Assembly: GCA_964493365.1 (NCBI GenBank)
Contig: CAZBOE010000008.1
Coordinates: forward strand, 281-50,990
DNA from: an uncultured Tepidisphaeraceae bacterium
GTDB taxonomy: Bacteria; Planctomycetota; Phycisphaerae; Tepidisphaerales; Tepidisphaeraceae
DNA length: 50,710 nt
Reading direction: 5' to 3'
Below, one piece after another: positions 1 through 50,710 of the stretch. The translations under genes and the position numbers were made by a program. The notes beneath the pieces were generated by a model, which did no database searches, was not told the DNA's origin, and saw only the letters and a program-made list of their open reading frames with translations. Numbering within the stretch: the stretch's first letter is position 1; every line of letters starts with the position of its first letter.

Positions 1-345
1 GAACTGATCACCACCGAGGGCGATGGCGCGTCGGTCCGCGTGAGGCTGACCCGCCGCGGCGAGATCGAAGCCCGACGGGTCGTGCGCAATCACCGGCTTT
101 GGGAGATCTATCTGATCAGCCATGCCGATGTCGCCCCGTCTCATGTCGATCGCGGCGCCGACCTGATCGAACACGTGCTCGCGCCCGACCTGATCGAGCG
201 GCTCGAAGACCTGCTCAAAGAGCACGACGCCCGGCGTGTCCCGCCCACGCCGCACCAACTCGCCAGCACGGCCCGGGTGGCCGCCGACGTCAGGGGCGGG
301 CCCGCTGCCGGCGCGGCGTCGCAGCGATCGGAGGTGTCGCCATGA
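1..345 (+). CDS. DtxR/MntR-family metal-dependent regulator domain, 5'-truncated by the window edge. It could be a stand-alone repressor or the C-terminal domain of a fused permease like the next gene.
   Basis: Frame 1 is open from base 1. The translation ...RLTRRGEIEARRVVRNHRLWEIYLISHADV...DLIEHVL resembles the DtxR helix/dimerisation region (RxHRLxExFL...EH). The TGA stop at 343-345 overlaps the next ATG (ATGA). Confidence 0.6.
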   Translation, partial: ELITTEGDGASVRVRLTRRGEIEARRVVRNHRLWEIYLISHADVAPSHVDRGADLIEHVLAPDLIERLEDLLKEHDARRVPPTPHQLASTARVAADVRGGPAAGAASQRSEVSP

Positions 346-1658
346 CCGCATTCGACTGGTGGATTCTCGCGATCGCCTTCATGAGCGCCGCGGCCTGCGC
401 GGTGCTGGGCAACTTCCTCGTGCTCCGCAGGCTCAGCATGATGGGCGATGCCATCAGCCATGCGGTGCTCCCGGGGCTGGTGATGGCGTTTGTGCTGACC
501 AGCAGCCGCAACCCGCTGCCGATGTTCATCGGCGCCGCCGCCGTCGGCATTCTCACGGCCCTGCTGACACAGTGGGTCAACCGCTTCGGCAAGGTCGATG
601 AGTCGGCATCGATGGGCGTCGTCTTCACCTCGCTGTTCGCCCTGGGGCTGGTCATGATCAACCTGCTGCCCGGGCTGGGTCGGCTCGATATCGACCCCGA
701 GTGCGTCCTTTATGGCGCGATCGAGACCGCCGCCCTGGCGCTGCCCGGCGATGCATGGCTCATCGGCGGCGTGCTGGTCCCGCCCGCGGCCCTCAACCTG
801 GCGATCGTGCTCGCGGTCAACCTCGCGGTCGTGGGGGCGCTCTACAAAGAGTTCAAGATCAGCAGCTTCGATCCGGAGCTGGCTACCTCGCTCGGCATCC
901 ACGCCGGGTTCATGCATTACCTGCTCATGACCCTCGTCGCCGTGACAGCGGTGGCAAGCTTCGAGGCTGTCGGCTCGATCCTGGTCATCGCCATGCTGAT
1001 CGTGCCCGCGGCCGCCGCCCACCTGCTGACCGACCGGCTCGGCGTGATGGTGGGCCTGAGCCTCGTCGTCGCCGCCGCCAGCGCGATCGGCGGATTCACG
1101 CTGGCAACGAAGCTGCCCCAGTGGACAGGCACCCTCTGGCTGGAAACCAATGTCGCAGGCATGATGGCCGCCGTTTCGGGCGTCGTCTTCGCAGGCGCCA
1201 TGCTCCTTTCGCCCAGGTATGGGGTCATCTCGCGGCTGGCGGCGCGATGGTCGCTGTCGACCCGCATCGCCACCGAAGACGCGCTGGGCACACTGATCCG
1301 CCGCGAGGAAGAGCAGGGCGGTCGGGTGGTGTTGTCGTGGCGGCGGCTGATTCGATCGGCCGGCGCGGGCCCGATCCTCTCTCGACTGGCGCTGCGCCGG
1401 CTCCTTCAACGCCGACAGGTCGAATCGTCGCCGGAAGGGCTGGCCCTCACCGATCAGGGTCGCGCCGATGCCACCGATCTCCTGCGCACGCACCGGCTAT
1501 GGGAGACCTACCTTGTCGAGGCGGCAGGCACCCGGCCCGACCACACCCACAGCACCGCCGAAAAACTGGAACACGTCACGTCGCAGGAAATGAAATCCAA
1601 GCTCCGCGAAGACGCCCCCGCCAGCGGCCAGGATCCGCACGGCCGGCCGATTCCATGA
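342..1658 (+). CDS. Metal (Mn/Zn/Fe) ABC transporter permease (ABC-3 / TroCD-MntB-ZnuB type) fused to a C-terminal DtxR-like regulator domain
   Basis: MTAFDWWILAIAFMSAAACAVLGNFLVLRRLSMMGDAISHAVLPG is a typical ABC-3 permease N-terminus, followed by multiple hydrophobic TM segments. The C-terminal ~155 aa contain LLRTHRLWETYLVEAAG...AEKLEHV...DPHGRPIP (DtxR-type motifs). The ATG at 342 overlaps the upstream stop. Confidence 0.8.
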   Translation: MTAFDWWILAIAFMSAAACAVLGNFLVLRRLSMMGDAISHAVLPGLVMAFVLTSSRNPLPMFIGAAAVGILTALLTQWVNRFGKVDESASMGVVFTSLFALGLVMINLLPGLGRLDIDPECVLYGAIETAALALPGDAWLIGGVLVPPAALNLAIVLAVNLAVVGALYKEFKISSFDPELATSLGIHAGFMHYLLMTLVAVTAVASFEAVGSILVIAMLIVPAAAAHLLTDRLGVMVGLSLVVAAASAIGGFTLATKLPQWTGTLWLETNVAGMMAAVSGVVFAGAMLLSPRYGVISRLAARWSLSTRIATEDALGTLIRREEEQGGRVVLSWRRLIRSAGAGPILSRLALRRLLQRRQVESSPEGLALTDQGRADATDLLRTHRLWETYLVEAAGTRPDHTHSTAEKLEHVTSQEMKSKLREDAPASGQDPHGRPIP

Positions 1659-1739
1659 AGCCCAGCCGCATGAGCCCGGAGCCGCTCGATTCGCCGCGGC
1701 ATGGCGCAGGCCGCCAAGACCGCGACGAGCCGACAGCGC

Positions 1740-1776
<37 letters not shown>

Positions 1777-1833
1777 CGCCAGCCCACATCCGTCGCCCGG
1801 CGTCGCCCTGTATCACGCGGCCGCTCGGCATGC

Positions 1834-2700
1834 TCATCGCGTTCGCCCGCTCTTCGCTGCGCGATCTGTGTGCTTTGCCCCTTTGCGTCCTTTGTCGCCG
1901 CCACGCTTCATGATCGTCCGAAGCGCGCGCCCGCAGATGCGTTTGGTTTCAGTGCCCGATGATTCCCGCATCCAGCGGTCGCAGACCGACTTCACCCACG
2001 CCGGCTTCGACTTCGATGCGTCGTTGAGCCAGTTGGCCACCGAATCCTGCACATACTTCGCGGGGTCGCCGCACAGCGGCTCAAGCAGCGGAAGGCCGAT
2101 CGACGGCTCATCGACCAGCTCGGGGATCATCGTCGTCCAGACCCCGCGTGGCCGGGTTGATTCGGTGGCAAAGCGCCGGATGGCCGCGCTGGGGCTGGCC
2201 GTCCACGGCGTCAGCAGCGCGAGGGCTTGCCGGATGTCGGCCGCCAGGTGAGGGCGGATCGCCATCCACGCCCACTCGCGCACGCCCATGTGCGGGTCAT
2301 CCGCAAACGGTCGGACAAGCTCCAGGCGCGCCTCCAGCGAGAGCCCTTCGCCCCGCACCATCGCATAACACGCCCAGCCCCGCGCGGTGTCGCTGAGCGA
2401 TCGCGCCAGCGGCCTCACCAGCTTGTGCGGATACCCTGCCAATATCCGGCCGGCCAGATCCATCCGCCGCGTGATGCCAAGCTGCGCCGCCTCATCCAGC
2501 CGCGCGAGATCGCCTGCCGACACAAACGGCGCCACGGCCTTCATCAGCACCGCAAAATCAATCGTGAGCATGTCGGCCAGGTTGACCGACTCGGCCGTGC
2601 CCGCACACATCGCCGCCCGGTGTGCCGCGGGCACGCCCGCCAGCGATGACCGCTTGGCCACGCCCACACCCGGCTTCACGTTCGCCGCCGATCTGGGCAT
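1834..2700 (-). CDS. DNA alkylation repair family protein (AlkD-like HEAT-repeat, PF08713-like)
   Basis: DPHMGVREWAWMAIRPHL, RFATESTRPRGVW and DPAKYVQDSVANWLNDASK are characteristic of the AlkD-like family. GAGGAG lies 8 nt upstream of the ATG at 2700. Confidence 0.75.
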   Translation of the reverse strand: MPRSAANVKPGVGVAKRSSLAGVPAAHRAAMCAGTAESVNLADMLTIDFAVLMKAVAPFVSAGDLARLDEAAQLGITRRMDLAGRILAGYPHKLVRPLARSLSDTARGWACYAMVRGEGLSLEARLELVRPFADDPHMGVREWAWMAIRPHLAADIRQALALLTPWTASPSAAIRRFATESTRPRGVWTTMIPELVDEPSIGLPLLEPLCGDPAKYVQDSVANWLNDASKSKPAWVKSVCDRWMRESSGTETKRICGRALRTIMKRGGDKGRKGAKHTDRAAKSGRTR

Positions 2701-2728
2701 AGACGGGTCTCCTCAATCTGCCGGCCGC

Positions 2729-3478
2729 TCAGAGGGTCGCAAGCCGCAGCCTGACCAGCAGGTCGCTCAGTCCGGCCTGCGCCGTGGGCAACTCCGGCAG
2801 CGTCGATTCGTTCATTTCCTGCTCAAGACACGACACCAGCCGACGATACTCCGCCTCATGAAACGGCATGTCGGCGGCGTCAAGCGTACCTTGCTCGGGC
2901 CCGCCCAGCTTCCGCGCGATGAGGTCGGAAATGTAGCCGAGCCTGTACACCTCATTGAGGTGAACCAGGTTGGCCTCGACCACGTGTGCCCGCATGAGGT
3001 GTATCCCGGTCAGCAGCACACGATAGGTATAGAGCAGCGGCTTCACCCGCGGCCGCTCTTCCTTGGCAAACAGCTTCCACTGCGTCTGGGCGAAACCGAG
3101 ATAGTGATGAGCATGGAAGCGGGTGAGGCACTGCCGCGAAAGCTCGATCAACTCGCGATGCGCCTCGGTCGTGCGCAGCACGATCGGCGAGAGCAGTTGC
3201 TCCAGCACATAACCATTCTTCTTGAGCATCATCGCCATGAACTTCGCCAGGTCGTGCGTCACCAGATCGACCTCCAGCCCCTGTTCGACGGTCGATACCT
3301 CGATCGTGTCCTGCCGCGCATGAAGCCCGAGCGCCTCGCACGCCGGCACGACGTGCGTGCCGCGCAGGTCATAGTCAGAGTCGGGCGACGGAAAGCCATA
3401 AAGGTGGGCGCCGCTGACGGTCAGGAAGACCAGCGGATAGGGCTGTGCCGCGATGATCGGATCGAGACGGACATCCAT
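2729..3478 (-). CDS. Pol-beta superfamily nucleotidyltransferase, PF10127 (RlaP/YcgL-like) family
   Basis: The N-terminal VSGAHLYGFPSPDSDYDLRG matches the G[SG]-x-YG...DxD NTase active-site pattern. It is followed by a helical C-terminal domain typical of the family. It is a paralogue of the upstream gene. Confidence 0.7.
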   Translation of the reverse strand: MDVRLDPIIAAQPYPLVFLTVSGAHLYGFPSPDSDYDLRGTHVVPACEALGLHARQDTIEVSTVEQGLEVDLVTHDLAKFMAMMLKKNGYVLEQLLSPIVLRTTEAHRELIELSRQCLTRFHAHHYLGFAQTQWKLFAKEERPRVKPLLYTYRVLLTGIHLMRAHVVEANLVHLNEVYRLGYISDLIARKLGGPEQGTLDAADMPFHEAEYRRLVSCLEQEMNESTLPELPTAQAGLSDLLVRLRLATL

Positions 3479-3493
3479 TCCCGCATCGTCGAT

Positions 3494-4630
3494 TCACGGC
3501 AGCCCATCGGCAAGTGCCGCGCGCCGAGCGTCGATCAGCAGCCCATTGGCGCCGCGATAGTCGGGCTGATCGGGCAGCGAGGTCGCGGCGGCCGCCTCGT
3601 CTAACTCCCGGTGAAGCGAAAGCCGCCAGCGGTCGATCTCGTCAAGCGGCCGCTCGCCCCGGCGAATGGCCAGTAGCGCATCACGCAGGGCAGGGTCCAC
3701 CGCCACCGGCACATAACCCTCCCTGAGCACGACAATGCCTGAATGCAACAGGCGGATCAGGTGCATCACGTGCTTCCATTTGGGCTCGCCGCGGTGGCTC
3801 AGATCGGCGTTGAGCTTGCGAAACTGGCTAAGCACGTATCCGTTGTAGGTCTGATAGACCAGCCGAGAGAGAAACTTCGATCGCACCTCGATCAGCCGAC
3901 GACCCAGAGGCGTTGCGAACTCGACGATCGGCGAGTAAAGCACCTCCAGCACGTTCGGGTTGGCCTTGAGCGCCAGCACGATGAACTTCTGCAACTCCCA
4001 ATAGGTTTCCTGCGCTGCGTCGTTGTCGATCTGCTCGGGCGTGCCAGAGAGCGACCAGTGCTGCTCCGCCGTCGGCAGGTAGACGCCGCGCCGGTCGGTA
4101 TCGGATGCCTCGGTCGCCAGACCGTAAGCGCGCGACCCGATGACCGCGCGGACAATGACACGATCCATCAAGCCCGACGCGGCAATGGTCATGCTCCCCC
4201 CGGCGGCGTCGGCCAGGTAATGCGATTGCACCGCCATCTCATGCCGCATCAGCGACGCCTCACGCCCATCGACAAACCGCACGCGATAGGCATGCACCAG
4301 GTCGGCCGGTGCCCGGACGATCAACCCCACGACGCCGCGCGTATGCACCACCTGTCCCTGCTCGCCGCGAACATCGATCAGCGCGACAACCTGCGTGCCG
4401 GTCGGCAGGATCGCCGGAAGCGTCGCCGGATCGCTCGGCCGCACCGATACACCACGCACATCGACGTGACCTGCCGCCGGCAAATCACTCGCCGGCAACA
4501 AATCACCCGGCGCTGCCGCAACACTCGCCACCGGCCCATCCACTGACACGCACGCATCACCCTGCTCCATCGCATTTCTTTGCGCCGGCGCAATTCTTTG
4601 CACTGGTGAATCGTCGTGCGAAGCAGCCAT
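3494..4630 (-). CDS. PF10127 (RlaP/YcgL-like) nucleotidyltransferase with a ~150-aa unassigned N-terminal extension
   Basis: IGSRAYGLATEASDTDRRGVYLP is an NTase motif. The downstream WELQKFIVLALKANPNVLEVLYSP...YNGYVLSQF aligns by eye with the shorter paralogue. The start codon is uncertain. Confidence 0.7.
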   Translation of the reverse strand: MAASHDDSPVQRIAPAQRNAMEQGDACVSVDGPVASVAAAPGDLLPASDLPAAGHVDVRGVSVRPSDPATLPAILPTGTQVVALIDVRGEQGQVVHTRGVVGLIVRAPADLVHAYRVRFVDGREASLMRHEMAVQSHYLADAAGGSMTIAASGLMDRVIVRAVIGSRAYGLATEASDTDRRGVYLPTAEQHWSLSGTPEQIDNDAAQETYWELQKFIVLALKANPNVLEVLYSPIVEFATPLGRRLIEVRSKFLSRLVYQTYNGYVLSQFRKLNADLSHRGEPKWKHVMHLIRLLHSGIVVLREGYVPVAVDPALRDALLAIRRGERPLDEIDRWRLSLHRELDEAAAATSLPDQPDYRGANGLLIDARRAALADGLP

Positions 4631-4725
4631 GACCGCGTTATACCGCCACCGCCGCGCGATATCTCGGGCTTGCGTCGCTTCGCCGCCGCCCGCCGATCGG
4701 GCACATCCTCTTGCTTGGCGATAGA

Positions 4726-5757
4726 ATGGCGGCCATGAGCGAAACGCGCGACCGCGGAGAAAAGTTGCCCGTCGGGGTCATCGGCACAGGCCGCATGGGC
4801 CGGCTGCATACGCGGGTCTATTCGCAGATGCCCCAGGTCAGGCTCGTCGGCGTGCACGACGCAAACACCGAGTCGGCCGAGACCGTCGCGGGCGAATTCG
4901 ACACCGCCGCGCTCGGGCTCGATGAGCTGCTCGAGCGGGTCAAGGCCGTCACGATCGCCACGCCGACACAATTCCACCTCGACACCGCCCGCCGGGCGAT
5001 CGAGCGCGGCGTCGCCTGCCTGATCGAAAAGCCGCTTGCCCGCAATGTCGATGAATGCCGCGAGATCGCCTCGCTGGCGAGCCGGCACAACGTCGCGGTC
5101 CAGGTCGGCCACATCGAACGCTTCAACCCCGCCGTCCGCGCCATGACCGAGCTCGGTGTGCGTCCGAGGTTCATCGAGGTCACGCGGATCAGCCCGCTGA
5201 CGTTCCGCTCGATCGATGTCGGCGTCGTGCTCGACATGATGATCCACGATATCGACATCGTGCAGTGGCTTGCCGGCTCACCCGTCAAGAGCATCGACGC
5301 CACCGGCGTCTCGGTCATCGGCGATGTCGAAGACGTCTGCAACTGCCGCCTGCGATTCGAAAATGGCTGCGTCGCCAACCTCACCGCCTCGCGCCTGGCC
5401 CTCAAGACCGAGCGGCGGCTCCGCGTGTTTTCGCCCGACGCCTACGTCTCCCTCGACTACCAGAAAAAATACGGCATCGTCGCCCGCCGCGGCGGCAACC
5501 TCTCGGCCATCCGCAGCGCCGTGCAGAAAATCCGCTCGGGCGAAATCACCGACCTTTCCCAGCTCAACTATGCCGAGCTGATCTCCGTCGAAGAGCTCAA
5601 GATCGATGACGTCGAACCCCTCCGCGCCGAGCAGGAGTCGTTCGTCGACGCCGTCACCACCGGCCGGCGCCCCACCGTCAACGCCGAAGACGGCCTGGCC
5701 AACGTCGAACTGGCAACCCGCATCGTCGCCGCCATCGAGCCGCAGGAACTGGGCTGA
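4726..5757 (+). CDS. Gfo/Idh/MocA family NAD(P)-dependent oxidoreductase
   Basis: [18 protein letters not shown] is a Rossmann motif, and EKPLA and the C-terminal alpha/beta domain are typical of the family. Alternative starts are 4711 (TTG) and 4735 (ATG). Confidence 0.8.
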
Positions 5758-5762
5758 CCCGC

Positions 5763-6266
5763 TTGCACAGACTTGCCGCTTGCCCGCCGGAGATATCGCG
5801 ACAACAATGTCGCACAATGACCGGCCGACAGCCCGCAACCCGCTCGACCGCCCCGACGGCAGATCGCCCAAGCGCGGCCCGCCCATCCGCCGACCGCTCA
5901 TTGGCAGAGCGCTCATCGTCAGATCGCCCATCTGCCGAGCGCCCGTCCGCCGACCGCAATCCCGCCCGGCCTCCCGCGCCAGTCGATCCCGGCGCCACCG
6001 TGTGGACCTTCCTCACCAACCATTCCCACGTGCTCGTCTGCCTCGTCAACGATCCCGGCATGCGCATGCGGGATATGGCCACACAGGTCGGCATCACCGA
6101 GCGCGCCGTGCAGCGCATCATCAGCGAGCTCGAGCGGGGCGGCGTCATCGAGCGGGAGCGCGACGGCCGGCGCAACCGCTATCGCATCAACCGCGCGGTG
6201 CCCCTGCGGCATCCGCTCGAGTCCCATCGCACCGTCGGCGACCTGATCGACTCGGTCATGCAGTAG
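5763..6266 (+). CDS. Winged-helix (MarR/ArsR-like) HTH transcriptional regulator; N-terminal extent uncertain
   Basis: The core is [60 protein letters not shown]. The upstream 80 codons are a low-complexity PSADR-like repeat with lower GC3. The alternative GTG start at 6000 would give an 88-aa protein. Confidence 0.6.
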
Positions 6267-6560
6267 CGCCCCGCGCCGCCTTCTCTGCCGACCGGCATCG
6301 GCGCTGACTCGCCGATCCGCCCGCCACCGGGCTGCGGGCCTGGGCCGTGGCGGTTCGGTTCGTTGTCGGTGGCAGGGCATCAGGCGCGCCCGGCACTTAC
6401 GGGGTGCCCGATTCCGCCGCGGGCCAAGCGGGGTGACGGTGCAGAGCGTGTGGTGCGCCCGATCCCGCGGCGGCGCAGATCGGCCTGCCCGGCAGATCAG
6501 GTTGTCTCGCCCACTTCGGCGTTGTTTCGAGTGGCGGGGGTGATACAGTTCGGCCGACCT

Positions 6561-8141
6561 ATGCAACGATACGTCCTGCTGGTTTTGTTTGCGGTGCTGC
6601 TGGTGGTGCCCTTTCTGCTCAGCTATTCGCTGAGGCGGCAGGACGCCGCGCCCGCCGCGGTCAGTGGTCCGCAGGTGAGCCTGACGGTCATCACGCCGCA
6701 CAACGCCGACATCCGCAACGAATTCGAGCGGGCCTTCGACCGCTGGCACCGCGAGCGTTTCGGCCAGTCGGTCGATGTGGTCTACCTCACGCCCGGCGGC
6801 ACGCTCGACATCAAGCGCCAGCTCGAAACCACCTATCGCGCCCACACCGTCGAAGGATCGCTCGACCCAAACTTCCGCCCCGACATCCACATCGTCTGGG
6901 GTGGCGGCGACTTCTTCTTCAACAGTGAGCTCAAGCCGCTCAAGGTTCTTCAGCCGCTTCAGGTTTCGCCGACCGTCATCGCCGAGGCGTTTCCCGAACA
7001 GTCGCTCGCGGGAGTTCGCCTCCACGACGGCGGCAAAGATCTCTCGGCCGAGCCGCCCCATTGGGTGGGCGTCTGCCTCAGCAGCTTCGGTATCGTCTAC
7101 AACCCCGCGCTCACCGCCGCGCTGGGCATGCACGAGCCCCAGACCTGGCGCGATCTGGCCGACCCGCGGCTGGCGGGCCTCGTCGCGCTGGCCAACCCCG
7201 GCTCGTCGGGCTCGGCTTCGGTCGGATACATGATGGTGCTCCAGCGCCACATGGCCGATGCGGAAGAGGCGTTTCTCGCCGCCCACCCCGAGCTGGCCGC
7301 CAGGGGCAAGGCCGAGTACGCCAAAGACCCCGCCTACCAGAAGGCCATTGCCCAAGGCTGGCACGACGGCATGTCGACCCTCGTGCGCATCGCCGCCAAC
7401 GCACGCTACTTCACCGACTCGGCCACGCAGGTCCCCAACGACGTCGGCCTGGGCGATGCCGCCGCCGGCGTGGCGATCGACTTCTATGGCCGCGTCTTTC
7501 AGGAAACCCTCGGCAGCGACCGCGTCCGCTTTGTTTCGCCCCGTGCCTCAACCGCCATCACCCCCGACCCCGTCGCCGTGCTGGCCGGCGTCGATGGCGA
7601 AAAGCGCGAGCTGGCCAATCGCTTTGTCGAGTTCCTGCTGACCGAGCAGGCCCAACTCCTGTGGATCAAGAAGGGCGGCACTCCGGGCGGCCCCACCGAG
7701 CGGGCGCTGCGCCGCCCGCCCATCAGGCAGAGCGTCTACGCCGCCGACCGAAGTGACTGGACCGACCAGGCCAACCCGTTCGAGTTTGCCGGCGGATTCA
7801 ACCAGCGCGGCGAATGGATGGCGACCTTCACCGATGTCCGCCTGATCTGGGCCGCCGCCTGGATCGACGCCCGCGACGCGCTCAAGTCGGCCTACGCCGA
7901 GGTGCTCGCCGTCGATGACGAAACCCGCCGCGCCGACCTGATCCGCCGCCTCAGCGACCTGCCGATCACACTCGACGACGTGGTCGCGCTCAACGCCGAC
8001 CGCAAGCGCCGTGAGCGTGAAAAAGACGACGTCGATTTCTGGAAGGCCCAGACCCGCATCGCCTGGGCGACCACCTTCCGCCAGCACTACCAGACCGTCG
8101 CCAGAGAAGCACGCACTGCGTCCGTGGCCGGCGCGCGATAG
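6561..8141 (+). CDS. Extracellular solute-binding protein (type 2 periplasmic binding fold) of an ABC transporter; orphan in this window
   Basis: It has an N-terminal signal/anchor (MQRYVLLVLFAVLLVVPFLL). LTVITPHNADIRNEFERAF...VWGGGDFFF...GSSGSAS... resembles iron(III)/polyamine-type SBPs. The ATG at 6561 was chosen within the longer ORF. Confidence 0.7.
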   Translation: MQRYVLLVLFAVLLVVPFLLSYSLRRQDAAPAAVSGPQVSLTVITPHNADIRNEFERAFDRWHRERFGQSVDVVYLTPGGTLDIKRQLETTYRAHTVEGSLDPNFRPDIHIVWGGGDFFFNSELKPLKVLQPLQVSPTVIAEAFPEQSLAGVRLHDGGKDLSAEPPHWVGVCLSSFGIVYNPALTAALGMHEPQTWRDLADPRLAGLVALANPGSSGSASVGYMMVLQRHMADAEEAFLAAHPELAARGKAEYAKDPAYQKAIAQGWHDGMSTLVRIAANARYFTDSATQVPNDVGLGDAAAGVAIDFYGRVFQETLGSDRVRFVSPRASTAITPDPVAVLAGVDGEKRELANRFVEFLLTEQAQLLWIKKGGTPGGPTERALRRPPIRQSVYAADRSDWTDQANPFEFAGGFNQRGEWMATFTDVRLIWAAAWIDARDALKSAYAEVLAVDDETRRADLIRRLSDLPITLDDVVALNADRKRREREKDDVDFWKAQTRIAWATTFRQHYQTVAREARTASVAGAR

Positions 8142-8341
8142 AGCCATCCAGCGCCGTTCCCGTGCGTGGCGCAGAGCGTCAAACGCTGCATCGCGTCTGT
8201 ATCGTGTCCCGTGATGGAGCGCCCGCCCGAGTGCGCTCGATGACCCGGCGTCGCTCACGTCGGAGCGGCACCGCCCGTTTCAACCCGGTCAAGCAGCGAG
8301 AAGCCACCCGGCCGATCGCAGCCTCCCCCCGGCAGGGGGCC

Positions 8342-8719
8342 TTAGGCGACCGCGCTGCGCAACTGCGTCGCGGCCCGACTCAGCATTTGGACCAGGTGAT
8401 CGATGTTGAGCGGCTTGGGCACAAACGCACTCACCCCGGCCGACTGGGCCCGGCTGGTCAGACCGTGATCGGTCGAGCCGGTCATCAGGATCACCGGCGT
8501 CGCATCACCCAGCGACCGCAGCACCGTCGTCATCTGTATGCCATTCATGTCCGGCATCTCGAGGTCGGTGAGGATCACGTCGGGCTGGGTCTGGTGCACC
8601 GCATCGAGCCCGGCTCGGGCGTTGTCGGCAAAGGCCGTGATGGTGAATCCGCTGGCCTGAAGCATCTGGCCGAGGATGTTCATGGATCGGACGTCGTCGT
8701 CGATGAGCACGAGTCGCAT
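8342..8719 (-). CDS. Single-domain response regulator (CheY-like receiver)
   Basis: MRLVLIDDDVRS...PDVILTDLEMPDMNG...FVPKPL carries the acidic pocket, the phospho-acceptor Asp and the conserved Lys. A GGAGG Shine-Dalgarno sequence lies upstream of the ATG at 8719. Confidence 0.85.
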   Translation of the reverse strand: MRLVLIDDDVRSMNILGQMLQASGFTITAFADNARAGLDAVHQTQPDVILTDLEMPDMNGIQMTTVLRSLGDATPVILMTGSTDHGLTSRAQSAGVSAFVPKPLNIDHLVQMLSRAATQLRSAVA

Positions 8720-8993
8720 GACCGATAACCTCCGTCGCGGCAACCCTTGCCGGCCAACGCAGCGGGGCACTGCAATTCCCGCGCCTCCCGCGTCGTCAAA
8801 CCAGAGCCACCGCTAGCCGTTGTGGTGTCAGTGGATCAAGCCCACCATTGATCGGCTCGGCACATCGAAGAAATGGAGTGAAAAATGGCGGAGCAATGCC
8901 CACCCGTCTGAAGCGACATGGGCTGTGCCGATGGCCGCGCCCGTGACCGCAAAAGGCCTATCCCCCGGCGCTCAGGCCGACAGGTACTCTTCC

Positions 8994-9032
8994 GCCCTCC
9001 GCCGGCTGCCCGATGCCCTCCGCCGGCTGCCC
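8994..9032. repeat. Direct repeat of an 18-mer (gccctccgccggctgccc x2, 3-nt spacer) just downstream of the fabI stop
   Basis: Exact copies lie at 8994-9011 and 9015-9032. Confidence 0.9.
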
Positions 9033-9040
9033 ACTCATCC

Positions 9041-9820
9041 CTACAGCCCGACGATGTTGAAGCCGCTGTCGACGTAGATGTTCTCACCCGTAACGCCCGA
9101 CGCCAGGTCGGACAGGAGATACACCGCCGTCTTGCCGACCTCGTCGGCGTCGATGTTCCGCTTGAGCGGCGCCTTGCGGGCGGTGTGGTCAAACATCTCG
9201 TCGATCCCGCCGACCGCCATGGCCGAGAGCGTGCGAACGGGCCCGGCCGAGATCGTGTTCACGCGGATGTTCTTCTCGCCCAGCTCAAAAGCCAGGTAGC
9301 GCGACGTGCTTTCCAGCGCCGCCTTGGCGACGCCCATCACGTTGTATCCCGGCACCGCCTTTTCCGAACCGAGATAGGTCATCGCGATGACCGACCCGCC
9401 GGCGGGCATCAGCGGGGCGGCCGCGCGGGTCAGGGCGACGAGCGAATAAGCGCTGATGTCCATCGCCTGCTTGTAGACCTCGCGCGGCGTCGTGAGGAAC
9501 TTGCCGATCTGCAGATAGTCCTTGTTGGCAAACGCCAGCGAATGCACGAGGAAATCGATCGTGCCGAAGTGCGCCGCCGCCGCCTTGAAGAAGCCGTCGA
9601 TCGACTCGTCCGAGCCGACATCGCAACCGTGAACAAACGGCTCGCCGGTCACGCCCATCTCTTCCAGGCTCTTGCGGACGCGCCGCTCCATCTTTTCGAT
9701 CGGCAAAAAGCCGTAGCCGAGCGTGGCGCCCTGCTTGAGGCAGTTGTTGGCGATGTGCCAGGCGATCGAGCGGTCGTTGGCGATGTTGAGAATCAGGCCT
9801 TTTTTGCCGTTGAGAATCAT
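9041..9820 (-). CDS. fabI: Enoyl-[acyl-carrier-protein] reductase (NADH), FabI
   Basis: MILNGKKGLILNIANDRSIAW...SAY...VMGVAKAALE matches the FabI SDR subfamily, including the Tyr/Lys catalytic region. Confidence 0.9.
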   Translation of the reverse strand: MILNGKKGLILNIANDRSIAWHIANNCLKQGATLGYGFLPIEKMERRVRKSLEEMGVTGEPFVHGCDVGSDESIDGFFKAAAAHFGTIDFLVHSLAFANKDYLQIGKFLTTPREVYKQAMDISAYSLVALTRAAAPLMPAGGSVIAMTYLGSEKAVPGYNVMGVAKAALESTSRYLAFELGEKNIRVNTISAGPVRTLSAMAVGGIDEMFDHTARKAPLKRNIDADEVGKTAVYLLSDLASGVTGENIYVDSGFNIVGL

Positions 9821-9896
9821 GATGAGTTGCCGGTGTGGGGGTTTGCCAGTGAGTGGAGGTCAGGTCAACGAACTGCCCGGTGACCAGATTGTCATG

Positions 9897-9963
9897 TGAC
9901 CAGGCTGCCGGGTGGTCAGGCTGGCCGGTGGTTAGGCTGCCCGGTGTTCAGGCTGCCATGTCG
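9897..9963. repeat. Tandem array of ~16-nt units (consensus NNcAGGCTGnCCGGTG, about 4 copies) upstream of fabI
   Basis: Direct reading: tgaccaggctgccgggtg / gtcaggctggccggtg / gttaggctgcccggtg / ttcaggctgccatgtcg. Confidence 0.85.
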
Positions 9964-10046
9964 GATCGCCGGTGAAAAGTCTGCCGTAAAAGGGGTTCCA
10001 CTAAATTGCCTGTCGGTGAATGACTCGTGTCCAGAAAACCGCGCCG

Positions 10047-11039
10047 CTACAGCGCTTCGCGAGCCACGACCGCCGCGCCATACAGGGCGGTGTCGTCGTT
10101 CTCGATCGCGGTCACGGGAATGCTCTGCAGCAGCGTCTGAATGCTGGTGCCCATCGGGCCCTTGGCGCTGAAGGGTTTGAGGAACAGGTCGCTCTTGACC
10201 TTGGGCAAAATGCGGGGAACGATCCCGCCGCCCAGATAAAGCCCAGCCGTGCAAAGCGTCATCAGGGCGAAATTGCCCGCATAGGCGGCCAGCACATTCA
10301 CCCAGATGTCCAGCGCCGCCACCGCGATCGGCGCGGTGCCTTCCATCGCGGCGGCCGACACGACCGGAGACTTGTCCGCAGCTTTCTCCAGCTTGGCGGC
10401 CAGCCATTCCGGCTCGGTGTGACGCCCGCTCTGACGCAGGAAGCGGTAGATGTTCCACAGCCCCGGCCCGCACGCCACACGCTCATACGTGGCTCGACCG
10501 CAAAACTCCCGCTGCAGCCAGCGCAAGAGGTCGATCTGCACATCATCGCGCGGCGCGAAATCGGTGTGTCCGCCCTCGGCGCCGCTGGGCACATGCCCGG
10601 AGCCGTTCCAGAACAGCGCCGCCTGGCCCAGCCCGGTGCCGGGCGAGACGATCGCCTGGTTGCCGACCGGGTTGACCGTGCCCGCCTGAATAACGTGAAA
10701 ACTCTCCTTCGGCAGCACCCGGATGCCGTAGGCGTTGGCCACCAGGTCGTTGACCAGCGCCACCCGCTTCACCCCGAGCTTGCTTGCCAGCACGGCAACA
10801 TCGACCTGCCAGGGCAGGTTGGTCGCGTTGGTCTTCCCGTCCTTCACCGGCCCGGCCACCCCAAAGCCCGCCGCGGCGATGCTCGCCGGCTTCTCGGCCA
10901 GGTAGGCATCCAGAACGGCCTCGAGCGAAGGATACTTTCCGCTGGGAAACCGAAGCTGCGAACCGGGAACGATCTTGAGCTCGTCATTGAACAGCGCGAC
11001 GTTGGTCTTGGTGCCGCCGATATCGCCTGCGAGGATCAT
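10047..11039 (-). CDS. glk: Glucokinase
   Basis: MILAGDIGGTKTNVALF is an ATP-binding motif. LVNDLVANAYG and GTGLGQA...GGHTDFAP are typical of bacterial Glk. The ATG at 11039 was chosen within the longer ORF. Confidence 0.85.
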   Translation of the reverse strand: MILAGDIGGTKTNVALFNDELKIVPGSQLRFPSGKYPSLEAVLDAYLAEKPASIAAAGFGVAGPVKDGKTNATNLPWQVDVAVLASKLGVKRVALVNDLVANAYGIRVLPKESFHVIQAGTVNPVGNQAIVSPGTGLGQAALFWNGSGHVPSGAEGGHTDFAPRDDVQIDLLRWLQREFCGRATYERVACGPGLWNIYRFLRQSGRHTEPEWLAAKLEKAADKSPVVSAAAMEGTAPIAVAALDIWVNVLAAYAGNFALMTLCTAGLYLGGGIVPRILPKVKSDLFLKPFSAKGPMGTSIQTLLQSIPVTAIENDDTALYGAAVVAREAL

Positions 11040-11326
11040 GGGCCGTAGGGTCCTTGTTGGTCGGCCGCCATTTATCGGACCTGCTTCAACCGCCCGTTGC
11101 GGTCGGCAGCGTCCGACAAAGCGGGCTATCACGATACCGGCGGAAGCCGTCGGCGTCGATATCTCCGGATTCGACCCCCGGCAACCCCGCGCAATCTAAA
11201 CTGCCCCATTTCAGTGTCCGACATCATCAGCGAGTGACGCGCCGTCGCCGCAGGTCGCACAGGGTGCGACACGCCAGGGCGCCAGACCGCCCGGCTCGTT
11301 CGGGCCTTGGCAGATCGGATCATGTT

Positions 11327-12352
11327 GTGCAAATCCTGATCGTGGACGATGACCCCGTTGCCCTCCAGCTGCTGCGCTTCACGCTGCGCAAGCAGGGCCA
11401 CGACGTGTGGGAGGCCCATGACGGCGCCGATGCCCTCGAGATGCTGTCAGCCCCCCGTCCGCAGCCCATCCAGGTCGTCATCAGCGACTGGGAAATGCCC
11501 GGCATGGATGGCCCCGAACTCTGCAAGCATGTCCGGCGGATGGAGTCACGCTACACCTACATGCTGCTGCTCACCGGCCGCGACCGCAAAAGCAGCATGA
11601 TCAGGGGCTTCTGGGCCGGCGCCGACGACTTCCTCAACAAGCCCTTTGACCCCGAAGAGCTCCATTGCCGGCTTCGTGTCGCCGAGCGCATCCTGTCGCT
11701 GGAAACCCGCGACGTCACCATCTTTGCGCTGGCCAAGCTCGCCGAATCACGCGACCACGACACCGGCGCTCACCTCGAGCGCGTCCAGAATTACTGCCGG
11801 CTGCTCGCCCAGAACCTCCTCGACACCGGGGCGTTTCCCGGGCAGATCGATGCGTCGCTGGTCAATCTCATGTATGAGACCAGCCCGCTCCACGACATCG
11901 GTAAGGTTGCCATTCCCGACTATGTGCTGCTCAAGCCGGGGCGGCTGAGCGACAGCGAGTTCGAGGTCATGAAGACCCACACGACCCTGGGCGCCGCCAC
12001 CCTCGATGCCGCAATGGCCAAGGCGCCGGCGGCCCGTTTTCTCGAAGTGGCCCGCGATATCGCGCTGTGCCACCACGAGCGCTGGGACGGCACGGGTTAT
12101 CCCCGCGGGCTTGCGGGCGAAGCGATACCGCTGTGCGCACGGATCGTGTCTGTCGCCGACGTCTACGACGCACTGGTCAGCAAACGCGTCTACAAGTCAG
12201 CCATGTCGCACGACATGGCCCGAACAATGATCCTCGACGGCAGCGGCACCCAGTTCGACCCGCAGGTGGTCGAGGCCTTCCTGAGCGTCGAACGCGAAAT
12301 GGCGAACGTCAGCGACCGCTTCAGCGACACACCCCGCGCCGCCGCCGCCTAA
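11327..12352 (+). CDS. Response regulator with HD-GYP domain (predicted c-di-GMP phosphodiesterase, RpfG-like)
   Basis: The receiver domain reads ILIVDDDP...ISDWEMPGMDG...KP. The HD-GYP domain reads HDIGKVAIPD...HHERWDGTGYPRGL. The GTG start at 11327 is predicted, and the ORF is open further upstream. Confidence 0.85.
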   Translation: MQILIVDDDPVALQLLRFTLRKQGHDVWEAHDGADALEMLSAPRPQPIQVVISDWEMPGMDGPELCKHVRRMESRYTYMLLLTGRDRKSSMIRGFWAGADDFLNKPFDPEELHCRLRVAERILSLETRDVTIFALAKLAESRDHDTGAHLERVQNYCRLLAQNLLDTGAFPGQIDASLVNLMYETSPLHDIGKVAIPDYVLLKPGRLSDSEFEVMKTHTTLGAATLDAAMAKAPAARFLEVARDIALCHHERWDGTGYPRGLAGEAIPLCARIVSVADVYDALVSKRVYKSAMSHDMARTMILDGSGTQFDPQVVEAFLSVEREMANVSDRFSDTPRAAAA

Positions 12353-12453
12353 AAAAAGCGCGCTCAGCAAACCGACCCACCGCCACCCGCGCCCACATGC
12401 GGCGGTCGCGCCGGCTGACGCGCCGATTTGTCATCCCATCAACCCGCCATTGC

Positions 12454-15354
12454 TCAAGTGGTCACGCTTTTCCCGAGCGCCTTCACCGCCTCGGCGTCGC
12501 GCAGGCTCAGGTCGGGGAAGGCTGGGTCTGATCCGACATCCGCGCGGCGCTTCCAGCTTCGAGCACAGGCCTTGTACGTCTCACGGGTGTCGATCACCTC
12601 GACCCGCGCGGGCGTGCCCGCGGCGACGTCGACGAACCGGTGGCTGCCGGCCCCGACAAGGTCTTCAAGGTCGGGCCCGTAGGCCGACATCCACGCCCGG
12701 GCTGCCGCATCGACGTAATACACCACTTCCGCGTCCAGCGCCTTGTTGAGGCCCGCCGACTTCTTCAGCCCGTCGAGCTGAAGCAGCGCCGAATCGCGCA
12801 GCGCCATCAGCGTCGCCCATTGCTGCGCGTGCTGGGGCGTCGGCGCCTGTGAACGCGCCTGGGGGAACAGCGCAAGGTGCACGCTGCCCAGCGCCGCGTC
12901 ATCGCCTGACCGCTTGAGGTGCTCCCAGGCTTCGTCCGCCGTGAAGACGATCACCGGCGCCAGCATCCGCACCAGCGCGTCGGCCATGCGGTGCATCACC
13001 GTCTGACAGCGCCGCCGCAGCAGACTGCCCGGCCGCTCGCAATACAGCCGGTCCTTCATCGCGTTGCCATAGACTGCGCTGATCTGCACGTTGCAGAACT
13101 CGAAGACGCTGCGGAAAACCACGTGCGTCTCGCAGGCGTCATAGGCGCGGGTCACCGCCGCGATCAGCCCGTCGAGCTGCGCCATCGCCCAGCCGTCGAG
13201 GCTGTCGGCCGGCGGCTCAACGGCGTCCCGCGCGGGGTCGAAGTCGTAGAGGTTGCTCAGCAGGTAGCGGATCGTGTTGCGGATCTTGCGATACTTGTCG
13301 CCAAACTCCTTGATCACCGCCGGCGATGTGGGAATGTCGCCTTCGTAATCGACGCTGCACGTCCACAGCCGCAGCAGGTCGGCGCCGTGGGTCTCGATCT
13401 CCTTCGTGGCCGTCACATATTCCTTGTCGCTCTTGCTGACCTTCGTGCCGTCGGGCTTGACCACAAACCCGTGCGTCAACACCGCCTTGAAAGGCGGCCT
13501 GCCCATCGCGCCCAGGCTCGGCAAAAGCGATAGCTGAAACCACCCGCGGTGCTGGTCCGACCCTTCGAGATAGAGGTCGGCCGGATACGTCAGCCCGCCC
13601 GCCTCCGCCGCCTCTCGGGCGCGCAGCACCGCATTCCACGAACTGCCCGACTCAAACCACACGTCGAAAATGTCATTCTCTTTCCGCAGCTTGTCTTTGG
13701 GGAACTCGGGCCCCGGGTCAAAGTCACCGAGCAACTCGGCCGGCGAATCGGTGAACCACGCGTCACTGCCTTTTTCGGCAAACCGCTTCGCCACCGCACG
13801 CACGCTCTGCGGCGTCAGCAGCGCGTCGCCCGCCTCGTTGTAAAACACCGGGATCGGCAGCCCCCACGCCCGCTGGCGCGAGATGCACCAATCCGGCCGG
13901 CTCTCGAGCATGCCGGTGATCCGGGCCTTGCCCCACTCGGGGACAAACTTCACCTGTTCGCCCACCGCATGCGCCGCCCGCTGGCGGATGCTCATCGGCG
14001 TGTCGCCATGCACCACCAGCGGACGATCGATCCCCACAAACCACTGCTCGGTCGCGCGGAAGATCGTCGGCGTCTTGCTGCGCCAGTCGTGCGGATAGCT
14101 GTGCACGATCTCCTGCTCGGCAAACAGCGCCCCGACCGACTTGAGGTGCTCGATCACCAGGCCGTTGCCCTCCCACACCACCTTGCCCCGGAGCCACTCG
14201 GGCACACTGCCGTCAAACCGCCCGTTGGCCAGCACAGGGCAATACACCTCCAGCCCGTGGGCGATGCCGGTGGCATAGTCTTCTTCGCCGTGCCCCGGCG
14301 CGGTGTGGACCAGCCCCGTGCCGTCGGTCGTCGTCACATAATCCGCCACAAGCACCTTGCCCACGCGCGGCGTCGCTTCGCCCTCGCCCACCGTCATGAA
14401 CGGGTGCCGATACTCCTGCCCCGCCAGGTCCTTGCCCAGCACGGTCTTGATCACCGTGTAGTCGGCCACCCGGCCCTTAAACGTCTGCTCCACCAGCGCC
14501 GCCGCCACGATGTCAATGTGCCAGAACTCGTTGTGCTGGTGTTTGACCAGCGCATATTCCACCTCGGGCCCGACCGCGATTGCCAGGTTGGCCGGCAGGG
14601 TCCAGGGCGTGGTCGTCCAGGCGAGGAAGCCGACCCGGGCGTTCACCCGCACGTCGAACGCCGCCTTGAATGCCCCCGGGTTGGCCGACTCAAACCGCAC
14701 GTACACGCTGCGGTCCTTGACGTCCTTGTACTCCAGCTCGGCGTCCGCCAGCGCCGTCTGGTTGGCGATCGACCAGTGCACCGGCTTGAGCTGCTTGTAG
14801 ACCAGCCCCGCCTCGACGAATCGGGCAAACACCTCGAGCGTCGCCGCCTCATAGTCGGGCGTCATCGTCAGATAGGGCCGCGCCCAGTCGCCCAGGATGC
14901 CCAGCCGCTGAAACTGCTCGCTCTGGATACCCGCATACTTCGCCGCATAGTCAAAGCACCGCCGCCGAACGTCCACCGTGCTCATCTCGCGCAGCTTCGG
15001 GCCCAGATCCTGCTGGATCTTGTGCTCGATCGGCAGCCCGTGGCAGTCCCAGCCCGGCACATACGGACACCGAAACCCGCGCATCGACCTGTAGCGCAGC
15101 AGCACATCCTTGAGCGTTTTGTTGATCAGGTGCCCGATGTGGATCTCGCCATTGGCGAACGGCGGCCCGTCATGCAGCACCCACGTCGGCGATCCCGCCC
15201 GCGCCGACAGCAACTGCCCGTAGAGGTCCGCCGACTTCCACCGCGCCAGCCGCGCCGGCTCGTTTTGCACCAGCTTCGCCTCCATCGCAAACGCCGTCTG
15301 CGGGAGGTTGAGCGTGTCTTTGTAAGAGGCCTTTTTCTCCGAGGTCTGGCTCAT
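12454..15354 (-). CDS. ileS: Isoleucine--tRNA ligase
   Basis: YKDTLNLPQTAFAM and PPFANGEIHIGHLINKTLKD (HIGH) are present, along with a KVSKS variant of KMSKS. The 966-aa length fits type 1 IleRS. Confidence 0.95.
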   Translation of the reverse strand: MSQTSEKKASYKDTLNLPQTAFAMEAKLVQNEPARLARWKSADLYGQLLSARAGSPTWVLHDGPPFANGEIHIGHLINKTLKDVLLRYRSMRGFRCPYVPGWDCHGLPIEHKIQQDLGPKLREMSTVDVRRRCFDYAAKYAGIQSEQFQRLGILGDWARPYLTMTPDYEAATLEVFARFVEAGLVYKQLKPVHWSIANQTALADAELEYKDVKDRSVYVRFESANPGAFKAAFDVRVNARVGFLAWTTTPWTLPANLAIAVGPEVEYALVKHQHNEFWHIDIVAAALVEQTFKGRVADYTVIKTVLGKDLAGQEYRHPFMTVGEGEATPRVGKVLVADYVTTTDGTGLVHTAPGHGEEDYATGIAHGLEVYCPVLANGRFDGSVPEWLRGKVVWEGNGLVIEHLKSVGALFAEQEIVHSYPHDWRSKTPTIFRATEQWFVGIDRPLVVHGDTPMSIRQRAAHAVGEQVKFVPEWGKARITGMLESRPDWCISRQRAWGLPIPVFYNEAGDALLTPQSVRAVAKRFAEKGSDAWFTDSPAELLGDFDPGPEFPKDKLRKENDIFDVWFESGSSWNAVLRAREAAEAGGLTYPADLYLEGSDQHRGWFQLSLLPSLGAMGRPPFKAVLTHGFVVKPDGTKVSKSDKEYVTATKEIETHGADLLRLWTCSVDYEGDIPTSPAVIKEFGDKYRKIRNTIRYLLSNLYDFDPARDAVEPPADSLDGWAMAQLDGLIAAVTRAYDACETHVVFRSVFEFCNVQISAVYGNAMKDRLYCERPGSLLRRRCQTVMHRMADALVRMLAPVIVFTADEAWEHLKRSGDDAALGSVHLALFPQARSQAPTPQHAQQWATLMALRDSALLQLDGLKKSAGLNKALDAEVVYYVDAAARAWMSAYGPDLEDLVGAGSHRFVDVAAGTPARVEVIDTRETYKACARSWKRRADVGSDPAFPDLSLRDAEAVKALGKSVTT

Positions 15355-15428
15355 GATGTTGCTCGATACGACGCCCCGGCCGCCGAAGCTGCCGGCGGCC
15401 GGTCACCAAAGGGTCACGCCCGACCGGG

Positions 15429-16931
<1,503 letters not shown>

Positions 16932-16999
16932 ACAAAACCTCGTTTCTTCAGCCGATCACCCGGCACCCCGTCCGGTCGGGAAGGGAATGCCCTGACAAC

Positions 17000-17033
17000 A
17001 AAAAACCCCGAAACGACGGTGATCGCTTCGGGG
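17000..17033 (-). terminator. Intrinsic terminator located 5' of the MATE start codon (part of the attenuator)
   Basis: The minus-strand RNA reads CCCCGAAGCGAUCACCGUCGUUUCGGGG followed by UUUUUUGUU. The stem is CCCCGAA/UUCGGGG plus inner CGA/UCG. Confidence 0.7.
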
Positions 17034-17074
17034 CGGTTCTTTTTCCGGTGTTATGGATGAGTCGGTGGGGAAGA

Positions 17075-17161
17075 CTACCGGCCATGCGTAACACGCAACC
17101 CGCCAGGGCGATCACCGTCGATGACCTCGACGGCCGCGATGTTGCATGCAATGGCTTTCAT
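17075..17161 (-). CDS. Candidate 28-codon leader peptide ORF (MKAIACNIAAVEVIDGDRPGGLRVTHGR) of the MATE attenuator
   Basis: The ATG at 17161-17159 is preceded by GGAAGAGGAACG. The ORF covers attenuator segments 1 and 2. It is not in the supplied ORF track because it is under 60 aa. Confidence 0.4.
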   Translation of the reverse strand: MKAIACNIAAVEVIDGDRPGGLRVTHGR

Positions 17162-17200
17162 CGAAAACGTTCCTCTTCCGGGTTCCTCTGCCGCGGGCGA

Positions 17201-17228
17201 ATACTACCCGACCCACAAGACAAAGCAA
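17201..17228 (-). promoter_or_regulatory. Sigma-70-like promoter candidate for the MATE leader (TTGCTT-16 nt-TAGTAT)
   Basis: Reverse complement: the -35 TTGCTT lies at 17228-17223 and the -10 TAGTAT at 17206-17201. The site is about 40 nt upstream of the leader ORF ATG. Confidence 0.45.
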
Positions 17229-17515
17229 ACGGCCATTTCGTCTGCCTGTTCGATGCCTCCCCCCCGCGCCAAACCAGCCAACACGGATCAGCGCCTTGCG
17301 GGGCCGAGCCGTCGCCGGCGGGCATGACCTCCCCGGGGGTCGCACCCATGGGCTACAAACCCGAGCCCTGCTGTGGGACCGTGCACGCAAAGTGGCGCGA
17401 AGCGGCTCACCTCGATATACTGCCGAGCACCACGGGGGGCACTCAATGCGATGCGAGAGCACCACACGCAACGGCGTCCCCAAATCACGAAAACGTTCCT
17501 TCAAAGGTGGCAAAG

Positions 17516-18760
17516 GTGGCAAAGGTCAATCGAGACGTTGTATTGCGATCGCTTGTGTTCGTCGCAGTCGCGATGCTTGGCACCCATGTCCGCGCGGTCG
17601 AACTGCAATGTCTCAACGGCACGATCACCATCGACTTGCCACCAGACCTTTTGACAGACACGCCCAAGCCCGGCGCTCCCGCATCCGGGCGAATCGCCGA
17701 AGGTGACGGAATCGAAATCGCGATCGACGCCAATGTCGTCCCGGCCGACGTCGTAGCCGGAGATCCTTTCGAGTACTTCAGGCAGCGGCCGACGCTCTAC
17801 CGGCTGGTTCAGGTTGAGGAAACAAAACACCAGTCAGCCGGTGGACTGCTCGGAACGGTCGAGCGCCTCGACGTCAACCAGTTTCAGTCGAACCTGCGTC
17901 GCGAGCAGGACGCACCGGTCACGCTCTACACGCTGGTGATCTACGACTTCGGCACTGCGATCAACATCCGCGCCGATGTGGGATGGTGGGTCGATCCGGT
18001 CCACCGCGAGCGGGTCAAGTCGATTTTGCGCAATGTCCGCACGACACGTAATCCCAAGCTGCCTCACGGCGTCACCGTGGGATCGCTCGTTGAGCTTCGC
18101 GCCTACGAGGCGGCGGATCATGGCAATCGCGCCACCACATTGCCTGCCAATCCTTCCACCCAACCTTCCGCCGATCCGTCGTCGGTCATTGCCGTCGAAA
18201 CGGCGAAACGCGACCCCAACCCCTATGACATATTTGCAGCGCTCATGAAGCAGCATGGTGCCGTGCCAGTTCAAGACGCGGTGACCCAGACCATCGATGG
18301 CGTGACGGTGATCGTCCCCGCGCCGCCTCATGCGTGGAGGGCCGCTGCTGATGCGGGTGAATTGTCATACATGATGGTTGGCGTCGGCTTCTGCACGGGG
18401 ATGACGCAGCAAAGCCGAAAGACCGTTCCTGAGGTGGTGCGGAGTATGCTCGAGGTGCATCAGAAGGGCATGGGTCTGAGCGTCGAAGACGTCAAACTCG
18501 GCGATAAGCCTGCCAGTCTGGTGCGGGTGGTGATGGACGCGCAACCGTTCTGGATGCCGCCCAATACCCCGCCCGAGCAACCTCGCCGCGCCGAGGGGAT
18601 CAACCTTGTCTTCGAGATCAATGGCCGGACAGTCGTCATCTCCATTTTCTACTCGAGCTCTGCCACCGACGCGCAACGAAAGCTGTATCGTGACGCATTG
18701 CTCGGTGTCACCCTCAAGCCGGCCGACAAACCCGTAGAAGGCGAGCCCGCCGCGCCCTGA
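17516..18760 (+). CDS. Hypothetical secreted protein (no recognisable domain)
   Basis: The reading frame is long, with a signal-peptide-like start (..VLRSLVFVAVAMLGTHVRA). AAAGGTGG lies upstream of the GTG at 17516, and alternative starts are 17507 and 17543. GC content is visibly lower than in neighbouring genes. Confidence 0.6.
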   Translation: MAKVNRDVVLRSLVFVAVAMLGTHVRAVELQCLNGTITIDLPPDLLTDTPKPGAPASGRIAEGDGIEIAIDANVVPADVVAGDPFEYFRQRPTLYRLVQVEETKHQSAGGLLGTVERLDVNQFQSNLRREQDAPVTLYTLVIYDFGTAINIRADVGWWVDPVHRERVKSILRNVRTTRNPKLPHGVTVGSLVELRAYEAADHGNRATTLPANPSTQPSADPSSVIAVETAKRDPNPYDIFAALMKQHGAVPVQDAVTQTIDGVTVIVPAPPHAWRAAADAGELSYMMVGVGFCTGMTQQSRKTVPEVVRSMLEVHQKGMGLSVEDVKLGDKPASLVRVVMDAQPFWMPPNTPPEQPRRAEGINLVFEINGRTVVISIFYSSSATDAQRKLYRDALLGVTLKPADKPVEGEPAAP

Positions 18761-18813
18761 CGGGCATTGCGGTCGCGCTGGTCCACGAGGCTTCTTCGGG
18801 CAACAGTCACTCG

Positions 18814-18857
18814 GTTTAGAAACAAAGACGGCGAGCCGCACGCGCGACCCGCCGTCT
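18814..18857 (-). terminator. Candidate intrinsic terminator for the VWA-rhombosortase-small ORF operon
   Basis: The minus-strand reads AGACGGCG-16 nt-CGCCGUCU followed by UUGUUUCU. The stem is 8 bp but the loop is large. Confidence 0.4.
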
Positions 18858-19035
18858 GCACGGTGGGGATCTAACCCCGGGGGAACCAGGTCCCCGCTGA
18901 CACGACGGAACATCCGTCGTCGCTTATGTCCCCGCCTCTCGTGCGGCCCGGTCGACAACGGCTGAGCGATCCTGCGAATTCGCTCGACCCGACGACGACC
19001 ACCACCCGCCGCACATCCACTGCGTCGCGCTCTGA

Positions 19036-19158
19036 TCACTTGACGGGCGTTCGAAACAGCATCACCCACAAGACCAGCCCCGCCAGCGGCACACACGCCG
19101 CCAGCGCTGACACCGGCCGCAGCGGCAACACCGCATCGTGAAACCCGCAAGCCAACAT
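19036..19158 (-). CDS. Candidate 40-aa single-TM small protein (MLACGFHDAVLPLRPVSALAACVPLAGLVLWVMLFRTPVK)
   Basis: The ATG lies 2 nt after the rhombosortase TAA stop and is preceded by GGGAGG. GC3 is about 33/40, matching coding regions here. It contains a hydrophobic helix. It is not in the ORF track because it is under 60 aa. Confidence 0.45.
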   Translation of the reverse strand: MLACGFHDAVLPLRPVSALAACVPLAGLVLWVMLFRTPVK

Positions 19159-19160
19159 CG

Positions 19161-19886
19161 TTACCTCCCTTGCCTGTACGAAAGACGACCGCCAGAAAGC
19201 GCCGCAGCGTTCGGCATCGCCGTTTCACCGCTCGGCATCGCCGATCCACCGTTTGGTCGCGCCGTTCCTTCGCTTGGGCAGACATGTCCAAGGGCTGCCG
19301 CCGCCCGGTCGGCCAGCACAAACCCCAGCCCCGCCGCCGCGCCAGCCAGATGAGCCAGCGGCACCGGCACAAACGCCCCGCCCGCAAACACGCTCGCGCC
19401 GCTGGCCATTTCCAAAGCGCACTTGACCGCCAGCCCGGCCACGACCACCACCGCCGGCAGCCAGCGCGCCGGGTCCGTCCGTCTGTCGATCCCGCGATCG
19501 CCCTTCATCGCCCACCAGACCGCCGCGGCCACGACCAGCCCGCAGTCGATGCCGCTGAGCCCGCGGTAGGCGTCGAGTGATGTCCCCAGCGCCACCGCCC
19601 ATCCGGTTGCCGCCGCCAGCGCCGCCAGCAGCAGCCCATGGCGAAGCCGGCCCATCCAGCGCTCGCACAGGCTGCCCGCGGCCGCGAAGACGGCGACATC
19701 CCATCCGAGGTGCGACCACGACCAGTGCGCCAGATGGGCCGTCATCACACCCGCCAGGCCCACGGGGCTCGTTTCCATGCGGCTTGGCCTCAGCTCGACC
19801 GCCGTCGCCAGACCGGGCACCACCTCGACCGCGGCGGCCGCCAGACAGATCGCCATCGTGATGCAGGGAATCGTCGACCAACGCAT
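19161..19886 (-). CDS. rrtA: Rhombosortase (rhomboid-family intramembrane serine protease dedicated to GlyGly-CTERM proteins)
   Basis: The rhomboid motifs are HLAHWSWSHLGWD (HxxxxHxxxN/D-like), GLSGIDCGL (GxSG catalytic Ser) and PLAHLAGAAAGL (catalytic His). The protein is multi-TM. GGAGG lies 8 nt upstream of the ATG. The gene is adjacent to a GlyGly-CTERM protein. Confidence 0.75.
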   Translation of the reverse strand: MRWSTIPCITMAICLAAAAVEVVPGLATAVELRPSRMETSPVGLAGVMTAHLAHWSWSHLGWDVAVFAAAGSLCERWMGRLRHGLLLAALAAATGWAVALGTSLDAYRGLSGIDCGLVVAAAVWWAMKGDRGIDRRTDPARWLPAVVVVAGLAVKCALEMASGASVFAGGAFVPVPLAHLAGAAAGLGFVLADRAAAALGHVCPSEGTARPNGGSAMPSGETAMPNAAALSGGRLSYRQGR

Positions 19887-19938
19887 GGCAAACCTCCGTC
19901 CGGCAGCCGCCCCTTCGCTACACCCGCTCGATCCACGG

Positions 19939-22020
19939 CTAAGCCGCTCTCCGGCCCTGCCGTCGAAGCAGGCCCGCGGCGCCCGCCCCGGCGATCAGCA
20001 GCGCCATCACCGGATCGATCGCGCCGCCGCCGTTGCCGCCGCCCACGCCCGGCGCGTTGCCCGGAAACGCCGGCTGCTGGTGATCCACCCGGTAATCGCG
20101 AACCGGAGCGTTCGCCCGCGCCGCCTGCGCAGTCTGCTCGGCCGCCGAGCGCTCCTTGTTGCGCCGCTCGATCCCGTGCCGCTCGAAGTCGCTGTCGGCC
20201 AGCACCAGCATCGCCGTGTGATCCGTCACGATCTGCTGATCCACCCCGATCGACACGATCGCACCGCGCGCTTCGCCTTGATCCATCTGACCGCGATCGA
20301 CCATCGCCTCGATCTGCTCCACCCGACGCATCGCCCACAGCCGCTCGAGCTCGGGGTTGTCGGTGTCCACCTCGGGCAGGTCGAACTCCGCGACATACCG
20401 CTTGCTTTCACCGGTGATCCGCGTGTCGAGCGTCAGCTTCGCCCGACCCGGCTTCTCATACCGGCCGAAAATCACCAGTTGCTGCCCGCGATAAAGCTTG
20501 CCCGGCTCGGCGCCCACCAGGTCAAACGTCCTCACGCCGCTCAGGCTGACCTTTACGTCATGCATCGCCTCGTGGGTGATCTTGCTTCGCGCCAGCACAA
20601 GCTGACCGACGATGTCGTCCTGGTTCGACACCGACGCATAGAACCCGCCGCTGGCGTCGCAGATCACCCGCATCAGCGGCCAGTTCGCCTCGTTGCCCAT
20701 CAGGAAGCCGAAGACGCGCACGTCATACTTCTTCATCAGCTTGTCGAACGACGCAGGGTCGACCACGCCGGTGTTGGTCACGCCGTCGGTCACCATCACC
20801 ACGCTGCTCGCTCGGTCGGCATCGAGCCCCCGGACCGCCATTTCCAGCCCCGCATAGAGGTTGGTGCCCGACTGCGGCACCAGTTGTTTGACCGCCGCGA
20901 TCGCCCTGGCCACCTCCTCAGGCGTTGCCGGGCGCATGCCCCCCAGCAGGTCTGACGCCGTGTCGGAAAACGTGATCACCCGAAACCGGTCGTCCGGCCG
21001 CAGGCTGCCGATCGCCCGCTCCACGCCCGCCACCAGCGACTGAATCTTGCCCGCCATGCTTCCCGACACGTCGAGCACAAAAACATAATCCGCCCCGCTC
21101 GACAGCGGCTTGAGGTCCACCCCCGGCGTCAGTACGGCCATGAACGTCCCGGGCTTGTCGCCCGCCTGGCGATACGGAATCACCTCGACCCGCCCCGGCA
21201 GGTTGTCCGCCAGCCGGTAGTAGACGACCAGGTCGCTCGTCAGCGACGCCTGCACCTGCTCGACCTTCACGCGGTAATGCCCCTCACCCACCTGCGTCGT
21301 CACCGCCCCCGCGACGTTGGGCACGCGAATGTCCGCCACCGCCACGGCGCTCTTGAGCTCGATGTCCGCCGAGAACATCCCCTCCACCCTCTGGTTGAGC
21401 GTCCAGAACGCCTCGGCCGCCACATCGGTGCCGCCGCTCTCCAGCGGATACACCAGCCGCCCGACCGCCGTGTCGATCGACAGCGACTGGTAGTAGACAT
21501 AGGTCACGACCACCTCGGCGTTCGCCCGCACCGGCGACACCGCAAACTCGAACGTGCGGTAGTCGTTCTTCGCCGCCAGGCCGGCGTCCTTGCCCTGGTC
21601 GCGCTCTTCCTTGTAGACCCGCTCCGCCTCGCCGCGCTCGATCACCTCGCCGCGCAGTTCAAGCTCGCCGGTCTGGATGATCACCTCCGACAGCGCCGCC
21701 CCCTGCGGCACGGGGCAGGCGTAGATCGCTCCAAGGTCACGGTCGTTGGGGTTGAAAAACGTCTGCCGCACCTGCATCCGCGCAAAGCCGTTGTTGATCA
21801 CGGCAGACAGATGGTGGTCGCGAATCTGGATCGGCGCGTGATTCGCCCCGACCGGTGTGAGCGTTCCGGCCGCCCGGGCCTGCACCGCAAGCATCAGCAC
21901 AACCACCACCACCAGCAGCCCCACGGCCACCGCGCGAACAGGGCCGCAGCCGCGCCGCCGGCCCGGCTCGGTCGGCCGTGGAGACACTGCGCCGCTCTGC
22001 ATGGATTCACGGCCGTTCAT
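19939..22020 (-). CDS. VIT + von Willebrand factor type A domain protein with a C-terminal GlyGly-CTERM sorting signal
   Basis: The signal/TM segment is VAVGLLVVVVVLMLAVQARA. A VIT-like region (VINNGFARMQVRQTFFNPND...) is followed by a VWA MIDAS motif (VFVLDVSGSM). The C-terminus is GGGNGGGAIDPVMALLIAGAGAAGLLRRQGRR. The start at 22020 (MNGRES, GAAAGGA Shine-Dalgarno) is preferred over 22074. Confidence 0.8.
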   Translation of the reverse strand: MNGRESMQSGAVSPRPTEPGRRRGCGPVRAVAVGLLVVVVVLMLAVQARAAGTLTPVGANHAPIQIRDHHLSAVINNGFARMQVRQTFFNPNDRDLGAIYACPVPQGAALSEVIIQTGELELRGEVIERGEAERVYKEERDQGKDAGLAAKNDYRTFEFAVSPVRANAEVVVTYVYYQSLSIDTAVGRLVYPLESGGTDVAAEAFWTLNQRVEGMFSADIELKSAVAVADIRVPNVAGAVTTQVGEGHYRVKVEQVQASLTSDLVVYYRLADNLPGRVEVIPYRQAGDKPGTFMAVLTPGVDLKPLSSGADYVFVLDVSGSMAGKIQSLVAGVERAIGSLRPDDRFRVITFSDTASDLLGGMRPATPEEVARAIAAVKQLVPQSGTNLYAGLEMAVRGLDADRASSVVMVTDGVTNTGVVDPASFDKLMKKYDVRVFGFLMGNEANWPLMRVICDASGGFYASVSNQDDIVGQLVLARSKITHEAMHDVKVSLSGVRTFDLVGAEPGKLYRGQQLVIFGRYEKPGRAKLTLDTRITGESKRYVAEFDLPEVDTDNPELERLWAMRRVEQIEAMVDRGQMDQGEARGAIVSIGVDQQIVTDHTAMLVLADSDFERHGIERRNKERSAAEQTAQAARANAPVRDYRVDHQQPAFPGNAPGVGGGNGGGAIDPVMALLIAGAGAAGLLRRQGRRAA

Positions 22021-22083
22021 GTCATGTCCTTTCGCTAAGCAACACCCGTCGTCCCGCCGACGCGGCGAAGACACGCCTCTAAT

Positions 22084-22098
22084 GCGAGCCGCACGCCG
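22084..22098 (-). promoter_or_regulatory. Weak sigma-54 (-24/-12) promoter candidate upstream of the VIT-VWA gene
   Basis: The minus-strand GGCGTG-CGGC-TCGCA compares with the consensus GGCACG-N4-TTGCA. The GG and GC elements have the correct spacing. Such matches arise by chance in GC-rich DNA. Confidence 0.3.
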
Positions 22099-22206
22099 CC
22101 GCGGACGAGTTTGTTAGTGCTTTGCCTTTAAGGCTTTAGGGGTGGCTTGGGTACGGCGGCCGGGTGCGGGATGTTCATCGGGTGTACACTGCTATACACT
22201 TGGTGA

Positions 22207-23934
22207 ATGCCCCTCCTTCGTCCCGATGAGCGCGCGTTTGCCGTGGCGGTCTCGCAGTTGACCTACTGCAACCCGTTCGCTCAAAAGCGGATTGAGCTCG
22301 AACGATCCGCCCTGGGTGACGCCTTCTCAGAACCGGCGGCCGTCTGGGCCTTTGATCCCAACCGCGAGGGCGACCGCCCCAACGTCGGACGCATCCTCGA
22401 GCGGCTGACCCCGCTGATGGAGTCGATGCGCAACCGCCTCGCCGACGGACAGGCCGCATCCCGCGACGAACGGGCCGTCTACGAGGGCATGGTCCTTTAC
22501 CTGCTCTATTACGAGTTCTGGCAGCAGTTCCAGAGGCTGGTGGAAGAGGCCGGCTTCGACCATGACGGCCGGGACGCCCCCGAGAGCGCCCCGCGCCTCT
22601 CCGGCGACGCCGCGCGCGACGCGGCCAGAGACTCGCCAAGGTCGCCCAGGCCCGGGCGGCGGCGGATCGCTTACGCCGCGTTTCTCGAGCGTGCGAAACA
22701 CTTCGTCGACCTGCCCGGCCGATCGTCAGAGACCGCGCCGCCCGTCGAGGCGCAGGCACTGACCGCTCCATCGGGTCACGCCGCTTCGGGCGTCGCATCC
22801 GCGCCCGCGGATCCCGGCCCGCGCACGCCGGCCGGGCATGATCCGCTGACCGATCCGGCGCACCTGTTCGCGCTGCTGTTCCAGGTCAGACGCGCGTTCT
22901 ATTACATCTTCACCTTCATCACCGGCGCGTCGGCACCCGCCGCGAGGCTGCGCGCCAACTGCTGGGAATCGATCTTCACGCACGACATGCGCCGCTACGC
23001 CCACCACCTCTACGCCCGCAGCAGCGACTGGGCCACGCTGATCACCGGCGCCTCGGGCACCGGCAAAGAACTCGTCGCCCGCGCCGTTGCGCTATCGCGC
23101 TACATCCCATTCGATCCGGTGGCGCAGACGTTCGCCGCTGACTTCCGGCAGCTGTTCATTCCGCTCAACCTCTCGGCGCTCTCGCCCACGCTGATCGAGT
23201 CGGAGCTCTTCGGCCACAAGCGCGGCGCGTTCACCGGCGCCCTGGAAGACCGGCCCGGCTGGCTGGAAACCTGCGACCCGATGGGCACGGTTTTCCTCGA
23301 CGAGATCGGCGATGTCGCGGCGCCGGTGCAGGTGAAGCTGCTGCGGGTGTTGCAGTCGCGGCAGTTTCAGCGGCTGGGCGATGCCGCCCCAAGGACGTTC
23401 GCCGGCAAGATCATCGCCGCGACCAACCGTGACCTTCCCGCGATGATGCGCGAGGGCGCGTTTCGACAGGACTTCTATTACCGCCTCTGCGGCGACATGA
23501 TCCGAACGCCCACGCTGTCTGAGCAGCTTGCCGACAGCCCGGCCGAGCTGCCGGCGCTGCTGCTGTTCATCGCCCGGCGCATCGCAGGCGACGCGGCGCG
23601 CGATGTGGCCGCCGAGGCGCAGCGCTACATCGAGAATCAACTGGGGCGCGGCTACGGCTGGCCGGGCAACTTCCGCGAACTCGAGCAGTGCGTGCGCAAC
23701 GTGATGGTGCGCGGAAGCTATGTGCCGTCGGATACGACCGTCTCCACCGCAGGCGGCCTCGAACGCGCGCTCGACAGCTGCCGCCTCACGGCCGACCAGC
23801 TCATCTCCCTCTATTGCCGACGGGTGTATGGCAAGACCGGCAACTACGTCGCCACCGCGCAACACCTCGGGCTCGACCGCCGGACCGTCCGCGCCCGGGT
23901 GGTTGCCGACGGCGCGGCGGAGGATGGCGAATGA
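22207..23934 (+). CDS. Sigma-54-dependent transcriptional activator (bacterial enhancer-binding protein, AAA+) with an unassigned N-terminal domain
   Basis: The protein carries Walker A (GASGTGKE), ESELFGHKRGAFTGA (GAFTGA loop), Walker B (VFLDEIGD) and a C-terminal HTH (NYVATAQHLGLDRRTVRARV). The first ~270 aa show no receiver, GAF or PAS signature that I recognise. Confidence 0.85.
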   Translation: MPLLRPDERAFAVAVSQLTYCNPFAQKRIELERSALGDAFSEPAAVWAFDPNREGDRPNVGRILERLTPLMESMRNRLADGQAASRDERAVYEGMVLYLLYYEFWQQFQRLVEEAGFDHDGRDAPESAPRLSGDAARDAARDSPRSPRPGRRRIAYAAFLERAKHFVDLPGRSSETAPPVEAQALTAPSGHAASGVASAPADPGPRTPAGHDPLTDPAHLFALLFQVRRAFYYIFTFITGASAPAARLRANCWESIFTHDMRRYAHHLYARSSDWATLITGASGTGKELVARAVALSRYIPFDPVAQTFAADFRQLFIPLNLSALSPTLIESELFGHKRGAFTGALEDRPGWLETCDPMGTVFLDEIGDVAAPVQVKLLRVLQSRQFQRLGDAAPRTFAGKIIAATNRDLPAMMREGAFRQDFYYRLCGDMIRTPTLSEQLADSPAELPALLLFIARRIAGDAARDVAAEAQRYIENQLGRGYGWPGNFRELEQCVRNVMVRGSYVPSDTTVSTAGGLERALDSCRLTADQLISLYCRRVYGKTGNYVATAQHLGLDRRTVRARVVADGAAEDGE

Positions 23935-23939
23935 CTCGA

Positions 23940-23951
23940 TTCCTATAGGAA
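23940..23951. promoter_or_regulatory. Perfect AT-rich 12-bp palindrome TTCCTATAGGAA between the EBP stop and the cysteine-synthase-like gene
   Basis: Direct reading. It is unusual in this GC-rich context, and its function is unknown. Confidence 0.3.
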
Positions 23952-24051
23952 ACTCGACAATTTGCCCAATCCGACCGTCGCGATTTCGCTACAGGCCGCC
24001 GGGGTGAAGTGGTAGACTGACCGGCCCGCGCCGTACCGATGCGAGAACCGC

Positions 24052-25053
24052 ATGAATGACACGCCTGCTCACGTTTCTGCCCAAACAGGGTCTGGTCACA
24101 TCGCCACCAGCGTGGTCGAACTGATCGGCAACACGCCGACACTCGAGCTGCGCCGCCTGGGCGCGCTGCTGGGCCTCTCGGGTCGCATGCTGCTCAAGCT
24201 CGAGCTCTTCGGGCCCGGGGGGAGCAAGAAAGACCGCGTGGCGCTGTCGATGATCCGCGCCGCGCTGGCCGACGGATCGCTTCGCCCGGGTCAGCCCGTC
24301 GTCGAGGTCACCAGCGGCAACACCGGCACGGGGCTGGCGATCGTCTGCAAGGCGCTGGGCCATCCGTTTTATGCCGTGATGAGCCGTGGCAACAGCCCCG
24401 AGCGGGCGCAGATGATGCGGGCGCTGGGGGCGGAGGTGGTGCTGGTCGATCAGGCGCCGGGGTTTGTGCCCGGCGCGGTGTCGGGCTGCGACATGAAGCT
24501 GGTCCGCCAGCGGGCGGCGGAGCTGATCTCCCAGCTCGGCGCGTTCTACTGCGATCAATTCGAAAACCCCGCCAATCGCCAGGCCCACATCGACGCGACG
24601 GGCCCCGAACTGTGGCGGCAGTGCGGCGGGCGGCTCGACGCGGTCATCGGGTTCGTCGGCTCGGGCGGCGCGCTGGGCGGGCTGGCGACCTACCTCCGCT
24701 CGGTCAAGCCCGACATCCGCGTCTACGTCATCGAGCCCGCGGCCTCCAACGCCCTGGCGACCTGCTGCTGCTTCGACGCCGGCCACGGCATTCAGGGCGG
24801 CGGATACGGCAAAGAAAAGCTTCGACAGCTCGAGGGGCTCTCGATCGACGGCTATCTCACCGTCACCGACGATCAGGCCGCCGCGGCGGCACGCGTGCTG
24901 GCGCGCGAAGAAGGCGTCCTTGCGGGTTACTCCACCGGCGCGCAACTCCATGTCGCCATCGACCTGCTCCGCGGCAGGGAGCAGGGCTCGACCGTCGCCT
25001 TCCTCGCCTGCGACAGCGGGATGAAATATTTCTCGACCGGGCTCTACCCGTAG
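24052..25053 (+). CDS. Cysteine synthase family PLP-dependent enzyme (CysK/CysM-like)
   Basis: LIGNTPTLEL...LKLELFGPGGSKKDR carries the PLP-lysine motif, and TSGNTGTGLA and GSGGALGG (phosphate-binding loop) are present. Confidence 0.8.
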   Translation: MNDTPAHVSAQTGSGHIATSVVELIGNTPTLELRRLGALLGLSGRMLLKLELFGPGGSKKDRVALSMIRAALADGSLRPGQPVVEVTSGNTGTGLAIVCKALGHPFYAVMSRGNSPERAQMMRALGAEVVLVDQAPGFVPGAVSGCDMKLVRQRAAELISQLGAFYCDQFENPANRQAHIDATGPELWRQCGGRLDAVIGFVGSGGALGGLATYLRSVKPDIRVYVIEPAASNALATCCCFDAGHGIQGGGYGKEKLRQLEGLSIDGYLTVTDDQAAAAARVLAREEGVLAGYSTGAQLHVAIDLLRGREQGSTVAFLACDSGMKYFSTGLYP

Positions 25054-25148
25054 CCCGCCCCGGGCGGGCGGCGTTCGCATCGCACGCGGCGCACTCGTCG
25101 CACGCGTCGCACGAATGGCGGGCTGCGCACAAATGGCGCGCGGCGCGA

Positions 25149-26039
25149 TCACATCCCCAGACGCTTGCGCTTTTCTTCCCACTCGGCGAGTTCGCGCTTG
25201 TTGGTGGTGTTGAGGGGCTGGTTGTTGCGGAGGGCTTCGATCTCCAGCGAGGTCAGGTGCATGGCGTTGATGCGGTAATCCATAAACGCCTCGGCCGCGA
25301 TCGGCACGATCGGGCGGATCAGCTCGAACATCGCGCTGGCATAGTCGCGGATCTCCTGCTGCGCGTGCGCGTCCATCCGCAGCGAGAGGAAGTGGAAGAG
25401 GTTGTGGAGGTCGATCTTCCAATACCACTCGGTGTAGCACGAGATCGGCAGCCCGATCCGCGCGATCTCGCGGGCCATGCCTTTCTCGATCAGTTTTTCA
25501 TAGCGGTCATAGAGCTTCTGGCTCTCGTCGAGATAGTCGACGAATTCCTGCGCGGTCATCGTGTCGATCGGCTCAGACCCGCCCTGGCGGTTGGTCAGCG
25601 ACTGCTTGCGAATGTAGTCGGGAGCAGGGCGGTAAAACCGGTCGCGCACGACGCTGTATCGGGCCGAGTATTCGTTGACGTTGGCCGTGCGATGGCGGAT
25701 CCACTGCCGCGCCACGAAGATCGGCATGACATGGTGGAACTTGAACTCCACCATCTCGAACGGCGTCGTGTGACGGTGGCGCGCCAGGTAGCGGATCAGG
25801 CCGCGGTCTTCGTTGACCTGCCGGGTCCCTTCGCCGTAGCTCACCCGCGCCGCCTGCACGATGGCCGAGTCGGCGGTCTTGCCCTGCGGCACCAGCCTGG
25901 GCATGACATCGACCAGCGCCACCATGCCGTGATCGTGCACCTTCACTTCCCACCGCGCCGATCCGCCCATGACATCGACAGTGGGAGATTCAAACGCCTT
26001 GCGCTCAATCGCGATGTGCCCGCTCGCCGTTTCGCTCAT
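25149..26039 (-). CDS. thyX: FAD-dependent thymidylate synthase ThyX
   Basis: RHRHTTPFEMVEFKFHH and QWIRHRTANVNEYSARY match the ThyX RHRxxxxxxxSxRY signature. The ATG at 26039 is preferred, although the ORF is open to 26132. Confidence 0.85.
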   Translation of the reverse strand: MSETASGHIAIERKAFESPTVDVMGGSARWEVKVHDHGMVALVDVMPRLVPQGKTADSAIVQAARVSYGEGTRQVNEDRGLIRYLARHRHTTPFEMVEFKFHHVMPIFVARQWIRHRTANVNEYSARYSVVRDRFYRPAPDYIRKQSLTNRQGGSEPIDTMTAQEFVDYLDESQKLYDRYEKLIEKGMAREIARIGLPISCYTEWYWKIDLHNLFHFLSLRMDAHAQQEIRDYASAMFELIRPIVPIAAEAFMDYRINAMHLTSLEIEALRNNQPLNTTNKRELAEWEEKRKRLGM

Positions 26040-26321
26040 GAGGCGGATGATAATGGCGTGCGCGATGGATGACGAGCCAGAGGAAGAGCGGGCAGCAAGC
26101 ACAGAAGCAATGTCGGCAGCGGGCAGCCGCAAGTGGGCAGCGGCGAACTGTGGGCCGTGGGCAGTCGGCAGTGGCCTGGCGGCCTGATGAGCTCACTAAA
26201 CGTTGACCCGATCCCGCGACGCCAATCGAATGCCGCCGCACTCCGACTTCACTCCCGTCTTCGCGGCCGACTGCCGATTGCCGACTGCCAACCGCCCACC
26301 GCTCTGACCGCTGCCCGCCAT

Positions 26322-27707
26322 CTACGCCCCCTCCTCCCACACCGTCTGCACGTTGGCAAACGCGTGAAGCCCCTCGCGTGAGAGCTCGCGGCCGATGCCG
26401 CTGGCCTTGATGCCGCCGAAGGGAAGCCGCGGGTCGCTGCGAACGGTGGCGTTGATAAAGATGCTCCCCGCGTCGATGCGTGAGGCGATGCGCCGGGCTC
26501 GGCCGCGGTCATCGCACCAGACGCTGGCGCCGAGGCCATATCGGGTGGCGTTGGCGAGTCGGATCGCGTCGTCGTCGTCGGCCGATGCCGCCAGCGCGGC
26601 GACGGGACCGAAGGTCTCCTCCTCCCACGCCGGGTTGCCGGGCGCGGCTTCGACGACGGCAGGGCGGATGTAAAACCCGTCGCGGTGGGTGTCGGCGGGG
26701 CGGTCGCCTCCGCAGAGAAGTCGGCCCCCGGCCTGCCGCGCGGCGTCGATCTGGCGGAGCAGGTTGTCGAGCAGGTCTCGCCGGGCCAGCGGCCCGACCT
26801 GCGTGGCCGGATCGCCCGGATCACCCACGCGCATCGCGCTCATGGCCTCGACAAACGCATCTCGAAAGCGGCTGAAGATCGAGCGATCGACGATGAATCG
26901 CTTTGCCGCGATGCAGCTCTGCCCGGAGTTAAGGCATCGGGCGGCGGCCGCAGTTTTCGCAACGCTCGCAATATCAACCGGCGGCACCACCACAAACGCG
27001 TCCGACCCGCCCAGTTCAAGCACGACCGGCTTGACATACTTCCCACACAAGGCGGCCAGCGATGAGCCTGCCCGTGTGCTGCCGGTGAGCGTGGCCGCCG
27101 CCACCGCGGAATGCGCGATGATCGGCTCCACCGCGTCCACCCCGCAATCGACGTTGACGAAGACGCCCCCGCCCATCGCGGCTTCGTGGAAGCAGCGCGT
27201 GATCAGGTCGGCGCTGCGCGGCACATTGGGCGCATGCTTGAGCAGAGCCACATTGCCGGTCAGCAGGGCGGGGGCGGCGAAGCGGATGACCTGCCACAGC
27301 GGGAAGTTCCACGGCATCACCGCCAGGATCACACCCAAGGGCCGATAGCGCACACACCGCGCCCCACCCGGTCGATCAGGCTCGATCGCCCGTTGCTCGT
27401 CCTGGAGAAAGGCCGGCCCATGACCGGCGACCCACTCGCAGCAGCCGACCGACTTGTCGACCTCGGCAAGTCCCTGCGATACCGGCTTGCCCATCTCGGC
27501 CGCGAACGCACCGGCCAGTTCGTCGCGATGGGCACGCAACACCCCGCCCAACGCGGCAATCGCGCCGGCCCGCTCCGCAACCGTCCTGCCCGACCATCGC
27601 CTGAAGCCATCGGCCGCCGCGTCGATGAGCGGGGCGATCTGGTCGAAGGTGCGGAGGTCGCCAGCCTCCACGGTCTGGCCGGTCGCGGGGTTGGTGAGGG
27701 TTCGCAT
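26322..27707 (-). CDS. NAD(P)-dependent aldehyde dehydrogenase (succinate-semialdehyde dehydrogenase-like)
   Basis: MRTLTNPATGQ..., VLELGGSDAFVV (catalytic Glu region) and NSGQSCIAAKRF (catalytic Cys) are present. The 461-aa length fits the family. Confidence 0.85.
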   Translation of the reverse strand: MRTLTNPATGQTVEAGDLRTFDQIAPLIDAAADGFRRWSGRTVAERAGAIAALGGVLRAHRDELAGAFAAEMGKPVSQGLAEVDKSVGCCEWVAGHGPAFLQDEQRAIEPDRPGGARCVRYRPLGVILAVMPWNFPLWQVIRFAAPALLTGNVALLKHAPNVPRSADLITRCFHEAAMGGGVFVNVDCGVDAVEPIIAHSAVAAATLTGSTRAGSSLAALCGKYVKPVVLELGGSDAFVVVPPVDIASVAKTAAAARCLNSGQSCIAAKRFIVDRSIFSRFRDAFVEAMSAMRVGDPGDPATQVGPLARRDLLDNLLRQIDAARQAGGRLLCGGDRPADTHRDGFYIRPAVVEAAPGNPAWEEETFGPVAALAASADDDDAIRLANATRYGLGASVWCDDRGRARRIASRIDAGSIFINATVRSDPRLPFGGIKASGIGRELSREGLHAFANVQTVWEEGA

Positions 27708-27837
27708 CGTTCGATTGTTTCCCGCCTGCGCAGAAAGTCATCAGGCGTAATTCGCGGCGATCGGAACCGGCTTTGCTCGTGCCTTCGCTCAACCGACCGG
27801 GCCACGGCGGACCGCGGGCACGCCGGGGTGGTGAAGA

Positions 27838-29862
27838 TTGCACAACAGAGGGATGGCGACCATACAGGCAAAAGTGGATCCTCCGGCCTTTGCCGGGGCG
27901 GGCCAGCCGCCGATCGATCCGGCCATGGGCCTGGCGATGCCCCCGAAGCCGCGCCTGCTCAGGCGGCTGCTGGGCTACACGCGCCGGTATCCGCGGCTGG
28001 TGACATCGATCGTCATCTCCGGTGCTGCGGGCATCGCGCTGGCCTTCGTTTATCCTTGGCTCATCGGCACGGTGATCGACACGGTGGTCGCGCCGCAGGG
28101 CGAGTGGGTCGATGCCGACCGCGAATCGCGGCTGCGTATGCTGCGCATGCTGACCGGCATCGGCGTGGCCGCGGCGCTGGCCCACTCGGTCGTGCTCTAC
28201 ATCCGCGGCCACGCCACCGTCACCGTCGGCAACCGCATCGCCCGCGACCTGCGCCGGGCGCTGTATGACCACTTCCAGCGGCTGAGCCTGCAGTTTTATT
28301 CCAAGGAACGCACCGGCACGCTCGTCTCCCGGATGATCCACGACGTCAACAACGCCACAGGGATCATCTATTCCGGCGGGCTGCTTGCGGCGCTCGATGC
28401 CGTCCAGTTCTTCGCGGCTATCGCGCTGCTGTGCGTCGTCAGCATCGAGCTGGCGGCCGCGTGCCTGCTGATCCTGCCGCTCTACGTGATGGCGCTGCGC
28501 TATTTCAACCCGATGCTCCGCGAGGCGGGCGAGCGCGTGGCGAGCAAGATGGGCTCGCTGGGCGGCACGGTGCAGGAACGCCTTGCCGGCATCGCGCTGG
28601 TCAAGGCCTATTCCGCAGAGCAGCGCGAAAGCGCGCTGTGGTCTCGCGAGAACGAAGAGTTCTATGGCCGGGCGATCCGCCAGAGCTCGGTGTCACACCT
28701 CGCCGGCGGCATCACCGAACTGCTCGTCCACTCGGGCACGTGCATCGTCATCGGCTTCGGCGGATACCTGGCGCTCTCGGGCGATCTGACCGCGGGCGAT
28801 CTCACCCGGTTTCTCGGCTATCTCGGCATCCTCTACGGGCCGGTGCGGCGGTTTGCCGACCTCAACACCAGCTATCAGACCTCGTCGGCCGCGATGCGCC
28901 GGGTGTTCCAGGTGCTCGATATCGAGCCCAAGGTCAGCGAGCGCCCCGAGCCCGTCGCCCGCGAGCCGACGCAAGGACACGTGCGATTCGCGAGCGTGCG
29001 GTTCCGATACATTGATGAATCGCCCGAGTCCCAGACCAACATGGACGAAGACCCGCCCCAGGCGTCGACGCCACCGTCGACCTCGCCCGCCGCGGTCGGC
29101 GCGACCGTGCGGACCGACGGCGTCCTCGGTCGGGCAAGGCGGATCGTGCGCGAGCCGAGCAAGTGGATCTTCGACGACCTGAGCTTCGACGTGCCGGCCG
29201 GGCAGCGCGTGGCGCTCGTGGGCCCGAGCGGGTCGGGCAAGACGACGCTGGTGTCGCTGATCCCCCGGCTCTACGACGTTTCCGAGGGCAGCGTCTTCAT
29301 CGACGATATCGATGTCCGCGACTACGCCCTGACCAGCCTCCGCTACAGCATCAGCGTTGTGCAGCAGGAGGCGTTTCTGTTCACCGGCAGCGTGTGGGAC
29401 AACATCCTCTACGGCAAGCCCGACGCGACGCGCGATGAAGTGATCGAGGCGGCCACCGTCGCCAACGCCCACGACTTCATCATGTCGATGCCCCAGGGCT
29501 ATGACACCGCCATTCAGGAGGCGGGGCGAAACCTCTCCGGCGGTCAGCGTCAGCGATTGGCCATCGCCCGGGCGGCCATCCGCAAAAGCCGCATCGTCAT
29601 CCTCGACGAAGCCACCAGCGCCCTCGATACCGAAAGTGAAACGCTTGTGACCGAAGCGCTCAATCGCCTCATGCTCGGGCGGACATGCTTCATCATCGCC
29701 CACCGGCTGTCGACCGTGCGGAGCGTCGACCGCGTCCTGGTGCTCAAAGACGGCCGCATCGTCGAAGACGGCCACCACGACGACCTGATCGCCCGCGCCG
29801 GGTTCTACGCCAGGATGGTCAGGCAGCAGTTTACCGCGAAAGAAAACAGCGACGCGGCCTGA
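27838..29862 (+). CDS. ABC exporter half-transporter (TMD-NBD fusion, MsbA/Sav1866-like), subunit 1 of a probable heterodimer
   Basis: A six-TM-like N-terminal half is followed by Walker A (GPSGSGKTT), the signature LSGGQRQR and Walker B (IVILDEATSALD). The start is uncertain: TTG at 27838 or ATG at 27853. Confidence 0.85.
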   Translation: MHNRGMATIQAKVDPPAFAGAGQPPIDPAMGLAMPPKPRLLRRLLGYTRRYPRLVTSIVISGAAGIALAFVYPWLIGTVIDTVVAPQGEWVDADRESRLRMLRMLTGIGVAAALAHSVVLYIRGHATVTVGNRIARDLRRALYDHFQRLSLQFYSKERTGTLVSRMIHDVNNATGIIYSGGLLAALDAVQFFAAIALLCVVSIELAAACLLILPLYVMALRYFNPMLREAGERVASKMGSLGGTVQERLAGIALVKAYSAEQRESALWSRENEEFYGRAIRQSSVSHLAGGITELLVHSGTCIVIGFGGYLALSGDLTAGDLTRFLGYLGILYGPVRRFADLNTSYQTSSAAMRRVFQVLDIEPKVSERPEPVAREPTQGHVRFASVRFRYIDESPESQTNMDEDPPQASTPPSTSPAAVGATVRTDGVLGRARRIVREPSKWIFDDLSFDVPAGQRVALVGPSGSGKTTLVSLIPRLYDVSEGSVFIDDIDVRDYALTSLRYSISVVQQEAFLFTGSVWDNILYGKPDATRDEVIEAATVANAHDFIMSMPQGYDTAIQEAGRNLSGGQRQRLAIARAAIRKSRIVILDEATSALDTESETLVTEALNRLMLGRTCFIIAHRLSTVRSVDRVLVLKDGRIVEDGHHDDLIARAGFYARMVRQQFTAKENSDAA

Positions 29863-29950
29863 TCGGGCTCGCCATTGCCGATGTGACAACGCCCTTTGCA
29901 CGACGCTAACCCCGCAACCGAGGATTTCGGCTATATTAGTTCGAACACCG

Positions 29951-32020
29951 ATGTCGCAAGCTCAACCAGTCGATGGCCGTTATGTCAGGCGGTTCTTCGC
30001 ATACGCTCTGGATTACCGCTGGCTTCTCGCGGCCGCGATCTTCTCCGGGCTCAGCAAGTTCGGGCTCAACTACACCTTTCCCTGGCTGATCGGCACCGCG
30101 ACCGACACGGTCATTCGCCCCGTCGGCGATGCCGCCGCATGGACCGACTCGCAGCGGGTGGGTCATCTCGAATGGCTCCTGCTGCTTGGGGTTGTGCTGT
30201 CTCTGGCGCACGGCACCTCGACCTACTTCCGCGGGTTTCTCTCCGCCAAGCTCGGCTCACGGATCATCCGCGACCTCAGGCAGGACCTCTTCGATCACCT
30301 TCATCGCCTCTCGCTCCACTTCTATGCCAAGGAGCGGACGGGCAGCATCGTCAGCCGGCTCATCACCGACATCCAGACGGCAAGCCAGATCGTCAACGGC
30401 GGCCTGATCAGCCTGGTGATGGATATCTTCAGCCTGGTCGTCGGCGTCGTGCTGCTGGTGAGCATCGACTGGCGCATCGCCGTGGCCGCGCTGGCGGTGA
30501 TGCCGCTCTATGCGGTGACATTCAAGCTGCTCAACCCGCGGGTGAAAAAGGCGAGCGCCGCGGTCCAGAGCCAGATCAGCAAGATCTCGGGCACCGCCCA
30601 GGAAAAACTCGCCGGCATCGCGCTGGTCAAGACCTATGCCGCAGAGCGGCGCGAGAGCGACCGGTTCAAGGAAGACACCGAAGAGCACTACGACCGCGTC
30701 ATCCAGCAATCGACACTGGCACAGAGCGTGTCATCGATCTCCGAGACGCTGGTTCACCTCGGGCAGACCATCGTCATCGGGCTGGGCGGCTGGCTGGCCA
30801 TCCGCGGCGACATGACCGCCGGCGATGTGATCAAATCGATCGGCTATCTCGCGGTGATGTATCTGCCGGTCCGCCGGTTTGCCGAGATCAACGTGGTCTA
30901 TGCCACATCGTTGGCGGCCATCGAGCGGGTGTTTCAGGTCTTTGACATCACGCCCAAGATGTTCGAGAAGCCCGACGCCGTGCGGCAGAAGCCGACCGGC
31001 GGGCGCGTGGCCTTCGAAGGCGTCTGCTTCGATTACACCGACGACAGCGACGAGACCCGCATTCGCCTCGAAGACCACGACGGGCCGGCGGCGTCGAAAC
31101 AGAACGGCGCGCGGCGCGACCCGGGCAGTCTCACTCCCGCCGCCCACAACAGCGCCAAGCACAGCGGCGCCACGCACAGCAGCCCCACGCACAGCGGCCC
31201 CACGCACAGAGGCCCCACGAATATTGGCCCCCATCACCCCGGCGACGACACGCCCTCACCCGACCGCGCCGCGCCCACCGGCGAAGGCGACCTGCGACCG
31301 CGGAAATGGGTGCTCGATGATCTGTCATTCACCGTCGAGCCGGGCGAGAAGATCGCCCTGGTGGGCCCGAGCGGGTCGGGCAAGACCACGCTCGTGTCGT
31401 TGCTGCCCCGGCTCTATGACCCCAACCGCGGCCGCATCGCCGTCGACGGCGTCGACCTTCGCGATTACAGCCTGCGTCACCTCCGCAAGGCGATCGGCAT
31501 TGTCCAGCAGGATAGCCTGCTCTTCAGCGGCACCATCCGCGAAAACCTCTGCTACGGCCGGCCCAAGGCCACGCAGGCCCAGATCGAAGAGGCCGCCCGC
31601 GCCGCCAATGCCCACGATTTCATCCTCGACCTCGAGGGCGGCTATGACGCCCGCATCGGCGAGCGCGGCGTCACGCTCTCGGGCGGTCAGCGCCAGCGCA
31701 TCTCCATCGCCCGGGCCCTGCTCAAAGACCCGCGCATTCTCATCCTCGATGAAGCAACCAGCGCCCTCGATTCCGAGAGCGAGTTCCTCGTTCAACAGGC
31801 GCTGGCCAGACTGATGGTGGGTCGGACCTGCTTCATCATCGCCCACCGCCTCTCGACCGTTCGCGACGCCGACCGGATCCTCGTCCTGCAGGCCGGGCGA
31901 ATCGTCGAGACCGGAACGCACACGCAGCTGCTCGAAGGACAGGGCCTGTATTCCCGCCTGTGCCGGCAGCAATTCGGCCTGGAAACCCCGGCCCCGGCCC
32001 CGCTGGCCACCGCCTCGTGA
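29951..32020 (+). CDS. ABC exporter half-transporter (TMD-NBD fusion), subunit 2 of a probable heterodimer
   Basis: The architecture matches the upstream gene: GPSGSGKTT, LSGGQRQR and ILILDEATSALD. Confidence 0.85.
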   Translation: MSQAQPVDGRYVRRFFAYALDYRWLLAAAIFSGLSKFGLNYTFPWLIGTATDTVIRPVGDAAAWTDSQRVGHLEWLLLLGVVLSLAHGTSTYFRGFLSAKLGSRIIRDLRQDLFDHLHRLSLHFYAKERTGSIVSRLITDIQTASQIVNGGLISLVMDIFSLVVGVVLLVSIDWRIAVAALAVMPLYAVTFKLLNPRVKKASAAVQSQISKISGTAQEKLAGIALVKTYAAERRESDRFKEDTEEHYDRVIQQSTLAQSVSSISETLVHLGQTIVIGLGGWLAIRGDMTAGDVIKSIGYLAVMYLPVRRFAEINVVYATSLAAIERVFQVFDITPKMFEKPDAVRQKPTGGRVAFEGVCFDYTDDSDETRIRLEDHDGPAASKQNGARRDPGSLTPAAHNSAKHSGATHSSPTHSGPTHRGPTNIGPHHPGDDTPSPDRAAPTGEGDLRPRKWVLDDLSFTVEPGEKIALVGPSGSGKTTLVSLLPRLYDPNRGRIAVDGVDLRDYSLRHLRKAIGIVQQDSLLFSGTIRENLCYGRPKATQAQIEEAARAANAHDFILDLEGGYDARIGERGVTLSGGQRQRISIARALLKDPRILILDEATSALDSESEFLVQQALARLMVGRTCFIIAHRLSTVRDADRILVLQAGRIVETGTHTQLLEGQGLYSRLCRQQFGLETPAPAPLATAS
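31153..31242 (+). repeat. In-frame 15-nt tandem repeat (about 6 units) encoding AKHSG-ATHSS-PTHSG-PTHRG-PTNIG-PHHPG inside ABC subunit 2
   Basis: Direct reading: gccaagcacagcggc / gccacgcacagcagc / cccacgcacagcggc / cccacgcacagaggc and so on. Confidence 0.85.
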
Positions 32021-32336
32021 CCGTCGCACCACCCGCAACACGGGCGCTGCGCACAACGGCAACTCACCGATCGGCATTGCCCCCGATGAAATAACAACCG
32101 ATGACACAACAACCGATGACGTGACGCCCGATGACGTAACGCGCGATCGCGTGGCCCCCGGATCGCGCTGCCCGCGGTGCAACTGACCCCGGTGCCACTG
32201 GCCCGATAGCGCGGCCCACAACCCCGACCCCCAGGGATCGCCGACCACGATAGGTCTGCCACGATCGACCGGCCCACGATCGACCTGACCGTGTTGGGGT
32301 TGCCCAGGGCGGGCACGGTTGCGTCTTGAGAAAGGC

Positions 32337-33578
32337 TTAGATCTTCCGGAGCACCAGCGTGGCGTTGTGCCCGCCGAAGCCGAAGCTGTTGGACATCGCG
32401 ACGGTCACCTTGCGGTCCTTCGCCCGGGGGGGGGTGAAGTCGAGGTCGCAGCCGTCGTCGGGGTTGTCGAGGTTGATGGTGGGCGGGATCAGGTTGCGTG
32501 ACACCGCCATCGCCGAGATCACCGCCTCGACCGCGCCGCTGGCGCCCAGCAGGTGCCCGAGCTGGCTCTTGGTCGAGCTGATCGACGCCCGGTAGGCCGC
32601 CGGCCCGAAGACCGCCTTGACCGCCTGCACCTCGGCCAGATCGCCCAGCTTGGTGCTCGTGCCGTGCGCGTTGACGTAGTCGACCTGATCGGGCGACACA
32701 CCCGCGTCGGCCAGCGCCAGCTTCATCGACATCGCCGCGCCCAGCCCGCTCTCGTGGGGAGCGGTGATGTGATACGCGTCGGCAGACATGCCATAGCCGG
32801 CGAGCTCGGCATAGATCCGCGCGTTGCGCTTCTTCGCGGCCTCATACTCTTCGAGGATGACGATGCCCGCGCCCTCGCCCATGACAAAGCCGTCGCGGTC
32901 GCGGTCCCACGGGCGGCTCGCCAGCGTGGGCTGGTCGTTTCGCGTCGACAGCGCCCGGGCGGCGCAGAAGCTGGCCATGCCCAGTTCGCACAGCGTGGCT
33001 TCCGACCCGCCGGCGATCATGACGTCCGCCACGCCGTGCTGGATAAACCGGGCCGCGTCGCCGATGGCGTTCGAGCCGGTCGCACACGCGGTGGCCACGG
33101 TGGTGTTGGGGCCCTGGAGCCCGAAGAGAATCGAGACGTTTCCGCTCGCCGCGTTGGCCATCAGCCTCGGCACGGTGAACGGCGAGACGCGCGAAACGCC
33201 GCGCTCCATGAGAATCTTGTTCTGTTCCTGGAGGGTCTCGATGCCGCCGATGCCCGAGCCGATCACCACGCCGCAGCGGGTGCGGTCGAACTGGCTAAAG
33301 TCGATGCCCGAGTCCTTGACCGCGTTGACCGAGGCGGCAATGCCGAACTGCCCGAACCGGTCGAGCCGCTTGGCTTCGCGGGGGTCGACACCATAGCGGG
33401 TGACGTCGAATGCCGTGCACTCGCCGCCGAACCGCGTCGGAAAGCTGGAAGAGTCCCACCGGGTGACAGGGCCGATGCCCGACTTGCCGGCGCACAGGGC
33501 CTCCCACATCTGGTCGGTGGATTCGCCCAGGGACGTGATAACACCCAGCCCTGTGATGACAACGCGACGTTTACTCAT
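32337..33578 (-). CDS. fabF: 3-oxoacyl-[ACP] synthase II
   Basis: MSKRRVVITGLGVITSLG, the active-site region ATACATG and HGTST...GHLLGA are present. The ATG at 33578 was chosen within the longer ORF. Confidence 0.9.
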   Translation of the reverse strand: MSKRRVVITGLGVITSLGESTDQMWEALCAGKSGIGPVTRWDSSSFPTRFGGECTAFDVTRYGVDPREAKRLDRFGQFGIAASVNAVKDSGIDFSQFDRTRCGVVIGSGIGGIETLQEQNKILMERGVSRVSPFTVPRLMANAASGNVSILFGLQGPNTTVATACATGSNAIGDAARFIQHGVADVMIAGGSEATLCELGMASFCAARALSTRNDQPTLASRPWDRDRDGFVMGEGAGIVILEEYEAAKKRNARIYAELAGYGMSADAYHITAPHESGLGAAMSMKLALADAGVSPDQVDYVNAHGTSTKLGDLAEVQAVKAVFGPAAYRASISSTKSQLGHLLGASGAVEAVISAMAVSRNLIPPTINLDNPDDGCDLDFTPPRAKDRKVTVAMSNSFGFGGHNATLVLRKI

Positions 33579-33899
33579 GAGGCATGCGATCCGGAAGAAG
33601 ATCAAGGTTGCCCGAATCGACCGGGCCCACCGCAAACCGGGCGGCTCCCGCGACACCGGAGGGCATTATATCCCTTTCTGCGGTGTCGAGTCGCCCATGA
33701 TCGGACTGTCAAAGCCCGCGGCACTGGCGGTTAGCGTCCCGCGCGGCGACACCCGGACAACCCTCGCCCGACGACAACCCTCAACCGCCCGACCAAGCCG
33801 GTACGGCAAACGGCTCACCAGCGTTCCAATCAATGACGTCCCGATCGCGGGCCGCCACGGACCGGGCTCGACCGCCGACCGCGAGGTCGCGAGCCGACG

Positions 33900-34139
33900 T
33901 CACTTGTTGGTGTGACCCTTGATGTAGTCGATCGCCTGACCGACGGTCTGAATCTTCTCGGCTTCTTCGTCGGGAATGGACAGTTCGAATTCGTCTTCAA
34001 ACTCCATGACCAACTCGACGGTGTCCAACGAGTCGGCGTTGAGGTCGTTGATGAAGTGGGTTTCGCGAGTGATCTCGCTCTTGTCCACGCCCATCTGCTC
34101 GCTGACGATCTCGATCACCTTGGACTCGATTTCTTCCAT
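33900..34139 (-). CDS. acpP: Acyl carrier protein
   Basis: [23 protein letters not shown]...[19 protein letters not shown] carries the DSLD phosphopantetheine attachment site. The protein is 79 aa. Confidence 0.95.
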
Positions 34140-34282
34140 ATCTGTTCCACCTGGCCCCGAGAGGCCTTGACCTGTCAGGTCGTGACCGGACGGGCGGGGC
34201 TGCCCCCGATACTTCCCGGCCGACTGTCCTGACCCGCCGCCCCCGCCTCGCCCGTTTATCGGGCCCAAGACCGGGGAAGCAG

Positions 34283-34310
34283 ACTATAACGGTGGTACCA
34301 CCGTTTGCAA
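34283..34310 (-). promoter_or_regulatory. Sigma-70-like promoter for acpP (TTGCAA-16 nt-TATAGT) whose spacer is a perfect palindrome
   Basis: The minus-strand reads TTGCAA ACGGTGGTACCACCGT TATAGT. AACGGTGGTACCACCGTT (34288-34305) is an 18-bp perfect palindrome. Confidence 0.55.
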
Positions 34311-34450
34311 ACGACGCCCTAGCGCCGCTCGGGGTACCCTTTCACTGCACTGCAACTCCGTGCCCAACAACCGCTTGGAGCTGTTTCCTGTCCGCCTTTC
34401 ACGCCCGGTTACGGCCCCCGTTGCCGGCGCCGTCGACCCGGGCGGGGCGG

Positions 34451-35197
34451 TCACATCACCATGCCGCCATCCACGCACAGCACCTGACCGGTGATGTAGC
34501 TTGCTTCCGGGGAGGCCAGAAACGCCACCGCGGCGGCGACCTCTTCACCCGTGCCAAAGCGCTTGAGCGGGATAAAGCCCAGCACGCCTTGCTTGATGTT
34601 GTCATTGAGCACGTCAGTCATGTCGGTGGTGATAAACCCCGGCGCGATCACGTTGGCGGTGATCTGCTTGCTCGCCAGTTCCTTGGCGACCGACTTGGTC
34701 AGACCGATCAGGCCCGCCTTCGAGGCGGCATAGTTGGCCTGCCCCGCGTTGCCCGCCACGCCCGAGACGCTGCTGATGTTGATGATCCGGCCGCCCTTGG
34801 CGCGCATCAGCGGACGCGCCGCCGTGCGGATCGCGACAAACGCGCTCTTGAGGTTGGTGTCTATGACGGTGTCAAAGTCGGCGTCTTCCATCCGCAGGAT
34901 CAGCCCGTCGCGCGTGATGCCGGCGTTGTTGACCAGGATGTCCAGGCGGTCGTGCTTGTCGGCAGCGGCTTCGATCGCCTTGGCCAGCGACGCCGGATCG
35001 GCGATGTCGCACACCACCGCCTCGGCCGACCCGCCCGCCGAGGTCACCGCGCCCACCACCGCTTCGAGCTTGTCGAGCTGGCGCGCCACCGCGACGACAT
35101 GCACGTTGTCTTTCGCCAGCCGGCGAACAATCGCCGCGCCGATGCCGCGGGAGCCGCCGGTCACGAATGCCACTCGCTTCTCATTCATAGTCGTCAT
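34451..35197 (-). CDS. fabG: 3-oxoacyl-[ACP] reductase
   Basis: VAFVTGGSRGIG and NAG...YAASKAG (SDR catalytic YxxxK) are present. The protein is 248 aa, and the fab cluster context supports the call. Confidence 0.9.
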   Translation of the reverse strand: MTTMNEKRVAFVTGGSRGIGAAIVRRLAKDNVHVVAVARQLDKLEAVVGAVTSAGGSAEAVVCDIADPASLAKAIEAAADKHDRLDILVNNAGITRDGLILRMEDADFDTVIDTNLKSAFVAIRTAARPLMRAKGGRIINISSVSGVAGNAGQANYAASKAGLIGLTKSVAKELASKQITANVIAPGFITTDMTDVLNDNIKQGVLGFIPLKRFGTGEEVAAAVAFLASPEASYITGQVLCVDGGMVM

Positions 35198-35251
35198 GGG
35201 CGGCGATGCGCCCCGTCCTCATGTCTTCCCTGATCTCAAACATCCCCGCCA

Positions 35252-36178
35252 TTACGCGCCGGCGGAACCCTCTAGTCTCTCCGCCACGCTCTGGACTGCA
35301 AGCCGTCGGTTGATCCGCTTGGCCAGGCCGGCCAGCGTGCGCCCCGGAGACAACTCCACAAACCGCGCCTCGGGCGACGAGCCCACCAGCGCCGTCATCG
35401 TCTGCTCCCAGCGGACAGGGCTGACGATCTGCTGCACCAGCAGCCGCTTGATCTCACCGGTGTCGCTGCCGTGGGCGAGGCCGGTCACGTTGGAATAAAC
35501 CGTCGTCACCGGCGGCCTGAAGTCCACCCTCGCCAGCTCCGCGCCCATGCGGTCTGCGCCGCTCTGCATCAACGCGCTGTGAAACGCCCCGGCCACCTGC
35601 AGGGCGACCGCCTTGAATCCCGCCGCCTCGGCGCCCTTGAGCACGCGCTCGCACGCCGCCTTCGCGCCCGAGACAACAATCTGCCCCGGCGCGTTGAAAT
35701 TCGCCGGCGAGAGCACCTCGCCCTGAGCGTGTTCCCGGCACAACCCGACAATCGCCGCCTCGTCTGCGCCCATGATCGCGACCATGCCGCTGGGCGTCGC
35801 GACGGCGGCTTCCTGCATGTACCTGCCCCGGGCGGCGACCAGCCGAAGGCCGTCTTCGAATCCAAAGACGCCCGCCAGGTGAAGCGCGGTGTATTCGCCC
35901 AGGCTCAGCCCGGCAAAGGCGCTGACGCTGTCACGCGCGATGCCCGCCGCCGCGAAGCTCGCGACACCGCAGGCATACAGCGCGGGCTGGGATACGTCGG
36001 TCTGGTTGAGCTTTTCCTGCGGGCCTGCGAAGCAGGTGGCCGCCAGGTCATACCCCAACACCTCCGACGCGCGGGCGAACAGCGCGCGGGCGTCGGCGGA
36101 CGCATCAAAAACCTCTTTGCCCATGCCGACGGCCTGGGCTCCCTGACCTGGACACAAGATGTATAGCGGACCGGACAT
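35252..36178 (-). CDS. fabD: Malonyl-CoA:ACP transacylase
   Basis: LCPGQGAQAVGMG and GLSLGEY (active-site GxSxG) are present, and the fab cluster context supports the call. The ATG at 36178 was chosen. Confidence 0.9.
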   Translation of the reverse strand: MSGPLYILCPGQGAQAVGMGKEVFDASADARALFARASEVLGYDLAATCFAGPQEKLNQTDVSQPALYACGVASFAAAGIARDSVSAFAGLSLGEYTALHLAGVFGFEDGLRLVAARGRYMQEAAVATPSGMVAIMGADEAAIVGLCREHAQGEVLSPANFNAPGQIVVSGAKAACERVLKGAEAAGFKAVALQVAGAFHSALMQSGADRMGAELARVDFRPPVTTVYSNVTGLAHGSDTGEIKRLLVQQIVSPVRWEQTMTALVGSSPEARFVELSPGRTLAGLAKRINRRLAVQSVAERLEGSAGA

Positions 36179-36241
36179 GTTCGTTGATGATTGGCGGCGG
36201 CTGTGATCACCCACGCCGCGGGGGATTGAATGGTTGCGGGC

Positions 36242-37234
36242 CTACATCCTCACGACCGCGTTGGCCCAGGTGAGCCCGGCGCCGAACGCGACGAACACCG
36301 CCACATCGCCCGCCGACAGCTTGCCCGCCCTCACGGCCTCGTCGAGGGCGATCGGGATCGAGGCGGCCGACGTGTTCCCGTAGCGGTCGATGTTCACATA
36401 GGCCTTCTCGATCGGCAGCCCGAGCTTTTCCATCGCGCTGTCGATGATGCGCTGGTTGACCTGGTGGGGAATGATCAGCTTCACCTGGTCGGCGGTCAGC
36501 TCGCACTTCCGCATGGCGTCGACGATCAGCTCTTCAAACCGCTGGACGGCGAACTTGTAGACCTCGCGCCCGCGGATCTTCATGAACTGGCTGCGCTCTT
36601 CCATCATCTGCGGGCTGACCGGGCAGCGGCTGCCGGGCCCGAGCTTCATCGCCTCGGCGCCGTTGCCGTCGGAATACATCGACGAATAGATCAGCCCCTG
36701 CCGCGGGTCGGTCCCGCGGGAGAAGACCGCGGCGCCGGCGCCGTCGCCGAAGATGATGCAGCTCGTGCGGTCGGTGTAATCGGTCACGCGGCTGAGCGTC
36801 TCGGCGCCGATGACCAGCACGTTCTTATATTGCCCGCAGCGGATGAAGTTGGTGCCGCAGACGCTGGCATAGATGAAGCCCGAGCAGGCCGCCGACAGGT
36901 CAAACGCCGGGCAGCTCGACAGGCCCAGCCCGGCCGCGATGTAACACGCGGTCGAGGGGAAGACCATCTCCGGGGTCGCGGTGGCGGTGACAACCAGGTC
37001 GATATCGCCCGGCGTCAGCCCGGCCGCGTCGATCGCGCGACGGGCGGCGATGATCGCCATCGAGGCGGTGGTTTCGTTTTCCGCCGCGATGCGCCGCTCA
37101 CGGATGCCTGTCCGCTGGACGATCCATTCGTCGTTGGTGTCGACCATCTTCGACAAGTCGTCGTTGGTCAGACGCTTCTCCGGCAGATAGCTGCCGGTGC
37201 CGCTGAGGATGGCCGAATAATTCGACATAGACAT
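36242..37234 (-). CDS. fabH: 3-oxoacyl-[ACP] synthase III
   Basis: ILSGTGSYLPEKRLTNDDL, AACSGF (catalytic Cys) and HQVNQRI...NTSAASIP are present. Confidence 0.9.
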   Translation of the reverse strand: MSMSNYSAILSGTGSYLPEKRLTNDDLSKMVDTNDEWIVQRTGIRERRIAAENETTASMAIIAARRAIDAAGLTPGDIDLVVTATATPEMVFPSTACYIAAGLGLSSCPAFDLSAACSGFIYASVCGTNFIRCGQYKNVLVIGAETLSRVTDYTDRTSCIIFGDGAGAAVFSRGTDPRQGLIYSSMYSDGNGAEAMKLGPGSRCPVSPQMMEERSQFMKIRGREVYKFAVQRFEELIVDAMRKCELTADQVKLIIPHQVNQRIIDSAMEKLGLPIEKAYVNIDRYGNTSAASIPIALDEAVRAGKLSAGDVAVFVAFGAGLTWANAVVRM

Positions 37235-37364
37235 TGGGGCGGGATTCTACACACAACCCGGGCCCGAGGCGCGGGGCCATGCCCGGAGACACCGCGACAC
37301 CCGACTCAGCCGCCCCGGCGACGCGCCCATCATGACCGACGGCGCTCGTCAAACCGCGGTGCGA

Positions 37365-38381
37365 TCAGTCTTCGGTGGGAATGGCCTGAGAAATCGCCTG
37401 GGTGATGGATGCGTTGACATTCAACCTGACCAGCTGCTTGCCGATGCGAATGGCGTTCATGATCGCACGGGCTTCCGAACGGCCGTGGGCGATCAGGCAA
37501 TAGCCGTCGACACCCAGCAGCGGGGCGCCGCCGTGCTCCTGCCAGTCGTGCTTGGCGTAAATCTCGCCCAGCACAGGCTTGATCTGAGCCAGCAGCGCCG
37601 GGTCTCTCTCGGCCGCGCCCTTCGCGATCGCCTTGAACAGCCCCTCGGCCATGCCCTCGGCCGCCTTGAGCACGACGTTGCCGGTGAAGCCGTCGGTGAC
37701 CACGACATCGACCACGCCGCGGAAGAGGTCTTTGCCCTCGACGTTGCCGATGAAGTTGATGCTCGGCTCGTCACGCAGCAGCGAGCGCGACGTCTTGACC
37801 GACGTGCTGCCCTTCGACTCTTCCTCGCCGATCGACAGCAGGCCGACGCGCGGGTTGGCGATACCCAGCACCGCCCGGGCATAGGCGATCGACATCAGGG
37901 CATATTGCTGATAATGCTTGGGTTTGGGGGCGACGTTGGCACCCACGTCGCAGATCACCACCGGCCCGAACAGCGTCGGCATGAGCACCGCGATGCCCGG
38001 CCTGGCCACCCCCGGCAGCAGTCTCATCCGCAGTTGGGCGGCCGCCACGCAGGCGCCGGTGTTGCCCGCCGAGATCACCACATCGGCCTCGCCCTTGGAG
38101 GCCATCTTGCACATGACGCAGATCGACGAATCGGGTTTGCCCCTGACCGCCTCGACGGGCGGTTCGTCCATCGCGATCACCTGCGTGGTCGGGACGACGT
38201 TGTAGTGCTGTTTCTGCTGGTCGGTGAGGCCCGAGGCGGCCAGGCCTTCGCGGCAGACCTGCTCGTCGCCCAGGAGATGAACGACGTCGCCCGGTTCAAG
38301 CAGCGGCGCGGCATCCCAGCATCCCTGAAGGATCACTTTGGGGGCGTAATCACCGCCCATTACATCGACCGCAACGCGCAC
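37365..38381 (-). CDS. plsX: Phosphate:acyl-ACP acyltransferase PlsX
   Basis: MRVAVDVMGGDYAP, SAGNTGA and GFTGNVVLK are typical PlsX motifs. Confidence 0.9.
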   Translation of the reverse strand: MRVAVDVMGGDYAPKVILQGCWDAAPLLEPGDVVHLLGDEQVCREGLAASGLTDQQKQHYNVVPTTQVIAMDEPPVEAVRGKPDSSICVMCKMASKGEADVVISAGNTGACVAAAQLRMRLLPGVARPGIAVLMPTLFGPVVICDVGANVAPKPKHYQQYALMSIAYARAVLGIANPRVGLLSIGEEESKGSTSVKTSRSLLRDEPSINFIGNVEGKDLFRGVVDVVVTDGFTGNVVLKAAEGMAEGLFKAIAKGAAERDPALLAQIKPVLGEIYAKHDWQEHGGAPLLGVDGYCLIAHGRSEARAIMNAIRIGKQLVRLNVNASITQAISQAIPTED

Positions 38382-38472
38382 CAGTCAGACTCCTGCCCGA
38401 TAGGGATTGGAGGAAGGTCGGATCAGCGACCCAGCCGCATGCTGTTGTCGCACGCCGCACGATGAGGCGCGG

Positions 38473-38658
38473 TCAGGCCTGCTCGGACTGGGTGGGCACC
38501 GCGAGCTGAGGATTGACAAAGCCACAGTTGCCACACGCCGCGTGGGGCAGCTTGGCGTTGCCGCACTGAGCGCAACGGACGTAATGAATGGGCGTCAGGG
38601 CGTGGTGCGAACGGCGCTTCCGCTTGCGCGACTTGCTGGTCTTCTGGACGGGCTGCAT
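38473..38658 (-). CDS. rpmF: 50S ribosomal protein L32
   Basis: [21 protein letters not shown]...C.QCG...H..C..CG carries the L32 zinc-ribbon pattern. Its position upstream of plsX is the canonical arrangement. Confidence 0.9.
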
Positions 38659-38787
38659 GACTGGTCACTCCTGCGCCGCGGAGAATTTCACCCGAGCGCA
38701 AATCGCCTTAAAGCTCTGAAAAGGCATGACTTAATGTTGATCCCGCGGGCAAGGCGGCTGCCCGCCACCCTTGGGACAAGGGAGCGG

Positions 38788-38816
38788 ACGATAAAACAGC
38801 GTTGCCGGATTGTCAA
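38788..38816 (-). promoter_or_regulatory. Sigma-70-like promoter candidate for rpmF-plsX-fab (TTGACA-17 nt-TATCGT)
   Basis: The minus-strand reads TTGACA ATCCGGCAACGCTGTTT TATCGT, about 125 nt upstream of the rpmF ATG. Confidence 0.55.
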
Positions 38817-38996
38817 GCACGAGCAAGCCCCGCCGCCGCCCGGGCATCCTGCCCCCGACCGACCGGCCTGCCGTGACGGTCGCCCGATCGGGCGGCGACC
38901 CGCTCCCGCCGCACCACGCCGGCTCGGCTTGACTCTAATCCAAGTCAATCTAGACTGTCGGACTCGACACGCGGAGCGATCCGCGGGCTCGACGCC

Positions 38997-39078
38997 GCGG
39001 CCGTGGCGGAATTGGCAGACGCGCTAGATTCAGGTTCTAGTGAGGCAACTCGTGCTGGTTCGACTCCAGTCGGCCGCA
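38997..39078 (+). tRNA. tRNA-Leu (anticodon CAG), class II with a long variable arm; CCA not encoded
   Basis: The acceptor stem is GCGGCCG/CGGCCGC plus discriminator A. The anticodon stem is CTAGA/TCTAG with loop TTCAGGT. The variable arm is GAGGCAACTC and the T-loop is GGTTCGACTCC. Confidence 0.9.
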
Positions 39079-39085
39079 GTCGTTC

Positions 39086-39118
39086 AAACCCCCGATCAAC
39101 TCGGGGGTTTCTTCTTTT
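39086..39118 (+). terminator. Intrinsic terminator after tRNA-Leu
   Basis: AAACCCCCGA-tcaac-TCGGGGGTTT is followed by CTTCTTTT. Confidence 0.75.
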
Positions 39119-39305
39119 CCGACCGGCCTGATCCTGCCTGACGCGCGGCACGCTGCCCTGTGCACGACATCGCCGACGCGCCCTCTTCCGGCGTGCCTCC
39201 CGGTGTGGGCCGTTATCGGCGCGGAGGTCCCGTCGCGGCGTTTCCGGCGCTACCCGCGGCGGTCCACGTCCGGCTTGTCCTCTACGGCCCGCTGTGACCG
39301 GTCTT

Positions 39306-41009
<1,704 letters not shown>

Positions 41010-41191
41010 CGCAAGGTGGGTTTGGTATCCGCCCGGAACAACGGGCTCACGGCTCAACTTACGCCTTGTTCGAGCCAGTCCAAGTGAGGGACGGAAGATT
41101 ATCCAACACATCTCTAAACCCTAAACTGCCGGTGTGTTTTCGCTGACCGATCGCTAACTCCGGCCGACCTGCTCGCCCGCACGACCGACAC

Positions 41192-41228
41192 GAAAAGAAA
41201 AGACCGCCCGGAGTTTGTCCGGGCGGCC
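41192..41228 (-). terminator. Intrinsic terminator downstream of ppdK
   Basis: The minus-strand reads GGCCGCCCGGA-CAAAC-UCCGGGCGGUC followed by UUUUCUUUUC. Confidence 0.8.
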
Positions 41229-41258
41229 TGGGTTGATCTCTGCCTGGGTTGATCTCTG
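41227..41258. repeat. Exact 16-nt tandem duplication (cctgggttgatctctg x2)
   Basis: Direct reading. It lies between the ppdK stop and its terminator. Confidence 0.9.
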
Positions 41259-41293
41259 CCTGTCCGGCCGACGATCTCGGCCTGTGGGACGGG

Positions 41294-44035
<2,742 letters not shown>

Positions 44036-44281
44036 ATGTGGCGATCCTCACGCCCAGTTTTTATCGCGACGGCAGGGCACGCCGACTCGTCTGCAGGATT
44101 CGAGCGAAGGAGGAAAAGCAGGGGTAGCGCCGCGGCTCCGGCCGCGCTGGCCAAACGTCAACACCCGCTCGACTGTTGGAAGAACCCGACCCGTCTCTCA
44201 AGCCTGCATTGTTCCCGCAGGCCCGTCGAACACACACGCTGTCAGGCACACTCTCCACCTTCGCCGGCGAAAGAGGGTCAG

Positions 44282-44310
44282 AATATAGGAACCCCCGAAA
44301 ATTGTGTCAA
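44282..44310 (-). promoter_or_regulatory. Strong sigma-70-like promoter candidate (TTGACA-17 nt-TATATT) about 240 nt upstream of ppdK
   Basis: The minus-strand reads TTGACA CAATTTTCGGGGGTTCC TATATT. Confidence 0.55.
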
Positions 44311-44460
44311 TTTATGGGGGTTGGCCGGGGGCCGGCCGATCCCGACCGATACCCCGCCCAGCATCGGGAAAAACCCCGCCTGATCGCCACCCGATCGCCG
44401 CCCTGGCCCGGGCGAAATCCGCGAACCAGAGACGCCCCCGTCGATACGGGTCCGGGCCTG

Positions 44461-45801
44461 TCACCTCACCGCCACGCTCACCACCGTCGCACGATCGACC
44501 CGCACGGGCAGCGTCGCCAGCAGCGCGCCGCTGGGCAGGCGCGCCGTGTCGGTGACCAGCTGGCCTTCGACGGTCACGACCGCTTCACCCTCGGGCAGCC
44601 CCGCGATCTCGAGCACAGGTCGCGCCATTGCGCTGCCGGCAGGACGAAGCACCACCGTCGCCCGGCCCGCGGTGACTGTCAGCCGATACGAGCCTGTCAG
44701 TTCGTTGTAACCGTCGTGATTCGCGTCGCCCGGCGTGAGGCGCTCGACGCGGCCCTGGTCTTCTTGAATATCGACCGTCGCCGGCTGGGCGTGACCCGTC
44801 GCCAGCGCGTTGCCATCTCTCGCGACGGCCGAACGCACGCCGCCGTTCTCATACACCCGCCCGTCGCGGTAGATCACCATGACACTGCCCGATCGCTCGA
44901 GGATCACCCGCATCGGTCCGGCTTCGCGGCGCGTCCACCCGCCGGGCAGGTCAGGGCCGGGCAAGACCAGCAGAAACCGCCCCGGCACACCGGCAAAAAC
45001 CCGCTGCCCCCGCACAAACGCAATCAGGTCGCCGCCAACACCGGCAGCCCCAGATCCCGCCGACCCGAAGGCCGTATGGACATCAGGCGACACACCCTGC
45101 GGTGCCCCGCGCGACTCTCTTTGCGACACGCCGTGCGACACGTCATCCGAGTGCCCGGCCGTCCACAGTTCACCATCTTCGACCAGCGCGACGTCGTCCA
45201 CGCGGAGCCCCCGCGCCGGCGGATCGATCACCAGTTGCAGCCCCGGCGCGCCCTGCGGCGGTTGCGCCCCCGCGGTCGGCGAAAACAGCTCGGTGGCGAG
45301 CGCCGTCCAGCTTCCCGGCGTCAGCGGCACCGACCGATCGCTGATCACGGCCCCGTCGACAGAAAACACAAGCCGTGCCGTCGTGGGCGTGTCGGTCCAC
45401 ACGCGCATCTCGGCCAGCGTCCACCTTCCGGGAAACGATCGCCCGCGCACGAGCGAGTCGAGATTGATGCTGACCGTGCGCGCCGTGTCGTCGACGGCCA
45501 GCGAAGACGATCCGCCGAACGCATTGCGGTTGTCCGCCCGGGCCGGCTGTCGACCCCCGGTGCGGACAAACAGCAGATCGTCGGGCCCTTCAAACCCCAG
45601 CAGCACCTGCCTGACCGCCGTCCGCGGAAAGCCCGCGGCGACGGTATCGCCCAGTATGCCCATCTCGGCGAGGGTGACCGGCGTCCGTCCGGACGGTCGG
45701 CCCGCGCCGCTCGCCTCGACCGGCGAACGCCCGGCTCCGCAGGCCGACAGCAGCAACATGCCTGCAACCGTCATCAACGTCAGCAGTATCCGCGCGTGCA
45801 T
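44461..45801 (-). CDS. Hypothetical lipoprotein (no recognisable domain)
   Basis: MHARILLTLMTVAGMLLLSAC is a lipobox-type signal (LSAC), and the rest has a beta-rich composition. The ATG at 45801 was chosen within the longer ORF. Confidence 0.6.
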   Translation of the reverse strand: MHARILLTLMTVAGMLLLSACGAGRSPVEASGAGRPSGRTPVTLAEMGILGDTVAAGFPRTAVRQVLLGFEGPDDLLFVRTGGRQPARADNRNAFGGSSSLAVDDTARTVSINLDSLVRGRSFPGRWTLAEMRVWTDTPTTARLVFSVDGAVISDRSVPLTPGSWTALATELFSPTAGAQPPQGAPGLQLVIDPPARGLRVDDVALVEDGELWTAGHSDDVSHGVSQRESRGAPQGVSPDVHTAFGSAGSGAAGVGGDLIAFVRGQRVFAGVPGRFLLVLPGPDLPGGWTRREAGPMRVILERSGSVMVIYRDGRVYENGGVRSAVARDGNALATGHAQPATVDIQEDQGRVERLTPGDANHDGYNELTGSYRLTVTAGRATVVLRPAGSAMARPVLEIAGLPEGEAVVTVEGQLVTDTARLPSGALLATLPVRVDRATVVSVAVR

Positions 45802-45964
45802 GCCTGACAACCTAAGGTCGCGCCCGCCGGCCGCAAAGCAGGCGATCATCCGGCAATCGGCCCGCCCCGGGCGGCGTCATCGCGGCGCTTCTTTCCTGCA
45901 CACGCCCGCCACCGGCCGGTATACTCCCGCGCTGGTCATTCCCCAGATTCGAACGGAGCCCCTG

Positions 45965-47257
45965 ATGCACACGACCCGCGCTTGTCCCCTCGCCCTTGCC
46001 GTCATCGCGGCTGCGGTGTTTGCCGCGTCGCCCGCCTACGCCCAGCTCGGCCGAGCGATGGAGCAGGCGACCGGTGTCGCCGCGGGGCAGACCCCCGAGC
46101 AGCAGCGCGCCGCCGAGCCGGCTCGCCGCGCCGAGGAAGTCTCGAAGATCATGACCGAGAGCACCGTCGCCAAGGCGCAGGCCGTGCTCGGGCGGGCCCA
46201 GGCGTTCCTCAGGAGCCAGCAAAAGGAAGACGGCGGCTGGGCATCCGACCGCGAGCCGCCGGCCATCACCGCGCTGGTCGTCCGCGGCTTTGCACGCGAC
46301 CCCAACTTCGGCATCAAGACCGATTTCGTCTCCAGGGGCTATGACCGCCTGCTGACCTTCCAACTCGCCGACGGCGGCATCTATCGCGACCTGCTCGCCA
46401 ACTACAACACCGCCATCGCCATCAGCGCCCTGGCGGCGGCCGACGAGCCGAAGTTCAAGCCCCAGATCGACAAGGCCGTGGCTTATCTCCGGTCGATCCA
46501 GTGGTCTGATCAGACCGGCCCGGGCCCCAAGGGTGAAACCGTCACGGGCAAAGACCATCCGTGGTATGGCGGCTGGGGCTACGGCAACAACTCGCGCCCC
46601 GACGGCTCCAACCTCAACCTCGCGATGGACGCCCTTCACGACGCCGGCCTCTCGCCCGACGACCCGGCCTATCAACGCGCGCTGGTCTTCATCACCCGCA
46701 TGCAGAACAACTCCGAGACCAACGACCAGCCGTGGGCAAGCAACGACGGCGGCTTCGCCTACACCCCCGCGCGCAACGGCGAATCGATGGCCGGCGACTA
46801 CACCACGCCCGAGGGCGACCGTCGGCTGCGGTCTTACGGCTCGATGACCTATGCCGGGCTTAAGTCGATGATCTACGCCGGGCTGACCAGGGAAGACCCG
46901 CGCGTGAAGGCCGCGTGGGCCTGGATCACCCGCCACTGGACGCTGGACGAAAACCCCGGCATGTCGGCCATGGGCCCCGAACAGGCCAAGTCGGGCCTCT
47001 ATTACTACTACATGACCCTCGCCCGGGCGCTCCACGCATACGACCAGCCGGTGATCGTGACCGACACCGGCTCATCCCACGACTGGCGTGTCGAACTCAT
47101 CGACAAGCTGGCAACCCTGCAGAATGAAGACGGTTCATTCAAAGGTGAGTCGCGCTGGATGGAAGCCAACCCCATCCTCGTCACCGCCTACATCGTTGAT
47201 GCACTGCAGCAGACGCTGGCTGACCTGAAGGAACACCCCGTCAAGCCGGTCGAGTAA
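45965..47257 (+). CDS. Secreted prenyltransferase/squalene oxidase repeat-containing protein (terpenoid cyclase-like alpha/alpha toroid fold)
   Basis: The signal peptide is MHTTRACPLALAVIAAAVFAASPAYA. Repeated QxxDGGW-type motifs are present (QKEDGGWAS, LADGGIY, WYGGWGY, NDGGFAY, NEDGSFKG). The ATG at 45965 was chosen within a 792-aa ORF. Confidence 0.7.
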   Translation: MHTTRACPLALAVIAAAVFAASPAYAQLGRAMEQATGVAAGQTPEQQRAAEPARRAEEVSKIMTESTVAKAQAVLGRAQAFLRSQQKEDGGWASDREPPAITALVVRGFARDPNFGIKTDFVSRGYDRLLTFQLADGGIYRDLLANYNTAIAISALAAADEPKFKPQIDKAVAYLRSIQWSDQTGPGPKGETVTGKDHPWYGGWGYGNNSRPDGSNLNLAMDALHDAGLSPDDPAYQRALVFITRMQNNSETNDQPWASNDGGFAYTPARNGESMAGDYTTPEGDRRLRSYGSMTYAGLKSMIYAGLTREDPRVKAAWAWITRHWTLDENPGMSAMGPEQAKSGLYYYYMTLARALHAYDQPVIVTDTGSSHDWRVELIDKLATLQNEDGSFKGESRWMEANPILVTAYIVDALQQTLADLKEHPVKPVE

Positions 47258-47458
47258 TGGCGGAGTAAAGGCGGAGTGAATCGAACCGGCGTCGACAGGC
47301 CTGCTGCAGCTCGCCTTCACACCCCTCGGCGGATGCGTCAGCCACCGATCGCCGCATGGCCACCGATCGGATGGCACCGACCCGCGCACAGACCCCGACC
47401 GGCGTCGGCCGCGGGCCTCGGCACGGCCGCTGATCTGTGCCACGCCGCCGACCCTTTC

Positions 47459-48925
47459 TCAGACCGTCTCGGCGAGCAGCTCGAGTCGCGGCAGGTCGCT
47501 GTGGCCCATGAGGTCTTCGTCGACGCACCGCGCGGCCTGACGCCCTTCGCTGATCGCCCACACCACCAGCGACGCCCCGCGCCGCGCATCGCCCGCGGCA
47601 TAGACGCCCTTGGCGCTCGTGCGGTAGCAGTCGTCAACCTTGATGTTGCCCCGCGAATCGACCTCGAGCCCCAGTTGCTGAATCGGCCCGTCGGCCTCGG
47701 GTCCCGCAAAGCCGATGGCCAGCAGGCACAGGTCGCACGGCAGGTCAAACTCGCTGCCCGGCACTTCGCGGCTTTTCTTCTTGCCGCCCGGCAGAAACTC
47801 CCACTCGACGCGCACGAACCGCACCGCCGTCAGCTCGCCCTTGTCGTTGCCCACAAACGCCTTGGTCACCACAGACCACTCGCGCCCGCCGCCTTCTTCA
47901 TGGGCGGCCGACGGCTTGTACGTCGCCGGCCAATAGGGCCAAGGGTTGTCGGTCTTGCGCGCCTCGGGCGGCTGCGGATAAAGGTTGATCTGCGTGACCG
48001 AAGCCGCCTTCTGCCGGTGGGCGGTGCCGAGGCAGTCGGCCGCGGTGTCGCCCGAACCGATGATGATCACATGCTTGCCCGTGGCGCTGATGTGCTGCTC
48101 TTCGAAAATCTGATCGCCCAGGTTGAGCTTGGTCGGCTGGGGCAGGTAGTTCATCGCCAGGTGAATGCCGCTCAGCTCGCGGCCGGGAATGTCCAGCTCG
48201 CGCGCCTTGCACGCCCCTACCGCCAGCACGACCGCGTCAAAGTCGCGGCGAAGGTCATCGACCGCCACATTGACGCCGATATTGGCATGACAGCGAATCT
48301 CGATGCCCTCCTGCTTGAGGATCTCGATCCGCTTGGTCACCACATTCTTGTCAATCTTGAAGTCGGGGATGCCGTAGAGCATCAGCCCGCCCGGCCGGTC
48401 GCTCCGCTCAAACACGGTGACGCTGTGGCCGGCGGTATTGAGCTGCTGCGCCGCGGCCAGCCCTGCCGGGCCCGAGCCGATCACCGCCACCTTCTTGCCC
48501 GTCCGCTTCGTCGGCGGGTTGGGCTTGATCCAGCCCTCCTGAAAGCCCCGGTCGGCGATCGCCTGCTCGATCGACTTGATCGTCACCGCCTTGTCGGTGA
48601 TCTGCAGCACGCACGCCTCTTCACACGGCGCCGGGCAGATGCGCCCCGTCCATTCGGGGAAGTTGTTTGTGCTCAGCAGGCTGTCGAGCGCCTCCTGCCA
48701 GCGGCCGCGGTAGACCAGGTCGTTCCAGTCCGGAATCTTGTTGCCCAGCGGGCAGCCGTTGTTGCAGAACGGCACGCCGCAGTCCATGCACCGCGCCGCC
48801 TGCTCCTTGAGCTTGGGCTCGGACAGCGGCATGTAGACCTCGTCCCAGTCGAGCACGCGCAGCTCCACCGGCCGGCGGATCGGATTCTCTCGCTTGAACT
48901 CTTTGAAACCTGTCGGCTTGCCCAT
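47459..48925 (-). CDS. gltD: Glutamate synthase (NADPH) small subunit
   Basis: MGKPTGFKEF...CMDCGVPFC...CPLGNKIPDWN carries the Fe-S cluster motifs, VAVIGSGPAGLAAA is the FAD/NAD-binding motif, and GDARRGASLVVWAI is also present. Confidence 0.9.
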   Translation of the reverse strand: MGKPTGFKEFKRENPIRRPVELRVLDWDEVYMPLSEPKLKEQAARCMDCGVPFCNNGCPLGNKIPDWNDLVYRGRWQEALDSLLSTNNFPEWTGRICPAPCEEACVLQITDKAVTIKSIEQAIADRGFQEGWIKPNPPTKRTGKKVAVIGSGPAGLAAAQQLNTAGHSVTVFERSDRPGGLMLYGIPDFKIDKNVVTKRIEILKQEGIEIRCHANIGVNVAVDDLRRDFDAVVLAVGACKARELDIPGRELSGIHLAMNYLPQPTKLNLGDQIFEEQHISATGKHVIIIGSGDTAADCLGTAHRQKAASVTQINLYPQPPEARKTDNPWPYWPATYKPSAAHEEGGGREWSVVTKAFVGNDKGELTAVRFVRVEWEFLPGGKKKSREVPGSEFDLPCDLCLLAIGFAGPEADGPIQQLGLEVDSRGNIKVDDCYRTSAKGVYAAGDARRGASLVVWAISEGRQAARCVDEDLMGHSDLPRLELLAETV

Positions 48926-49121
48926 GGCTCTTGTCTCTCTCCGCTCTTGCTTGTTGTGCAACTCAAACGGCAGCATCGCAATCAAGGCTGCCTGCACTGG
49001 CGCTCGCTAGGACGGCTCTCGCAACCGGCGCCATCCATACCGACGCCGTCGAACCCGGCGAGCCTTGCTTCGGCGCCTCCGAATCCCGCGCCGCCGAATC
49101 CCTGGCGCCGGTCACCGCCGG

Positions 49122-50710
49122 CTACACCTGCGCCACCTGTCGCTGGCCCAGCGCCGCGGCGCGGGCCGCGATCTCCGCTTTCTTCTCCAGCACCTTGCGG
49201 TAATCGCGCGGCATCACCTTCACAAACCACCGCAACTCGCGCGTGAAGTCAGCCAGGATTCCCGCGGCCACCGTGCTGCGCGTGAACTTCACGTGGTTCT
49301 CCAGCAGTCGGCGGATGGTCGCGATGTCGTCGTCGGTCTCGGGCTTTTCCAGGTCGACCATCTCGAGGTTGCACAGCTTCGAGAACATGCCCAGGTCGTC
49401 ATAGACGTAGGCGATGCCGCCGCTCATGCCCGCGGCGAAGTTGCGACCCGTCGGCCCGATGATCACGACCCGGCCGCCGGTCATGTATTCACAGCCGTGG
49501 TCGCCCACGCCTTCGACCACCGCGTCGACGCCGCTGTTGCGCACGCAGAACCGCTCACCGACAACGCCGCGCAGGTAGATCTCGCCCTGCGTCGCGCCGT
49601 AGGCAATCACGTTGCCCGCGATGATGTTCTCCTCGGCCTTGAACGTCGCCTCGTGGGGCGGATAGGCGATGATCCGCCCGCCCGAGAGGCCCTTGCCCAG
49701 GTAGTCGTTGGCGTCGCCCTCGAGTTCGAGCGTCACGCCGCGCGAGAGGAAACACCCGAAGCTCTGGCCCGCGTTGCCGTTGAACTTGAAATGCACTGTG
49801 CCCTCGGGCAGCCCGGCATAGCCATACTTCTTGGCGATCATGCCCGACAGCATCGTGCCCACGCAGCGGTGCACGTTTCTCACATCGAGCTCGGCCGACA
49901 CCTTCTCGCCCCGCTCGATCGCGGGCCTGGCCAGCTCGATCAGCTTGTTGTCGAGCATGCGCTCGATGCCGTGGTCCTGTTCTTCCCGCTTCTTGATCGC
50001 CACCTTCGGGCCCACCTCGGGCTTGTGCAGGATCACGTCGAGGTTGAGATACTTCGCCTTCCAGTGGCCCGACAGGTCGGCCACCTTGAGCAACTGCGTC
50101 TGGCCGATCATCTCGTCGACCGTCCTCACGCCCAGTTGCGACATGATCTCGCGCAGCTCCTCGGCCACGAAGAACATGTAGTTGATCACGTGCTCCGGCT
50201 TGCCCGCATAGAGCTTGCGCAGCTCCGGGTCCTGTGTGGCGATGCCCACCGGGCAGGTGTTGAGGTGACACACGCGCATCATGATGCAGCCCGCGGCGAT
50301 CATCGGCGCGGTCGAAAAGCCGACCTCTTCCGCGCCCAGCAGAAACGCGATGGCCGCGTCACGACCCGTCTTCATCGATCCGTCTGCCTGCAGCGTCACG
50401 CGCCCGCGCAGGTCATTGAGCAGCAGCGTCTGCTGCGTCTCGGCAAGGCCCAGCTCCCACGGCAGGCCCGCATACTTCAGGCTCGTCAGCGGCGCGTTGC
50501 CGGTGCCGCCGCCGTCGCCCGAGATCAGGATGTGGTCGGCCTTCGCCTTGGCGACGCCCGCCGCCACCGTGCCGACACCCACCTCGCTGACCAGCTTGAC
50601 GCTGATCCGCGCCCTGGGGTTGGCGTTCTTGAGGTCATGAATCAGCTGCGCCAGGTCTTCGATCGAGTAGATGGCGTGGTGGGGCGGCGGCGAGATCAGC
50701 CCCACGCCCG
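49122..50710 (-). CDS. gltB: Glutamate synthase large subunit, C-terminal FMN and GXGXG domains; the gene continues beyond the window end
   Basis: [41 protein letters not shown] and the C-terminal beta-helix (GNAGQSFG...[11 protein letters not shown]) are present. The frame is open to base 50710. Confidence 0.9.

Follow-up and report, generated by a model that had tools for sequence, protein, structure and literature searches.

A probable isoleucine-responsive transcription attenuator upstream of the MATE-ileS gene pair in Tepidisphaerales

Introduction

A MATE family efflux transporter gene of an uncultured Tepidisphaeraceae bacterium is preceded by a short open reading frame and an intrinsic terminator, which raises the question of what such a leader might sense and which gene it serves. 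The locus lies on the minus strand of a 50,710-nucleotide stretch of contig CAZBOE010000008.1, hereafter called the window, and all coordinates are those of the window. A first-pass annotation made from the sequence had described the leader as a ribosome-mediated attenuator and had favored drug- or stress-induced ribosome stalling as the signal controlling the MATE gene. Amino-acid sensing was set aside in that annotation as the less natural hypothesis, because the leader peptide contains no amino-acid run. Here, the genes served by the leader, its conservation in related loci, and the folding of its RNA were analyzed.

Results

Gene context of the leader

The first structural gene encodes the MATE family efflux transporter (15429..16931, minus strand; TIGR00797, 185 bits against a cut-off of 147). 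The protein scored below the cut-off for NorM equivalogs, and its homologues at 55-62% identity carry the source names Tepidisphaeraceae or Phycisphaerales. Directly 3′ of this gene lies ileS, encoding isoleucine--tRNA ligase (IleRS; 12454..15354, minus strand; TIGR00392 equivalog, 826 bits against a cut-off of 621), and the gap between the MATE stop codon and ileS is 74 nt. Related loci were obtained from a homologous-protein search and from the contigs encoding those proteins. Scans of genome and metagenome contigs with the MATE protein yielded one useful relative (L001); the other matches shared about 30% identity and had no ileS in their vicinity. Of 12 distinct Tepidisphaerales-type loci, 10 have ileS directly 3′ of MATE, and the two genes there are as little as 3-12 nt apart or overlap. 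No intrinsic terminator was found in the MATE-ileS gap of the window or of nine relatives, and neither a second leader nor a second terminator was found in these gaps. The gap in the window has no T-run and contains a GC-rich hairpin (15402-15376) that is not followed by a U-tract; an internal ileS promoter may lie in this gap.

Elements of the leader in the window

All elements listed by the first-pass annotation upstream of the MATE gene were located at the coordinates given there. The predicted promoter (17201..17228, minus strand) consists of a −35 hexamer TTGCTT (17228-17223), a 16-nt spacer and a −10 hexamer TAGTAT (17206-17201), and it aligns to the conserved sequence GTTTGAC(T/A)...TA(G/C)(T/C)AT of seven relatives, in which the TTG and TA..AT columns are invariant. 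A consensus promoter scan of the window left this site uncalled, because TTGCTT matches TTGACA at 3 of 6 positions. A Shine-Dalgarno-like sequence GGAAGAGGAACG (17168..17179, minus strand), with its GAGGA core at 17175-17171, is located 9 nt 5′ of the ATG at 17161, which opens the leader ORF MKAIACNIAAVEVIDGDRPGGLRVTHGR (17075..17161, minus strand; 28 codons plus a stop codon at 17077-17075), identified from the sequence and from the ORFs of the relatives. This ORF contains three Ile codons, Ile4 (ATT, 17152-17150), Ile8 (ATC, 17140-17138) and Ile14 (ATC, 17122-17120).

Segment 1 (GCGGCCGUCGA, ORF nt 25-35; 17127..17137, minus strand) begins with the nucleotide directly 3′ of the Ile8 codon and was paired by RNAfold with segment 2 (UCGACGGUGAUCGC, ORF nt 41-54; 17108..17121, minus strand), the 5′ strand of the antiterminator as defined by folding and complementarity. 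The part of segment 2 from 17120 to 17108, CGACGGUGAUCGC, is perfectly complementary to segment 3 (GCGAUCACCGUCG; 17014..17026, minus strand), which lies within the terminator hairpin, and the continuation of segment 2, GGCGG (17104-17100), pairs with CCGCC (17036-17032). The intrinsic terminator (17000..17034, minus strand) has a stem of 13 pairs, GCCCCGAAGCGAU / GUCGUUUCGGGGU (17034-17005, −21.4 kcal/mol), followed by U6, and the end of its T-run is 68 nt from the MATE ATG at 16931.

The hairpin described earlier as CCGUCGA / UCGACGG was recovered by RNAfold as 8 bp (−12.6 kcal/mol) or, with GCG..CGC included, as 11 bp with a 3-nt bulge (−16.3 kcal/mol), and the pairing of segments 1 and 2 was present in the terminator-enforced optimal fold. 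The perfect 13-bp duplex of segments 2 and 3 (−24.6 kcal/mol, versus −21.4 kcal/mol for the terminator) was used in the minimum free energy (MFE) fold of 16995-17195. This complementarity goes beyond chance, as 1 of 5,000 dinucleotide shuffles gave an equally long match of the terminator hairpin to the preceding 158 nt (p about 2e-4), and none of 2,730 position-matched 30-mer/upstream pairs across the window reached 13 nt (maximum 12). The two enforced global states were nearly isoenergetic (terminator −69.0 versus antiterminator −69.5 kcal/mol), and the MFE fold of the leader flipped between terminator and antiterminator with the choice of transcript ends.

Conservation of the module in relatives

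Analysis of the upstream regions revealed a module common to seven distinct relatives (L001, L007, L009, L013, L014, L016, and L018), which comprises a GTTTGAC-type promoter, a short ORF of 18-20 codons and a CCCYGAGGCG terminator. GAGG/GGAG motifs occur in L007, L013, L016, and L018 at distances resembling that of the Shine-Dalgarno-like sequence in the window, while the mRNAs of L001 and L009 would be nearly leaderless because their ATG is very close to the −10 box. A MAFFT alignment of the full leaders including the window placed ATCGACGG against the ATG of the relatives and was not used for the ORF. A covariance model built from the relatives only gave a single significant match in the window, the terminator module at 17049-16998 (19.8 bits, E about 7e-4); the ORF part of the window was not significant under this model (5.8 bits, E = 6.3).

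The element was followed downstream by ileS in all seven testable leader-bearing loci, and it was absent from two MATE homologues without ileS behind them (L023 and L024). Three MATE-ileS loci (L019/20, L021, and L022) lack such a leader as well, which indicates that the element is not obligatory at MATE-ileS. When the presence of the leader was tabulated against linkage to ileS for the 12 loci, a hand-computed one-sided Fisher test gave p of about 0.15; the table is consistent with the Ile-attenuator hypothesis while not significant by itself.

Isoleucine codons in the leader ORFs

Inspection of the eight leader peptides showed that Ile is their commonest residue, accounting for 28 of 160 residues (17.5%) compared with 3.2% in the MATE and IleRS proteins of the window (binomial p = 6e-11 at a 4% background); as the eight leaders are related, statistics taken over them are not independent. 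Judged one by one against 541 short ORFs of the same DNA, the leaders gave empirical p values of 0.002-0.07, and the leader of the window alone was weakly enriched (3 of 28 codons, empirical p = 0.059). The enrichment is specific to the reading frame, since 28 of 33 AT[TCA] triplets fall in the ORF frame (p = 1.5e-9). It also concerns a rare codon: the leaders use ATT 15 times, ATC 11 times and ATA twice, so that ATT is preferred, whereas the adjacent genes use about 90% ATC. When the ORFs were aligned by hand from the ATG, Ile4 and Ile8 of the window matched positions at which four or five relatives also have Ile. Outside the Ile codons and the stretches specified by RNA-pairing strands, the peptides vary widely, and no conserved nascent-peptide arrest motif was found across them. 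The strong and specific enrichment of in-frame Ile codons in the relatives speaks against the earlier view that amino-acid sensing is the less natural hypothesis.

Terminator and antiterminator in relatives

The terminator stem of the relatives is 100% paired, with 4 of 10 pairs changed on both sides, a result equaled by 1 of 500 shuffles. In all seven relatives, the best upstream partner of the terminator 5′ arm overlaps the leader stop codon; this segment 2 has the form CGC NNN UAG GGG and occupies the same position in the ORF as segment 2 of the window. In a fixed register, 86% of cells of the 2:3 pairing in the relatives pair, compared with 35-57% when it is slid. The 2:3 pairing of the relatives is conserved, but its covariation did not go beyond that of shuffles. 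The 1:2 helix was unsupported in the relatives (70% paired, no better than a +1 slide). A four-segment design is therefore not claimed for them.

The effect of ribosome position was examined in models of the nascent transcript. In six of the seven relatives, a ribosome at the early Ile codons left the terminator 5′ arm captured at 0.73-0.86, and capture fell to 0.33-0.50 with a ribosome at the stop codon. L007 separated the ribosome states weakly (0.92 at Ile6 and 0.82 at Ile7 versus 0.62 at the stop codon), and in L013 the late Ile15, which lies on the antiterminator strand, lowered capture to 0.32. In the window, placing the ribosome on Ile4, on Ile8 or on the stop codon gave antiterminator capture of 0.74-0.78. 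Ile8 there abuts segment 1, which is favorable, but segment 2 includes Ile14 and is distant from the stop codon, so that a ribosome at the stop codon left segment 2 unoccluded in the model (0.77 versus 0.78 when free). A ribosome stalled at Ile14 would, on this modeling, cover segment 2 and favor termination. Equilibrium pair probabilities were uninformative about a kinetic switch, because the complete terminator prevailed in all modeled ribosome states. An alternative-frame ORF of the window, MQHRGRRGHRR (ATG at 17147), which has its UGA within segment 2 and mimics the geometry of the relatives, was also considered, and was rejected because it has no Ile codons, no Shine-Dalgarno sequence and no counterpart in the relatives.

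Discussion

A probable attenuator reading tRNA-Ile charging

The switch-like RNA leader upstream of the MATE gene is real. The attenuator structure claimed earlier is supported by a conserved promoter, ORF and terminator, by compensatory changes in the terminator, and by mutually exclusive terminator and antiterminator. The proposed control of the MATE gene by drug or stress stalling found no such support. Because ileS adjoins the MATE gene and the leaders of the relatives are enriched in in-frame Ile codons, the signal is most likely the charging of tRNA-Ile, and ileS is the sensible target. We therefore regard the element as, in all probability, a classical ribosome-mediated transcription attenuator of a leader-MATE-ileS operon. 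The elements and their conservation, the surplus of Ile codons, the alternative pairings and the genes present were observed, and from these we infer the transcription start, the translation of the leader, its coupling to transcription, the response to Ile and the co-transcription of ileS.

In the proposed mechanism, transcription would start a few nucleotides past TAGTAT, and the 28-codon leader would be translated as RNA polymerase advances. When Ile-tRNA is scarce, the ribosome would stall at the first Ile codons of the ORF and, once Ile8 (17140-17138) occupies its A site, would cover segment 1 (17137-17127). Segment 2 (17121-17108), left single-stranded, could then capture the emerging segment 3 (17026-17014) to form the 13-bp antiterminator, which would block the terminator and allow read-through into MATE and ileS, raising IleRS. 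When Ile-tRNA is plentiful, the ribosome would run through the ORF and segments 1 and 2 would re-pair behind it as the 11-bp hairpin, whereupon segment 3 would pair with segment 4 and transcription would stop at the U6 tract (17005-17000). As a ribosome at the stop codon leaves segment 2 free, termination under Ile sufficiency would depend on a kinetic 1:2 trap.

The relatives presumably follow the same logic in a simpler implementation. Since their segment 2 spans the leader stop codon, the terminating ribosome would occlude the antiterminator directly. The copy in the window is a derived variant of this switch. Where the relatives have CGC-GTC-TAG-GGG, it has CGC-CCT-GGC-GGG: the ancestral stop codon has been lost, the ORF has become 10 codons longer, and new sequence in the terminator loop has lengthened the antiterminator to 13 bp. 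The window thus presents an apparent case of rewiring, in which the loss of the occluding stop codon would be compensated by a stronger 1:2 hairpin and the 13-bp antiterminator.

Alternative explanations

The same derived features could mean that the family is an Ile attenuator of which the window holds a decayed or rewired copy, unresponsive to Ile and either reading through constitutively, owing to its highly stable 13-bp antiterminator, or terminating constitutively. The lost stop codon within segment 2, the mere 3 Ile codons in 28, the degenerate −35 hexamer, the insensitivity of modeled antiterminator capture to ribosome position and the greater strength of the 2:3 duplex (−24.6 kcal/mol) than of both the 1:2 (−16.3 kcal/mol) and 3:4 (−21.4 kcal/mol) pairings would all fit such a state. 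However, the perfect 13-bp complement and the 11-bp 1:2 hairpin abutting Ile8 look maintained or newly selected, the two global states are balanced in energy, and Ile4 and Ile8 have been kept at positions shared with relatives, so we consider decay unlikely. A switch that operates without a ribosome was given a similarly low probability. According to this explanation, the region would be a riboswitch, a T-box-like tRNA sensor, a target of an RNA-binding protein or of temperature, or a small RNA of about 190 nt, and the ORF would be incidental; the alternative structures indeed form in the absence of a ribosome, and translation of the leader is putative. A permissive Rfam scan of 16800-17900 also gave matches to two small RNA families, at 19.4 bits for NsiR1 against a gathering score of 39 and at 12.6 bits for anti-hemB against one of 49.5, but these are far below the gathering scores and cover the terminator only, that is, a hairpin and a U-run. 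At the gathering threshold, neither the whole window nor any of 11 related loci gave a match to an Rfam family, T-box (RF00230) included, and a T-box match was absent from 16800-17900 even at E <= 10. Moreover, the leaders are short (about 110-130 nt) with little conserved structure besides the terminator, and in every case the element immediately precedes MATE and has the orientation of that gene. An untranslated RNA would leave unexplained the conservation of the ORF, its length, its ATG and its in-frame Ile codons. The overlap of the antiterminator strand with the stop codon in all seven relatives also speaks against this explanation.

The explanation favored by the first-pass annotation is a drug- or stress-induced attenuator of the MATE gene resembling those of erm and bmrCD, in which a translation inhibitor would arrest the ribosome on the leader peptide, let the antiterminator form and so induce the pump, with ileS as a mere passenger. 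The first structural gene is a transporter of the MATE family, the leader has a fitting terminator/antiterminator architecture, and some drug-sensing leaders are also Ile-rich, as in the IFVI arrest motif of ErmCL. In several relatives the distal part of the leader has Arg-X-Arg-like strings, and these resemble the arrest motifs described for macrolides (PMC12583479). The Arg codons of the relatives coincide with the CGC-rich antiterminator strand and are thereby explained at the RNA level, and the leader of the window has no Arg-X-Arg motif. There is no conserved peptide motif in the leaders; the Ile positions and the neighboring residues differ among them, which fits sensing at the codon level better than sensing of a nascent peptide. 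The preference for the rare ATT codon and the distribution of the element, with ileS in 7 of 7 loci and absent from the two MATE homologues lacking ileS, also count against drug stalling, which we regard as very unlikely and as the least probable of the three explanations weighed here.

Relation to known systems

With drug sensing thus disfavored, the leader most likely represents an undescribed example of a textbook mechanism. The textbook case of a synthetase under leader-peptide attenuation is pheST. In the pheM-pheST system of E. coli and other gamma-proteobacteria, synthetase expression is set by the charging of its own tRNA, and the arrangement is alike in having a leader ORF with cognate codons and a terminator competing with an antiterminator upstream of synthetase genes. 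Attenuation of pheST in gamma-proteobacteria is cited in PMC1262725. The present system differs in involving Ile and IleRS in the phylum Planctomycetota (Tepidisphaerales), in having a MATE gene between the leader and the synthetase gene, and in showing no sequence or Rfam relationship to pheM-pheST.

The 1:2 / 2:3 / 3:4 logic of the window is that of the trpL, ilvL, ivbL, hisL, leuL, and thrL leaders, whose control codons are found at segment 1 or directly 5′ of it, like Ile8 here. The ilvL leader also senses Ile, among other amino acids, and leuL has rare codons at its sensing positions. These leaders regulate biosynthetic enzymes and have tighter codon runs, whereas the present one precedes a synthetase and a transporter and contains, in the window, three dispersed Ile codons; in the relatives, furthermore, the 1:2 helix is unsupported and the stop codon lies in the antiterminator strand. 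No match to the Rfam amino-acid leader families (Leu, His, Thr, Trp and similar) was obtained. The ermC, bmrCD, and vmlR leaders likewise have a short ORF and alternative RNA structures before a resistance or efflux gene and are triggered by ribosome stalling, but there drug-bound ribosomes arrest on specific nascent peptides, whereas here the in-frame Ile codons and ileS are conserved. The T-boxes of ileS, which act transcriptionally in Firmicutes and translationally in Actinobacteria (PMC1262725, PMC11297988), share the regulated gene and the signal, the charging of tRNA-Ile; they differ in binding tRNA directly through a structured RNA of about 200-300 nt without a leader peptide. Our search of the literature and Rfam found no Ile-leader attenuator for ileS and no description of leader-peptide attenuation in Planctomycetota, and a 2010 survey of attenuators of synthetase operons may list similar cases. 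That survey, by Lopatovskaya et al. (Mol Biol 44:128; cited in PMC4833913), is the most relevant comparative one for aminoacyl-tRNA synthetase operons.

Implications

The function proposed for the leader is hereby corrected: most likely, it tunes IleRS, together with the co-transcribed MATE transporter, to the charging of Ile-tRNA. The spatial separation of transcription and translation in Planctomycetota is debated. As an attenuator of this type needs a ribosome close behind RNA polymerase, its conservation would constitute genomic evidence for transcription-translation coupling, and ribosome-mediated attenuators in Tepidisphaerales would imply that the two processes are coupled in this planctomycete lineage.

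The conserved MATE-ileS pairing is a candidate for an inhibitor-responsive resistance module. We put forward, as a speculation with a small chance of being correct, that the leader-MATE-ileS operon is a self-contained module for defense against IleRS inhibitors that occur in nature, for instance compounds resembling mupirocin made by competitors in soil. Inhibition of IleRS would lower Ile-tRNA charging and stall ribosomes at the leader Ile codons, and the resulting read-through would raise the amounts of both the exporter (MATE) and the drug target (IleRS). If true, this would explain why 10 of 12 Tepidisphaerales-type loci have kept MATE between the Ile-sensing leader and ileS, and it would partly rescue the idea of drug induction, with tRNA charging in place of a drug-bound ribosome as the route.

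Architecture of the leader upstream of the MATE gene

Inspection of the minus strand of 16931-17240 recovered all the elements that the first-pass annotation had placed there, including a candidate promoter (TTGCTT-16-TAGTAT; 17228-17201), an SD-like GGAAGAGGAACG (17179-17168), a 28-codon leader ORF encoding MKAIACNIAAVEVIDGDRPGGLRVTHGR (ATG at 17161, stop at 17077-17075), and the CCGUCGA/UCGACGG hairpin formed by segments 1 and 2. On the same strand, the 13-nt CGACGGUGAUCGC of segment 2 (17120-17108) and GCGAUCACCGUCG of segment 3 (17026-17014) are perfect complements, which would form the antiterminator, and the terminator scan detected an intrinsic terminator (segments 3:4) with a stem of 13 pairs at 17034-17005 followed by T6. 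Dinucleotide shuffling of the 158 nt upstream matched the 13-nt complement once in 5,000 trials, and 2,730 position-matched controls taken from the whole window never did so (control maximum, 12); the complement is not due to chance. Calculated helix energies were −12.6 kcal/mol for 1:2 (−16.3 once a GCG..CGC extension was added), −24.6 for 2:3 and −21.4 for 3:4. The best folds of the whole leader with the terminator or the antiterminator enforced (−69.0 vs. −69.5) were essentially isoenergetic, and the MFE fold switched between the two states with the choice of transcript ends, in line with the alternative folds proposed by the annotation.

An alternative-frame 11-codon ORF (MQHRGRRGHRR; 17147-17112, minus strand) has its UGA stop within segment 2; it resembles the layout in relatives, with a stop codon in the antiterminator strand, but lacks Ile codons and an SD sequence.

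The leader precedes a probable MATE-ileS operon

The MATE gene (15429-16931, minus strand; TIGR00797) is followed after a 74-nt gap by ileS (12454-15354, minus strand; TIGR00392, 826 bits), and no intrinsic terminator was found between them in the window. MATE homologues at 55-62% identity carry source labels of Tepidisphaeraceae or Phycisphaerales (Planctomycetota), and MATE lies directly 5′ of ileS in 10 of 12 distinct readable related loci, with the genes overlapping or separated by 3-12 nt, up to 131 nt; none of these gaps held a T-run terminator.

The MATE-ileS spacer of the window carries a GC-rich 11-bp hairpin without a U-tract (CCGGCCGCCGG-CAGCU-UCGGCGGCCGG; 15376-15402, minus strand), 24 nt 5′ of the ileS ATG, and strong spacer hairpins also occur in several relatives (L009, L014, L018, and L019). 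This hairpin may act in RNA processing or stability, or as a terminator lacking a U-tract, and is relevant to how fully ileS is co-transcribed. Relatives do not match the N-terminal 35-55 residues of the window MATE, and the alignments begin at residues 34-55; the true start may therefore be downstream of 16931, and the start codon would then be farther from the terminator.

A related leader module is rich in in-frame isoleucine codons

The same module was found directly upstream of MATE in seven distinct relatives, comprising a conserved promoter (GTTTGAC(T/A)...TA(G/C)(T/C)AT), an ORF of 18-20 codons, and a terminator (ACCCYGAGGCG...CGCCUCRGGGU plus U5-7). The leader peptides are MKTIALIIIRSPRRIRRV (L013), MEFIAPILIIRHSHKRCRA (L014), MIVIAPDILIASPRLYRRV (L018), MLIIAPAIRVRSPRHARV (L016), MHALAIITIKDSIHRSYRA (L007), MKLNRINLIDRAIAWEGVAV (L009), and MKTPAPNMIIRSGRKTVRS (L001), and the L013 promoter CCGTTTGACTTTGGTGAGGTGGTCGATAGTATTCGC is visibly homologous to that of the window, CCGTTTGCTTTGTCTTGTGGGTCGGGTAGTATTCGC. 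In all leader-bearing loci open to testing, ileS lies downstream (7/7; the L013 contig stops after MATE). The leader is absent from three MATE-ileS loci (L019/20, L021, and L022) and from both MATE homologues without an adjacent ileS (L023 and L024). The association with ileS has the predicted direction, at a hand-computed one-sided Fisher p of ~0.15 on small numbers. About 200-290 nt 5′ of MATE, L019/L020 have a long near-perfect inverted repeat (GTGTAGCCGGCGAGCTTGC ... GCAAGCTCGCCGGCTACAC) instead of the Ile leader, and L021 has a different one at that place (AACCACAGAGGGCACAGAGAA ... TTCTCCGTGCCCTCTGTGGTTAA).

Isoleucine is the commonest leader residue (28/160, 17.5%, vs. 3.2% in MATE plus IleRS of the window). 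As a background set, 541 ORFs of 15-30 codons starting with ATG were drawn from the same DNA; compared with these, the Ile content of single leaders gave empirical p values of 0.002-0.07 (window alone, 0.059). Of the AT[TCA] triplets within the leader ORFs, 28 are in the reading frame, and the two other frames hold 4 and 1 (p = 1.5e-9); therefore, the signal is one of codons, not AU-richness. ATT (15) is used more than ATC (11) and ATA (2), while adjacent genes use ATC at ~90%. In a hand line-up from the ATG, Ile4 of the window matches an Ile in L013, L014, L016, and L018, and Ile8 one in L013, L016, and L018.

RNA structures and ribosome models in the relatives

The terminator was paired in 100% of cells, with changes on both sides in 4 of 10 pairs; this result was equalled by only 1 of 500 shuffles, and slid registers reached 25-60%. 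The best upstream partner of the terminator 5′ arm fell on the leader stop codon in 7/7 relatives, at positions −9 to +7 (CGC NNN UAG GGG or similar), and with the register held fixed, pairing reached 86% of cells vs. 35-57% when slid. The 2:3 helix rests on conservation, because its covariation does not exceed that of shuffles. A 1:2 helix between GCCCC of the Ile-codon region and GGGG after the stop was no better than slid controls and is not claimed.

Ribosomes were modelled as a footprint from −15 to +13 of the A-site on nascent transcripts ending before segment 4. In six of the seven relatives, predicted capture of the terminator 5′ arm was 0.73-0.86 with the ribosome at early Ile codons, and the arm was freed (0.33-0.50) with the ribosome at the stop codon. 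L007 showed a like but weaker direction, only at Ile6 and Ile7 (0.92 and 0.82 vs. 0.62 at the stop), and the late Ile15 of L013, on the antiterminator strand, lowered capture to 0.32. Once the complete terminator was present, it dominated at equilibrium in all ribosome states. The E. coli trp attenuator is likewise terminator-dominated at equilibrium, the decision being kinetic.

Interpretation of the leader

These comparisons and models suggest that the leader is quite probably a ribosome-mediated attenuator of the classical type, responding to Ile-tRNA charging and governing a leader-MATE-ileS operon. The attenuator architecture of the first-pass annotation was right. Neither its preferred drug- or stress-stalling signal nor its implied target, the pump alone, is supported: the in-frame Ile codons point to Ile-tRNA charging, and ileS follows MATE directly. 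T-boxes are the RNA-level control described for ileS (PMC1262725, PMC11297988, PMC7583486), and a riboswitch, T-box or sRNA acting instead of a ribosome-mediated switch is disfavoured: the leader had no Rfam match, permissive thresholds included, and such a switch would not explain the in-frame codons. For a charging-dependent attenuator, pheM-pheST offers a functional parallel, pheST being the synthetase cited as under classical attenuation (PMC1262725). Nothing specific on an ileS leader-peptide attenuator, or on attenuators in Planctomycetes, appeared in the literature searched, which excluded the survey of Lopatovskaya et al. (2010). In soil Pseudomonas, resistance to mupirocin, an inhibitor of IleRS, can arise through efflux by an RND pump (PMC13188873), which makes it a testable speculation that the MATE-ileS operon answers such inhibitors, inducing both pump and drug target.

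The window copy as a variant

Segment 2 occupies coincident ORF positions in the window (nt 41-63) and the relatives (nt 46-65). We infer that CGC-CCT-GGC-GGG of the window aligns with CGC-GTC-TAG-GGG of the relatives, and that the window ORF has lost this stop codon and runs on for 10 further codons; a terminating ribosome would therefore no longer occlude the antiterminator, and modelled capture was 0.77 with the ribosome at the stop vs. 0.78 when free. The antiterminator has 13 perfect base pairs, its added length coming from an enlarged loop of the terminator. The 5′ strand (nt 25-35) of the 11-bp 1:2 hairpin starts at the first nucleotide past Ile8 (nt 22-24), and a ribosome stalled at Ile8 would mask exactly segment 1. 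Ile14 falls on segment 2, where stalling would favour termination, a weak point when the model is applied to the window copy. When a covariance model made with only the seven relatives was run over the window and control loci totalling 57 kb, it gave a single significant match, the window terminator module (17049-16998; 19.8 bits, E ~7e-4), with just 5.8 bits for the ORF start (17161-17137). It is a real possibility that the window copy is rewired or partly decayed.

Other elements in the flanking regions

The next real gene upstream of the leader appears to be on the opposite strand, placing the leader in a divergent promoter region. A GC-rich stretch of ~300 nt (17230-17500) separates the leader promoter from the divergent gene. 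Both copies of a perfect 13-nt direct repeat, AGGAACGTTTTCG (17488-17500 and 17162-17174, minus strand), end at start codons, the first at the GTG opening a 66-codon ORF (17488-17288, minus strand) and the second at the leader ATG. The repeat looks like a duplicated ribosome-binding region. Just 5′ of the promoter region lie two tandem copies of CAAAGGTGG in the window (17502-17519), GGTGACC/GGTAC.../GGGACGGAAAG repeats in L001 (~3185-3275), and two copies of TTTTCACGTCTTCACG in L019 (~2410-2445); these could serve as operators of the divergent or upstream genes. A strong terminator-like hairpin (18826-18857, minus strand; 14 pairs, 10 of them G-C, then a T-rich tail) lies on the strand opposite an apparent plus-strand gene ending at 18760.

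Follow-up and report, generated by a model that had tools for sequence, protein, structure and literature searches.

Gene arrangement of the locus

Does an exported VIT-VWA protein have, in the gene that directly follows it, its own C-terminal processing protease, and do the two belong to the rhombosortase systems? The question is raised by a minus-strand locus in the 50,710-nt stretch of DNA analyzed here as a whole (the window). Our analysis points to a dedicated rhombosortase/substrate operon as the probable answer. In it an ITIH-like VIT-VWA protein and its processing protease would be co-transcribed, probably under the control of a sigma-54 activator. The locus is composed as follows:

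19939..22020, minus strand: exported VIT-VWA (ITIH heavy-chain-like) protein of 693 aa, putative rhombosortase substrate (ORF with Shine-Dalgarno site, Pfam, homologs, AF2 model)
19887..19938, minus strand: 52-nt spacer from the substrate gene to the protease gene, with GGAGG before the protease ATG
19161..19886, minus strand: rhombosortase-clade rhomboid intramembrane serine protease of 241 aa, catalytic S111 and H179 (Pfam, TIGR03902, clade HMM, AF2 model)
19036..19158, minus strand: hydrophobic ORF of 40 codons downstream of the protease gene (GGGAGG Shine-Dalgarno sequence, GC3 0.80), doubtful as a member of the module
18826..18857, minus strand: terminator-like hairpin with a 14-bp stem followed by TTGTTTCT, likely the operon end

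The first-pass annotation had described the VIT-VWA protein, the rhomboid 52 nt downstream and the 40-codon ORF on the minus strand, and all of these features are present in the sequence. Its central proposal was supported: a cassette of substrate and rhombosortase-type protease, centred on a VIT-VWA protein, in a genome from outside the Proteobacteria. The best matches of the IleRS fall in the Tepidisphaeraceae (Planctomycetota). The module had been drawn to position 22098, which is no ORF boundary and overshoots into the 5' leader. The 40-codon ORF, counted as a part of the module, is not conserved in the loci of relatives: a search of 85 loci, of which 83 are related, gave no significant similarity to it (best E 0.12). 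Additionally, its GGGAGG overlaps the end of the rhomboid gene.

The VIT-VWA gene and the rhomboid gene very probably make up a genuine operon of two genes, in a planctomycete from a hot spring. The region was identical, without any difference, in contigs from two hot-spring metagenome runs; the window sequence was found in DNA metagenome runs only. Co-transcription of the two genes is plausible from the sequence, since the 52-nt spacer is free of terminator-like sites, one is present after the last ORF and orthologous gene pairs overlap by 4 nt. Beyond the hairpin, a plus-strand ORF converges on the operon and ends at 18760.

The VIT-VWA protein and its C-terminal tail

The following features were assigned within the VIT-VWA gene:

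21871..22020, minus strand: N-terminal signal peptide region, aa 1-50, with an h-region at 30-46 followed by QARA/AG (read from the sequence; putative cleavage site)
21493..21822, minus strand: VIT domain, aa 67-176 (PF08487, 78.2 bits, cutoff 26.5)
20614..21084, minus strand: VWA domain with a complete MIDAS (PF00092, 49.4 bits, cutoff 23.8)
19942..20043, minus strand: C-terminal tripartite sorting signal consisting of GGGNGGGAIDP, a TM helix (670-685) and RRQGRR, followed by AA

The ORF starts at an ATG after AAAGGA, and an alternative GTG at 22074 would extend the protein to 711 aa. Its GC3 of 0.87 is typical for coding sequence in the window. With both domains above the gathering cutoffs and a complete MIDAS, the protein is a VIT-VWA/ITIH-like protein. 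All five MIDAS residues (D317-x-S319-x-S321, T386 and D412) were invariant in an alignment of 36 homologs, and more than 1500 homologs with 55-62% identity were found. The best NCBIfam match was TIGR03788 with 196.7 bits, well below the cutoff of 551.65.

In the AF2 model (pLDDT 84) only two helices, both of TM character, lie outside the globular fold. These are the signal peptide helix 29-44, preceded by a disordered N-terminus, and helix 670-692 at the C-terminus, leaving no other TM segment. The best PDB match of the model was human ITIH1 (6FPY, E 1e-35, approximately 595 columns).

The tail consists of the Gly-rich motif at aa 660-670, a hydrophobic segment at 670-685 and the basic cluster at 686-691, with two residues left. 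In the model a disordered linker (637-669) leads into the terminal helix. This corresponds to the GlyGly-CTERM architecture, in which 0-5 residues follow the basic cluster (PMC3237569). Among 183 ORFs of the window, this protein is the only one with such a tail at its extreme C-terminus. The family consensus, derived from 203 members, reads GG-A-[ILFV]-[DE]-[PR].

The earlier assignment of the tail as a GlyGly-CTERM signal thus stands for its tripartite layout and position, but not for the profile scores. On TIGR03867, the nearest GlyGly-CTERM model, the tail reached 13.6-13.9 bits, below the cutoff of 19.7. No match to TIGR03501 was obtained for 10 tails (E<=10) or for 36 full proteins (E<=1). 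TIGR03867 matched 9 of 36 relatives at E<=1, the best with 29.8 bits. The tail encoded beside the Cupriavidus CH34 rhombosortase likewise gave no GlyGly-CTERM match; this species is among those with adjacent pairs in the 2011 study of Haft and Varghese (PMC3237569).

The rhomboid protease

The rhomboid gene has its GGAGG 8 nt before the ATG, and the product matched the Pfam Rhomboid family with 32.6 bits (cutoff 22.6). It carries HWSWSHLGWD, GLSG (aa 109-112) and AHLAGAAAG (aa 178-186). The Ser of GLSG (TM4) and the His of AHxxGxxxG (TM6), the catalytic pair, were invariant in 78 syntenic sequences. All residues that are invariant in this clade are kept in the window rhomboid (H54, H59, S111, K155, E159, H179 and G182). 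The AF2 model (pLDDT 82) shows six TM helices and superposes on GlpG with a TM-score of 0.73.

The best match was TIGR03902, the rhombosortase model, with 69.5 bits (E 2.9e-19), below the cutoff of 84 and covering profile positions 19-153 only. Three syntenic orthologs (L001-L003) passed this cutoff with 111.7, 124.5 and 111.9 bits, respectively; the classical Aeromonas enzyme reached 163.9 and that of Cupriavidus 125.6 bits. An HMM built from 77 syntenic orthologs gave the window rhomboid 144 bits, and the GlpG model TIGR04239 gave it 16.4 bits. Judged by profile scores, the window rhomboid is closer to the rhombosortases than to GlpG-type rhomboids, as the first-pass annotation had expected. 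However, trusted cutoffs had also been named there as the measure of the assignment, and formally they speak against the window copy, as both the protease and the tail fall short.

Two further hallmarks deviate. The WRxxS/T motif listed for loop L1 of rhombosortases (PMC3237569, Fig. 4 legend) reads A45-G46-V-M-T49 in the window, whereas 69 of 78 syntenic orthologs have the W and 67 have the R. The fourth residue past the catalytic Ser (SGMLH) was described as His "in virtually all rhombosortases" (PMC3237569); the window has S111-G-I-D-C115, and across the clade this position is Ser in 47, Cys in 17, Thr in 8 and His in 1 of 78 sequences. The motif HxxxxHxxxD had been taken as rhombosortase-like. 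The classical Aeromonas enzyme instead combines HxxxxHxxxN with GLSGLLHG, whereas the clade linked to VIT-VWA proteins carries HxxxxHxxxD and GLSG[ILV]D[SC]A, with Asp replacing Asn and Ser or Cys the hallmark His. By the scores of its protease and tail and by the missing WR, the window copy of the cassette is a divergent one. The putative cognate target, with the tripartite tail, is encoded by the adjoining gene 52 nt upstream.

Conservation of the gene pair in relatives

In 76 of the 79 related loci that could be evaluated, the gene directly after the VIT-VWA gene, in the same orientation, encodes a rhomboid, so the pairing is not due to chance. These loci belong to at least eight phyla or groups, i.e. 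Verrucomicrobiota, Planctomycetota, Acidobacteriota, Myxococcota, Desulfobacterales, Lentisphaerota, Kiritimatiellota and Sumerlaeota. The 4-nt overlaps between the orthologous genes imply translational coupling. The nearest homologs of the window rhomboid also follow a gene for a protein of 663-700 aa; this gene was called VIT-VWA for one of them (P0006) and was without a Pfam record for another (P0002). In one syntenic locus (L002) there is, apart from the adjacent rhomboid gene, another one that encodes a zinc ribbon; this indicates that the rhomboid next to the VIT-VWA gene is a specialised paralog.

The divergent sigma-54 activator and its putative targets

A conserved third component of the locus, a divergently encoded sigma-54 activator, had been overlooked in the first-pass annotation. 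Upstream of the VIT-VWA gene the following features were found:

22207..23934, plus strand: divergent sigma-54-dependent activator (bEBP; PF00158, 156 bits)
22182..22199, no strand: palindrome GTGTA-N8-TACAC, candidate activator binding site
22078..22101, minus strand: weak candidate sigma-54 -24/-12 element, CGGCGTG-N4-CTCGCA

The bEBP carries a Walker A motif, GAFTGA and a C-terminal HTH, and its N-terminal domain of 270 aa is unassigned; in NCBIfam it gave generic bEBP matches only. Of 72 loci, 53 have an ortholog of it upstream of the VIT-VWA gene in divergent orientation. Upstream -24/-12 promoters were detected in 34 of 71 loci, as against 9 and 3 for two control regions; they were more common where the bEBP is present (29/52) than where it is absent (5/19; p = 0.03). 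The operon is thus probably under the control of the divergently encoded activator, and for the window genome itself sigma-54 control would follow from its relatives. With a PWM built from the sites of 41 relatives no clear sigma-54 promoter was found in the window. The candidate element scored 4.8 bits, a value reached by 9% of shuffles. The palindrome is the sole match to its pattern in the 50.7-kb window (0.01 expected, with the pattern chosen post hoc), and relatives have TGTACATAAAATGTACA-type palindromes upstream of their promoters.

Proposed processing and alternative explanations

Most likely, the adjoining VIT-VWA surface protein is the protein that the rhombosortase trims and anchors. 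The 693-aa protein would be exported by Sec via its signal peptide and then tethered to the cytoplasmic membrane by its helix at aa 670-685, with RRQGRR facing the cytoplasm. The adjoining six-TM rhomboid with its Ser111/His179 dyad would recognise the Gly run, AIDP and the helix and may cleave in or beside the Gly run. By analogy to VesB and RssP of Vibrio cholerae, the new C-terminus could be passed on to a glycerophosphoethanolamine lipid. The ectodomain, which bears the MIDAS, would remain associated with the membrane or surface and may bind a putative ligand in a metal-dependent manner. Cleavage and attachment of glycerophosphoethanolamine are established for VesB of V. cholerae only, which is cleaved after the second Gly (PMC6219818), and the tail alone is enough for RssP-dependent membrane association (PMC13393428). 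Surface display in Vibrio needs a type II secretion system; none was seen in the 50 kb of the window.

Instead of transferring its substrate, the rhomboid might simply cut the C-terminal anchor and free the VIT-VWA ectodomain to the periplasm or medium, with no lipid re-attached. Such release is the classical behaviour of rhomboids, unlike the sortase-like transfer in Vibrio. The chemistry of this clade need not copy that of RssP, since it differs from classical rhombosortases near the active site (Asp for Asn in HxxxxHxxxN, Asp at Ser+3, Ser or Cys for His). Moreover, VesC is released from Vibrio cells, and regulated release was raised as an option in 2011 (PMC3237569). We nevertheless regard shedding as unlikely. 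Sortase-like systems have this very layout, a tripartite tail at the far end of the protein, and the only available rhombosortase biochemistry shows lipid attachment. At the same position, homologous VIT-VWA proteins bear LPXTG together with a dedicated sortase, or PEP-CTERM together with an exosortase, which indicates covalent anchoring as the common theme.

Trimming and anchoring by the rhombosortase would also not take place if the window protease were decaying or inactive, with the VIT-VWA protein staying C-terminally anchored in the inner membrane or being processed by another enzyme. Its TIGR03902 score is 40-55 bits below those of the three syntenic orthologs, the match begins only after the L1 loop and the WR motif is missing. 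Exactly at the place of this motif a shifted frame encodes ..AAW..WRV, and with it spliced in the rhomboid reaches 152 instead of 144 bits on the clade HMM, which suggests a compensated double frameshift. A non-conserved 50-aa C-terminal extension of low GC3 (0.58) and a weak or absent sigma-54 promoter point in the same direction. However, the ORF is open from end to end with a GC3 of 0.86 over the catalytic core, no clade-invariant residue has been lost and the rhomboid fold is predicted with confidence. Approximately 12% of the syntenic orthologs are likewise without a canonical WR, and the substrate gene is fully conserved, so that we consider decay improbable. It is far less credible still that the adjacency is incidental, i.e. 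that a generic housekeeping protease of the GlpG type acts on other substrates and the C-terminal helix is a mere membrane anchor. Although neither protein reaches a curated cutoff of the rhombosortase system and the only solved structures resembling the window rhomboid are those of GlpG, the synteny across many phyla largely refutes this explanation. Furthermore, the score on TIGR03902 is more than 50 bits above those on the GlpG models, the TIGR03902 cutoff is passed by L001-L003, and L002 encodes its other rhomboid separately.

Comparison with known systems

The first-pass annotation had called a dedicated cassette of this kind less familiar. This claim to novelty fails because the same cassette was described in 2011: Haft and Varghese treated dedicated adjacent pairs in a section of their own and in Table 3, among them those of Opitutus terrae and Rhodopirellula baltica, and described single-target pairs in Planctomycetes and Verrucomicrobia (PMC3237569). 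Of 21 single-target genomes, 16 had such a pair, and the sole target of R. baltica is an inter-alpha-trypsin-inhibitor-domain protein adjoining its rhombosortase (PMC3237569). Tails of the GlyGly-CTERM, LPXTG or PEP-CTERM type are seen on VIT/VWA homologs in Fig. 3C of that paper (PMC3237569). The window cassette is therefore a new example of a known system. As far as the descriptions of R. baltica and O. terrae allow comparison, it shares with these pairs the order of target gene and rhomboid gene, the VIT/ITI-VWA target, the tripartite tail and the occurrence in Planctomycetes/Verrucomicrobia. It differs in the scores of its protease and tail, which do not reach the curated cutoffs, and in the missing WR of the protease; additionally, a sigma-54 activator is not mentioned in that paper (PMC3237569).

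With VesB/RssP of V. cholerae the window pair has in common a rhomboid-family enzyme of the TIGR03902 lineage and a substrate with signal peptide, unstructured linker, Gly motif, TM helix and basic cluster. Vibrio, however, has six scattered targets (many-to-one), typically with an SGGS-like motif, and their surface display depends on type II secretion. The marine proteobacterial sortase/target system (TIGR03784/TIGR03788) has homologous cargo and the same logic of a one-to-one adjacent sorting enzyme. In contrast, the window target scores far below its cutoff and lacks LPXTG in its tail, and the partner is a rhomboid and not a sortase.

E. coli GlpG shares the six-TM rhomboid fold, the Ser/His dyad, HxxxxH and AHxxGxxxG. 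It has WR, Asn154 and Tyr205 where the window enzyme has AG, Asp63 and Cys115, it has no adjacent dedicated substrate, and GlpG models give the window enzyme 16 bits.

Human ITIH1 (6FPY) resembles the VIT-VWA protein over the full-length fold, including the VIT-like region, the VWA domain with MIDAS and a C-terminal helical region, at an identity of approximately 17%. The sequence alignment spans the VWA domain to aa 621, and the MIDAS aligns with D298 of ITIH1. In ITIH1 a large propeptide is removed and the C-terminal Asp becomes ester-linked to chondroitin sulfate; no rhomboid is involved. Both proteins have a disordered stretch before the C-terminal processing site, putative in the bacterial protein, which is a likeness of position: Asp672 of ITIH1 lies 44 residues past the last aligned residue and the bacterial Asp669-Pro670 lies 48 past it.

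Organization of the VIT-VWA/rhomboid operon

On the minus strand, three consecutive ORFs run from 22020 down to 19036. The VIT-VWA gene, the rhomboid gene and the 40-codon ORF named in the first-pass annotation were all found in the sequence. The end coordinate assigned there to the module (22098) lies in the leader and does not coincide with any ORF boundary.

Features of the operon and its surroundings
~17531-18760, plus strand: convergent ORF of ~409 aa, signal-peptide-like N-terminus, sharing the hairpin at 18826-18857 with the operon
18826-18857, minus strand: strong hairpin with T-run, between the operon and the convergent ORF ending at 18760
19036-19158, minus strand: 40-codon ORF, start 2 nt past the rhomboid stop, GGGAGG ahead
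19161-19886, minus strand: rhomboid ORF, 241 aa, start 52 nt past the VIT-VWA stop, GGAGG 8 nt upstream
19939-22020, minus strand: VIT-VWA ORF, 693 aa, ATG with AAAGGA ahead
22207-23934, plus strand: sigma-54-dependent activator (bEBP), divergent and upstream of VIT-VWA; PF00158 at 156 bits, GAFTGA, HTH and an unassigned 270-aa N-terminal domain

An alternative GTG at 22074 would lengthen the VIT-VWA protein by 18 residues. GC3 was 0.87 in the VIT-VWA gene, 0.86 in the rhomboid's catalytic core and 0.80 in the 40-codon ORF, resembling other genes of the window (66% GC). No terminator-like sites were found between the three ORFs. The stretch 16931-19036 was considered as a non-coding region, which was ruled out by the convergent plus-strand ORF inside it; this ORF gave no match in Pfam or NCBIfam.

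Contigs of two hot-spring metagenome runs, which may share their samples with the window, matched the region with zero differences. In a search for RNA support of co-transcription, the runs containing the window sequence were DNA metagenomes only. One contig in run X1 joined 20917 to 21872 and skipped 954 nt within the VIT-VWA gene, with a shorter side of only 21 letters; this junction probably stems from misassembly or from a rare variant. The isoleucyl-tRNA synthetase (IleRS, 12454-15354) shared 68-71% identity with Tepidisphaeraceae and Fontivita proteins, which places the organism in the planctomycete class Phycisphaerae.

Conservation of the gene pair

A genome scan with one genome per species yielded 401 confirmed VIT-VWA loci, and the 80 loci kept for analysis represented at least eight phyla. 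Where enough downstream sequence was available, a rhomboid gene was located 3' of the VIT-VWA gene on the same strand in 76 of 79 loci, and the two called genes often overlapped by 4 nt. The nearest homologs of the window rhomboid were likewise preceded by a gene of 663-700 aa, called as VIT-VWA for one locus (P0006) and without a Pfam record for the other (P0002). As strongly as comparative genomics allows, we infer that the VIT-VWA protein and the rhomboid are substrate and enzyme. Few single-target sorting systems are as widely conserved as the VIT-VWA/rhombosortase cassette.

The GlyGly-CTERM/rhombosortase system was defined by Haft and Varghese in 2011, who found protease and target to be consecutive in most of the genomes with a single target (16 of 21), among them Opitutus terrae and Rhodopirellula baltica (PMC3237569). 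The R. baltica target is given in their supplementary list as an inter-alpha-trypsin inhibitor domain protein, and their Fig. 3C shows VIT/VWA homologs with GlyGly-CTERM, PEP-CTERM or LPXTG tails, the latter with a dedicated sortase (PMC3237569). Since adjacent pairs from Planctomycetes and Verrucomicrobia had thus been described, the first-pass annotation was wrong to treat a dedicated cassette in a non-proteobacterial genome as unfamiliar. Its reading as a substrate-protease module was right in kind and overstated in novelty. The window pair is a somewhat divergent addition to the known dedicated rhombosortase/VIT-VWA system. As an annotation this is useful and unsurprising, adding one more carrier of a dedicated cassette, an uncultured Tepidisphaerales-like planctomycete from a hot spring. 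More is added by the results on the family, namely the wide conservation, a protease clade off the published hallmarks, and the usual presence of a sigma-54 activator and promoter.

In one related locus (L002), the dedicated rhomboid is accompanied 5 kb away by another rhomboid gene (13611-14013), which encodes a zinc ribbon at its N-terminus. The VIT-VWA-adjacent rhomboid is therefore a specialised paralog and not the only rhomboid of the cell.

The VIT-VWA protein and its C-terminal tail

Pfam identified VIT (78 bits) and VWA (49 bits) domains in the 693-aa protein. The MIDAS residues D317, S319, S321, T386 and D412 did not vary across an alignment of 36 homologs. The AlphaFold2 model (pLDDT 84, pTM 0.81) matched the human inter-alpha-inhibitor heavy chain 1 (6FPY) over ~595 columns with an E value of 1e-35, and the sequence could be aligned to ITIH4 and ITIH1 from the VWA domain through residue 621-624. 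Based on the fold match and this alignment, the protein is a full-length bacterial ITIH-like protein.

Its C-terminus consists of a disordered linker (637-669), GGGNGGGAIDP, a helix from 670 to 685/692, RRQGRR and two last residues. Over 203 family members the tail followed the consensus GG-A-[ILFV]-[DE]-[PR], succeeded by a helix and a basic cluster. On the GlyGly-CTERM subtype model TIGR03867 the window tail scored 13.9 bits, below the cutoff of 19.7; among the relatives, 9 of 36 matched at E<=1, with a top score of 29.8 bits. The generic model TIGR03501 did not match any of the isolated tails even at E<=10. This is weak evidence, since the nuclease tail beside the rhombosortase of Cupriavidus metallidurans CH34 was likewise unmatched. 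JDVT-CTERM, MYXO-CTERM, PEP-CTERM and PVV-CTERM were considered as identities of the tail and rejected, as their matches were sub-threshold and inconsistent. The window tail contained no invariant Cys, PEP or LPXTG.

The Cupriavidus pair is located on the megaplasmid of this strain (L084) and comprises an ExeM/NucH nuclease (841-3387) adjoining a rhombosortase (3318-4037, 125.6 bits). The nuclease tail reads GAGSMDPFTWL..RRR; a hydrophobic residue, Asp and Pro thus succeed the Gly motif in a beta-proteobacterial pair as well. The enzyme carries the motif GFSGVNYG and, like the window enzyme, lacks the hallmark His.

Among 183 ORFs of the 50-kb window no further tripartite tails were found. A 601-aa protein (39306-41111, minus strand), which contains an Endonuclease I domain and matches choice-of-anchor D below threshold, is probably a secreted nuclease and has no GlyGly-type tail.

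In V. cholerae, rhombosortase cleaves VesB behind its second Gly, whereupon the protein receives a glycerophosphoethanolamine and reaches the surface via the T2SS (PMC6219818), and the tail alone is sufficient for membrane association in Vibrio (PMC13393428). By analogy with VesB, the window pair would follow the same mechanism. We know of no rhombosortase outside Vibrio that has been studied biochemically. Culturable relatives (Rhodopirellula, Opitutus, Oleiharenicola, Fontivita) with such a one-enzyme/one-substrate operon would offer the cleanest setting for the cut site, the attached group and the MIDAS ligand.

Residues and hallmarks of the protease

The window protease scored 32.6 bits for Pfam Rhomboid and 69.5 bits for the rhombosortase model TIGR03902, compared with 16.4 bits for the GlpG model. 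Three syntenic orthologs scored 111-124 bits. Two unannotated loci from a plasmid collection, named via NCBIfam, served as comparators (a classical Aeromonas enzyme, 163.9 bits; the Cupriavidus enzyme, 125.6 bits). The first-pass annotation had set scores above the trusted cutoffs as its HMM test, which this copy formally fails: the protease stayed below with 69.5 against 84, as did the tail on TIGR03867, and TIGR03501 gave no match. Against an HMM built from 77 syntenic orthologs the protease scored 144 bits over its full length. It was modelled by AlphaFold2, with confidence, as a six-TM fold superposable on GlpG.

In the 78 rhomboids syntenic with VIT-VWA genes, H54, S111 (in GLSG), K155, E159, H179 and G182 were invariant, the pair K155 and E159 being located in TM5. 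His occupied position 59 in 76 of the 78 sequences. Asp was present in 73 at the Asn position of HxxxxHxxxN (D63 in the window) and in 73 at Ser+3 (D114). At Ser+4, Ser, Cys or Thr was found in 72 sequences and His in one; the window carries C115.

The founding paper gave as hallmarks SGMLH, with the His 'in virtually all rhombosortases', WRxxS/T and AHxxGxxxG (PMC3237569). In comparison, the VIT-VWA-linked clade retains AHxxGxxxG and not the His, and shows GLSG[ILV]D[SC]A and HxxxxHxxxD instead of SGxxH and HxxxxHxxxN. The window protease additionally lacked WR and had AG at this position. Among the rhomboids and tails of L025, L030, L041, L044, L054, L055, L058, L060 and L070, enzymes with WT, VR or IG replacing WR mostly belonged to targets ending in GALSP/GALPP and not in GAIDP, at Verrucomicrobiales-type loci. 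This could be a co-variation of enzyme and signal, confounded by phylogeny.

Sigma-54 activator and promoter

The activator gene had been missed by the first-pass annotation. An ortholog was found at the same divergent position in 53 of 72 loci. Upstream of VIT-VWA, a -24/-12 element was present in 34 of 71 loci, compared with 9 and 3 in two control regions. Its position was fixed at about 40-90 nt ahead of the VIT-VWA start, and it was commoner where the activator was present (p = 0.03). Relatives carried AT-rich palindromes of the TGTACAT-AAA-ATGTACA type ~100 nt further upstream. In the window, the best sigma-54 promoter candidate (22078-22101) was weak, its 4.8 bits being attained by 9% of shuffles. 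The intergenic GTGTA-N8-TACAC at 22182-22199 was the sole match in 50.7 kb with 0.01 expected for this post hoc pattern.

That the cassette usually occurs together with a sigma-54 activator and promoter suggests that display of the ITIH-like protein is a regulated response. A shallow literature search, in which 'rhombosortase' was not a required term for ranking, found no link between rhombosortase and sigma-54 among the ten best-ranked of 1,331 papers that matched two or more terms, a weak negative, and sigma-54 is absent from the text of the 2011 founding paper (PMC3237569).

A possible subclass and the ITIH parallel

A rhombosortase subclass with a mechanism of its own may be represented by the VIT-VWA-linked enzymes, given HxxxxHxxxD, Asp at Ser+3, Ser/Cys in place of the stacking His, and Lys155/Glu159. 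Such enzymes may be matched to a signal of their own, GGGA-[ILFV]-[DE]-[PR], and switched on by the dedicated sigma-54 activator.

In mammals, an Asp of the ITIH heavy chains (Asp672 in ITIH1) is the site of both cleavage and ester linkage to chondroitin sulfate. In human ITIH1 this Asp follows the last aligned position by 44 residues. Asp669-Pro670 of the window protein (20008-20013), which opens the C-terminal helix, lies 48 residues past the last ITIH1-alignable position. Given this similar spacing, a cleavage-coupled covalent C-terminal anchoring could be ancestral to the ITIH/VIT-VWA family; equally, Asp669-Pro670 may be a mere helix N-cap. If the anchoring is ancestral, the bacterial cassette would offer a tractable model of ITIH processing, a step that is still unexplained. 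It is rather improbable that all parts hold jointly, i.e. a distinct subclass with its own signal, a dedicated sigma-54 switch and an ancestral anchoring. The clade-specific residues around the active site, the link to sigma-54 and the positional ITIH parallel are leads, and not findings about the window alone.

Peculiarities of the window copy

The 40-codon ORF (19036-19158) encodes a hydrophobic product and has a strong Shine-Dalgarno site and a gene-like GC3. No significant tblastn match was found in 85 loci, 83 of them related, which argues against its place as a gene of the module in the first-pass annotation; it is either lineage-specific or spurious.

In the L1 loop, orthologs of the rhomboid read ..AA....WRL.T.HL, where the annotated frame of the window gives RPSRMETSPVGLAGVMTAHL (19745-19790, minus strand; codons 33-47). 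At the WR site the +1 frame reads GQAAWKRAPWAWRV and the ORF is rejoined at MTAHL, the segment restoring WR being ..AAWKRAPWAWRV. Splicing in the shifted segment raised the clade-HMM score by 8 bits, with frame and junctions chosen post hoc. The missing WR may be due to a compensated pair of frameshifts. An assembly error was rejected, as the contigs of two runs, which may share their samples with the window, were identical to it.

The last 50 rhomboid codons (19161-19310, minus strand) had no significant tblastn match in the 85 loci. This C-terminal extension had a GC3 of 0.58 compared with 0.86 for the core, was disordered in the AlphaFold2 model and may be a recent read-through extension.
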